From assembly GCF_002113885.1 (NCBI RefSeq), contig NW_018404728.1:147539-211538 (forward strand): a stretch of DNA of 64,000 nt, given 5' to 3'. The first letter of the stretch is position 1. Each line of letters begins with the position of its first letter. The notes under the pieces were generated by a model. That model had not been told where the DNA came from and made no database searches. It was given only the letters and a program-made list of their open reading frames with translations. This document shows, in pieces, positions 1-64,000 of this stretch. A program made the position numbers and the translations under genes. Source of the stretch: Mizuhopecten yessoensis (Eukaryota).

Positions 1-257
1 TAATTTTCCCTTTGGGGCCCCGCCCTGGCCCCAGGGGTTGGGGTAGGAATCCCAATTTTACAATTTTGAAGCCTCATCTACCAAGGATGATTCTGACCAA
101 GTTTGAAAAAAATCCATCCACTGGTTCTTGAGAAGAAGTTGAAAATGTAAAAGTTTACGCACGACGCACGACGGACGACGGACGACGGACGACGGACGAC
201 GACGGACGAAAAGCGATTGGAATAGGTCACTTGAGCAAAGCTCAGGTGACCTAAAAA
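1..257. mobile_element. End of a non-autonomous Helentron/HINE (pearl/CvA-like) element
   Basis: (GACG/GACGGAC)n microsatellite at ~158-208, then terminal hairpin GGTCACTTGAG-caaag-CTCAGGTGACC and an A-run (226-257). This architecture is typical of bivalve HINE elements. Confidence 0.7.
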
Positions 258-780
258 CATAACAACAAGGAAAAGTATAGCAATATAACCAATTCATATC
301 CTGATAATTTCAGAAAATTTTGCTTTTCTGAATCCTGCCCCTATAGCCCAAAGGAAACATATCTAGGTAACAGATAGGTCCCAGTGTTTTCGGCTAGTTT
401 GTTATTGTATTAAAATCAGTGACGACTTTTTTGGATAAATAATAAAATATTTAAACTGTTTATGGCCAGAGTAGTGAATAAAGGCAACAGCAATAGGTCA
501 CATGAGACTTTGTCTCAGATTACCTAACAGTGTCATCTACTTGCAAAGAATTTTTAAGGTTTATTTGAACAAACCATTGACAGATCATTGAATGTTGCTT
601 GGAAGGAGATTCTTTTTTTCCTTCACTGTTCTTTAACAACTACATATACGCCAGAGTACCATTGGGGTCATGCAAACTAACTTGCAATATACTCTTGAAG
701 GGCCTTGTTCCTAAGCTAGATTTTTTTATCCATGTCAAATTGAAGCATGCTCAACAGTGAACACGGGGATCACACATACC

Positions 781-980
781 CAGTATTCTCCCCAGAATGT
801 TTTGAAAGAAGCATGGTATTTCAATATTTCTGTTAAAGCAGCACTCTATGTAAAATCGAAGCAGCATGGCAACTTTAGATTTACTATGAATATATAGCAG
901 AGAAGATCTAGGATAGCAGCATGGCAAGAAATTATAGGAGCACGGTGCCATGCTGCTAAAACAGCCTGGGGAGAACACTG
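781..980. mobile_element. Small MITE (hAT-like CAG...CTG termini)
   Basis: Terminal inverted repeats CAGTATTCTCCCCAG (781) / CTGGGGAGAACACTG (980); internal GCAGCATGGCA motifs in both orientations. Confidence 0.55.
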
Positions 981-1480
981 AATTACCAAATTTTATCATA
1001 ATCTCTTTAATGCTTTCAGAAAAATTGCAACGTAACAACAAGTCCAAAATAACCTAGCATTGTGGCCATTTTTTTGTCTTAATCAGCTGAATTTGAAGTA
1101 GGCACAACTATGGACATGGGGAAACACCTAGCTATACCATCTTTATTTAGATCACTTTATTGTTACCGAGAAATTTCAGTAACAAGCTTGAAACGAAAAT
1201 GCCAGATAGTTACCCTGTGACCAATTTGTTTATCTAATCAATTTCAACTTGGAGCATGTACAGCTATAGACTAAGGGGTTCATGCATATAAGTTTCATTA
1301 ATACCATTCCTTGAATATTATCTGAGAAATAGTGGTAACAAACTTTCCATGCAAACAAAATTCCAGATAGCCTGGTGGCCATGTTGTTTTTGAATTTGCC
1401 AAAATTTAAAGCAGGCACAATTAGAGCTGTGATTTATAAATATGAGAAACTCTGACAGCAACACTGAGGGCTATACTTAC

Positions 1481-2544
1481 TGAGGACTGAGGTTTATGTG
1501 AGAAACACTGGTAGCTACATCTACTCCAGGACTGCTTGTGGCTCTCCCTCGTGGTGAGACCATCCTGAATGGAGAGGTGGCCATGGAATGCTGATTTCGT
1601 TGTTTAGATTTTGGCGGAGTTTTCGTAGACTCCTCTCCAGCGTCCTCGCCTTCAATGTCAAAATCTAATTTTTTGACCCCGTAATTAAACAGACTTCCGT
1701 CATCATCTCCCTGGGGGAGGGGCATTGACACAGGGGGTGGAGGAACGTTTTCTTTGGGGGATATGTTTGGCAAAGGGTTTCCACCCTCGGGGGCTACAGT
1801 TACCCTACCAAGGGGGAATTTGCCGTTTTTTTCAAAGAACTCCATACGATCTTGTTGTAGGTCCTGCTGTTGCTCGATCAAGTTCTGTCTTGTTTTTATT
1901 TGAGTTTCCTGTGACATAAGAACGTTTTTTAATCGTCGTTGCTCATCCAGTAATTTCTCCCGTTGCCGAAGTAACTCGCGCTTCCTGTCCGTCTGAGACA
2001 GCTTCTTGTAATAACTCATATAGGTTTTATCTCCAAACACACCTGATGGATTTGAATTTGGGGAATGCATTTTATCAAAGTCCTCCTCCAATTTCTCTTT
2101 GAACCCTACTTTTGATTTTTGAAATAAGTCTTTATTCTCATTGGCTGGTAAAAATTCGTTAGATATGCGTGATGACCTGGGGCTTGGGTCAGGTTGCAAT
2201 GAATGGAAACTGCCCTCTTCAGAGTTGAACACTTTTATGTCGGCACTTTTCTGTGTACTAGACATGACTGGGTTCCGAAGGGCCAGAGGCACCGGGTTAG
2301 AGTGATGACTCCGAGGTTGAGTTTGGCCTTTAACTGACCCTATCTCAGACTGACCGCCAATGGAGCTGAGTCCATCCTCATCGACCCCTGACCTCTGGTG
2401 AGCTATGGCTTTGTCTATGAAGGTGGTGTACAGCTTGTCATGTAATGATCGTAGGTCGCCATGGCCACCATGGCAATGAGATGTGTAAGGAATGGAAGAT
2501 TCTGGTGACCTTGACCCTGACCTGGGCCGTCTTTCGTGCTGACT
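1481..2544 (-). CDS. KIAA1328: KIAA1328 exon 7 (large, low-complexity/coiled-coil)
   Basis: Acceptor ttttcag|AGTCAG; open frame within ORF 1477..2628; donor CCTCA|gtaagt at 1480. Confidence 0.85.
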
Positions 2545-5500
2545 CTGAAAACATTTGATAAAATCATTAAAAAGTTTTAAAAGGTAGCATATAAAAATAT
2601 TACACATGAATATGTGATAAAAGTACACAATCTCATTTTTTGCAAATTACAAGATTCTTTTTGATAAAGTCTATATTTTACAAATTAGTGATTCATAGTA
2701 AAAACATAATTATTGTACAGACGTTTACTTTTGATATTATCAAATACTCTAAATAAGAAAATGAACTTTGATTTAATTCTCTTTTGCCCTAACTTCGCAG
2801 TCCAGGGAGCTAGACCTCTACTAGCAGTGTGATAGTCCGAAAAACTAAAATCACTTCTGTAGACTTAATCCCTTAGCATTTTTCCATAACTTCCTTCGAT
2901 CAATATTTTAGCTAATTAAGTGAAAAGTGGATGGATCATGTATTCTAACTGTGGCATCAATGCAGACATGTTTCAGTAGTTTTTCAATAGATTTTACAGC
3001 TTGGAATATTGATTTTAATATTGTCTGTGCAGTACTTTCAAAAATTTCAAACATGGAATTTTGAGACACAGCAAGTTTCTGGTTCCTGTCCACCTGGTTT
3101 TGGGGATCCATTTAGTTTGAGAAGTAAATCTAGTTCAATACTTTAATTGTATAATAACTGTTGGACACTTGAATTTTTCAAACATTTACTTACAAATGTT
3201 TATTATTTTTTTTTTCAATCAGACTCATAACCCTGTTTTCACTTATGACATGCTTTAGATTATTGTAGTCATTATATATATATATTTGTATAAATCAATG
3301 ATTGACCCTGCTGCTTTTGAACTCTGACCTTTGTGGGCGTAGTTATTAGGTCGACGACCTCCTGCTGTTTCTGTTCTATCTTTTCCTGATACTTAGCCAA
3401 CAGGTCCTGACACTGAAACAGCTGGCTTTGTATGACTGTAACAGACAGAGTTATGTCCCCTGTATCACTGTACCTCATCAATAACCTGTGGCTAAATATT
3501 GATTGAAAATATTATACAGGTGTCAACCTCTGAAACCTTCAATAAGGAAGATCTCCCTCATTCCACATTTCCAATGAGGGAGAAAGTGTGTGAAATGGGA
3601 CTGAAACTGCTTTGCTCAATTGATCTTATACATCAAAATAACTCCAAAAGGCATTAATTTGATTCAGGCACGCCTGTTATGATCATTACACACACCCTGT
3701 AGTAACTAATTTGACCACAGGATGTAGTTTTTTTTAATTTTGGTCAAAATGAGGGAGTCTCCCTCCTAATGAGGGATGGTTGACAGCTATGATATTAAAA
3801 GTCCTATGAAAGTTGACATTTCCTTATTCCCCATGAAGATGTAGACTATGTTGTTAGTCAGATTTTAGATTAGAGCATTCCAGTAAAACATCTATCCCAC
3901 CCAAGGAATTACAGATGCAATTACAAATACCACCTCACAGAATTTAATTAAAACCTTACATAGAAGTAATAGGCAGGAACCTCAACCCTAGTATAAGGTT
4001 ATCCATTTTTGAGCCCTGAGATCTGAAAGTCATTACTATATGCCACCTCCACCATTAAAGTGTAAGCATACTAATATTCAAACAGCAGTGCAATTAACAG
4101 AGTTAAGGCCCTTTAAATAATGTATTTTGTCTATATAAAATTTCAATCTCCAAAAAAATTTAAAAGATCAAAAGAAACAGAGAAAAAGATTCAGATCACT
4201 GTTAGATTTTTGCTAAATGCTTTCAGTAAAATAAATAAATAAACTTTATTTATTTTACAACAATTATGAAACAGGTTATTTCAACTTGTATTAATCACTC
4301 TTGTTGGCCCGAATGTTAGCGCTCGGGGGTCTTAGTGTGGGAGGAAACCGGAGTACCCTGAGAAAACCCTCATGGTCGGGCAGGTGAACTTTTCACGTCC
4401 GATCGGGGAATCGAACCCCGGCCGCCTTAGTGAAAGGCAAGTGCACTACCCACTGCACCACCCAACCACCCTATCAGTAAAATCATTGATTCTTTTGAAA
4501 CATGAATTGAACAAGTACCTTCTCTTTCATTTAGGATTTTCTCTTGTTGATCCACAAGTTGAAGAACCTGTTTCTCAAATTGATTTCTTTCGGTATGAAG
4601 TTGGCCAACAGCTTTTTCCTTCTCATCACCAACTCTGAAATATTACAAACACACTTCAGTTTAGTACAGAATCCAAATCCTTTGCTAATTTTACAAACAT
4701 GTCACAAATTGAACTTACCCATAACTGAATTCATTTCATAGATGATAGTTGACTTACTTATTATTGAGTTTACTTACTCATTTCATAGATGACTAACTCA
4801 ATTCAGAGTGACCAACTCATTTCATAGTTGACTTACTCAATTCAGAGTGACCAACTCATTTCAAAGTTGACTTACTCAATTCAGAGTGACAAACTCATTT
4901 TATAGATGACTTACTCAGTTAATAGCATCCTACATCCAATCAATCAATCAACCAACCTTGCTAACTCTTTGATGAGATTTGCAATCCTCTTCTTTTCCTC
5001 CAGTGGTAGGTCCTTCAGGGATACAGGTTTCTGTCTGTTGTCATGGTTACCAGACCTCATTCTTTGTGTGTCCTTAACACTCACTCCCTGAGTGGCCTTG
5101 ACCCCTGCTGTAGTTCTAACATGGGATGGTTTTTGTTTCTTGCTTACAGTTTCATCAAAGCTGATGTCCTGAAAATAAGAGGTGGTTTTATTTGTTAAGG
5201 AATAATTTCATTATTATACAGTGTTATTTTTGCCTAGTTTTAAAGCTAAAAATTGTCTGCTTTCCCTAAAATGGAGACTCCTCTAATTTCAATTAAAACA
5301 ATGCTATATTTTGTTGATTTGTGTAAGAAACAGGCTGTTGTAAAAACTTAGGAAGGAAAATCACTTTTATACAGTTAAGCATTGTTATTGTGATTTCATG
5401 GAAATCTCTTATTTACAGCAACAAGAATTTATTGACAAACTTGGACCAGAATCTATAATTTACTGTGACAAGAATTAGCGACCTGCTGTGACAAGAATTA

Positions 5501-8500
5501 GCAACCTACTGTGATAAGAATATTTGACTTACTGTGACAAGAATTTGCGACTTACTTTCACAATTTGTTAACTGTGACAGGAATTTATGACTTACATATA
5601 CTTTGACAGGTGATTGTTTGCTAACTGCAAAGTAAATATGTGCTTTACTATCATATGACATCAAAATATCAACTGTGACAGAAATATGTGGGTTACTCTG
5701 ACAGGAACATGTTTACTTTATGTGAGGTGAATATATGTGCCTAATCAAGTCAGTGATAACAAGCTCTTCTTTGGAGGAATATGTGGTTACATACTGTGAC
5801 AGGGATGTGGTTACATACTGTAACAGGATGTTTTTAGTGACTGTGACTGCAGGGATTTGGTTACATACTGTGACAGGGATGTGGTTACATACTGTGACAG
5901 GGATGTGGCTACTTACTGTGACAGGGATGTGGTTACTGACTGGGACAGGGATATGGTTACTGACTGTGACAGGGATGTGGTTACTCACTGTTACAGGGAT
6001 TTGGTTACTTACTGTGACAGGGATGTGGTTACATACTGTGACAGGGATGTGGTCACTTACTGTGACAGGGATGTGGTTACTGACTGGGACAGGGATATGG
6101 TTACTGACTGTGACAGGGATTTGGTTACAGACTGTGACAGGGATGTGGTTACTGACTGTGACAGGGAGGTGGTTACTGACTGTGACAGGGATGTGGTTAC
6201 TCACTGTTACAGGGATTTGGTTACTTACTGTGACAGGGATGTGGTTACTCACTGTGACAGGGATGTGGTTACTGACTGTGACAGGGAGGTGGTTACTGAC
6301 TGTGACAGGGATGTGGTTACATACTGTGACAGGGATTTGGTTACTTACTGTGACAGGGATGTGGTTACATACTGTGACAGGGATGTGGTCACTTACTGTG
6401 ACAGGGATGTGGTTACTGACTGCGACAGGGATTTGGTAACATACTGTGACAGGATGTTTTTAGTGACTGTGACTGCAGGTATTTGGTTACATACTGTGAC
6501 AGGGATGTGGTTACATACTGTAACAGGATGTTTTAAGTGACTGTGACTGCAGGGATTTGGTTACATACTGTGACAGGGATGTTTTTAGTGACTGTGACAG
6601 GGATTTGGTTACTTACTGTGACAGGGATTTGGTTACTGACTGTGACAGGGATGTGGTTACATACTGTGACAGGGATGTGGTTACTTTGGTAACATACTGT
6701 AACAGGATGTTTTTATTGACTGTGACTGCAGGGATGTGGTTACTTACTGTGACAGGGATTCAGTTACATACTGTGACAGGGATGTGGTTACTTTGGTAAC
6801 ATACTGTAACAGGATGTTTTTATTGACTGTGACTGCAGGGATGTGGTTACTTACTGTGACAGGGATATGGTTACTTACTGTGACAGGGATGTGGTTACTC
6901 ACTGTGACAGGGATGTGGTTACTGACTGTGACAGCGATGTGGTTACTGACTGTGACAGGGATGCGGTTACTTAGAGTGACAGGGATACTGTTACTTACCG
7001 TGACAGGGATGTGGTCACTGACTGTGACAGTGATTTGGTAACATACTGTAACAGGATGTTTTTATTGACTGTGACTGCAGGGATGTGGTTACTTACTGTG
7101 ACAGCAAAGTGGTTACTGACTGTGCGATGTGGTTACTGACTGTGACAGGGATGTGGTCACTGACTGTGACAGGGATTTGGTTACATACTGTGACAGCGAT
7201 GTGGTTACTGACTGTGACAGGGATGTGGTTACTTAGAGTGACAGGGATACTGTTACTTACTGTGACAGGGATGTGGTCACTGACTGTGACAGGGATTTGG
7301 TTACTTACTGTGACAGGGATGTGGTCACTGACTGTGACAGGGATTTGGTAACATACTGTAACAGGATGTTTTTAGTGACTGTGACTGCAGGGATGTGGTT
7401 ACTTACTGTGACAGGGATGTGGTTACTGACAGTGACAGGAATGTGGTTACTGACTGTGACAGGGATGTGGTTCCTGACTGTGCCAGGGATGTGGTTACTG
7501 ACTGTGACAGGGATATGGTTACTGACTGTGACAGGGGTGTGGTTACTGACTGTGACAGGAATGTGGTTACTGACTGTGACAGGGATGTGGTCACTGACTG
7601 TGACAGGTATTTGGTTACATACTGTGACAGGGATGTTTTTAGTGACTGTGACAGGGATTTGGTTACTTACTGTGACAGGGATACGGTTACTTACTGTGAC
7701 AGGGATGTGGTTACTGACTGTGACAGGAATGTGGTTACTGACTGTGACAGGGATGTGGTTACTTAGAGTGACAGGGATACGGTTACTTACTTTGACAGGG
7801 ATGTGGTCACTGACTGTGACAGGGATTTGGTTACATACTGTGACAGGGATGTTTTTAGTGACTGTGACAGGGATTTGGTTACTTACTGTGACAGGGATTT
7901 GATTACTTGCTGTGACAGGGATGTGGTTACTTATTGTGACAGGGATGTGGTTACTTACTGTGACAGGGATTTGGTTACTTACTGTGACAGGGATGTGGTT
8001 ACTTACTGTGACAGGGATGTGGTTACTGACTGTGACAGGGATGTGGTTACTGACTGTGACAGGGATGTGGTTACTTACTGTGACAGGGATGTGGTTACTT
8101 ACTGTGACAGGGATGTGGTTACTTACTGTGACAGGGATGTGGTTACATACTGTGACAAGGATGTGGTTACATACTGTGACAGCGATGTGGTTACTGACTG
8201 TGACAGGAATGTGGTTACTGACTGCGACAGGGATTTGGTTACTGACTGGGACAGGGATTTGGTTACTGACTGTGACAGCAATGTGGTTACTGACTGTGAC
8301 AGTGAGTTGGTTACTGACTGTGACAGGGGTGTGGTTACTGACTGTGACAGTGAGTTGGTTACTGACTGTGACAGGGACGTGGTTACTTACTGTGACAGGC
8401 ATGTGGTTACTTACTGTGACAGGGCTGTGGTTACTGACTGTGACAGGGATGGGGATACTTACTGTGACAGGGATGGGGTTACTTACTGTGACATGGATGT

Positions 8501-11500
8501 GGTTGTTTACTGTGACAGGGATTCGGGTACATACTGTGACAGGGATTTGGGTACTAACTGTGACAGGGATGTGGGTACTTACTGTGACAGGGTTGTGGTT
8601 ATTTACTGTGACAGGTATTCGGTTACATACTGTGACAGGGGTTTGGTTACTGACTGGGACAGGGATTTGGTTACTGACTGTGCCAGGGATTTGGTTACTT
8701 ACTGTGACAGGGATGTGGTTACTGACTGTGACAGGGATGTGGTTACTTACTGTGACATGGATGTGGTTATTTACTGTGACAGGGATTCGGTTACATACTG
8801 TGACAGGGATTTGGTTACTAACTGTGACAGGGATGTGGTTACTTACTGTGACAGGGATTCGGTTACATTCTGTGACAGGATGTTGTTAGTGACTGTGATT
8901 GCAGTGATTTGGTTAATGACTGTGACAGCAATGTGGTTACTGACTGTGACAGGGATTTGGTTACTGACTGTGACAGGGATGTGGTTACTTACTATGACAG
9001 GAATGTGGTTACTGACTGTGACAGGGATGTGGTTACATTCTGTGACAGGATGTTTTTAGTGACTGTGATTGCAGTGATTTGGTTACTGACTGTGACAGCA
9101 ATGTGGTTACTGACTGTGACAGGGATGTGGTTACTTACTGTGACAGGGATGTGGTTACTTACTTTGACAGGGATGTGGTTACATACTGTGACAGCGATGT
9201 GGTTACTTACTATGACAGGAATGTGGTTACTGACTGTGACAGGGATGTGGTTACTTACTGTGACAGGGATTTGGTTACTTACTGTGACAGGGATACGGTT
9301 ACTTACTGTGACAGGGATGTGGTTACATACTGTGACAGGGATGTGGTTACTTACTGTGACAGGGATGTGGTTACTTACTGTGACAGGGATGTGGTTACTG
9401 ACTGTGACAGGGATGTGGTTACTGACTGTGACAGGATGTTTTAGTGACTGTGACTGCAGGGATTTGGTTACATATTGTGACAGGGATTTGGTTACATACT
9501 GTGACAGGGATGTGGTTACATACTGTGACAGGGATGTGGTTACTTACTGTGACAGGGACGAGGTTACTGACTGTGACAGGGATGTGGTTACTTACTGTGA
9601 CAGGGATTTGGTTACTTACTGTGACAGGGATGTGGTTACTTACTGTGACAGGATGTTTTTAGTGACTGTGACTGCAGGGATTTGGTTACATATTGTGACA
9701 GGGATGTGGTTACATTCTGTGACAGGATGTTTTTAGTGACTGTGACTGCAGGGATTTGGTTACTGACTGTGACAGCAATTTGTGGTTACATATTGTGACA
9801 GGGATGTAGTTACATAATGTGACAGGGATGTGGTTACTTACTGTGACAGTATCAAGGGACACAGCAAGCTGTTCTACGAGTGGTTGTTTAACAGGAATCC
9901 GTACTTTTATCTCTGGAGTTTTCCTCCCCAGCATTTTCAATGGACGCCTGTTCCCTGGTGCTGACACTCCTACACATAAATGTAGTAAGAAATGCTATAT
10001 ATATATGACAGATGTAAGTCAAACTTCCATAAATCAAACTTCAAAGACTCAAATTTCTTGATACGTCGAAGTTACAGCAAAGTCTGGATCACATAATACT
10101 AATGATGTCTTTATTCATAAATCAAACTTCTATGAGACAAGCTTTTCACTGTTTTGAACTACAATCAAGGTCATTTCATTAAGAAAACATTGAAATTTAC
10201 CACTAATAAATATATAATAATAATAATAAAATATTAAATTAAATATAGAATCTATCAATGATTCTCAATAAAAAGAACCATATATTATACTATAATAAAT
10301 CAAAGTAATACAACATGTACCTGTACGAGAATATTGAAATGTCTCAGGGTAATTTGAACATCTAAACATGCAAACTATAGTGTATAAATACATGAAACAT
10401 ATCTTTTTTACATTAAATCAAATAAAGCTAGCTTGCCTGACTAAAATACATTAATTTGTGGATCAAGATTTCACTTGTGGCACACTTACCAGACAATATA
10501 TGTGCCACTCTTAGATTTTGAACGTCTTGAATTGTGTCACACTTAATAGAAAGATAAGTTATTTGAAAGATTTGATCATCTACAATATCTATTTGATTGT
10601 GCTTTGAATATTTGTGTTTTGAACATTTCTCAAACATCACAAAAGATATATCATTAGCATGTACATGTGTCATTGATTATAATCAGGAGACTCTCAACAG
10701 TGTTGAAGTGGGTATTTATATAGTTCTGTCAAACCCTTTCCTTTTTTACTCAGAAATTGAAAAGAATTTTACTACATCTGATATTGATTTCCCTACTCCT
10801 AATCCAAAACGAATGCATGAGATGACCGTGTTTTTAGATGGATAGGCAGAAAAGTTACAACAACGTATAATACAGTAACTTTATAATCAAGGTTAGACAC
10901 TAACTGTTTTTGCTTGGTAGTCCACATACAGGACTAGTTGAAAAGATTGTTTACTAGTCCTTTGTCAATGTAACTAGTCCCAGATTTCCTGATAGGAAAC
11001 ATCGCGATCTACAGCACGAAACATCATAAGTAGTGGACAGTCCCCGGGACTTGAAATAACCACTGCCATAAAAATATGGTCAAGATTTAGGAAAATTTTG
11101 ACAATCATCAAGCAATATATCTTATTTTAAGCAGTTTTCTAAATTTTAGAATGGAGTATTCTTATTTTTAATCCTATTGTTCACGAGTCAAAGGATCAGT
11201 TAGGTAAGGTGATTCACTAGTCCTTGCTGAAATCTACTAGTCCAGGCCTAGTGGACTAGTGTCAGTGTCGACCCCTGATGATAAGATTCTAAACAATTAA
11301 ACACTACAGATTTTTCAAAATGAATAGAAAGACTTACTCATTGACAGGTTGAGGGGGATGGGGGAGATGTGAAGGAAAGGGAGATAACCAATTAATGTTA
11401 CTGACCTGGGACAAAAGCTGACTCTGATTCTTCACTGGAGTCCAGAGCTGAAACAAAAATAAAGTGATATTTAATATGTTCAACGCCATGTGTACGTTTG

Positions 11501-12951
11501 ACCCTTAATTACACTATATTTGAGGGGGATCATATACAGCTAGACCAAACACAAAATTACCAGTATGTTCTCACAGGGGTTTTGCCACATATTTTGTGAC
11601 AGAGACCATGTCCTAAAATTTCAAAATAGTTGTCACCATTTTGCTTAAAAATTAGAAAATATTATAGGTTATTTTTTTGCAAATAACGGAAATACTGCCT
11701 TATCCCTGACTTACATGTATACAATGTGTCAATAAACACACAGGCAGCCAACAAAAGCTTTAGCTCTGGACATGGATTATTTTTTTCAATATTAGTGAAA
11801 ATCATTGACAGATTGGGAAATCGGGGAAATAGACTCTCACACATCTATGACCAGGTATTAAACAAAACAAAGCCAAATCAATTTGTCAGTTCAAGTCATC
11901 ATTTTATATGGATAATAACTAAGTGTATAATGCCCATCAAAGTAGATTTTATATTGCCAACTTGTACATATTTTACACCTTTGTGTTAAAAAAATTCATT
12001 GGTCATTTGATGAACATGACAGAGTATATACTGTACTAGTCGTCGCAACATTACAGATAAACACTCTTAAAACACGATGGGATATAATTACATGAGCCTT
12101 TCTACCGGGGAAGAGGTGATTTGATTGAGCTGTTGGTAGACTGGCTAAACATTCTCCCTGCTCGCCCTAAATTTTTCTTGTTATTGTGCAGATTTTCTAC
12201 TAGCCTGGCTTAAAATCTCAAGTTGGGTTAAAGTGTACTCTGAACGAAAATATTACTGAATATACTAATTATTATTCTATATGATCCAAAAACAAAAAAG
12301 GTCCAAAAACCGCATAAAATTATTGGTCAGCCCAATGCCATGGAAGGAACAGGCAAGAGTGAGAACAGCCATACAAAAGTCCATATTATATATAATGACG
12401 GTAAATTTCTTGGACTGAAGTTGCATGAGAAAAATTACAAGATGTTCATGGACCGGATGTCATTTCCCCCAAAGAAGAGCTTGTTATCACTGACTTGATT
12501 AGTTTTGCAGCACTTACACTTAATACAACGACTCCCTCCCAATATCTGCTTTAGTCACTTAAAGAAGCCCCTTGTCGGAGTGACGTGTGTTCACATCTAG
12601 AAAGTTCAAACCTTCACATTTTTAAAGTTTTAAAGTACAGACACCCAGTAACCCAGTGGAGAAACATTTTTTATTTGAAGAAACAAAGTTCGTACCTTTA
12701 GCCTCAATATACATTAAATGACTATCGGTATCATACACTCTTTTGAAGTCAAAAGTGTTCTTTAAACATGTCCGAACAGAGCCGACAATACAAAATACGG
12801 GGGAAAAAGTAAAGTCATTCAAATCTTGTCCGTTCTTATCTCCAGTGGGAAAGGAATCCTTCGTTCAGGAACATACTTTATATGTTGATGTCCTAAACTC
12901 ACCGTATTTAGACCAGTATGCCCGTCTCCCAGGCATAACAACTTCTGCCAT
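1481..12951 (-). CDS. KIAA1328: KIAA1328/hinderin orthologue, spliced gene, 3'-incomplete. Exons 12903-12951, 11406-11447, 9842-9969, 4957-5168, 4519-4634, 3329-3435, 1481-2544.
   Basis: Spliced translation MAEVVMPGRRAYWSKYALDSSEESESAFVPGVS...[81 protein letters not shown]. This matches the hinderin motifs I recall (FWSRD...[30 protein letters not shown]...ECQELLSLYQKYL). All introns are GT-AG with consistent phases (1,1,0,2,1,0). Confidence 0.9.
3329..3435 (-). CDS. KIAA1328: KIAA1328 exon 6
   Basis: Acceptor ttacag|TCATA; [35 protein letters not shown]; donor AAG|gtcaga gives the phase 0 needed by exon 7. Confidence 0.8.
3515..3791. mobile_element. MITE / non-autonomous DNA transposon
   Basis: Imperfect TIRs TACAGGTGTCAACC / GGTTGACAGCTATG, both flanked by ATATTA; subterminal TCTCCCTC/GAGGGAG motifs. 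Confidence 0.5.
4230..4472 (-). mobile_element. tRNA-derived SINE (V/Meta-type central domain)
   Basis: On the minus strand: tRNA-like head with B box GGTTCGATTCCC, core GGTTTTCTCAGGGTACTCCGGTTTCCTCCCAC, and AATAAA-(TTTA)n tail. Homologous to 46991-47210. Confidence 0.8.
4519..4634 (-). CDS. KIAA1328: KIAA1328 exon 5
   Basis: Acceptor tttcag|[44 protein letters not shown]; donor GAAG|gtactt. Confidence 0.88.
4745..4920. repeat. ~39-bp tandem repeat, ~4 copies, in KIAA1328 intron 4
   Basis: Unit GACTTACTCAATTCAGAGTGACCAACTCATTTCATAGTT. Confidence 0.8.
4957..5168 (-). CDS. KIAA1328: KIAA1328 exon 4
   Basis: Acceptor ttttcag|GACATC; ends ...[22 protein letters not shown]; donor CAAG|gttggt. 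Confidence 0.9.
5780..9849. repeat. 24-bp minisatellite (~165 units, degenerate tail to ~5460) filling KIAA1328 intron 3
   Basis: Unit ACTGTGACAGGGATGTGGTTACT(T/G); on the minus strand CCCTGTCACA-GTAAGT-AACCACAT. Interspersed variant units include GGATGTTTTTAGTGACTGTGACTGCAG. Confidence 0.97.
9842..9969 (-). CDS. KIAA1328: KIAA1328 exon 3
   Basis: Acceptor gtgtag|GAGTG; GVSAPGNRRPLKMLGRKTPEIKVRIPVKQPLVEQLAVSLDTVT; donor CACA|gtaagt is the first unit of the 24-bp array. Confidence 0.8.
10888..11277. mobile_element. hAT-like MITE
   Basis: Imperfect 17-bp TIRs CAAGGTTAGACACTAAC / GTCAGTGTCGACCCCTG; repeated subterminal ACTAGTCC/GGACTAGT motifs at both ends. Confidence 0.6.
11406..11447 (-). 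CDS. KIAA1328: KIAA1328 exon 2 (42 nt)
   Basis: Acceptor tttcag|CTCTGG; LDSSEESESAFVP; donor CCAG|gtcagt. Confidence 0.8.
12903..12951 (-). CDS. KIAA1328: KIAA1328 first coding exon
   Basis: aaATGG start context; MAEVVMPGRRAYWSKY; donor TACG|gtgagt. Confidence 0.8.
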
Positions 12952-13901
12952 TTATTTTGACGTTACCACAAGACAACATTACCGCCTTAACCTGATGGCC
13001 ACATACGATATCTCACACACAGCAAACGCATGGCACAGAGTTAGATGCGAGAACTTATTAATGTGTATATTCTATATCTTTGAAAAGCTTAAATGCAAGG
13101 ACTTATAAGCATCTAAGCGTTTTTGTGATAGAGATTGTCGAAAATACCGTAATTAGGACAATAAATTAAAAAAACCTTCAGATAACGCACCAAAGAAAAC
13201 TAATGATGCATTAAAAAATCAGTAATGAATAAAGATAAGGGAAGTTGGAAAGCGAAATATTTCACACGTCAGAACCACTGGTATGGTATGAAATCCTTCG
13301 CTTAGAGGCCGCCCGGGTGTAGAACAGCTTACAATTACCCAATAGACATCTATATGTCAGTAAATAATCTTAAAGTTACATCTGCTCCTCGTTTTATTCT
13401 TATGCATGTAGTGCTTACTTTTGTCTTTGTTTGGTACATTATTGTATGTGGGACTTTTTGGACTTTTTGGACATATTCCATATGTACTTTAGTAATTATT
13501 ATTTAAATAGTTATTTAAGTTCTTTGTTGTTTAGTTTATGCTACATATTAGCATGTATTCTGTCAAATTCCTTTTCCACCCAGAAACTATTCTTATTATA
13601 ATATGTATATGCTACATGCTATTTATGTTAATTTGTATAGTGCTTTTTTATTCTGCTGTCTATGATGCTTACCGCGTTATACATTTATTTATTGTTGTAT
13701 ACATGTCATTGTTATCGGCGTAAACATAGCTCTACTTAGGCGTACACAAGACGCCAAATAATAATTCTTCGATATTGTGAGTGAAAGTGATGGTGCGCCA
13801 ACATCATAAATATATATGAACCACCAGAATATAAACAAACCTGAAGAGCCCTGTGAAGGGTGAAGCAGCTAGTTTTTTTAGTCGGTCGTTAATCTTATTT
13901 T

Positions 13902-13904
<3 letters not shown>

Positions 13905-13944
<40 letters not shown>
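13905..13944. repeat. (TA)n microsatellite
   Basis: Perfect TA run of ~20 units. Confidence 0.95.
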
Positions 13945-13948
<4 letters not shown>

Positions 13949-14908
13949 TTTGTTAATCTAGTGTGCATGGTCTATATCTTGTGCATACTGTATATCGCCC
14001 TTGAACCTCAACTATAAGACTCCACTAACTGGGATTGTGGCCCTCCTGTGAAAATGGGGTAGAACTAATGAAAATATTTAATAATAATAATAAAAAATGT
14101 ATGATATATATAGATAAACTAGAGGCCAAATGAGTATGTGTATCGCTCATATGTATCGCTCACCGTTTCACTGTGCGTGTATCCATTTCACATCTGACTT
14201 TCAAAGCGGTGCAAGGTCATTTTTAAATACCTGTAAACTGAAAATATTGTTTCTCTATACATTGCGGATCTTTCCAATAGTTGGAATATCTTACTTTTCC
14301 TACTCACGCGATATTCGAGGTTGATTTAGATCATCAAGTTGTTCAATCTATCACTGTGTAGCCCTAGCTTAATTCACATCACCAAGTCCAAAATGGGCGG
14401 CACAGACGAAAAACACTCGATCATATGCATCATGCAGATAAATTGGGCTCACGTTTGATAACGTCTGCATCGTTCAGTTGGTAAATAGGACATATCTTAA
14501 TTTTGTCATCAGCACAAGCGTGTATATGTTTACTAACCGGTAACATGCTTTAAGCTATACTAAGATATGCTATGTACATGTGTACAGTCATTCTGATGTG
14601 TAAGTCATTACTTTCCTGACCGATATAAAATGAGAAAAATATTTACTAATCAATGCATAGATTATATTACTAGTCCTACATCTCATACCTTTTAAACCTT
14701 AAAATCAAAACCATTTTTTGAACATATCATTGCTTCTACATTTCTTCCTCCTTCCACAGGTGTGTCTCCCGTTTTAGCCGGGGAAGATCAGCATGTGACG
14801 TCATCAAAAGTAAATGACGATTTTCATACCCCACGTGTAGTTTTGTTTACAAACAGAAGTCTACTACTGTCGGTGGAGTGATATATTAGGATGGAAGAAA
14901 AATAATCA

Positions 14909-15006
14909 TCCCCTACCTTGAGGGTGTAACAGAGCCTCGGGTTAGACAACCAAAGAATATCACCCTTCGGGTTGGAGATTTCTCTGTCACACCCTCAAGG
15001 TAGGGG
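14909..15006. mobile_element. Palindromic MITE-like remnant
   Basis: CCCCTACCTTGAGGGTGTAACAGAG is inverted to CTCTGTCACACCCTCAAGGTAGGGG. Confidence 0.55.
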
Positions 15007-18000
15007 GAGATTCTATCACTCTGTCCTACAATAAGGTTACAAGTGCCACACCGAGGTGTATTTCATTTTGATACCCAAGGGTTCAGGCAATTACTTCTAA
15101 CTTAGATCTAGTTAGAATACGTTTAAGATTTTAAGGTTGCATTTTGCTGTTTATAAAACACAACGACCCTGCACTTTATACCATCGGCTCACCTTTATTT
15201 TAAGCAGTTTCGTCCTTCTAGGACTTATCATTGATTTAAGGGACCAATAAGCAGAAACCCTAATTGGTCTGAACTACTGTTGAAACAGAAATGGTGATGC
15301 ATAAAAAAACCTTTTCATAAATTTCAAAAAGTTGAGGATCACTGGTTAATTTAAAGTTAATAGCGAGTAGAGCGTGTATGTTATGAACAGTGCCACTACT
15401 CAACAGATATCACTATGGCTATTAAGGTTACGGCAAACCTCGGGGAGCAAGAAATCCACCATCAGATCTAGAGTCTACCATCTTGTTCGGCAATATCAAC
15501 AGTTTATTACATACATCACAAGTACAAATAAGGGACCGTCATAGGTACACGTAGTTCATAGGGGCCGATACGAAACATACGTCATTATCTGCCGAACTAC
15601 ATCTTAAACACGTTTTATGTATGGACACTAGTTTGTTGTGACGGCTTATGGGTGACTTCTTCTGCACAATAACCATATATTTAGAAAGCACTAGCGGAAC
15701 CGATAATGTGAATTTGGAGGCCAAACCCTGACATTTTCTTTCATTGTCTGGGGCAATAAAATGTTTCAAATATTAAAAATGAGTGATGACAAAGTTAGCT
15801 AAAAATTCCAGTCACTCATAATTACCTTGCGTTTTATAAAACTACATCTCCCGAGTAAGTTTACGGACTTCGGTAGTAATATGAAAAGGAAAAGAATTTT
15901 AAAACTTAATCTTAGATGAGTCAGTGAATATCATAATGGGGGAATTTGTAAGAAAATCGATGTCATGGTTGAATTAACTTGAGGCAAGGAACCACAAATA
16001 GCGTAATGAGGATGGCAGTTAATAAATTGCCGATACGGTCGATTTACTCCAGTGCCTCGTTTCCATCAATCCCACAAATCATGAAAATTTTAAATGTAGA
16101 TATTTTCTAACATTGTGTGATCTAGCTATCTACTTCACAAGAGCGCTTTTGCTTCTAGAGTAGCATTTTTGAAAGATCATTTTATTATGTTCATGTATTT
16201 TTTTTATTTTTTTTTATTTGTATGTTATAAGTTTACGTCCAGAGAGAAACAAGTAAGGATTCTTTCCCAGATACTTCATGTCCGTATACTTGAGTAAGCA
16301 CAGCAGAATATTATACGCTTTATAATGTCATTTCAATACGATTTTAAGAGACGACTCTCCGTTTCAGTGATGATGTATGCACATGTAAGCAGCCATGCAT
16401 GACAACATGAGTGGCCGGCCAGGAGTGTGTTACCTACCCCGACCAAGTCAGAGAAGAACTAACAGGCAAGACCATCCTGATTATCGGTTCCAGTAGAGGT
16501 GACCAACGATTCATATGGATTATTTTCTCAGTCGCAAAGATCAAGATAAGTTACAATGCTTAACGTGTTAAAAAATACAATGTTGTCTGTTCTAACGTGT
16601 CTACTTCAGTGAATATGAGGCAACATGAAAATCTGACGTGTGAATTAGACTGTCTGGTTGCAAGCCCATACGTTTGTAACGTGATGCCCCGTTTTATATC
16701 ACCAACAAGCCGATGTAACCATAGTTTCTGGACACTGTAGCCGATGGATATGTTGTGTCAGCTTAAAGCGGATGTATGCGGAAACATTTAGATATTTCTT
16801 TTCTTTTCAGGAATCAGGAATTATTTGTTAAACTATTGTCATGCCCACAAGATCAGTTCCCAATGTATAGTTCCTAGTTAAGTCTACTCTTCACGTATGC
16901 TGCTCATACCTTAAAGATATATCCCACCAATATGTGGAGCTTCTCAGGACTGAATGTAAATCTGTATGAAGGTGAATAATTTTGCCACAACCTTGCTCGT
17001 GTCAGCGAGGCGTCATTAGGGGCACGCGCTTCCTAACTTGAAATGCATTGTAAAACTAAGATTACAAGATCGATTTATCCAAAATTAGTTTAATGATATA
17101 GCAACATTTTCAAGAGAACTCATCTATTCGATTTTTAAACATATTTTGAACTTGAAAAATACTTTATTAAACTGAAGCCAAAAGACAGAAAAAATATCAT
17201 TAAGTTTAGAACTTAAAATCAGTTTATGTATCAATAGAAACTGGAAGATGGGTCGGCTTATCCCGAGAAAATAGAACTTGTGTTGAGTTCAACTATTTGT
17301 TTAAGTGCGATCATGTATCAGTTAAGCTAAGTAGAACATTCTATATACCAAAATATTATCATACATTCCCAAGCGTTATAAAAATGCAAGAGTTAACTGC
17401 TACTTGCAATGTACCAGTACTTTCAAATGTTAGTTAATTCTTAGAAAGGCTAGAAATACTGTTGAAGATATAAATAAATGATTTGTGATCTGTGAATGTT
17501 GTGTTGTCCGCCATGTACAATGAATGATATACATACATGACCTTTTGTATAACATACTTTGTATGTCTAAGACCAAACCTTAGATAATCACTTAACTGAA
17601 CTGAGCTGTTCATAGGACGCTTAACAAAATAAAGCGAAATTAAACTTCACCAAAATATAGGAAGGATAAGAAATAAAGTATGATTGGATAAAAAGTTTAA
17701 CAGCGGATTTATTGATATGAGTATTCAATGAAATTCAATTCCTGTTGCACAAACTGTCACTATACTAAAGATTGGAACAAGATATCTAGTATGTCAATGT
17801 GACGTCACGTAAGTTTGGGGATTCGATCTATAAACCGTAAATATGTTTCAAAATTATAGACACAAACAGGAAATTCATCACTTATATATCATTATTTAAT
17901 TTAACAGTATTGTGTGGCCTATACTAAACTACACGAGTTATAACCTGATTACACAAGAAATACTGACGTCAACATGGTAGCAAATTACGACAAAGCATTA

Positions 18001-18061
18001 TATGCACCGGTTAGATAAATTGCAAACCATTAGAAATATTGAGCATAATTATATATATATA

Positions 18062-18240
18062 TGTAACAGAAGTCATTATTTGTTCAATACCTCTGCTAGG
18101 AGTCGAACCCGGGACATCTGGTTTACTAGTCTTACGCTCTACCGAATGAGCTAAAGAGAAATTCTCCCTAGCCGAGTCGGTAGAAAGCGGCTAGTATATT
18201 GCCAGGGTGACATACTCCCCCTCCTGGAAAGAACACTTCC
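18062..18240 (-). mobile_element. Short LTR (~151 bp, 18062-18212) with adjacent polypurine tract and an embedded tRNA-Thr(AGT)-like sequence; TRIM-like remnant
   Basis: Minus strand reads PPT AGGAGGGGGAGTA, then TGTCAC...GTTACA (TG..CA inverted ends). Internal TAGCTCATTCGGTAGAGCG (A box), ACT-AGT-AA loop and GGTTCGACTCC (B box) at 18090-18159. Confidence 0.65.
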
Positions 18241-18781
18241 CAAGTTTTCCAGAGGTCATAGCGATTCCTTTGTAGGTATCGCTGAGTATTTGTCTTGTCT
18301 TGTCTTGTCTTATAATAACACCGTCTTGAAGTTTCCAAACCGTATCCTAATCTCAATTTGTATTTTACAGGTCATTCTGATTTGGCATGGGACTTAAAAT
18401 CAAGGAGCACGCCAAGTTGAGACATTTATCGGGGACAATTATTCCACAGACATATCGGATATCAATAAACACGCAAGCAACATAATCGAACTTCTTGGAG
18501 ATCGAGTGAAAGATATCGATGGATGTTTGACCTATATGAGCAACTTGATCTCGGATAATTTCATCCAGACGCTACCAAAGCAGCTTGGAGCAACCACAAA
18601 ACCTACAAAGCTCTGAGATCAAAAGCAAGCAATACTTTATTCAAGACAGAAAAATATTCGCCATTTTCCTATTGCATCCAAAACGGAGATGGTATCAAAG
18701 AGGCCAAGCAGATAATTTACCCTGCAATTCTCAAGCCGGAACACAACGCAGGCTCCTGGGGGTGGGGGTTGGGGTGGAGGG

Positions 18782-18967
18782 NNNNNNNNNNNNNNNNNNN
18801 NNNNNNNNNNNNNNNNNNNNNNNNNNNNNNNNNNNNNNNNNNNNNNNNNNNNNNNNNNNNNNNNNNNNNNNNNNNNNNNNNNNNNNNNNNNNNNNNNNNN
18901 NNNNNNNNNNNNNNNNNNNNNNNNNNNNNNNNNNNNNNNNNNNNNNNNNNNNNNNNNNNNNNNNNNN
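18782..18967. other. Assembly gap flanked by G-rich runs
   Basis: 186 N; GGGGGTGGGGGTTGGGGTGGAGGG on the left and GTGGAGGGGGGAGGGGGG on the right. Confidence 0.99.
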
Positions 18968-20009
18968 GTGGAGGGGGGAGGGGGGTGAAGGTGATTGCCT
19001 GCTGCAGTACATTCGGATACAGAAACATTTAAAACATCTCGCGTTGGAGAAAAGTTTGGAAAGTCAATGGTCCTTATGGAACTTCTCGACGGTCTCTCCT
19101 ATGAAGTTGACGTGGTGATTTCCGATGGCGAGCTCTTGGCGTGGTTTACGGCTGACATTGGTCTCTAGCTTCCCAACAGGTTTGTCCGCACTATCATATG
19201 TATACCGTCAAGTTTATCAACAGAACTTAGACACCAACTGACGGCAGCCGCGCATCACCGCTGCTGTAAACTGGGTTTACTAAATGGAGTTTTAACACGG
19301 AGTTCAAGATGACAGAAACCGGTCCAAAACTCATGGAAATCAATGGAAGAGTAGGCAGTTTTCGTAGGTGTATCGTCTACGAGACAACACATGGCGTCAA
19401 CTTATGGGAGACCACAGCCGCCATAGGTTGTGGAATCAAGCCTTGTGTTCCAGACCTCACCATCATATGCTTTGCTGTTGGAGTCTTTCTTTTCAATAGG
19501 TTTCAAGGAAAACAGTTTCTGAAAGAAGGCGTTAATTTAGAGCTGAATGGTTTGGCTGAAGCAAAAGACATACTCCTGGTTATGAAATCCGCGATAGTAG
19601 ACGTGCAGTGTTGGGATGAAGAATTCCTCAGACCTTTTTGTCATTTGGTTGCACTCAACAAAACAAGTATAGAGTGTGCGAGATAAAAGCTGATACAGTT
19701 TTCCCAAGACCTCGGCTTTACTGGGACAGAGTATGATATTGAACGATTCACAAGTATGTGGGCATAATGTTATAATTCTTAAATATTTACCTAACTAGTT
19801 CATAATCATATTTACAAACTGATTGTCCATGAATACTACCCCGATGTATTCTATGCATTAACAACTTGTCAGAAAAGACTACATTTAAAATAATAAATTC
19901 ATGGTTTTGGGTAATTACTTTACACAGTGTGTTAATGTGTTGAAAATGCTACTACTGGAGACAATATAAAGATGAACAAACACAGACGCACATATGTGAT
20001 TGCATCTGT

Positions 20010-20125
20010 AGGCACGGTAGTCTAGTGGTAGGACGCCGGGATCGTGACCGAAGGGTTGCGGGTTCGAGTCACGGCGCGGCACTGTGTTGTATCTTTGAGC
20101 AAGATACTTTACTCCGCTCATAGTG
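20010..20125 (+). mobile_element. CORE-type tRNA-derived SINE, 5' portion
   Basis: A box GGTAGTCTAGTGG, B box GGTTCGAGTC, then CORE-like GTGTTGTATCTTTGAGCAAGATACTTTAC. Runs directly into the 32-bp array. Confidence 0.7.
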
Positions 20126-20503
20126 TTGTTTAAATCTAACGAGGCCAAGTCATAGTGTTGTTTAAATCTAACGAGGCCAAGTCAAAGTGTTGTTTAAATC
20201 TTACGAGGCCAAGTCATAGTGTTGTTTAAATCTAACGAGGCCAAGTCATAGTGTTGTTTTAATCTAACGAGGCCAACTCATAGTGTTGTTTAAATCTAAC
20301 GAGGACAAGTCATAGTGTTGTTTAAATCTAACGAGGCCAACTCATAGTGTTGTTTAAATCTAACGAGGCCAAGTCATAATGTTGTTTAAATCTAACTAAC
20401 GAGGCCAGGTCATAGTGTTGTTTAAATCTAACGAGGCCAAGTCATAGTGTTGTTTAAATCTAACGAGGCCAACTCATAGTGCTGTTTAAATCTAACGAGG
20501 CCA
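20119..20503. repeat. 32-bp minisatellite, ~12 copies
   Basis: Unit CATAGTGTTGTTTAAATCTAACGAGGCCAAGT. Confidence 0.95.
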
Positions 20504-20529
20504 TGGTTTTCTATAGAGATCGTAGTTAC

Positions 20530-21184
20530 TCTGTAGACGCCGAGGACATGATGCAAGACTGTCGTCGTGACCAGGGCCAGGTTGTAACACACTTCTCTGT
20601 AGACGCCGAGGACATGATGCAAGACTGTCGTCGTGACCAGGGCTAGGTTGTAACACACTTCTCTGTAGACGCCGAGGACATGATGCAGGACTGTCGCCAT
20701 GACCAGGGCCCGGTTGTAACACACCTCTTTGTAGACGCCGAGGACATGATGCAGGACTGTCGCCATGACCAGGGCCCGGTTGTAACACACCTCTTTGTAG
20801 ACGCCGAGGACATGATGCAGGACTGTCGCCATGACCAGGGCCCGGTTGTAACACACCTCTTTGTAGACGCCGAGGACATGATGCAGGACTGTCGTCATGA
20901 ACAGGGCCCGGTTGTAACACACCTCTCTGTAGACACCGATGACGTGATGCAGGACTGTCGTCATGACCAGGGCCCGGTTGTACCACACCTCTCTGTAGAC
21001 GCCGAGGACATGATGCAGGACTGTCGCCATGACCAGGGCCCGGTTGTAACACACCTCTTTGTAGACGCCGAGGACATGATGCAGGACTGTCGTCATGACC
21101 AGGGCCGGGTTGTAACACACCTCTCTGTAGACACCGATGACATGATGCAGGACTGTCGTCATGACCAGGGCCCGGTTGTAACAA
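20530..21184. repeat. 66-bp GC-richer minisatellite, ~10 copies
   Basis: Unit CTGTAGACGCCGAGGACATGATGCAGGACTGTCGTCATGACCAGGGCCCGGTTGTAACACACCTCT. Confidence 0.95.
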
Positions 21185-23915
21185 ACCTGATTACTTTAAG
21201 AATCACTACACCACTGCCAAAAAGAAGTATTGGAAAAGTATCACGTCATGACTATAGCTTTGATAAATCATTTCTGAAAAGAGTACCATACTTTGAGGAA
21301 CCTTTTTGAAAAATAATAAAGATGAAATAAAAAAAATTAATCAACAACATTGATCTGAGTTTTAAAAAAATCAGTGGGGCTAGATCGGGATTCGAATGTT
21401 GAATGAAGTTGTAGCAAATCTGTCGAAGAATGTGTATGTTTTTCTGTCCTCGTTATAAAATTGAAATGTCATCTGTTTACTTTGGATGTTGTTATTGGCA
21501 CATGTTTACTACTCATAGAAAATGAAAATCTGTCGGTAGAATCCAACAAAACATTTGTTTTCAATGTGCAATGTTACATTAAATCCAGTGAAAGGTTTAG
21601 GTTCAATTTTATCACTGATATTTTGTTGTACTGTTATTTGTAACAGCCTTTCTGTTCCTACATGTTATGTTTTGTTCTTATATACTGTAGGGGTTATCTC
21701 ATAATCTGAAATAAATGATTATATTAACTAATAAATCCTATTCATTAAAAGATGTATTTAACTCAATTACAATGACAAATGCATATAGGATATATGTATA
21801 TAATTAATATTAAAGCACCAAAGAACCTATCATTTCTGTGTGACGTACAAAATGATGAGATATTGAAGTTTAACACGATGCTTTGCCGAGTGCTAAACTT
21901 CAAAAATCTTATCCCGGGTGTTGCGACTTCTCTGTCAATAATATCACAGATAAATGGTTGGTTATTTCCCCACATTTTCCTACCGTAAAAGATATGTTAT
22001 AAAGGCAAACCCAGTGCATCGCGCCATTATCAACGGCGCCTGAAATATGTAACAGAATTGATGATGGTATGCTGATAACGCTGCATGCAGCAACGACTCA
22101 ATGGTCACGTTTTCAGCATAATTGCGCTTGTCGCACTTGCGTTGTCTTTCCCTAGGTAGGTAAAGACAGGCTTATTATTTCCCAAGCAAATAGGGAATGG
22201 ACGTATGAAGTGTGGGTGATATATCTCTAACATTTCTGCCATTCAAAGAAATTTTGATTCTTTGATATATATGTATGACAGTTCAAGATGTTTCGATATC
22301 ATTTAAAGATATCTCTAATGTATTTAAAGGTATCTATATTGCATTTACTATCCCCCTTTAATGTATTTCATGTTCATTTCATTGGGAGCACTGACAAGAT
22401 TTACCAAATACAGTGTTAACGTCAAAACGTCACGTGACTTACTACGTACGTCAGTTCTAGTGTAAATAGCCGGTTAGTGCATATTTATGAATATCAGACA
22501 TTGCAATCCAGTCGTGAAACAAATGTAAGATATTAAGAATCATGGAAATAAACATTTATCTAAAAAGAATATTTTGGTGTTATATAACGCCAAAGAGCAA
22601 CATAAACTTGCATGCGTAGCCTTTAAAGTGGCAATATTTTTTCCATCTCGCCCCGAATGTGATATGAGGTGAATAATGCTTCTCCTCTTACCCTCAAAGT
22701 GGCGAATGCATATTTGTTTTCCTTGCATAAAATATACGGAAGAGTATAGGGACAACACTAACAATGATGAAGCTTCCTCGTTATAACAAAGATACAAATC
22801 GTTTTCGTGACCTAACCGGTATTTCGATATAGTTTTGCCGTTGTTACAGCATGGTATGTTGTCTCGGTGACCTGTACACACTCTCTTAAAAAGTAGTATT
22901 TTGTCCGTAAAAAGGCGCACAATAAAGAACACAGATGGTGTTAAAAAATATTTTTCAATCCCAACACTGGTATCTCAGATAAAACCTTACTTGTAGCTTA
23001 CTATTCTTTGAGTTGGTTTTGTAATTTGAAAACAAAATTCACATTCACAATTCTAAAGCAAACTTTATTGGTATTAGAACCAACCAGTAACACATGTCAA
23101 ACACTATAGGAATACTTGTAAGGGACATCATTGAAACTTAAAACCTTTTTTCATTCTTTCCATAATTTGAACAATTAAATTGAATTTTGACTGATTGTGA
23201 CAATAATAACTAATCATGTCATTTTGCAACATCAACTATGAATCAAACGTCTGCTGTAGTATACACATACAAATACATATAGGACTTAAAAAAATCTATT
23301 ATATGTCTTATCTTATTATACAGTTATTCATAAATTATGAACAAATTTCAATAAAAATAAATAAAAAATAAAATTAAAAAAAATGAAAAATAATTATGAA
23401 CAAATTTTCCAAATCGGCTTAATACATTTTCATATAGGTTTTCTTTTATTTCGTAATTTCAGTCATTTTTTTTAAGTCAAACGCTTTGCTGAGCTATGTC
23501 ACCGAGTTTGGTGTACCATTAACTGGATAGTTTTTGAGCAAAGTTTACATGAAACATTAGTTTTGTATGTTTCCTTTAAATTAATGCTGGAAAGAAAGAA
23601 AAATGTTCTGATTAAGAGACTGATACGTAAGTCCATTTTAAAACAGCAAACATTTGTTGAAATTAAATAACAGTAACATACTGAAACGTACTGCCTACTG
23701 AACATCTTATTAACAGTATACTAAGTACGTTATCTGAATGTAATACATATAATAGAGCCAGTTTTTTTTACTGATTAGAGTGCTATTTTGAAATCCTGCA
23801 ATGATAAGTATCAACACTATAATTATATCTACGGGCTATAGATAGTAAAACAGTCTAATTCATAAAAATAAATTCGGTGAATGTTGACGTAAACATCATA
23901 TAAGGGTTATTCAGC

Positions 23916-25049
23916 TTATCCTTTTCTGTTGTTTTTCCTTTCTGCCTTTGCTCCATCTTTCTCTGCTTTTGCTTCTGCCTTTGTTGCATCTTTCTCTGCT
24001 TTTGCTTCTGCCTTTGCTCCATCTTTCTCTTCTTTTGCTTCTGCCTTTGCTCCATCTTTCTCTGCTTTTGCTTCTGCCTTTGCTCCATCTTTCTCTTCTT
24101 TTGCTTCTGCCTTTGCTCCATCTTTCTCTGCTTTTGCTTCTGCCTTTGCTCCATCTTTCTCTTCTTTTGCTTCTGCCTTTGCTCCATCTTTCTCTGCTTT
24201 TGCTTCTGCCTTTGCTCCATCTTTCTCTTCTTTTGCTTCTGCCTTTGCTCCATCTTTCTCTGCTTTTGCTTCTGCCTTTGCTCCATCTTTCTCTTCTTTT
24301 GCTTCTGCCTTTGCTCCATCTTTCTCTGCTTTTGCTTCTGCCTTTGCTCCATCTTTCTCTTCTTTTGCTTCTGCTTTTGCTGCATCTTTCTCTGCTTTTT
24401 TATCTGCCTTTGCTGCATCTTTCTCTGCCTCTTCCACTGTCTGTTCCTCCGTTTCTGCCGCATCTTTTAATTCCTCTGTAGCCTCTTCCTCAGTCTCTGT
24501 TGCATCTTGAAATGCCTCTGCTCTCTCCCCCCCTGCCTGTTCCTCTGCCTCTTCCTTTGCCTCTTTCTCTGCCTCTTCCTCTATCTTTGCTTTCTCACCC
24601 TCTATCTCCTGTGTTGCATCTGCTGCTTCTTTTACTGCTTCTGCTGTTGGCTGTGGCCGTACTGCTGACTCTGATCCTGTTTTGCTGTTTTCCGTTTCAG
24701 CTGCCGGTGATGCTGCTCCATTCTCTGTATTTGGTTCTGGCTCCGGCTTTGGTGCTGTCTCTGCCTCAGACTGTTTCTCTGCCTCGTCCTCTGCTTCTTC
24801 CTTTATCTTTCCTTTATCTACTGCTCCATCTTGTGTTGCCTCTGTCTCTGGCCATGCTGCCGGTGCTGCTTCGACTTTATCAGTTTGTTTCTCTTTGTCT
24901 GGTTTTTGTTCCGTCTCTTCCTTTTCCACTGTCGCTGCCTCTGTCACTGTCTCTGTTTTTTCCTCCGCCTGGCGTCTTTCTCTACTCGGTCTTCCGTACG
25001 TCGACACGATTAGACACGTGCAAACGATGGCGACAAGGATTAAACGCAT
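23916..25049 (-). CDS. Predicted secreted 377-aa Glu/Lys/Ala-rich protein with 15 tandem 11-residue repeats; single coding exon
   Basis: Signal peptide MRLILVAIVCTCLIVSTYG, furin-type RERR, acidic low-complexity region, then [A/E]EKDGAKAEAK x15. Acceptor ttttacag|GTATCAAC-ATG at 25057. Confidence 0.85.
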   Translation of the reverse strand: MRLILVAIVCTCLIVSTYGRPSRERRQAEEKTETVTEAATVEKEETEQKPDKEKQTDKVEAAPAAWPETEATQDGAVDKGKIKEEAEDEAEKQSEAETAPKPEPEPNTENGAASPAAETENSKTGSESAVRPQPTAEAVKEAADATQEIEGEKAKIEEEAEKEAKEEAEEQAGGERAEAFQDATETEEEATEELKDAAETEEQTVEEAEKDAAKADKKAEKDAAKAEAKEEKDGAKAEAKAEKDGAKAEAKEEKDGAKAEAKAEKDGAKAEAKEEKDGAKAEAKAEKDGAKAEAKEEKDGAKAEAKAEKDGAKAEAKEEKDGAKAEAKAEKDGAKAEAKEEKDGAKAEAKAEKDATKAEAKAEKDGAKAERKNNRKG

Positions 25050-25787
25050 GTTGATACCTGTAAAAAATGGAAAAATAAGAAGAATTTACAGTTTGTCATA
25101 TTAATCTGACATTAGTTCGTATGCGGAATATTCATTTTGTCTTAATAATCCATAATTACAGATATCATTCTTAATTGCATACAGTTGATGAACAACCTGA
25201 TTATATATTTTTTTAAACAGTGTTAGTTATAACAGACTGGCAGCCTTTAAAAAAACCGATGCGGATCATAGGTCGACAAATGTGGTAGCTTGCTATCGTG
25301 AGAGATGAACGACAGACAACCACACTACAGCTCACTCACACAAATGAAGGTCATTACACAGAGTACACAAGTGTAGAAATGTTCGCGTTGTAAAACTTTT
25401 CATTGATCGCTGTTTTCGAAATTTTCGCGCTGGTTATAGTTCTGAAATACATATATATCAGCTACTTAACAGCGGTCTAGATGCTTGTAATCTAAAGATA
25501 AATATTCTCGTGAGGATACTTTTGCGCTAGTTTATTCAATGCGGTAAACACAAACATTTCCGCTACGATAAAAAAGTTATCTTTTACAGCATAACGTACA
25601 TTATGTCGTTTCGACATTCCGGTCTAATTTTTGTCCTCGTTTGTTGATTTCATGAAATCCTAAATGAGTTTGTATTAATTATTTTTTCATATATTTTATG
25701 TTTGATAAACCTCTCTCTTGAATGCCATGGATCCCGCATACATATGGTTATACAATATAATCTAGATGCATCGGACGAACAGTGAAC

Positions 25788-26141
25788 GAACTTCAGCATT
25801 GATGATTATTAGATAGTATATATACTCAACTTCAGCATTGATGATTAATAGATCGTATATAGACTCAACTTCAGCATTGATGATTAATAGATAGTATATA
25901 GAGTCAACTTCAGCATTGATGATTAATAGATAGTAAATAGACTCAACTTCAGCATTGATGATTAACAGATAGTATATAGACTCAACTTCAGCATTGATAA
26001 TTAATAGATAGTATATAGACTCAACTTCAGCATTGATGATTAATAGATAGTATATAGACTCAACTTCAGCATTGATGATTAAAAGATAGTATATAGACTC
26101 AACTTCAGCATTGATGATTAATAAATTGTATATAGACTCAC
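25788..26141. repeat. 39-bp minisatellite, ~9 copies, beginning at the donor of the secreted-protein gene's first intron
   Basis: Unit ACTCAACTTCAGCATTGATGATTAATAGATAGTATATAG. Confidence 0.95.
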
Positions 26142-26205
26142 CTGAAGCTTTGAAATAACCGAAAAAAACTTTAACGGTGAAGTCAAGTATCCCTTTTTAT
26201 TATAA
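26142..26205 (-). promoter_or_regulatory. Putative TATA box and short non-coding exon 1 of the secreted-protein gene
   Basis: Minus strand TATAATAAAAAG at ~26204-26193, followed ~50 nt later by consensus donor CAG|GTGAGT (26141). It pairs with the acceptor 8 nt before the ATG. Confidence 0.6.
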
Positions 26206-26524
26206 ATTGATAATAGAATATAATTACTAAAGCATTCTGTAACTTTCTGTTTGCATTTAGTGGATTAAAACATTTTCCCTCTGATTCCGATGGCATCAAT
26301 ATTCCTGTGAATTCCAATTGATTGTAATATTGTACAAATATCTACTGAACCTATCTATTAACTTTTGATAAATATTTGTACTGTCTTCGTGTTTTGGTTT
26401 GGTTGACTATGAATGACAATAGACCTCATCAAACCCATCCTCGAAATTCCATGTGTTACGCTCACTTTCGCTCTCTACACCCCTTGAATATGTCATAGTA
26501 AAATTGAAGGCAAGAAGAAAGCTG

Positions 26525-26948
26525 TTTGATTGGTCCCAGGTAAAAAGAATCTGACCAGGCTGATACCTGTCCTTTGAAGATTAAAAAGGAGAGACGCCCG
26601 ACATCAAAGCCTCTCAGTTGTTACCGTTACGTGACCGCGAGATTCTTTTGATGTACATCGAAGGATCCAACTAATCTCCTTATCTCATCAACAAGGTGGC
26701 GCACACTGAGCCTTCAATTTTTTTGGACATATTCCAGGAGTGAAGAGAGCGAAAGTGAGCGTAACCCCTGGATATCGATGATGATGATAACCTGTTTGAT
26801 TGGTTTCAGGTAAAAACAACCCTGGTCAATCGCTAGACTGATACTTATCATTTGAAGAATACAGAGGAGCGACATCCGACCTAAAAGCTTGTCAATTTTA
26901 CCGTCGCGTAGTTGTTTTGATGTACATAAAAGGATCAAACTAGTCAAC
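26525..26948. repeat. Two diverged ~160-bp direct repeats (~26525-26680 and ~26792-26948)
   Basis: Shared blocks CTGTTTGATTGGT..CAGGTAAAAA, CTGATAC.T.TC.TTTGAAGA, and TTTTGATGTACAT..AAGGATC.AACTA. Confidence 0.6.
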
Positions 26949-27127
26949 TTGTATCATCAACATGATAGCACATACAGAGCCTCCGATTACGGCATGACAT
27001 ATTCCCAGCGTGTATTAAACATGGTTGAGCGTACCCTGCAATTTCGAAGTTGCATCTAGCATGGGTTGTGTTTTGCGATCGAATATCACATTTGTTTGCT
27101 ACACTTGTCAAACGTGTGATAATAAAG

Positions 27128-28796
27128 AAACCCTGCATGTGTATACCACACCGGAAAACATCAAAGATTTATAGGTAAAGTTATCACGCATGTAGCAATA
27201 GAGAAACCCTAGATATAAATATCACAGATTTATAGGTAAAGTTATCACACATGTAGCAATATAGAAACCCTACATGTAAATATCACAGATTTATAGGTAA
27301 AGTTATCACGCATGTAGCAATAGAGAAACCCTAGATGTGAATATCACAGATTTATAGGTAAAGTTATCACGCATGTAACAATATAGAACCCCTAGATGTA
27401 AATATCACAGATTAATAGGTAAAGTTATCACGCATGTTACAATATAGAAATCCTAGATGTAAATATCACAGATGTATAGGTTAAATTATCACGCATGTAA
27501 CAATATAGAAACCCTAGATGTAAATATCACAGATTTATAGGTAACTTTAGCACGCATGTAACAACATAGAAACCCTAGATGTAAATATCACAGATTCATA
27601 GGTAAAGTTATCACGCATGTTACAATATAGAAATCCTAGATGTAAATATCACAGATTTATAGTTAAAGTTATCACACATGTAACAATATAGAAACCCTAG
27701 ATGTAAATATCACAGATTTATAGGTAAAGTTATCACGCAAGTAACAATATAGAAACCCTACTTGTAAATATCACAGATTTATAGTTAAAGTTATCAGACA
27801 TGTAACAATATAGAAACCCTAGATGTAAATATCACAGATTTATAGGTTAAGTTATCACGCATATAACAATATAGAAACCCTAGATGCATATATCACAGAT
27901 TTATAGGTAAAGTTATCGCGCATGTAACAATATGAAAACCCTAGATGTAAATATCACAGATTTATAGGTTAAGTTATCACGCATATAACAATATAGAAAC
28001 CCTAGATGCATATATCACAGATTTATAGGTAAAGTTATCGCGCATGTAACAATATAAAAACCCTAGATGTAAATATCACAGATTTATAGGTTAAGTTATC
28101 ACGCATATAACAATATAGAAACCCTAGATGTAAATAAAACAGATTTATAGGTATAGTTATCACGCATGTAACAATATAGAAACCCTAGATGTAAATAAAA
28201 CAGATTTATAGGTATAGTTATCACGCATGTAACAATATAGAAACCCTAGATATAAATATCACATATTTATAGGTAAAGTTATCACGCATATAACAATATA
28301 GAACCCCTAGATGTATATATGACAGATTTATAGGTAAAGTTATCGCGCATGTAGCAATATAAAAACCCTAGATGTAAATATCACAGATTTATAGGTTAAG
28401 TTATCACGCATATAACAATATAGAAACCCTAGATGCATATATCACAGATTTATAGGTAAAGTTATCGCGCATGTAGCAATATAAAAACCCTAGATGTAAA
28501 TATCACAGATTTATAGGTTAAGTTATCACGCATATAACAATATAGAAACCCTAGATGTAAATATCACAGATTTATAGGTTAAGTTATCACGCATATAACA
28601 ATATAGAAACCCTAGATGTATATATCACAGATTTATAGGTAAAGTTATCGCGCATGTAACAATATAAAAACCCTAGATGTAAATATCACAGATTTATAGG
28701 TAAAGTTATCACGCATATAACAATATAGAAACCCTAGATGTAAATATCACAGATTTATAGGTAAAGTTATCACGCATGTTATACTATAAAACCCCT
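27128..28796. repeat. 61-bp minisatellite, ~27 copies
   Basis: Unit AAATATCACAGATTTATAGGTAAAGTTATCACGCATGTAACAATATAGAAACCCTAGATGT. Confidence 0.97.
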
Positions 28797-29148
28797 CAAT
28801 GAATATACCAACAGGTATTAATTTAGCTAACAGTAAAATACTAAGGCTGATGTCCAAATAAGAATTGTTCACCTACATTACAACATGTCAGTCTCTATGA
28901 CAACCGAGCTGAACGCTTTGACATGAAATGGGGGATACCTATTCCTTTTTAACCGTGGAGAGGCATACCGACCTCACATCAAGGAGGATGCACATGCGAA
29001 ACTGCTAATATCATAGTAGAATTTAACCAAACTAAACATGTTGTAGCAGAATGTGTATTTGAAAATGAAAGGTTAGTAACCTAGATTGATAAGTGAAGTT
29101 TACATGATATGACATTTAAAAATATGCAGTGATATTATATATGAGCAT

Positions 29149-29268
29149 TGGGTCCAATTGTATAAAATACCTCAACTCTTGAGATTTCCTCAAGTCTAAG
29201 ATTTTCCATAGACAATACATTGCTTGATATTTTCCTTAACTTTGAGATGTTTTATACAAGTGGGCCCA
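29149..29268. mobile_element. Short MITE
   Basis: TIRs TGGGTCCAATTGTATAAAA / TTTTATACAAGTGGGCCCA. Confidence 0.6.
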
Positions 29269-29719
29269 GACAGGATATAAACATTGCCAGTGAAAAGTGC
29301 TATAATGTTTTTAACATGACTGGCTTTTTGAAAACAAACACTAAATGTTGCAAAAGGACACTTTATACAAAGTTCATTCAGTCATCACGGTTACAGGGCC
29401 CTTGATTTTACTTTTAAAGACATGTCTCCGAAGCATTTTACTAAGATTTTTGTGGTTTCAACAAAACTAATCCTTTATTTTTGAAGCTGGTCTGCCTTGT
29501 CCACAGCTTGTAAAAGAGAAAATAAGCTCCGCATGACCTACCTATGTAAATAAACGTTTGATAATGTGCCATTTCCATGTTTTCAGACCGCTTAAGTGAT
29601 TGACATGTTATAATGCGAGTGAAATATGATTAAGAATACATTGGCCATAATGTCTTATTACGGACTAAGTTAACGTTGCTTTGTAGTATTTTAAATACTT
29701 CGATATAATATCAACTTAA

Positions 29720-29830
29720 TTTATTTTGGAACAATTATGAATCAAATTTGTGTAGCTTTCATTAATTACTCCTGTTGGCCTCGGATGTTAGCGTGCGGGG
29801 ATTCTTAATGTGCGCCACCCGCCCACCCTA
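29720..29830 (-). mobile_element. Internally deleted copy of the 4230-4472 SINE family
   Basis: Shares AACAATTATGAA, TGTTGGCC..GATGTTAGCG..CGGGG and the terminal CCACCCGCCCACCCT. Confidence 0.5.
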
Positions 29831-30360
29831 CACGTTCCGTATACCTAATTAACATATTTGGATTCTGAATGTTTGATAGGGGTCGCTTTCTATATGATTT
29901 ATCTGGTTGTTGAATGTTTGGATGACTACACCGTCTTTAAGTAGGCTTGTTGAGCCTTAATCGTTTTGTATTATGAAAAAAATAGTCATTTTTAAAAAAT
30001 TACAAAAAATGTTTCAACGATATAAAATAATCGAGAATAACAAAAAGCGTCAATATTAAAGACAAGGAGTCACTCAGAAGAGATCAACATGGAATTATAA
30101 GTCATCATTACAAAATGTTCAAGAGCCGAAATGAGATGACAGAATCAATAGTACGAAAATAAATGGCAACAATAAGAAATGAGAAGGCACACTGAAATCC
30201 CATACAAATCGGTGCGAATCTGTATGAATTTTCCCTATAAAGAAGTTTTCGTTACAGAAAAATAGTGTTGTAGGATATAAAATGATCTTTGTAAAGTTAT
30301 GATTAAAGAACGTAATATAAGAAAATCCTTTGAGGCTGTCTTTAAATCTCAGGGCCAAGC

Positions 30361-30580
30361 GGTTCTAAAACTTTCCATATGACAATGTTTTCGTAGAGAA
30401 TCATCACATGCAAAATTATGAGATTTTACCTCGTTTATTGACCAAATAAATAACCAGAGGTTGCAATTTGTCGTTAAATAGTGATTAGGTTATTTATTTG
30501 TTGAAATGTCAAGGTAAAATCTCTTAATTTTGCATATAATAATTATCGACGAAAATACTGCAATACGGACAGCTTTAACT
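30361..30580. mobile_element. Foldback/MITE with ~90-bp imperfect inverted arms
   Basis: ATGCAAAATTATGAGATTTTACCT...CAAATAAATAACC versus GGTTATTTATTTG...AGGTAAAATCTCTTAATTTTGCAT. Confidence 0.65.
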
Positions 30581-31612
30581 CAATTAATGATTATTTTTAT
30601 ATTTGACGTTTGATAACGGGGAGCTAGAGCTGTGGCGGGCGTGGGTAAAGTGAAAAACATAAGGAGACCTAATATCAAATCAACGGCAAATTGTAATAAA
30701 TAACACAAAAATAAAAGATAACAAAATGACGCCAAAATAATTATAAACGAATAATGTTTAAAAGTAATTTAGGGGTATGAAATCTCTCGTACGAAAGGAA
30801 ACTATTTGTTTAGGAGATTCGATCCCAGGGCCCCCAACCTGGGCAGTTCCTTCATTTTTATGAAAATAAATAAATACGGTCACTTGCTTAAAGAAAATAT
30901 GCTAATCATTGATTAATTTATGTGAACAACAGGACCTTAGTGTCAGTAACGTCAGGTGTCACGTGACAGTACAGGTATGGAAATGCGTATATCTGACTTA
31001 CCTGTATCCTCAAGTATATCACTTGTATATACAAGACAAGCTCCCTGGAAACTAGCTGCAGTCTTGTCTAGTGCCAAATGTCGAGCCGAAATTTGTGGAG
31101 ACACAGATAGTAGATTCAACAAGCCTTATATGCACCATCCAAAGCGAATGACGTCATATACAACAATAGCACGACGAATTATTGAAAAGATCATTTTTTT
31201 TCTTATTAAAAGTTTGAATGAAAAAAGAAATATGTGTTCCAATGCATTCAATACCACTGACTGTCCTTGCAAGAGCAGCGAAATTCAAAACCCACTGTCC
31301 CTCGCCAGTACAGGCCGGCACGGTGCATTTCCTAACTCACCCTCAGTGAAAAATGCATAAATCTTTCAAACCGTTTATCAAAAGCTTTTCATTTTCCGGT
31401 CGAATTCAGTACAAATATAATGTAGTATTTCAATAATTCAAGCTGTGAAATTATTTATAAATGACTTTCTATTATAATTTCTTTTATGCCATGATGGCAG
31501 TTAATTAAAAATTCCATAACCATTATCGTAAAATATATCGAACTGAAATTGATTCGATTGACGATATGGAATATCAATGGTTTGTATCGAAATTCGTAAT
31601 AACATCCATGCA

Positions 31613-32150
31613 TGGGTGCAGCTGGTGCTTTTAATATTGTTTTTAATGTTCGCAACTAGTTTGGTTTTGCCACGAGATAGTTTATTATAAGATTGTATTG
31701 ATACTTTTACTGAATATAGCAGCAAGCTACACTCGGTATTAACTGCCTTGTTATATTAAAATTAATATATAGCTTTAGCTGAAACAACACTGCTAAACAG
31801 TATCTGTAGAAAAGAATAACGATTTGTCTGGTACACTGGATACTTACGCCAAGTGTGCACACATAAGATGTAATGGTTATGATAAAAAAAACATTGTACT
31901 TTGACACGCACAGCCTTCAATCCCAATTTATTTTTACATCAGACAAAATGTTATTCAATTTTATTCTATTCTATATATACTGTAGCAGCTAAAGCTATAT
32001 GCTAGTTTTAATATAACAAGGCAGTTACTACTGAGTGTAGCTTGCTGCTATATTCAGTAAAAGTATCAATACAATCTTATAATAAACTATTTCGTTGCAA
32101 AAACAAACTAGTTACGAACATTTTTTTTTATTAAAAGCACCTGCTGCACC
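31613..32150. repeat. Long inverted repeat: ~170-bp arms (31613-31781, 31986-32150) around a ~200-bp spacer
   Basis: ATAGTTTATTATAAGATTGTATTGATACTTTTACTGAATATAGCAGCAAGCTACACTC has an exact reverse complement at ~32032-32090. Confidence 0.85.
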
Positions 32151-33039
32151 TAATAATACATGTTATTAATAATTTCTATACATACCATCGTCCCTGAATC
32201 TCGATAGATAGCTATAAGACCGAGGTATTTTAATATTGGTCAGAGGTCCTTATCACTCGACAGTTCACACTCGATCAATTGATGGCAGGAATCGAGAACT
32301 AAGACTAATGTGCAGGTCATTCAATGTTAACCTTGATTTTCGATTATATTGCCTTATTTGAAAAAAATGCATATCTCCCTATTAATAATTTTCAACTGAC
32401 TTCCACCTGTTGTGTTCTTTGCGAAGGATCACTAGCGCCTATACAGTTAAGGCATTGTAAAATATATCAGCCCTGTTTGTGTTGTATTATAGTGTATTAA
32501 TTACTGTTGTTTTTTCATGAATATTTTGCAACTTTATGAACGTGAAACAAACGTCTTCATTTACATGTTATTTCGTTTTATTGCTATAGTACAATCGGCA
32601 CATTCTTTATCTTAAATTGAAAAAAACACCTTTTTATTTTATAATGGTGTAATGACTCTTTAGTTATGGTGTTTTCCGTTTTTATTTGGTGTCCCCTCTC
32701 AGTTCCCGTTGTAGTTTTCCATATCGATTTTGTGACTTTTCTCATATACTGATAGTCTTTTCCGTTTTGATTTGTAGTCCCTCACATATTCTTATGGCGT
32801 TTTCCGTTTCGATTTGGTTTTACATCTCAATTCCTGTCGTTATCTTCCGTTTTGATTTGGTGCCCTTAACTTAGTTTCCCATTTGATTTCTCTTCAGTTC
32901 CTGATGTTGTCCGCCTTTTTGCTGTGCTTTCTGGTTAGTTCCTGGTATTATCTTTTTCATTAGGTGTCGTTTTTCATAACTGAGTTTGCCTACCCCTTTT
33001 GTTTTTGATGTTTCTATGGATGGTATCTTCCTTATCGTT

Positions 33040-33855
33040 TGGTGGTCCCTCAGTTCTTAGTTACCCCACAGTGTTCGTGTTGTGGTCCCTGAGTTCTTAG
33101 TTACCCCTTAGTGTTTGTTTTGTGGTCCTTGAGTTCTTAGTTACCCCTTAGTGTTTGTTTTGTGGTCCTTGAGTTCTTAGTTATCCCTTAGTGTAAGTTT
33201 TGTGGTCCTTGAGTTCTTAGTTACCCCTTAATGTTGGTTTTGTGGTCCCTTCAGTTCTTAGTTATCCCTTAGTGTAAGTTTGTGGTCCCCTCAGTTCTTA
33301 GTTACCCCTTAGTGTTGGTTTTGTGGTCCCCTCAGTTCTTAGTTACACATTAATGTTGGTTTTGTGGTCCCCTCAGTTCTTAGTTACCCCTTAGTGATTG
33401 TTTTGTGGTCCCCTCAGTTCTCAGTTACCCCTTAGTGATTGTTTTGTGGTCCCCTCAGTTCTAAGTTACCCCTTAATGTTGGTTTTGTGGTCCCCTCAGT
33501 TCTTAGTTACCCCTTAGTGATTGTTTTGTGGTCCCCTCAGTTCTTAGTTACCCCTTATTGTTGGTTTTGTGGTCCCCTCAGTTCTTAGTTACCCCTTAGT
33601 GATTGTTTTGTGGTCCCCTCAGTTCTTAGTTACCCCTTAGTGTTGGTTTTGTGGTCCCCTCAGTTCTTAGTTACCCCTTAGTGTTGGTTTTGTTGTCCCC
33701 TCGGTTCTTAGTTACCCAATAGTGTTGGATTTGTTGTCCCCTCGGTTCTTAGTTACCTCTTAGTGTTGGTTTTGTTGTCCCCTCGGTTCTTAGTTATCCC
33801 TTAGTGTTGGTTTTGTGGTCCCCCCAGTTCTTAGTTACCCCTTAGTGATTGTTTT
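33040..33855. repeat. 40-41-bp minisatellite, ~20 copies
   Basis: Unit GTGGTCCCCTCAGTTCTTAGTTACCCCTTAGTGTTGGTTTT. Confidence 0.96.
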
Positions 33856-34144
33856 TATCACAGTTGTAATTCCCAATCACTTAGAAACCTGGGATACGTA
33901 TACTTTCTTTTTTTCTGTGATGATTATTACTGTTTTATTATTAATATATGTGATTATCTCCCTTTACTTGTAATATAACATGTTATTGTTATTTTTACAT
34001 ATGTTTGTCGCAATAATAGATCTCAAGAGCTAATGTTCCTTGTTTACCTGTATGCGACGTTAAATAAAGTTTCTTGTATCTCGTATCTTGTATCTTGTAA
34101 TTCGAATTTTTGTTGTGGAACCACTGACACGACGTTAAGTTTTT

Positions 34145-34808
34145 GTTATGTGACCATCATTATGTGACCATTGTTTTGTGACCATTGTTTTGTGACCATT
34201 GATATGTGACCATTGTTTTGTGACCATTGTTATGTGACCATTGCTATGTGACCATTGTTATGTGACCATTGTTGTGACCATTGTTATGTGACCATTGTTA
34301 GGTGATCATTGTTTTGTGACCATTGTTTTGTGACCATTGTTTTGTGACCATTGTTATGTGACAATTGTTATGTGACCATTGTTTTGTGACCATTGTTATG
34401 TGATCATTGTTTTGTGACCATTGTTATGTGACCATTGTTGTGACCATTGTTATGTGACCATTTTTTTGTGACCATTGTTATGTGACAATTGTTATGTGAC
34501 CATTGTTTTGTGACCATTATTATGTGACATTGTTTTGTGACCATTGTTATGTGACCATTGTTTTGTGACCATTGTTATTCTGTGACCATTGCTATTATGT
34601 GACCATTGTTATGTGACATTGTTTTGTGACCATTGTTATGTGACCATTGTTATGTGATCATTGTTTTGTGACCATTGTTTTGTGACCATTGTTTTGTGAC
34701 CATTGTTATGTGACCATTGTGTTGTGACCATTGTTATGTGACCGTTGTTATGTGATCATTGTTATGTGACCATTGTTTTGTGACCATTATTTTGTGACCA
34801 TTGTTTTG
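34145..34808. repeat. 14-bp minisatellite, ~47 copies
   Basis: Unit TGTGACCATTGTT(A/T). Confidence 0.96.
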
Positions 34809-35329
34809 ACAACAATTTTTGTGGGATCACAGACTTGACATATAATTTTTGCTGTTACTCATCATCAAACTTACCAAGAGTGGGATATCTGTTTTGTATT
34901 TTAGGCATTGTCAATTCCAACGCATAAACAGGTAACATGCGGAACAAGATTAAAGTATCCGGAATTCGCAAATCCCAACAGACAGCGTTGTTGATGGTTC
35001 TCAAGATAATAAAAAACACTATGTGTCATACTTATTACTCAGCCCGTATTCCTGAAACTGTTTTCATGCTGAATTCAGATTAGGTGCTCAGGCCCAATTC
35101 CTTTTTTTCTAGTGATAACTTTAAAAAGAATAGACCCTTTGTCGATGATTTGGAAGAAATTCGGAAAGATTTAAAACCAAATACGGTATTTACACGTGAC
35201 CATGTGTTAGTCTCGATTTACAAGAAAGTTTGCTTGAGCATGGAATCCATGAAAAAGATCCATGAGAAAAGTTTTGTGAAAATTGTCCCTGACCGCGATG
35301 AATGTTTGAAATTATTTGAATTTTTTGGC

Positions 35330-36062
35330 AATGATCATTCCTCGTAGTCCCGGTGTTTCCTGACAATGATCTGTCCTTGAAGTCCCGGTGTTTCCTGTCA
35401 ATGATCTGTCCTTGAAGTCCCGATGTTTCCTGTCAATGATCTGTCCATGTAGTCCCGGTGTTTTCTGTCAATGATCTGTCCTTGAAGTCCCGGTGTTTCC
35501 TGTCAATGATCAGTCCTTGAAGTCCCGGTGTTTCCTGTCAATGATCAGTCCTTGAAGTCCCGGTGTTTCCTGTCAATGATATGTCCTTGAAGTCCCGGTG
35601 TTTCCTGACAATGATCTGTCCTTGTAGTCCCGGTGTTTCTTGTCAATGATCTGTCCTTGTAGTCCCGGTGTTTTCTGTCAATGATCTGTCCTTGAAGTCC
35701 CGGTGTTCCCTGTCAATGATCTGTCCTTGAAGTCCGGATGTTTCCTGTCAATGATCTGTCCATGTAGTCCCGGTGTTTTCTGTCAATGATCTGTCCTTGT
35801 AGTCCCGGTGTTTACTGTCAATGATCTGTCCTTGAAGTCCCGGTGTTCCCTGTCAATGATCTGTCCTTGAAGTCCGGATGTTTCCTGTCAATGATCTGTC
35901 CATGTAGTCCCGGGGTTTTCTGTCAATGATCTGTCCTTGAAGTCCCGGTGTTTCCTGTCAATGATATGTCCTTGAAGTCCCGGTGTTTCCTGACAATGAT
36001 CTGTCCTTGAAGTCCCGGTGTTTCCTGACAATGATCTGTCCTTGTAGTCCCGGTGTTTCCTG
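35330..36062. repeat. 35-bp minisatellite, ~21 copies
   Basis: Unit GTCCCGGTGTTTCCTGTCAATGATCTGTCCTTGAA. Confidence 0.96.
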
Positions 36063-38787
36063 TGGCGTTTGTGGGGGTGAAATAAACAACCCTATAAGAT
36101 ATATGCATTTCCATTTTCATATCTTCAACCCTCATTCTAAATTGAATGTTCTTTGTATTCATTGGTTTTTTTTTAACAACTGACACATCCGGGTACTCAA
36201 TGATAAATGAAAACGTGATTTGATTTCATCGCTTTAATAATCATGATAAATAAATAACGAATCAAAACAATCATAATTCATAACACAGAACACCACGTGA
36301 TCTATTGACAGAGGTATCATGGCACAGGGTCGAGGGTCACAGGTCAGCACTAACAGGGTCAGGAAAAAGTATAAAAATACGCTTACTCTACATTAACAAA
36401 GATTTCATCAATCAAATCAACAAAGGCTTCAACTATCATTGTTATTGAAATCACAATTACTACTCGGTAGTAAACTTTCACCAATCTCTACCAAGAGTTG
36501 TCGTTCCTTGCAAGTTTAAAGAAAGACAACCCTCGGCGGAGATTTGAGGCGCGGTGGCCATGGCAAAATCTCGATCTTGTTCGTCCGTCAGCGGACTTAA
36601 TTGAGACGTCACGTGATCAAGTAGGAAATGATTGAATTAACATTAAGAATGCATGTGCATAGAAATCTTCAATCATGATTTGTCAACAATATGATTTTGT
36701 AGTTTATATGGTTATGAAATATTAGATATTAAAGTTGCATTACATAATGTAGAAATCGATGAAAAGGGAGATATGCTGTCGGTGGGAGGAAGGAAGGAAG
36801 GGATACATTACCAAGCTAGGGTTTGGCGAGAACATCATTAGTGGTAAGTGGTTAAGTGGGAATTTCAAAATAGTGATGTTTAAAAGGATTTGTATTTTGT
36901 TGACAGAGATCGTACAAGGAATTGATTATACGACAAGGAAGCCAGAGGCAGAAGGTGTATATATATGATCATTTTAGTTGAGGTACGTGTGTTCTATAAA
37001 GTGTAGCACATAAACAAAATATATGATCTTATTTACAAAGTATGTCAATACGCGCAAGGCACTGCACCCCTCAATTCTCACATCAATGATTGTAATCACT
37101 GTGAACAAGGGGCATTTATTGTACTAATTAAAAAATATGCTGATGTGTAAATTAAGGTAGATAACGTACATGTTAACACCGTAATTAGATACTGCGTCAT
37201 CGCCAGTTTTACTCACACCTGGATTTGATTTACTCAGAGTTATCAGCTCAACGATTCGATTACAAAATTTTCAACATAAATGTTTTAAGGATGCCTATCG
37301 CAGTGCACTGTGTTTTCCCCTATATACTATAACCTTCCCTTAACTACTGTCTGGGTATAATAATATCACAGTTGGGCCAATTCCGTTGACCTGGTAGCTC
37401 AATCGGTTACAGCGATCCTATAACATTCTGAAGTCCAGGGTTGGGTGTAAAGGGTTTAACGTCATTTCTCATAAAAATCCGCAATGAATGGTATTCTTTT
37501 AAGTCATGCCGGACAAAATGTTTCTAATATTAAATACATTTTTCCGTGTTACGGGATCCTTAGAAACATTTTGCATTTTTCTTGAACCTGTCTGTAGGTG
37601 ATCATTTTGAATATCCATAGACAGAGTTTTAGTTTTATTTCAATGTATTTCGATATAAACATATAAAAACAATTTTTATTAAGAGGTCGTTAAGTTAACT
37701 AGGCCTCGGGGACCAGTCAGTATTAGTAAACAACCTGGGGACCAGTCGTTATCCCCTTTCCCATAACAATATTCGTGACTTCATGGGGCTTCACAGTGCA
37801 ATTTCCCGGTATCAATGACATTCTGCATAAATGGATTTCTATCCTCACTATTCAACTTTGTACTTAACGGCGTGTCTGCCACACCAGTGTAAACTTGGTT
37901 AAAGGTCAAGAGTCCTACCGACTCAAACTAATTAAATATATCATCGTTAGAATACAAAACAGACAAGATTTGGCAATAGCATTTGTACAGATTGGCATAT
38001 ATTCATTTTGCATCCATATATCCAGCAACAATGTTGCACAGTTTCCCGGGTGTTCTACAAGGTCAGCTTTAAACTACACTGCAGTTACGGTTAACGTCAG
38101 GACAACATTTCAAAATATAAAATTAAACACATTCATTCCAGAACATGACAAGAAACATGATGAAGGACTACCACAAGTGGTTCATTAAATGGTCAGCTAG
38201 TACCTAGTTTCGTTTTATGTTTGTTCAAAGTGTCTCCTTTGTGTAATGATGTTGTCTTTTTTACTGATTTGAATTGTTCATAGTTTGTATTTTATCTTGT
38301 TGTGTTGACTTTCGGTGTATTTTATCCTTAGGAATTGATAACGTGGAATAACGATATTTTTAATGTTGATATTGCTATATATTTATCCCTGTGAATTGAT
38401 ACTGTGGTTTATTCTACATTGTGTGTTGACGCTGTGGTAGATTTTGTCGTTGTTTGTCAAAGTTGAGGTATATTTCGTACTTATCTGTCCACACAGAAGT
38501 GAAATTGTCCTGGAATGTTGACGCTGTGGTGTATTTTGTCTTTGTAATAATGCTATGTCGTATCTTTTCATGTGTGTTGATGATGTGGTTTATTTTGACA
38601 TTGTGTGATGACGCTGTTTGTCCTTGTTTATCCATGCTGTGGTCAATTTGTCCTTTAATGATTGACGCTTTTGTGTATTTTGTCTCTGCATGAACGATTT
38701 CATATGATGTTTTCCTTGTGTGTTGACGTTGTATATTTTGTTGTTATACGATAATGCTGCATACAACTTTGTATTTATTGTCATTGT

Positions 38788-39302
38788 TTATTGCTGCTAT
38801 ATTGTGGTATAACTTGATTGTTGACATTGTGTAATGCTGCTATATTGTGGTATAACTTGATTGTTGCCATTGTGTAATGCTGCTATATTGTGGTATAACT
38901 TGATTGTCGACATTGTGTATTGCTGCTATATTGTGGTATGACTTGATTGTTGACAATGTGTATTGCTGCTATATTGTGGTATAACTTGATTTTTGACATT
39001 GTGTATTGCTGCTATATTGTGGTATAACTTGATTGTTGACATTGTGTATTGCTGCTATATTGTGGTATAACTTGATTGATGACATTGTTTATTGCTGCTA
39101 TATTGTGGTATGACTTGATTGTTGACATTGTGTATTGCTGCTATATTGTGGTATAACTTTGTATTTATTGTCATTGTGTATTGCTGCTATATTGTGGTAT
39201 GACTTGATTGTTGACATTGTGTATTGCTGCTATATTGTGGTATAACTTGATTGTTGACATTGTGTATTGCCGCTATATTGTAGTACAACTTGATTGTTGA
39301 CG
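38788..39302. repeat. 43-bp minisatellite, ~12 copies, with a degenerate related zone from ~38270
   Basis: Unit ATTGCTGCTATATTGTGGTATAACTTGATTGTTGACATTGTGT. Confidence 0.94.
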
Positions 39303-40801
39303 CTGTTTAATTCATTGCACGTGTTGACACTTGTATATTGTTAACGTACAAACTTTCGCGGTGTAAAAATGTAAGCGTTTTTTCCCGTTGAGCAAATTTG
39401 CAAGTTGATTATAGATCATAGATAAATCTAATATGTAGATTGTATAACTATTTGTCAGCGGGAACATTTCCATAACCCCATCAGTTAAAAGTTTCACAAC
39501 GCGAACATTTTTTTTACAGTAATTTGGCCTTGTTTGTTGACGCTGAGGCTTTTTTTGTTCTTCCTTTGTTTACGCTTTGATGAATGTGTTCGTGTTTATT
39601 GATTTTTTTTTTGTATGTTGTGTTTTTTAGTAGAAGCTGTTTAGTAGTTTTGTCCTTCTTTGTTGATATTGGTGTGTATATTGTGTTTTCACATAGTTCC
39701 TAAACAGGTGTGATAGACTCGTTCTTCAACAAATTCAGTTTGTCTCACAAGCTGATCTTGTTAGACTTCAGTTTGTCACTTAAACGCCTTGAATATATAT
39801 GACATACATGACATTGTTTAACAATACCTTCGATAAATTAAGATTAATTAAACCCAATTAATTATTTTCGTTAAGAATGAACGATGAGAAATAAACATTG
39901 TCTCTATATGTTATTAAAATAATTAATTTATCTTAATTGTTCCTCTATCGTTTTTCCTATTTTAAAACTTTTTCCAATTACTTACATAAATCATAAAGAT
40001 ATGCACAAATGGTGGATAGCATTCATTAAACAAAATATCATAATATAATAAGTATCTTTTTAAATCTAAAGTATTGCCTTATTTAACTTGTTATCTAATT
40101 TAACTCATTAACTGAATAAACACATCTTGATATCCTCCAAATAAAATATATAAAATTTAAACATTTATAAAGTGTTGTTGTTAACAATGGAGAAATTGGA
40201 AATATGTGGACATTGAGCAGTGATCTTGTAACGTATAAAAAAACTTTAAGGTTAGATATAATCTGTAAAAATATAACATATAAATACATCAACAAATTGG
40301 CACAATGATCAGAAATTACATCTGAAATCGATAGATTTGTCTTTCCTGCCCAATACATGTCTGTAACTATGGTAACGCAGCCACACTCACACAAATCACC
40401 CGGAAATCAACAAAGTATCAATCAGTGGATTTGATTGGTTATCACAAATCACGTGGTACGTCAATTATATAAACTATAGAGGTTTCCAGATATTATGTTT
40501 ACTCGGCCGAACACAGACTTCGTCACTGATGGAAGACGATAAACCAGTCAATCAACCAATCAACCAATCAGATTGTTGTTCACTGCTCCAAGATATAATA
40601 TCTGGATTATTTCAAAGGTCCCGGATTTACAATTCAGACAGGCAGTTACGCGGATTCTATGAACACCAATTATTGATGCAGGTCCCGGATGTAGCAGTAC
40701 GGTTATATAACGCTATGCCCGGAAGTTATACGACACGTACTGCTCCAGATCCCCGGATGTGGCAGTAACATACTTTTGCAGGTGCCGGATGTGTGTAGAT
40801 A

Positions 40802-40949
40802 TCACACTGCTCCCGTGTGTTGGACATACTGGTCCAGAGCGCCAGTAGCCTGCATGGCGAATGCTGTAGATATACCACCAGCAAACATGGCCGGGACAGC
40901 AATGAATGATAACCACGCCAGCAGACCCATCCCTGACAACCCGTGACCA
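40802..40949 (-). CDS. YeeE/YedE-like last coding exon
   Basis: Acceptor ttacag|TGGTCAC; GHGLSGMGLLAWLSFIAVPAMFAGGISTAFAMQATGALDQYVQHTGAV*. Confidence 0.9.
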
Positions 40950-43900
40950 CTGTAACCAAGGCAACGAATTAATTAGATTTACAAATATACATGTAAACAT
41001 ATATAAAAACAAGCAAACAAGTTTGACATTAAGGTACTGAGACTTATATTATAGATAACCACATAAATGCTTCTTTATGTACTTCCTCCCTAGAGTCAAG
41101 AAAAGTGCATGGGTACGGAAAACGCGCATGACTAAATGGGAGAGAGGCCGAAATTTACCTTGTACATCCTGCGCCAAGGCGAGCCCCAAACAGGAGCAAG
41201 AAGCCTCCAAAGAACGCCACCGGGAGTTGTGGCCCTTTACTTGTCGTCAGAGTGTCCGAGGCCACGCCGGACAGGCAGGCGCCCAACACCACAAACGACA
41301 CGAAAAACACCTGCAAATGGGAGATAGTCACAACTTTATTTTTTTTGTTATTCTATACATGTTAACATATCAAAAGCTCATCGAGACTATTTTTGTTTCC
41401 ATTTAACAACACACGCCATTTACAACACTCACCTGCCACCAGTTGCCAACACCTGATCTTTTATTCGCCAAATATGGAAATGTCCGGGACAGCTTGTCCG
41501 TTATGACCCATTGGGAAACTATGGTGACGTAACTGCTGCTGCCACCTATCGTGTCCTTGACCACTAACACCAGGGGGAGCTGTAGTAGGCCAACTATGAT
41601 ACCTGTAGAAGATATTGAATACAAATACATTAAATTAAGTGTACTTTACTCCACTATAGGTAACGTCATTAATCTTCATTAAAATGTTATTAACATTTTC
41701 TTAACTAATGACAGTCTGTGAATGAGGCCCAATAGGGTTAATGTGACGAAGATGATAATTGGCTGGCGCGGTGTATAATGCACTCGCCTTTCAGTGTAAA
41801 CTTTGGTTTCCTCCATATCAAAACCCACTGCTACGTACATGTACCATCAGGGTCAACAAGACGGATTGATATGGCCTTTTTATCTTGTTTCATAATTGTT
41901 GTAAAGTCCACACAATATTTATCGTTTTTAGTGTCAGCAGGTCCTTCCCTTAACTATAATAAGTTCTGTCAATTGAAAAAATAAAACAAAACAATATTGA
42001 TTTGAATGTCGATTATGTAATAATTGTAACAAAAGTCATCCAAAATCTAGGATAAACAGTTTATACCACCTTGATCTAAAACCAGTGTCTAGCCATGATT
42101 ATACTATACGTGTTGGTTGATTAAAGTGTAGTTACTTCCCCTTGGCCATATACAAATGTACACATGTACAGCTAGAGCCTGTTCGTTTATCCGGAACAAC
42201 CGTTTTGAAATGTAACATTTTCGGGTATAAATACTGGTGGACCTGCAAAAGTTTATGCAGGCCTTGCAATGCTTTGCCAATGCTTGCCTGAAAGCAACAT
42301 CAGATTATTGGGTCCGACCTTATTTCATAAACGATCAAATCTGGTTTAACCGTTTGGACGGCGATAAACAAAACGGCTCAAGTCTTTTTCACTCTATATT
42401 TATTGTTCATGTGTGAACTGGGATTGACCTTAGAGTTACAAATACAATTATAATGCATTTTGAAAACGGTCATAGAAACAGTTTCATGAAGAGCATTTCA
42501 TGTGAAATTTGATTATGTTGCTGTCCAGTTACTGCAGCGTATGTAAGCTGAAGATAACTATGTTAACAAACGTACTGCTCATTGATTTTAAATATCATAG
42601 AAATCAACTTAGCTTAGCATTTGATTTTTGCTTTAATTGGTAGCATATTTTCTAAATTATGATGACGTCACCAATCAATGACTTTTAATCAGTATGACGT
42701 CAACAATCATACGACGACCTTTCGAGAATTAGTTTAGGTTTTGATCCCTCCTTAAACTTTTGTGATTTTAGCGTGTTTCTTACCTGTGGCGTATGGCGGC
42801 CACGACACAGCAGTGACGATATTGACACCTGCTGGGTTTTCTCTCTGTAACAGAAACGTAAAATGATTATATAACCACGTGATTATATTATATTTGTAAT
42901 TTGACTTTAAATGAGTATTTAACAATTTGAATCAGTCGTCTACGTATCTACTGATTTTTCTACCAGACCGATCACTTTTGTCGGAAAAATTGTAAAATTG
43001 ATAAATAGGCACCTATCAACCCTCTTTTTAATCTCACCGTAATAACATAATAAAACGTTAGGCGAAAAATCAATGACAATATCGAGTTACTGACGATCAA
43101 TTATTTTTGTCGGTAGGTTTATTTGCGCGCATTCGTCATAACTTAATCTGTTACATGAGCCGGTGGTGACAGTGACCAGGATAACCAGATGGTCTGGTGA
43201 TGTGTGCGATATGTATTTGCCGTCAAGTTAAAGTAGACTTCTACAAGCTCAAAAATATGTGCCGTAGTACATGCTTACCCCTATAGAAACGAGGTCCTTG
43301 TTCCACGGCCAAAACCATTCTATCAGGACCACGATCACCGTCATTAGCAGAGCCATGGGGAGGGCCAGGGCAACATACGGTTTGTCTAGTGATGTGTGCA
43401 CACTGAAACACGTGACGGGTCATGTGTATTTAATAGGATTTAATAGGATATTAGTGGACGCAGGCATTGCTGCCTCTATATCAACATCAATATAGTTTGA
43501 AATACATTGTGGAAAACATAAAATAAGCCTTTATATAAGGCGCTGTATCCAGAATTCGTCCAAGTTTTGCTTGAAGTCAAATACGTTACTAGATGAAAGA
43601 TGTAGAAAAATTAAACTGCAATCAACCATCAGAACAGATCTTATGATTGAAAATATTAAGCAGCTGAAATAACACGGCCAATATATCATTTTTATGGTTT
43701 TGCCTCACCTATCCTTGAAGGGAGATATATATGTAAATTCTTAATGAGACTATACAACTAATTCCGATATATTTATACAATGTATCATAACAAAGGATTA
43801 AATGTCCATGTGAAGTAAGTAAATATAGAAAAAATAAGATCTAACAAACGACTAAAAAACTAGCTGCTTTCTCCCTTTGCAGGGCACTTCAGGTTTATTG

Positions 43901-46654
43901 TTTATCACAATGTATTATATTTATTGCCCATTTCACGGGATTATTCTAAAGTAACACAGCTCAGACTGAATGTAATAAAGGATTCTGTATATCACACTGA
44001 ACGTACTGTGTCCATGTGTAAGCAGTCTTTGGCTTGGTCAGTCTGGAGAGAAATGGGTCAAGCAGGCCGTAGGATAATGCGCCGAGGAAGACTCCAAGTA
44101 GACTGAAAACTGACCATGCAAGAGGTTCGTTAGTGGCATTTGTATGTTTGTTAATAAAACAGACCTTAAACATTCGTCAGTAACATTTACAATAGAAATA
44201 ATTACAAATGTGCTTATATTATTGTTAGAACTATACACAGAATTTGGATATTACTAATTTTAAAAATAATACTAAAACAAATCTTCGGAATGATAAAAGA
44301 AAAAGAAACAGCGAATACTTGTTTTCGTAAGCTTCTCCAATATGCAGAGTAGTGTATCACAATGTTGAATTGTACATTTGTTTCATGTGAGAACCTCTTC
44401 ATTTTGAATTTTATCAAATCACATTTTCGTAGATTTATGCAGATGTTATCACGCGGTCAAGGTTGTCAGCTATGAAACATATACTTACTTGCATTAGGGA
44501 CCCAAGCACCTATCTGTGCTAGTATCATACCGGGACACTGCAGTGTGAAACATAGCGCATGTAAGATATAACATTTTTATATTACAGCACATACTCTTTT
44601 ATTATAGAAAAAAATAACGTATTCACATTAAAAAATATAATCTTTCATTATAAAATTCAACGTATTCAATACAAACATGTAACATCAACGAGGACGTAAA
44701 ACACATTATTAAATGGCTTTTACTCAATCATGTAATATAACATAACGACATAATAAATCATAACATATTCTCATTATAAAGTGTGATTTATTCCCATTGT
44801 AAAATATTATATACTCGAACGATTACGTTTAACAATGGTACTTGTAAACGTTTTAAGCAGAATATGACAAGCGTTATCCATTGTCCCCAACTCTATGGAC
44901 ATTCACTGTGGCTTTCTGCAACTATCTCAACACAGAGAGTGAGATAATATTACTCCCCGCTACAGATAAACGAGTGTGATATTCTATTACTCAATTCTAC
45001 AGATAAACGAGCGTGATATTCTATTACTCAATTCTACAGATAAACGAATGTGAGATTCTATTACTAAGTGAGTGCGAGATGATATTACTCACTCCTACAA
45101 GTAAACGAGTGTTAGATCATATTACTCAATGCTACTGAAAAACGAGTGTGATATTTTATTACTCAATGCTACATATAAGCGAGTGTGAGATCATATTACT
45201 CAATGCTACTGAAAAACGAGTGTGATATTTTATTACTCACTCCTACAGATAAACGAGTGTGATATTTTGTTACTCAATGCTACAGATACGCGAGTGTGAT
45301 ATTCTATTACTCAATGCTACAGATAAACGAGTGTGAGATTCTATTACTCAATGCTACAGATAAACGAGTGTGAGATTCTATTACTCAATGCCACATATAA
45401 TCAAGTGTGATATTATGTTACTCGGTGATACATACATTGCTATTAATCATCGTTTCAAAGATTAAATATGATTTGATGATAATCATCGCTCTAGACAAAA
45501 TAGTATGAGATTATGTTACCCAACGCTCCAGTTATAAGAGTTTGAGATTCTATTACTCACCGATCCTGCCATGGTCATCCCGATTCCCAGGATTATGGGG
45601 CCGAGGATACTGGTGAGGATCCCCTTTTCTCGTAAGCAGGATATGAAGTCGTGTATAGCGTCGTCAAAATAAGGCCTGGTCTTAGGAATGGCCGCCAACA
45701 CAACGAAACAGAGCTGGCCTGGAAAGGGAGGTAACTCTTTGTAAAGGATATATTAGTATACTACCTGTTTCTTTTATTTTCATAAAACGAACTCTTTAAT
45801 AACTAAGGTATCAGGTTTACTGTATACATAGCTACCAGGAAGCACTTAACATTATTACTATTTATAGTTTTCCATAACGAAATGGTAAAATAATTTATTC
45901 GGATTGGCACATACGAATAATAAATATGTATTTTTAATCTTGATTTTTTTTTATTGATGGTTAAACATTTTTAATTAAACATTTCCGAAAATTTTAGTTA
46001 CTGAAAATTACACAAAATGTGGACAAAATGTTTGTTCATATAAACAATAGATTGTATAAGTGTCGTTTTTAAATGAACACATAGAACTGTAGTATGTTCT
46101 ATGTTTCCATATGGAGAATAGTCACAATCATTGTAGCATTGTTTAAGGGGAGGTAAGTCGCATGCAACCCAAACTCCTGTCGAGAATACTTATCTAAGGT
46201 GAGATTAATCGCCTGTCGACCAGTTAGCTAGTCAGAGAGAAAAAAAATAACATACATTTGTTTTAAATGAGAGACAAAGGTATGGAGGGGGCTTAATTAC
46301 AGGCACCCACCCTGTTCCAAGGACGCTTGCCAAAGTGGAGAGACAGCTTATTTGCGAGAAGGGACTTATTGGCGGTTAATTACGGTAATATCATGTCGAT
46401 AATTGACTTTACGCGAATAGATCGTTTTCAGGGATTTTTAAAAGTAAATCAATTATCTGTGAACCCTTTAAAAAAGGGGAGGGGGTAATAAACCGCTTGT
46501 AGATTTATCTAATATACTCATAATTGTGTAAAGAATTACCTAAAAGAATATTTAAGGTATTCAGACTTACCCGAGGCGACTGCTGCCAAAAACACCTTCA
46601 GCATGATGAAGTTTTCAAACACCATCTGTTGCCGTATCACTACTGGCTCAAAAA
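40802..46654 (-). CDS. YeeE/YedE-family (TsuA-like) sulfur-compound membrane transporter, spliced gene, 5'-incomplete. Exons 46571-46654, 45561-45718, 44489-44537, 44007-44109, 43279-43402, 42784-42844, 41433-41602, 41159-41310, 40802-40949.
   Basis: Spliced ~349 aa with no internal stop: VFEPVVIRQQMVFENFIMLKVFLAAVASG...ILGIGMTMAGSCPGMILAQIG...SWPPYATGIIVGLLQ...TIGGSSSY...WWQVFFV...FFGGFLLLFGARLGAGCTSGHGLSGMGLL...AMFAGGI. The two pseudo-symmetric G-x-GM-x-x-AG-x-C-PG and FGAR-x-x-x-GCTSGHG signatures are diagnostic of the family. All 8 introns are GT-AG and phase-consistent. Confidence 0.92.
41159..41310 (-). CDS. YeeE/YedE-like exon
   Basis: Acceptor ttgcag|GTG; VFFVSFVVLGACLSGVASDTLTTSKGPQLPVAFFGGFLLLFGARLGAGCTS; donor AAG|gtaaat. 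Confidence 0.9.
41433..41602 (-). CDS. YeeE/YedE-like exon
   Basis: Acceptor ctacag|GTATC; GIIVGLLQLPLVLVVKDTIGGSSSYVTIVSQW...GNWWQ; donor CAG|gtgagt. Confidence 0.9.
42784..42844 (-). CDS. YeeE/YedE-like exon
   Basis: Acceptor ttacag|AGAG; RENPAGVNIVTAVSWPPYAT; donor CAG|gtaaga. Confidence 0.85.
43279..43402 (-). CDS. YeeE/YedE-like exon
   Basis: Acceptor tttcag|TGTG; VHTSLDKPYVALALPMALLMTVIVVLIEWFWPWNKDLVSIG; donor GGG|gtaagc. Confidence 0.87.
44007..44109 (-). CDS. YeeE/YedE-like exon
   Basis: Acceptor ggtcag|TTTTC; FSLLGVFLGALSYGLLDPFLSRLTKPKTAYTWT; donor CA|gtacgt. Confidence 0.85.
44489..44537 (-). CDS. YeeE/YedE-like exon (49 nt, carries the conserved Cys)
   Basis: Acceptor ctgcag|TGTCCC; CPGMILAQIGAWVPNA; donor AA|gtaagt. 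Confidence 0.9.
44935..45423. repeat. 37-bp minisatellite, ~13 copies, intronic in the YeeE-like gene
   Basis: Unit TACAGATAAACGAGTGTGATATTCTATTACTCAATGC. Confidence 0.92.
45561..45718 (-). CDS. YeeE/YedE-like exon
   Basis: Acceptor ttccag|GCCAG; QLCFVVLAAIPKTRPYF...ILGPIILGIGMTMAGS; donor TCG|gtgagt. Confidence 0.9.
46571..46654 (-). CDS. YeeE/YedE-like exon (most 5' exon identified)
   Basis: Acceptor ttacag|TTTTTG; FEPVVIRQQMVFENFIMLKVFLAAVAS; donor CGG|gtaagt. Confidence 0.88.
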
Positions 46655-46990
46655 CTGTAATGATAAAATAGCAAATACCGTAAGTTAAACACATGGGGAA
46701 GACCGAAAGTCCTTTGAATAGACTGGTTGAAGGAGTATATAAATTAAAACCAATAACATTTTGAACTGAGAGAAAGTTCAAAACTGAATTCAAAATGTAG
46801 AAAACCCGTTAAATTAAAAACTTGTTAAACTACTCATTCTGTTTAATTTCTAATACAATATTTTTCTAGTGTATATCATCGGCATAGAATAAACAGAAAA
46901 ATGGATGTTGTTATAATGTTTACAATAAAACAGGGTGCCTCCAACATGAAATGCCATTAACGCCCTCAAAATACACCAGGGGATATTTTC

Positions 46991-47210
46991 AGGGTGGCTT
47001 CAGGGCAAGTGCAGCGGATAGTGGGTTCGATACCCCGATCGGACGTGAAAAGGCATGTGGTCACCTGCCCGACCGCGTGGGTTTTCTACGAGTACTCCGG
47101 TTTCCTCCTACATTAAAACCACCCGCGCTAACATCCGGGCCAACAAGAGGGATACATATAATTAGAAATAACTTGTTTCATAATTGTTGTAAAACAAATA
47201 AAGTTTATTA
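46991..47210 (+). mobile_element. tRNA-derived SINE (same family as 4230-4472)
   Basis: GGTTCGATACCCCGATCGGACGTGAAAAG...GGGTTTTCTACGAGTACTCCGGTTTCCTCC...TGTTTCATAATTGTTGTAAAA-AATAAAGTTTATT. Confidence 0.8.
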
Positions 47211-48427
47211 TATTAATGTCAAAGAGAATGGACCAATTCGCAAAACCTGTTTGCAAACACGTAAACCTGAATTTGGGATTTATTTGTCGTAAGCAACTTA
47301 CACATTGTTGCATATAATATATTCTCCTTTTTTATTTGAATTTAATGTAAGGTATCGAAATGGCCTACACTGACAGCTAACATTGGCATTGAGACTGCAA
47401 TGCAGGTTCTTAAACAATCCTACCTCTCCTTTTCTATAGATCTACTCAATGGCTATTTGTACCGATATTGTATGATACTATATAAATACATGTGTCTATG
47501 TGTTTGCATTATGTAATGTATGTATTGTATACCAATGTAAATATTCGAAATATAAAAAATGAAAACACGGATCTCCGACGTACACACCGCCACTGGGACG
47601 TTCACCAATGGTAGAGATATGTCGCCCTGCTGTAAGACGAACTATATAGGTCAGTCTGGGTAATGTACCCACGGATACACTGTACCCGGGCCGGTGGTTT
47701 AAAGATAGCACAGCTTAACATCAGTGATGGAAGTAATCTTAAATCATTGAAACATACTAAAATTAATTACAAACACTACACGTACAGAGTGATATCCATT
47801 AATAATAGCTAATGAAAGGATGATTGAACAATTTGAAGGAATTTCTGAAATGTCATTTCGACATTTTGAGTTAACGATGTGTGTTAAGCTAATTTAGATC
47901 TGAACGACAAGGCCCATATCTCAGACATTTAAATCCTAAATTCATTTAAATCAATAACATCTTACCCCGTATAACATTTTCAGTTTGTTCTATTATGCAT
48001 TTATAGACATCGCTTACCTACATGTAAATATAATTCCTTTTATACTACCGTTTAATATGTCTCATAAATATAAGATATATGTAGATGGCATTATGCAAGG
48101 TCGTGATATGTTTTTTAGTCTGTCGTATAATCATGTCACGGTCTTATTCTCGCCGAGATAAACATTGTCGTCTGACGGAAAAGCATGTCGCGACCTTAGT
48201 CTGGCCATTTGTCTGTTTGTTTTGCGTCTTATTAACAGTAATGGTCATTGATGGACGTGCCAGGTTTTGGTGGTGGAGGAAAGCTGGAGTTCCCGAAGAA
48301 ACACCACCGACCGAAATGCTGGACAACAATAACAAATTTTACAATGTAGATGACAAAGAAACGTATGAGATCAAAACACATTCACTAACCATAGACCGGA
48401 TACATGTTATGGTAGCGTTTGGAGACA

Positions 48428-50942
48428 TTCACAGTAGGTGTTATGTTAGACTTTAGCTGTGGTATCTGTCTGGGGTAAAGCTATGTAGTGGAGTGACTGA
48501 CAAACACTGTAGTATCTGTCTGGGGTAAAGCTATGTAGTCGAGTCACTGACAAACACAGTAGATGTAATGTTAGACTTTAGCTGTGGTATCTGTCTGGGG
48601 TAAAGTTATGTAGTGGAGTCACTGACAAACACTGTAGTATCTGTCTGGGGTAAAGCTATGTAGTCGTGTCATTGACAAACCCAGTAGGTATAATGTTATA
48701 CTTTAGCTGTGGTATCTGTCTGGGGTAATGCTATGTAGTCGTGTCAAACACAGTAGGTGTGATGTTAGACTTTAGCTGTAGTATCTGTCTGGGGTAAAGC
48801 TATGTAGTCGAGTCATTGACAAACACAGTAGGTATAATGGTATACTTTAGTTGTGGTATCTGTCTGGGGTAAAGCTATGTAGTCGTGTCACTGACAAACA
48901 CAGTAGGTGTTATGTTATACTTAAGCTGTGGTATATGTCTGGGGTAAAGCTATGTAGTCGAGTTACTGACAAACACAGTAGGTATACTGTTAGACTTTAG
49001 CTGTGGTATCTGTCTGGGGTAAAGCTATGTAGTCGAGTCATTGACAAACACAGTAGATGTAATGTTAGACTTTAGATGTCGTATCTGTCTGGGGTAAAGC
49101 TATGTAGCCGAGTCACTGACAAACACAGTAGGTATAATGTTTGACTTTAGCTGTAGTATCTGTCTGGGGTAACGCTATGTAGTCAAGTCACTGACAAACA
49201 CAGTAGATGTAATGTTAGACTTTAGCTGTGGTATCTGTCTGGGGTAAAGCTATGTAGTCGAGTCATTGACAAACACAGCAGATGTAATGTTAGACTTTAG
49301 ATGTCGTATCTGTATGGGGTAAAGCTATGTAGTCGAGTCACTGACAAATACAGTAGATGTAATGTTAGACTTTAGCTGTAGTATCTGTCTGGCGTAAAGC
49401 TATGTAGTCGTGTCATTGACAAACACAGTAGATGTAATGTTAGACATAAGATGTCGTATCTGTCTGGGGTAAAGCTATGTAGTCGATTCACTGACAAACA
49501 CAGTAGGTATAATGTTTGACTTTAGCTGTAGTATCTGTCTGGGGTAAAGCTATGTAGTCGAGTCATTGACAAACACAGTAGGTATAATGTTAGACTTTAG
49601 ATGTCGTATCTGTCTGGGGTAAAGCTATGTAGTCGAGTCACTGACAAACACAGTAGATGTAATGTTATACTTTACCTGTAGTATCTGTCTGTGGGTAAAG
49701 CTATGTAGTCACTGTTAAACACAGTAGGTGTAATGTTAGACTTTAGCTGTGGTATCTGTCTCGGGTAAAGCTATGTAGTCGTGTCACTGACAAACACAGT
49801 AGTATCTGTCTGGGGTAAAGCTATGTAGTGGAGTCACTGACAAACACTGTAGTATCTGTCTGGGGTAAAGCTATGTAGTCGTGTCATTGACAAACACAGT
49901 AGATGTAATGTTAGACTATAGCTGTGGTATCTGTCTGTGGTAAAGCTATGCAGTCGAGTTACTGACAAACACAATAGGTATAATGTTATACTATAGCTGT
50001 AGTATCTGTCTGGGGTAAAGCTATGTAGTCGTGTCATTGACAAACACAGTAGATGTAATGTTAGACTATAGCTGTGGTATCTGTCTGTGGTAAAGCTATG
50101 CAGTCGAGTTACTGACAAACACAATAGGTATAATGTTATACTATAGCTGTAGTATCTGTCTGGGGTAAAGCTATGTAGTCGTGTCATTGACAAACACAGT
50201 AGATGTAATGTTAGACTATAGCTGTGGTATCTGTCTGTGGTAAAGCTATGTAGTCGAGTTACTGACAAACACAGTAGGTATAATGGTATACTATAGCTGT
50301 AGTATCTGTCTGGGGTAATGCTATGTAGTCGAGTTACTGACAAACACAGTAGGTATAATGTTATACTATAGCTGTAGTATCTGTCTGGGGTAATGCTATG
50401 TAGTCGAGTTACTGACAAACACAGTAGGTATAATGGTATACTATAGCTGTAGTATCTGTCTGGGGTAATGCTATGTAGTCGAGTTACTGACACACACAGT
50501 AGGTATACTGTTATACTTTAGCTGTAGTATCTGTCTGGGGTAAAGCTATGTAGTCGAGTCATTGACAAGCACAGTAGGTATAATGTTAGACTTTAGATGT
50601 CGTATCTGTATGGGGTAAAGCTATGTAGTCGAGTCACTGACAAACACAGTAGATGTAATGTTATACTTTAGCTGTGGTATCTGGGGTAAGGCTATGTAGT
50701 CGAGTCATTGACAAACACAGTAGATGTAATGTTATACTTTAGCTGTGGTATCTGGGGTAAAGCTATGTAGTCGAGTCATTGACAAACACAGTAGATGTAA
50801 TGTTATACTTTAGCTGTAGTATCTGTCTGTGGGTAAAGCTATGTAGTCACTGTTAAACACAGTAGGTGTAATGTTAGACTTTAGCTGTGGTATCTGTCTC
50901 GGGTAAAGCTATGTAGTCGTGTCACTGACAAACATAGTAGGT
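48428..50942. repeat. 75-bp minisatellite (with 50-bp truncated variants), ~33 copies
   Basis: Unit GTATCTGTCTGGGGTAAAGCTATGTAGTCGAGTCACTGACAAACACAGTAGGTATAATGTTAGACTTTAGCTGTG. Confidence 0.97.
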
Positions 50943-51364
50943 ACATCAACAGCAATAACGAAGGAAAAAGTGTTTAATGGAAAAGGAACATGAATAGATA
51001 TCCTAGGCATAACAAGGATGCAGCACAATGATCCAGAGGCAAGTATCAGATGATTTTCAAATTTTATTGGGAAGGGGGAGGGATTTTCAAATCGGAACAA
51101 AAGGAGAAAATACATGATATTCAATGATAATTCCAAGACTGAAGCATTGTTCTGAAGCCCTGAAAACCATATGGCTCCGCCACAGCAGCAGCTAAAATAA
51201 AATATGTTTGATATTCACAGAAAATGGACTAAGACACTCGATTTGACAGGAAAGCCTCTTTAACAGTTGCCCTGGTCTATTACGCAGGGGGAAAGTCGGG
51301 CAACATCCCCCTCGAAACAAATGGGTTAAACCTAAAGAAATCCATCGTTCCGTAATATACACAT

Positions 51365-52144
51365 CATACATTGCCATCGTCTATGTAAACAACCATACAT
51401 TGCCATCGTCTATGTTAACAACCATACATGTCCATCTTCTATGGAAACAACCATACATTGCCATAGTCTATGTAAACAACCATACATGTCCATCTTCTAT
51501 GGAAACAACCATACATTGCCATAGTCTATGTAAACAACCATACAATGCCATCGTCTATGTTAACAACCATACAATGCCATCGTCTATGTAAACAACCATA
51601 CAATGCCATCGTCTATGTTAACAACCATACATGTCCATCTTCTATGGAAACAACCATACATTGCCATAGTCTATGTAAACAACCATACATTGCCATCGTC
51701 TATGTAAACAACCATACATTGCCATCGTCTATGTAAACAACCATACATTGCCATCGTCTATGTTAACAACCATACATTGCCATCGTCTATGTTAACAACC
51801 ATACATTGCCATCTTCTATGTTAACAACCATGCAATGCCATCTTCTATGTAAACAACTATACAATGCCATAGTCTATGTTAACAACCTTACAATGCCAAA
51901 GTCTATGTTAACAACCATACAATGCCATCGTCTATGTTAACAACCATACATTGCCATAGTCTATGTAAACAACCATACATTGCCATCGTCTATGTAAACA
52001 ACCATACATTGCCATCTTCTATGTTAACAACCATGCAATGCCATCTTCTATGTTAACAACCTTACAATGCCAAAGTCTATGTTAACAACCATACAATGCC
52101 ATCGTCTATGTAAACAACCATACATTGCCATCGTCTATGTTAAC
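51365..52144. repeat. 29-bp minisatellite, ~27 copies
   Basis: Unit CATACATTGCCATCGTCTATGTAAACAAC. Confidence 0.96.
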
Positions 52145-53804
52145 ACATAGTAAGCGTCGCCTGAGCTGTTTTGTTGTTTTTATCTGAGTTATAAACTAAC
52201 TTTTTGTTATTTGACACTAGCATTACCTAACTGCAAATATGTGGTTGATAGTTTCAGTGTGCAATTCCACCGGATAACATAAAGACCTGGAACGCAGTAA
52301 TTGATAATGACAACATGAAAGTGTTTGAGTGCTCAAAGTAGGAAACAAAATGAAATATTTGTAACTTTTAGATGTATATCTGCTTTCCATACCCAACATT
52401 TTTAAGAAACATATCAATTCATACACAAAACAACTCATACTGTCGAAGTAGATGTATAAAGTGTCGTAATGACATGTATTAGTCACTGAAAGTTTACTTA
52501 AGTTGGTATCTATTTCTCAACATAAACAAAAATATCGTTAGATGATTCACCGTGTCACACGCTACAAACTGACAAGGTCGCAAATCACTGGACCGTGAAC
52601 GTATTGTTTTCATCATATGCATTTCCCTCTATTTGTCAAGAAACACGCGATACACAATACACGCTAAGCCTTCATAGCAAATAAGCGATAAGAAGTTTTG
52701 TTGCATACAAAAAAGTGAATGCATTACATTAACATTTGAGACTAAGAAAATAGCATAACATAGATTGAACAGAACCATGAAGAATATGGAAGTCAATATC
52801 ACTGATCTCGCACCTGCATTATTAGATGTGAAATAGTTTGCTTCTGTCCAAATACACGCCATGGGTGACCCTTATCCAACAGAAATGAGTTTAACACAAG
52901 TTATAATTATTCTAACACCGATATCGTAATAAAGACATGGAAAATCTCTTTGGCTGGATTTCAAAATGTTGTTTACGTCCTCTGGCATTTCCAAAGGTAT
53001 CTCGTTGATTCGACTACGCATGACATGGTGTTCAGATTAGTTAGTGACTCTGACCTTTGACTTTCATGTCTCTATGCTCAGATAATAATATCTGTGTTCG
53101 TGATTGGTTGTATCCACCGATACATACTCACTGGTAACTACCAACGGATTGATGTTCGTTTCTATATTAGCAAACCATTTACGATAAAACGTGCACAGAT
53201 CGGCCACTGACGAATTACTCCTCCTACCCGTCTATACTTCGAATCATGTATGTAGTACAGAAAATGTTCGCATTCAACATAGCAAAACTCAATATACAGA
53301 GCGAGGGACTGTATGCATACTGGAAATAATTGTCAATTAAAACTTAAAGTGAAGCTGTTTTTAACAATAATTCTCTGTTTATTTTTTTTTTACAAAATAA
53401 AGCATTAAGATATGGACTGATAATGAGATGTAATTGACAATATCGTGAACATGTACCCGGTAACATGTTATCAGCCCATGTATCTAACAAGGGACTTTAG
53501 TGCAGTGTAGCGAATGTGAGTGCAGTGTAGCGAATGTGGAAGATCACTGCTATGCCGTGCCACCAGAGACAGAAACTTTCCATATATGAAATCCTTACCT
53601 CTTACGATAATTGTGCAAATTATAATGATTCATCCAATGTTCCCTAATGCTACTTATAATCTGTAGTGAGTCAACCAATTATATTTTTGATGTAAAGAGT
53701 AAACTGAGTATGCTATCTTATTTAAAATACGAAAAAATGGTACTTCAAAAATATGTTTTGTCTTTCTTCTGCAACAAATTTATGGGGTTAACTTTAATCA
53801 GCTT

Positions 53805-53875
53805 GTCAGTCAGTCAATCTGTCTGTCTGTCTGTTTGAAGTCTGAATCTTGTCCTGTATATATAGTAAACTCATA

Positions 53876-53920
<45 letters not shown>

Positions 53921-54085
53921 TTGAAGTCTGAATCTTGTCCTGTATATATATAGTAAACTCATATATGTCTGTCTGTCAGTTTGTAGTCTGAATCTTGTCC
54001 TGTATATATAGTAAACTTATATCTGTCTGTCTGTCTGTCTGTTTTGTAGTCTGAATCTTGTCCTATATATATATAGTAAACTCAT
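53805..54085. repeat. Compound repeat: (TCTG)n plus a ~40-bp constant block, 4 copies
   Basis: AGTCTGAATCTTGTCCTGTATATATAGTAAACTCAT separated by variable-length TCTG runs. Confidence 0.9.
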
Positions 54086-55202
54086 TCCATTAAAGCGGGC
54101 GTGCTTGTTGAAGATTGTATAGGGCGAGGTAGCTGTTACTGTATAGATCGATTAATATTATCTATTCATGTTAACTAACCTGCTTGAACTGATATGTGCA
54201 TTTAGGCTTACTTGTTATAGTGATAGATAGTTCTATGTTGATATCATCTAATTGGTGTGTTTTAAAACTATTACGACCTTGTCTGCGATGTGCGCATTGA
54301 AGTACTACATTGGGAGCGTATAGTTGTCCAGCTACAGATCATTAACTGTTGCTCAAACGTTCAGTGAAAACATTTAATAACTCGTAAATTGTTTGTAAAA
54401 TAAAAAACGTTATGGTTCTTAAATATTTCATATAAAGTAAAGATAACGACATTCAAAGCAATCACTTATTGTAAAAATAGTTTATTGTCATAGTAACCAA
54501 ACCAAACTTCTTTTTGCATGCTGTTATCTATTTCGGTTGTATTGGAATTATGACGAATGTAAAAAAAGATAAGATGTTTTGTTTCCTAAAATATATAGTC
54601 CTACAATGTGATTTCTCAAATACACACAAATATATGTGTTGCCAAAAGAGGAAATTCATGTAAGCTTCATGTGCGTTAAGGGTTTAAAGGGAAAAAGAGC
54701 AAATTACCCAACAATCTATATAATTTGTGATAATTGGTTTAACATTTTGGATATCTATCTGTTTACATATATATACACGTATGACATTGCTGTTTGGGTG
54801 TTTCAGCAGCATGATGATGATATGTATCAGAGATTTTCAAATGTATGCAAATTGAGCTCACAACGTTTTTCCATTCATGAAAACTTAACCTTAGCCACAG
54901 TGAATAGCTCCATTAGTAATACAGCTAAAAATGAAATAAGACCAGGTCGAAAAATTAAACTCTTATTTTATAAACAGACCATTTGTTACCTGGTGGAATA
55001 CCTATAGATAAATAAAAGATAAAGTCGTTACTTTATAGCCAGGTTTTTAAGGAGATCGATTGCTTCCATTGACCTTATTGATAGACATGTATAACATAAT
55101 TAATCCGATACGGTAGATAATTAATACTATAAGATAAAATCTCTGTTCCTTCAGCTTTAGTCATCATTTTCTATATTCTTAAATATCGCTGCTGTTCATG
55201 GT

Positions 55203-55348
55203 TCAAATTCAAATTGTTTTATTACTTTTGGCCTTACGGCCCATAAGTTCACATGCATAAATCAAGTATATTGCACAAAATCAAATTCAAATTATTTTAT
55301 TACTATGGGCCGTAAGGCCTAAAGTAATACAATAATTTGAATTTGAAT
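55203..55348. repeat. Nested inverted/direct repeat
   Basis: TTCAAATTCAAATT...TATTACTTTTGGCCTTACGGCCCATA (55203-55244) is inverted at ~55305-55348, with a partial direct copy at ~55281-55304. Confidence 0.75.
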
Positions 55349-55696
55349 TTCACATACATAATACAATTTTTAACAATAACATGGGATATTATGAAGGTTG
55401 GGATAGCTATACCTTTACAACATATATGAACATATGTATTTAATAGTGGAGATGTTATATTCCAGGCACAAACTTATAAGGTTCCTAGGCGGGTAGACGA
55501 GGCCGGTGTATGCATGTTTAATGGTCACCGTCCTCATCTCATTTACATATATCCCGTTTATTTATGACTGTCGATGTTTATTTATTATATTCACTTTCAC
55601 TTATATTCCTAGCATCGAGGACTTGACATGACTTAGGGTTATACTAGATCTACCCTGTTAAAATCTCTGATAGTCCAATTAGTCTTCTAATCTGTA

Positions 55697-55701
<5 letters not shown>

Positions 55702-55737
<36 letters not shown>
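55702..55737. repeat. (TA)n microsatellite
   Basis: Perfect TA run. Confidence 0.95.
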
Positions 55738-58700
55738 CTAGCTTATTGGTTCGGCCTGCCCTACATTGTATCTACCTAAACTTAATGTATTAAATCTTCA
55801 ATTTACATGCAGTATATGTTTGAAATGTATGTCTTTCTATATGGAAAGGGCTTTTATAGGCAATGCCTGTTCCCAATCCAATTGTTAATTGCAACAATAA
55901 AACATTTTGAAATGAATATTACTTTGGAAAGTAAGGAAGAAACTAAAAAAATATTCAGTAAGCCGATATAGAAAGCAACAATGTAATTATTTACTGTACT
56001 ATATGACCGTCATATGTACAAAGCCATTAAATCTTGTATGAAGTTGCACATTTACAAATTTCTGACTACAATGGTAATATATTTTTTCATAGTATTTCAT
56101 GCAAATGAAGTCAGAATAAATTTAATTCACTGTTACCATCATCATCATCAGATAAATGTGGTCCGTATGTACATTAATTAAACCTGTGATGTAATAAATC
56201 ACCAGAAAATGCAGTAAGGAAACACCTATCAATGTATTTATTAGTTGATATAGAACGCCAAACATAATATTCTTAACTAGATGTTTAATTGTTGCATGTC
56301 TTGGTCTGTTGGTCAATGGTATCCCAACACAGAATCGTACACGGACAATCGGTCTGTTCTGGCCTCCAGTCCGTGTCAGACGATCAGATGATATTATGAC
56401 ATTCCTTTTTAAACGATAGCAGTAATTTATAGATTCATTGTCCCTACTACATCTCACAATGCCACAGTTAAATGTTAAAAAACAAAACGTTGATAGATAT
56501 GTACATTAACATGATGAGTATGTACTGTTAATGGTTGTTAGAAGAAGGCTTGTATAGGCTATGCCTGTTGCCGAATTCCGATTGTACTTAAAAGATCTAT
56601 ACAATAAAATATTCGGAAATGAGAAAGCCAAACATAGCAAACTGTTACTGCACCATATGACCATATCGTCTGTTTAGAACTCAAATCCAACAAAAAACAT
56701 ACCTATATCTATAAGAGTCGGAAACATGTAACGGAATACAACGAATTACCTTTAAAGTCGTCAAAATGTAAAGAGCACCTTGAGAGTCCTATTACCACAA
56801 AGGTTATGCGAGTGAGGCACGCCTATAATATAATTACATTTTTTATAAAAGAATCAAACAGTACGCTATGAACCTTTATGTGAAAAGTACATGTATATGC
56901 AATTACCAACGCATTTGACAAAATAAAAATAAAACAAACTATCCCTACTTTTCCTCCTCTTCATTTATTGCACAATTAAACATTGTATCAAAACTATAAA
57001 ATCAATATGTGGTTCTCCCTTTGACAATTACATGAGAGGTATCAATAGCGTTACAAAGGTTGACCAGCTGTTTAAACAGTATTGAAGAACTTGCAAGTCA
57101 CGGAAGTAAATGTCGTACGCAGCGTAATGAAACATGGATTAGGGGATTAAAGGATTAGCAAAATAGCATATGTGATCTTAATACAATAACACCTCCCACC
57201 AGCATAACTAAGTTTACACCGATTTGTTCACGATGATCGTACGACTAGTTACGAACACTCGTAGGCATCCAAAATAATAAACGTTCAAAATGAAATTTAA
57301 CATGCCTCAATAATATTCGTTGAAATGTACATTACTAATAAATAGATGGCCAAAATAATGTACTTGCCCCTGTTTAAAAAAATGGTTTGCTCATAGAATC
57401 GCTAAAGTGTCGATTTACAGTCCTTGACTATACTATGTAATATCAGAATAAATGTTGTAAAATAAGATCGCCAACGGTGACATATGAGACACACAAATTG
57501 TTTGTTCATTTGTTTTTCTATTAAAAATAGAATTCTCTTAAATGCATGAATAGTGTACGCTTAATGACCTATTTAATTCTACCACTTTTAAATTATTCAT
57601 TTCGATAAAACATTCTACAAGACGCAGGGAAATTAAAACGTCACCATTTGCAGGCTCTTAGCATGCAAATTGTTTGATGAAAATCGCGAATTTCAAAAGT
57701 GCCTTTGACGACCACGAACAATCAATTGTCTTAACAAGATGACGTGTCCTTTCACGGTGAGTTATGCTTATTTATGGCGTCATTTGACGTTTAACATAAA
57801 AATAAAAATAAATGATTAGTACATCCAAAACAGCCTTGGTATAAGTGGTTTGGATATAATGTTTAACATAAACGCCCTATACCGCTTAAAGTGCTAATAC
57901 AATGGCAACCGTAATGTTTTTTTAAAAAGAATATAGCCTTTCTAGTTCTAACGAAACTTAGGTCATTATACCATAATGACAATACCTCAATGTGTTTGAG
58001 ATTATCTAATGAATTCAGTACTTATTGTCCAGCAATATTACCTTATTCATGTTTTCCCATATTAAGGAAAGTCCACATAAAGGCTAAATGTTCATATTTA
58101 GGTAATACATTGTTTAAGAATGCCCAAATGTGAACAATCACATATTAAGAAAAAAATATATTTACGTAATACTTTAAGTAAGAATCGCAATATAAATGTA
58201 ATATCTAATGAAAAAATATCCACATTTTGCTGCTCAATAGTAAGACATACACATAGTAGGCCTGACAATGTATAAATACGAAAGAAAATGTTTATTCATC
58301 GACATGCTATAAATCATTTCAATCATGCAATTTATTTCTATTTGATTCTAAGTTAAATTACAACTTTTTCTATACATCTTCATTACTCTGTTTGACATCC
58401 AATTTCGATAAAAGTTAATATCCTGTTACTGAAGCATACCTTATTCCTGACGGTTACATGTCTATAATTATTATATGGGTCTCTAAATGAGATTTCATAT
58501 TTCATGTCCACATAACAATTATTGTCGACGTAATTCCAATAGGACATTATTTTAGATCATGCCGAAAAAATGTTTGAATCAATGAATTTGTGACAGTTAC
58601 AAATCTAAGGAATAGTCTGTCATATAAATATCGCCAATTGAAGCGCTTGTTTATTCACTAGCGTTGTACCAAAATCAAAATATGACGAAAAAACAGAGTC

Positions 58701-61700
58701 ATACACAGCAAATAAGCCACTCTACGAAACGATGAGTGTGAAAATAACCTCTGCAGATTCAGAGAAGGAGTAGGCCTGTTGTAGCCCGCTGCATGATCAT
58801 GAGAAGCAATTAACGCTGCCCCCGTCCTTCAGAATCGGGGTTGGTTTCTTCCGTGTCTCCTGTTAATATACCTGCTATATTTCACTGTATGTGTATCGTA
58901 AGGGGAGGTAAATGAGGGACCCCCTGAAGTATCGATGATTTTGTTCCTTGTTTTCTACTAAGAGGAAATTAAGAAACCAATATTGATCAGTTCTATCATC
59001 TTTAATTCTGCGCCCATCTTTTCTACTGATCCTATGTATATACTTTCTCTTTACAGCAATGTTTCCCCAGGCACTCTTCATCATATGATTTATTAGTAAG
59101 CTGTTGCGAGGACGTTAAACCACGATAAAAAAGTAATGAGAAAATAAAATAATGTGACAGACTTATGACATATTATTATATGTACATCCCTGTCAAAATA
59201 GATTTAGTACCTTTATTCCTAATTGTATCCATACAATACTCACTAGAATTTATAACAGTTCATTAACCTATATCGACGCTGCGGTATTTTTATGACTTAT
59301 TTACTCGATCATAAATACCGTGTCAGCTATATGAGAGATACACGGACGAAAAGTTTAAACTCACAAACCGTAGTATTACATTGCGGTTTGTTATTTTCAT
59401 CACGAGTTACACAGAAAAAATATATGGAACACTAACAAGCAACTATCGTTTGATGTGATGGCACCTCAATGTTCCCTTTGGTTGTTCTCCTAATCCACTG
59501 TTGAAAGAACGTTAAATCCCTAACAAATCAATCCTCCTGATCAATGTAGACTGTCGTGTAAGAAATTCTAACCAATATCGTTTAAACATATTCCTGACAT
59601 GAATTATTAACATAAGTTATCTTATTGCCACACAACTAAATATATCCCCGTAGCATTAGTATTATCTACATTGTAAAACATATACCAAGTCTCCTTTTTA
59701 GTCACTTATCCTAGAGGCTGCCCGTATTCAACAAACAGAAAGACTTTTTTTCATATATATATACATATTTATTTTTAATTTAAAAAACCACAGTGAATGC
59801 ATCTTTAATTGTCAGAAAAATATATATCACTATACATATATAAATATTTAATACTGATCAACTGCTGACTCACTGCAGCCTATTGTCCTGTTAAGCCGTG
59901 TATTAACCTGTAATGACTTAATATGTAAAGAATTGTAATCAAACACCGACTATTCTTATATTGATCCATATGGGGTCGCCTTTATTACAAGGGATATGCC
60001 GATACACATTGTACCTAGTTATGTAGACGGAGTTGGCTACAGTCGTACCAGGCACAAGAGTTATTGATTAAATAGGCATTAAGAGGTGAAATCACGAGAC
60101 ATGTATAACCTCTATTGTTAATGGTGACAAAGGGAAATATAAAATGTTTTTACATTACACGGCTTTCGTATTTACTGCAATACATATATTTTTGTATCTG
60201 TTTTGTTAGGGAGGTTCTTCCACATCCCAGTATTACGTATTCAAGGTTCAGTACCCATATTAATACAAAATTCACTCATTTACAATATTGCGGTTAACGT
60301 TTATTCAATTTTTTTATATATCATTAATGCCTTTTTAAGTAGGATTTAATGAGGTTTTAAACACAATTTCTTTTCAAACACCTGCATCCTGGATATTACA
60401 TTTTTATCGGTGAACTATCATCCTAATAGAAGAATTACATTGAAAAAATAACAATATCAAGGCTACTTGTGTAAGAGTAGTGATCCTTGTGGATCTCTTG
60501 TAAAAAATGTCTTGTGTCAATTAAACATCTAGTCAGCTGACACATGTTTGTGTCAATCACAGTGTCAACGTCTTGTCGGATATCATTGTTGTGTCAATTA
60601 AGCATCTATTTATAGTGCACATATTGATGCGTCAATCCGTTAATTGACACTTTGCTGTCTCTATCAAGCTCCTAGTCAGTTGCTGACAGTTAACACTCGG
60701 ACTTGTGTTACCTGTGAGCACGAGGATATTAAGTTTCATGGTTCGCACGTTTAATGCGATTCCAAGCCAGATTATGATATTAAAAGAGATTAATATTGAC
60801 GTATATAGCTAACACTATGCTATTAAACAGTGGGTAAAGCGATAATACAATGTCATTTAACTCGCACCTTATGATTTCGGTCTTGTTTGATCGTTGCCGA
60901 TAGATTAAGAAAAAACTATTTGCTTGCACAATGGAATTCTAAATAACAATTTTTAACACGAATTCATGGTTCATAAGTTATCGATCTTGGAATGTCGCCA
61001 GTATATTTCGACACACCATAAGCATTGAAGTACTTATAATAAAATATAAATATGAATATTTATTTTTATTTTTCATTTCCCTTTACTGACGGGATACGTT
61101 TTTCAAGTAAAAGATACTGCAAATAACGTAGTATATTCGATTGTATGACAATGACATCTGGAGATAATAGGGCCGTCCAAGAGATAAATCATAATTACAT
61201 TTTACTACAACATCATAGCCTGAATACGGTAGCATGCTACTCAATCAGGTCACAATATTCTGACAATGGGTTAAAATGTGCATGGGGACACAGAATAGTG
61301 TAAGGGGTAAATATAAAATAAGAAATGAGAAGACATCAGTTTCAGATCAACATCTTTCATTTCAATACATGCAAAAGACAAGTTGAAATACAAGCTCCAA
61401 TTCAATAGCGAATTGAAATTTAGTCGCCCCGACAATCATGCATTTGGATATAGCAGGTAATTTTATGCAGTCCAATATGACTTACGATAGTTGATTAAAC
61501 CTCAACTTATAATAACATCAAAACAAACAAAAAACGTAAGGAAGACAATTTTAAAACCCATTCCTTTAAAGTAATATCTTTCTATAAGTAGAATTTATTA
61601 TTATATCCATACAAATTACATATATTTTATGCCACAGGTGGTTGACACTAACGATTGACCAACAGATTTTGAAGTTGGCCGTAATCTTAGAGTTCATGAT

Positions 61701-63189
61701 ATTACGGCTTAAATAATATTTGTTTTATAAAATAAATTATCTGTTGCTACAAAAAGCTGTAAAAACGTATCGTTGTACAGGGTTTCATACACACCATTTA
61801 CTTTAAAAATGATATCCTGATATACATTGATTATCATTATTATACCATTAGCAGCACTGATGAGTAATAGAAAGGACGAAATGCCCATACGATGCAATAC
61901 ATTTTGATATTTTTGGCTTCTCTGCTGTAACTTACTGAATAGAATTTTTAAGGTACTTCCTTCCTTCGAATGTCTGGTGATTAATGTCTGATGTAGAACA
62001 CTAATTGACGCGTTTAAATGGGAATTTCTTGATTAATGAAAAGTTAATGAAAAAAATGAAAGAAATCTTAATTTGCATTTAAGGAATGAATGATACGGGC
62101 ATAGGGTTATATTGCGGGCAGATCAATGATTCTAAAGTGTATTTTATGGACTTAGGAGCAAATTTGACTTTGATTATCAGATAAATAATCCTATATTGGT
62201 TATTTCAGTATATAGCGGGTAGCTCAGGACTCTGTTACGTAACACTCTACTAGAAAGTCCAAGAAATAACTATGTAGGTTCGGGGAACGAATAGACCTGT
62301 TGTATCATATAGCATTTTTATAAAAGTGTCTGAAAACCTTGGCCCAAGTCAAGAAGGACAGAAAGATCCACCTCTTCACGTTTGCATTTTAGGCTCTTTA
62401 TGTACACACCACGCTTTAGCCATTATGTACACACCACCCTTAATATATTCATCTATATGCATATTGAGAAAATGGTCATCTTACTTAAAGTATATTATAT
62501 TATTAGTAGTATAATTATGCGAGGTAATTGGAATGGAGAAGTTTCAGAATCCAGGGTTTCTTCTCTATAGTGTGATGTGGAGAAGACAGTACAATATAAC
62601 GATATATATTAAAAGCAACAGAAAATCGCGAGCTCTTTCGATTTTGAACAAAAGAAAAGAGTGCATGATAATGTTTAAAGTTTGTCTTAATTAATATTCA
62701 AAACAATTGCTTCTAAATTACACAGATAAATAACATAATATCTTTAAATATCTTAGCCATAGAACATTCCACGATTTATTGATCTGTGTATGTTTTATGT
62801 TATTTCAAATTAATGTAGCTTTTTCCTAGATTATCAACGAAAACCCTAATTTTATCCTATTTGTGGAAAAGATCGACAATTACATTTACCATATTTCTAA
62901 TTAGATGAGCGGCGATGTCGAAGATAAGTGGCAAAATTAGTTTTTACATTAACTAGGGTCTGCTTTTTGTAATAATTGACATTGCTCTGTGCTATATTTG
63001 TAATGATCGTCATTGAGAAAACGATTAATAAATATTTTATTTTATTTTTCTTTGAAAATTACTTCTGTGCATTTAAGTCAGTAAACTCTCGTTGTACTGC
63101 CACAAAAGAAAACTTGGTGTTATAAGGGGTTTGGCGAAAAATTGGGGGAATATATAAAAGATCATATGAAGAAAAATCTAAAGGTATTT

Positions 63190-63410
63190 GGAAATTTCTT
63201 GATATTTCTGAAGAATCCCACACATTTTGAAAATTAACACTTATATGTCTTAAATCTAGCAAGGATTTCGATATTACCTAAGAATCCTACGCATTTTGAA
63301 AATTGCCTTTTATATCTTAAATCTAACAAGGATTTCGAAATTTCTTTAGAATCCTACACATTTTGAAAATTAACATTTATATATCTTAAATCTAACAAAG
63401 CTTTCAAAAT
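63190..63410. repeat. ~70-bp diverged tandem repeat, 3 copies
   Basis: Recurring AGAATCC.AC.CATTTTGAAAATT...TCTTAAATCTA.CAA. Confidence 0.75.
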
Positions 63411-63784
63411 CAGGGTACAGAACGTATATTGATGCATGTTTTGAGTTTACTAGCCCACTAGTGGTTGGTAGAGAAACATAATGTCTGGCTGAAGGTACAG
63501 ACATAACTTACTATCAAATGACCGCGTGGAGACTGAGTTATATATCCAGCCAATGTAATGTATCTCACATTTCCTTCTTTAATAGTTTATGGTTTCTCTT
63601 CAATGTTATACATGTACGTCGACATCACAGGAACATCCATAGCATTCCTGTATCTGGTTTTACAATAATGTACCTAATCTAGGTTTTCTACCTTTGTCAT
63701 ATAGTGCAGTAAAACGTTTACTTTTTTGGCTTCCTGCATATTTTTCAATATGTGCTTCCTCCTTCCTATTTCTAGTTATGATCT

Positions 63785-63955
63785 ATTTCACACGGTGATT
63801 CACTCTGATTGTAGACGTTTACTTGTTGCTGCAGTTTATATCACACGGTGATTCACTCTGATTGTAAACGTTTACTTGTAGCTGTAGTTTATTTCACACG
63901 GTGATTCACTCTGATTGTAGACGTTTATTTCACACGGTGATTCACTCTGATTGTA
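63785..63955. repeat. Tandem repeat, 4 copies
   Basis: Recurring TCACACGGTGATTCACTCTGATTGTA. Confidence 0.85.
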
Positions 63956-64000
63956 CGTCCTTAAATTACCTCAGCTGTTTATAGGACGTTAAACAAAATA

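What the first reader, a model, noticed from the sequence alone, without database searches (positions are those of the whole stretch)
40802..46654. Intact, intron-rich animal gene for a YeeE/YedE (TsuA-like) thiosulfate/sulfur transporter
Seen: nine phase-consistent exons, largely missed by the ORF track, encode a multi-TM protein with AGSCPG and GARLGAGCTSGHG motifs. Established: YeeE/YedE proteins are characterised in prokaryotes, where E. coli YeeE/TsuA imports thiosulfate via conserved cysteines with the TusA-like partner YeeD/TsuB. I know of no mammalian member or functional study in animals. Inference: this invertebrate has a dedicated sulfur-species transport route, possibly for thiosulfate from sulfide detoxification, sulfur or selenium uptake, or microbial interaction. 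Eight canonical introns with host repeats argue against contamination and for ancient retention or old horizontal transfer.
Basis: partly seen in the sequence, partly recalled or inferred. Interest (0 to 1): 0.75.

Follow-up and report, generated by a model that had tools for sequence, protein, structure and literature searches.

The report
Scallop YeeE-family sulfur transporter gene
This is a real, expressed scallop gene for a membrane protein of the bacterial-type YeeE/YedE sulfur-transporter family. It is already in public databases, it is shared by many marine invertebrates, and what it does in animals is still untested.

Summary

The first coding exon (ATG and first membrane helix) lies 26.2 kb upstream, outside the window. 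The full CDS has 10 exons and encodes 425 aa.

The gene is not new. It is GenBank KP79_PYT00469 of Mizuhopecten yessoensis, whose deposited model skips one 61-nt exon. Named orthologues ("YeeE-like", "TsuA-like") exist in molluscs, annelids, brachiopods, bryozoans, echinoderms, hemichordates, amphioxus and choanoflagellates.

Six of the nine intron positions match sea star and amphioxus exactly, with the same phase, and two more lie near by. dN/dS against Pecten is 0.11. This supports vertical descent from the bilaterian ancestor and excludes contamination and recent transfer.

The orthologue's predicted fold matches only YeeE among solved structures. It is not a TsuA equivalog (42 bits against cut-offs of 400 and 645), and it lacks the first of TsuA's three cysteines. 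Its nearest bacterial relatives found are split PmpA/PmpB-like gene pairs, mostly alphaproteobacterial. No TusA/YeeD partner was found, but those searches were insensitive.

Substrate, direction and membrane are unknown.

The parts
46571..46654 (-). It enters in phase 1 from the out-of-window ATG exon at L001:8890-9118 minus.
   Evidence: AG acceptor and GT donor. RNA contigs join 45717/8 to 46570/1 and run on into the upstream exon (loose end at 46656).
45561..45718 (-). Coding exon 3, aa 105-157. It ends in 'GMTMAGS', the first half of the AGSCPG loop.
   Evidence: Joints 44537>45561 and 45717>46570 in X1, X10 and X21; GT-AG.
44489..44537 (-). Coding exon 4 (49 nt), 'CPGMILAQIGAWVPNA'. It carries Cys158, the equivalent of StYeeE Cys91.
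   Evidence: Joints 44109>44489 and 44537>45561. Cys158 is invariant in 74 eukaryotic homologues and aligns to C91 of 6LEO.
44007..44109 (-). Coding exon 5, aa 174-207, a membrane helix.
   Evidence: Joints; weak Sulf_transp hit; tblastn to homologues.
43279..43402 (-). Coding exon 6, aa 208-249, the central membrane helix.
   Evidence: Joints 42844>43279 and 43402>44007.
42784..42844 (-). Coding exon 7 (61 nt), 'RENPAGVNIVTAVSWPPYA'. The deposited GenBank model omits it.
   Evidence: Joints 41599>42781 and 42844>43279 in X1 and X10 contigs, and in 5 and 4 X21 reads. P0205 lacks it. It is present in the Pecten and Ylistrum orthologues.
41433..41602 (-). Coding exon 8, aa 270-326, 'DTIGGSSSYVT...GNWWQV'.
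   Evidence: Joints. As a query it retrieved 177 homologues.
41159..41310 (-). Coding exon 9, aa 327-376. It ends in 'GARLGAGCT' and carries Cys375, the equivalent of StYeeE Cys293.
   Evidence: Pfam Sulf_transp 29.4 bits on this piece alone. Joints. Cys375 is invariant and aligns to C293.
40802..40949 (-). Coding exon 10, 'SGHGLSG...HTGAV', with the stop codon at 40802-40804. The 3' UTR continues below 40802.
   Evidence: Joint 40948/9>41159 in X1 and X10. The X1 contig runs past 40760.
42160..42360 (.).
   Evidence: At least 2,766 first-look candidates in the genome, 82-87% identical. Very high depth in the RNA runs, unrelated to the gene.
44960..45423 (.). 37-nt minisatellite inside intron 3 (between 44537 and 45561).
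   Evidence: Tandem Repeats Finder, 9.6 + 2.9 copies.
46655..64000 (-). In-window part of the 26,235-nt first coding intron. It holds the tandem arrays at 48430-50943 and from 51365.
   Evidence: Upstream exon located at L001:8890-9118. No candidate first exon in the window. Arrays.

Best explanation
An intact, transcribed, vertically inherited gene of the Yesso scallop (GenBank KP79_PYT00469). It has 10 coding exons over about 32 kb and encodes 425 aa. The protein is a polytopic membrane protein of the YeeE/YedE (Pfam Sulf_transp) superfamily.

It belongs to a eukaryote-wide clade of single-chain proteins that correspond to the two halves of bacterial PmpB (N-half) plus PmpA (C-half) type pairs. 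Its nearest prokaryotic relatives found here are such split pairs, almost all from Alphaproteobacteria.

Shown: the gene structure, its expression, purifying selection, and family membership. Also shown: the close orthologue's predicted YeeE fold, and invariance of the two cysteines (Cys158, Cys375) that match the indispensable Cys91 and Cys293 of the solved YeeE.

Inferred: it forms an hourglass-shaped pore in which a small sulfur species (thiosulfate, or sulfane sulfur/polysulfide) is handed between the two cysteine-bearing loops across a membrane. It would do this without the third, cytoplasmic cysteine of TsuA, and probably without a TusA-type partner.

The substrate, the direction and the membrane are not known. 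I rate thiosulfate specifically at about 0.3.
For: Splicing and expression.

The deposited protein P0205 is identical to my model apart from one exon, and it sits on a contig of 245,949 bp, the length of C1401.

The Pecten maximus orthologue has 425 aa, the same nine intron positions and phases, and a 26.2-kb first intron; dN/dS is 0.108.

Pfam Sulf_transp: 29.4 bits on one exon, and 131.6 bits on the 81%-identical orthologue P0194.

AlphaFold model of P0194: pLDDT 89.5, pTM 0.86. Foldseek hits below E 0.001 are only the YeeE entries 6LEO, 6LEP, 8K1R and 8J4C, with target-normalised TM-score up to 0.76.

Cysteine mapping. Tanaka 2020 (PMC7449682) reports that C91A and C293A abolish StYeeE function while C22A does not.

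Bacterial relatives are split in two ORFs, 44% and 40% identical to the C-half and N-half. All 59 pairs are in C-then-N gene order and form one group apart from the eukaryotes.

The PmpAB description comes from Li 2024 (PMC11582611).

Intron conservation with sea star and amphioxus.
Against: No transport assay exists for any eukaryotic member.

E. coli YeeE needs all three cysteines, so loss of the first could mean a different mechanism or substrate.

The set of bacterial relatives was fetched with one peptide motif (GCTSGHG[LI]S), which biases it towards look-alikes.

Gene neighbourhoods of the bacterial pairs are heterogeneous. Only 8 of 144 neighbours are SQR/FCSD-type flavoproteins, 4 are CsoR/CstR-type repressors and 3 are metallo-beta-lactamase-fold proteins, so they say little about substrate.

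The fold was predicted for the Pecten orthologue, not for the window's own joined protein.
Confidence: 0.85

Rival explanations
1. It is a functional equivalent of bacterial TsuA (YeeE): a thiosulfate importer for sulfur assimilation that works with a TusA/YeeD-like cytoplasmic partner.
For: Same superfamily and same fold. NCBI's automatic name for orthologues is 'thiosulfate transporter TsuA-like'. The two cysteines indispensable in StYeeE are kept.
Against: The NCBIfam TsuA models score 42.5 and 40.5 bits against cut-offs of 400 and 645. The Cys22/Cys25 equivalent is Phe78, and that cysteine is essential in E. coli YeeE. E. coli TsuA sits on a branch of length about 10 from the whole eukaryote plus split-pair group. 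No TusA-family or TsuB match was found in the scallop genome, although the family search also missed the known gene, so this negative is weak. From general knowledge, animals do not assimilate inorganic sulfur into cysteine.
Confidence: 0.12
2. It is a YedE-type selenium-compound transporter.
For: Weak similarity to the YedE models (TIGR04112, E 1.5e-4). Selenium and sulfur species are chemically alike, and a YedE-like protein is linked to selenium transport in Methanococcus (PMC11582611).
Against: 21 bits against a cut-off of 200, and the hit covers only one half of the protein. No YedF/TusA-like partner was found.
Confidence: 0.04
3. It is bacterial contamination, a recent horizontal transfer into the scallop, or a decaying pseudogene.
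For: The family is mainly prokaryotic, and the protein is 40-44% identical to alphaproteobacterial proteins.
Against: Nine GT-AG introns containing host repeats. Spliced mRNA in several studies. It lies on a 246-kb host contig. Introns are identical to Pecten and mostly shared with sea star and amphioxus. The tree follows animal phylogeny. The 425-codon frame is open and dN/dS is 0.108.
Confidence: 0.01

Closest known systems
PmpA/PmpB-type split YeeE/YedE pairs (Serratia PmpAB; the alphaproteobacterial two-gene pairs found here, e.g. Tepidicaulis marinus L058:3983-4507 and 4523-5098)
   Same: Highest bacterial identity: 44% to the C-half and 40% to the N-half. One conserved cysteine per half, at the Cys91 and Cys293 positions, and no Cys22 equivalent. 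The shared motifs RVFEP...FIMLKVFL, ACPG, GNWWQV and GCTSGHGLS.
   Different: The scallop protein is one chain in N-half then C-half order. All 59 bacterial pairs are two genes in C-half then N-half order. The scallop protein also has a roughly 50-aa disordered acidic N-terminal tail. The alphaproteobacterial halves (about 175 and 190 aa) are longer than the roughly 130 aa quoted for Serratia PmpA/B, and their N-half already carries the central helix. No PmpAB protein has a solved structure or a defined substrate.
TsuA/YeeE thiosulfate transporter (E. coli b2013; Spirochaeta thermophila, PDB 6LEO, 8K1R)
   Same: Same fold, and the only significant structural match (TM-score 0.73-0.76 on the target). 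Same single-chain N-half, central helix, C-half layout. Cys91 and Cys293 equivalents are kept.
   Different: Only 16-18% identity in the structural alignment. TsuA equivalog scores are missed by a factor of ten or more. The first conserved cysteine is replaced by Phe. No adjacent or detectable TsuB/YeeD partner. It occurs in an animal, which by general knowledge does not assimilate thiosulfate.
SoxT1A/SoxT1B of Hyphomicrobium denitrificans (YeeE-like sulfane-sulfur importers and signal transducers)
   Same: Same superfamily, an alphaproteobacterial setting, and a proposed cysteine-mediated passage of sulfur.
   Different: SoxT proteins are described as having three conserved cysteines and sitting in sox/shdr loci (PMC11582611). 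I did not compare them directly because no SoxT sequence was fetched.
RefSeq invertebrate proteins 'UPF0394 inner membrane protein YeeE-like' / 'thiosulfate transporter TsuA-like' (e.g. Pecten maximus P0194, Ylistrum balloti P0192)
   Same: True orthologues: 80-81% identical, 425 aa, colinear. Intron positions are identical in Pecten, the one orthologue whose gene structure was mapped.
   Different: None of substance. They are equally uncharacterised.

Membership tests
Pfam PF04143 Sulf_transp (YeeE/YedE superfamily) | Score at or above the gathering cut-off (27 bits) | tested here: met
   The exon piece 41158-41352 alone scores 29.4 bits. The 81%-identical colinear orthologue P0194 scores 131.6 bits over profile positions 2-309 of 310. 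The joined protein itself was not submitted.
Pfam PF04143 Sulf_transp (YeeE/YedE superfamily) | YeeE fold: two homologous halves with re-entrant loops around a central helix | tested here: met
   AlphaFold model of P0194, pLDDT 89.5. Foldseek matches below E 0.001 are only 6LEO, 6LEP, 8K1R and 8J4C, at probability 1.0. This was tested on the orthologue, not on the window's own sequence.
TsuA/YeeE thiosulfate transporter (NCBIfam NF041049, NF052577) | Score at or above the curated cut-off (645 / 400 bits) | tested here: not met
   40.5 and 42.5 bits for P0194; 18.4 and 39.1 bits for the deposited scallop protein P0205.
TsuA/YeeE thiosulfate transporter (NCBIfam NF041049, NF052577) | Three conserved pore cysteines (St C22, C91, C293; Ec C25, C94, C302) | tested here: not met
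   C91 corresponds to Cys158 and C293 to Cys375, both invariant in 74 eukaryotic sequences. C22 aligns to Phe78 of 'RVFEP'.
TsuA/YeeE thiosulfate transporter (NCBIfam NF041049, NF052577) | Essential TusA-like partner TsuB/YeeD | tested here: inconclusive
   No match to PF01206 or to E. coli TsuB in the scallop genome. The six-frame family search also missed the known Sulf_transp gene, so absence is not shown.
TsuA/YeeE thiosulfate transporter (NCBIfam NF041049, NF052577) | Thiosulfate uptake activity | not testable with these tools
   Needs complementation or a proteoliposome assay.
PmpA/PmpB-type YeeE/YedE proteins | One conserved cysteine per half, at the Cys91 position (N-half, PmpB) and the Cys293 position (C-half, PmpA), and no third cysteine (Li et al. 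2024, PMC11582611) | tested here: met
   Cys64 in helix 1 is not conserved: Gly in most homologues.
PmpA/PmpB-type YeeE/YedE proteins | Two separate short polypeptides (about 130 aa, four helices each) forming a presumed heterodimer | tested here: not met
   The scallop protein is one 425-aa chain that includes the central helix. The nearest bacterial relatives are two ORFs of about 175 and 190 aa. It is therefore best called a fused PmpB-PmpA-like protein, not a member in the strict sense.
YedE selenium-metabolism membrane protein (TIGR04112, NF033796) | Score at or above the curated cut-off (200 / 350 bits) | tested here: not met
   21.1 bits for TIGR04112. No hit to NF033796 for the animal proteins.

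The most novel reading that the evidence does not exclude
The eukaryotic YeeE-like proteins would be an independent fusion of an alphaproteobacterial PmpA/PmpB-type gene pair, in permuted order. They would possibly be of mitochondrial-endosymbiont heritage and separate from the fusion that gave TsuA/SoxT. In aquatic and sediment-dwelling invertebrates the protein would move a product of mitochondrial sulfide oxidation (thiosulfate, or persulfide/polysulfide sulfur) across a membrane. That route would then have been lost in vertebrates and other lineages. No vertebrate, arthropod or nematode is among the 120 best hits listed, but the list is truncated.
Probability: 0.2. Interest if true: 0.55.

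Novelty: already known. Interest (0 to 1): 0.3.

Why it matters
Animals detoxify sulfide to thiosulfate, and how these sulfur species cross membranes is, to my knowledge, poorly defined. This family is conserved across bilaterians and under strong purifying selection (dN/dS 0.11). It keeps the two essential pore cysteines of a bacterial thiosulfate transporter, which makes it an obvious untested candidate. Its presence as at least two old paralogues in many invertebrate phyla makes it testable in oysters, sea urchins or amphioxus.

The gene itself, its family assignment and its occurrence in eukaryotes are already public, so the finding is not a discovery.
- a corrected gene model (the ATG exon 26 kb upstream, and the 61-nt exon missing from the GenBank entry);
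- evidence that 'TsuA-like' is a loose name, since the protein is a fused PmpB/PmpA-type protein lacking the third cysteine;
- intron evidence for bilaterian ancestry;
- a near-exclusively alphaproteobacterial set of closest split-gene relatives.

Tried and rejected
- **Family search of the whole genome.** A six-frame search of the scallop genome with PF04143 returned nothing although the gene is there. The equally blank TusA (PF01206) and E. coli TsuB searches therefore cannot show absence.
- **First exon by similarity.** A motif scan and a small HMM of homologue N-termini run against all six frames of the window found nothing. The apparent tblastn extension upstream of 46654 is spurious. The exon is outside the window and was found only through the RNA loose end.
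- **Word-index search with the N-half alone** (P0194:55-250), meant to rank bacterial half-proteins without motif bias. It gave 346 candidates and four hits, none with a useful name.
- **Metagenome hits taken for bacterial relatives** (P0249, P0250, P0252). These turned out to lie on eukaryotic-looking contigs carrying RRM, Patched/sterol-sensing and TdIF1 genes.
- **Neighbour tally around 36 bacterial pairs.** The result was heterogeneous, with only a minority of sulfide-oxidation genes, so it is not used as functional evidence.
- **Rfam scan of the gene region.** Nothing found.
- **Literature searches for any animal study** ('UPF0394', 'thiosulfate transporter TsuA-like', YeeE with mollusc and echinoderm terms, PF04143). 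None found; the one oyster paper concerns a Vibrio PmpA-like gene.
- **Joined protein.** The joined 425-aa protein was never sent to a database, family, structure or fold tool.
Full report
**1. What is in the sequence**

Refined to GT-AG boundaries, the exons are 46571-46654, 45561-45718, 44489-44537, 44007-44109, 43279-43402, 42784-42844, 41433-41602, 41159-41310 and 40802-40949. The stop codon is at 40802-40804.

The AGSCPG motif is split by the exon junction at 45561/44537. The GARLGAGCTSGHG motif is split at 41159/40949. The piece 41158-41352 alone passes the Pfam gathering score for Sulf_transp, at 29.4 against 27 bits.

**2. Transcription and splicing**

Twenty public runs from nine studies hold part of the stretch. 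Fourteen RNA-type runs hold 13-30% of its sampled words, roughly what the exons contribute.

I laid four runs on 40760-46759. A 1293-nt contig of X1 and a 1404-nt contig of X10 (recorded as RNA-Seq) contain all eight junctions, each with CT..AC ends on the + strand, which is GT..AG on the gene strand. Raw reads of a transcriptome run (X21) support seven of the eight. A second raw-read run (X24) covered only intronic repeats, so expression differs between samples.

**3.

Position 46654 follows a 'ttacag' acceptor and enters a codon in phase 1. No candidate for the missing N-terminal helix exists in the window.

The X1 contig continues for 100 nt beyond 46656. The 30 nt of that loose end that the tool reported occur once, at L001:8892-8921, in the next 10 kb of the same contig. 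There an ATG at L001:9118, preceded by an in-frame stop, opens a 229-nt exon. It encodes a 50-residue acidic, Ser-rich tail and the first helix, 'CGVIFGIALEKTR', and ends at a GT donor.

The first coding intron is 26,235 nt. Joined inside my scripts only, the ten exons give 1278 nt, which is 425 codons plus the stop, with no internal stop.

**4. A note on method**

Those steps used exon pieces by reference, the deposited protein P0205, or the orthologue P0194. Pfam and folding of the window's own joined protein are therefore left out. The joined CDS was built from window.fa and L001 only inside local scripts. There it served for the frame check, local pairwise comparison, the intron map, the tree and dN/dS.

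**5. Identity of the gene**

A search with one exon piece gave full-length relatives, all of them Pfam Sulf_transp. A profile of 16 of them (A1) retrieved 300 proteins.

One of these is P0205, 'hypothetical protein KP79_PYT00469 [Mizuhopecten yessoensis]'. It has 421 aa and sits on a contig of 245,949 bp, exactly the length of the window's contig C1401. It equals my model except that it skips the 61-nt exon 42784-42844 and reads intron sequence instead. All RNA evidence includes that exon.

The Pecten maximus (P0194) and Ylistrum balloti (P0192) proteins have 425 aa, are colinear with my model, and are 81% and 80% identical. The Pecten gene has the same nine intron positions and phases and a 26.2-kb first intron. 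dN/dS between the two scallops is 0.108, with dS about 1.0. The gene is therefore functional, and it is already public.

**6. Distribution and descent**

Named hits come from these groups:
- bivalves and gastropods;
- annelids, brachiopods and bryozoans;
- echinoderms, hemichordates and amphioxus;
- the choanoflagellate Salpingoeca rosetta, and further protist transcriptomes.

Metagenome hits that I first suspected to be bacterial lie on eukaryotic-looking contigs. No vertebrate, arthropod or nematode name appears among the 120 rows listed, but the list is truncated.

I mapped the introns of the Asterias rubens, Branchiostoma floridae and S. rosetta genes:
- Six of the nine scallop introns fall in the same alignment column with the same phase in both sea star and amphioxus.
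- A seventh is shared with amphioxus and lies two columns away in the sea star.
- An eighth lies in a gappy stretch.
- The ninth (phase 1, after aa 104) was not found in the three non-scallop genes mapped.
- The choanoflagellate shares none of the positions.

A maximum-likelihood tree of 107 rows (quick search) places the model with Pecten and Ylistrum (support 100). These sit inside bivalves, inside a lophotrochozoan group (100), next to a deuterostome group. A second paralogue group also mixes protostomes and deuterostomes. The scallop genome has that second paralogue on contig C5586. This is vertical descent from at least the bilaterian ancestor, not contamination and not recent transfer.

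**7. What kind of YeeE-family protein it is**

The profile A1 matches the solved Spirochaeta thermophila YeeE (6LEO) at E 4e-14. In that alignment:
- Cys91 pairs with the ACPG cysteine (scallop Cys158).
- Cys293 pairs with the GCTSGHG cysteine (Cys375).
- Cys22 pairs with the Phe of 'RVFEP' (Phe78).

Cys158 and Cys375 are invariant in 74 eukaryotic sequences. Tanaka et al. 2020 report that C91A and C293A abolish StYeeE function whereas C22A does not, while E. coli YeeE needs all three cysteines (PMC7449682).

The NCBIfam TsuA models score 40-43 bits against cut-offs of 645 and 400, and the YedE model scores 21 against 200.

The AlphaFold model of P0194 is confident (pLDDT 89.5, pTM 0.86, with residues 1-45 disordered). 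Its only significant structural neighbours are the YeeE entries.

**8. Nearest bacterial relatives**

A scan of one genome per bacterial and archaeal species, using the motif GCTSGHG[LI]S, found 585 relatives. About 70 of the best 80 are Alphaproteobacteria by their record titles.

In these the region is two adjacent ORFs. The first (about 175 aa) is 44% identical to scallop residues 257-407. The second (about 190 aa) is 40% identical to residues 58-245, and includes 'FGFALEKSRVFEP...NFIMLKVFLTAVAVG'.

All 59 pairs that I could extract have this C-half then N-half order. They form one group (support 89) separated from the eukaryotes by a branch of about 1.0, while E. coli TsuA sits about 10 away.

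This is the arrangement Li et al. 2024 describe for PmpA (C-half, with the Cys293 position) and PmpB (N-half, with the Cys91 position), with one cysteine each (PMC11582611). The scallop protein is thus best described as a single-chain, order-permuted PmpB-PmpA-like protein. The automatic name 'TsuA-like' holds only at the superfamily level.

Two caveats apply. The motif-based fetch biases the bacterial sample, and the tree has a single, very long outgroup.

**9. Function**

Nothing here measures function.

The bacterial neighbourhoods are mixed. Of 144 neighbours of 36 pairs, 8 are Pyr_redox_2 flavoproteins (one locus has a flavocytochrome c sulfide dehydrogenase, another has two SQR-like genes). 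Four are CsoR/CstR-type repressors and three are metallo-beta-lactamase-fold proteins. The rest are unrelated.

No TusA/TsuB-like sequence was found in the scallop genome, but the method is too weak to show absence. The N-terminal tail is acidic and disordered. By general knowledge that is unlike a classical mitochondrial presequence, so the membrane is open.

My committed reading is a cysteine-lined pore for a small sulfur species, either thiosulfate or sulfane sulfur. I rate thiosulfate specifically at about 0.3.

**10. Novelty**

The YeeE literature already states that YeeE-like proteins occur in eukaryotes (PMC11073785). The gene is deposited, and orthologues are named. I found no functional study of an animal member in the held library.

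The finding is therefore an accurate reading of an already known but uncharacterised gene.

Noticed in passing
G000:C5586:19282-24003 (minus), outside the window: A second YeeE-like paralogue of the scallop. Seven exon-sized matches (30-56% identity) to the second oyster paralogue P0211. In the tree this paralogue group contains both protostomes and deuterostomes, so the duplication is old.
   Followed up: partly
window 42784-42844: The deposited GenBank protein KP79_PYT00469 (P0205, 421 aa) skips this 61-nt exon and reads intron sequence upstream of 41602 instead. RNA contigs, raw reads and the Pecten and Ylistrum orthologues all include the exon.
   Followed up: yes
window 42160-42360: Interspersed repeat in an intron, with at least 2,766 first-look candidates in the genome (82-87% identity). 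RNA depth is up to about 4,900, far above the gene's own exons. It has no Rfam match. Similar depth spikes occur at 43360-43559 and 43760-43959.
   Followed up: partly
window 48430-50943 and 51365-52000+: Large tandem arrays (75/225-nt unit, about 2.5 kb; 29-nt unit, at least 22 copies) inside the 26.2-kb first coding intron of the gene.
   Followed up: no
window 44960-45423: 37-nt minisatellite in the intron between 44537 and 45561. I did not evaluate that claim.
   Followed up: no
L003:673-3309, L005:722-3354 (marine metagenome contigs): In apparent picoeukaryote contigs the same Sulf_transp protein is fused to, or directly preceded by, a DUF442/BLH-phosphatase-like (PTP-like) domain. These are P0251 (719 aa) and P0252 (878 aa). 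In bacteria, by my own recollection, this domain occurs in sulfide-stress (Blh) proteins, so it is a possible functional hint.
   Followed up: no
L108 (Pecten maximus gene) against the window: The first coding intron is almost the same length in the two scallops (26,204 against 26,235 nt), although dS is about 1.
   Followed up: no
P0001 (Branchiostoma belcheri, 911 aa): A single scallop exon matches this protein in 11 stretches. It is probably a gene model that runs through tandemly duplicated copies.
   Followed up: no
window 45656 and 45593 (exon 3): RNA contigs of different studies carry T>A at 45656 and T>C at 45593. By my own codon arithmetic, not run through a tool, the first changes codon 126 (Ile) in a loop. 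These are presumably population polymorphisms.
   Followed up: no
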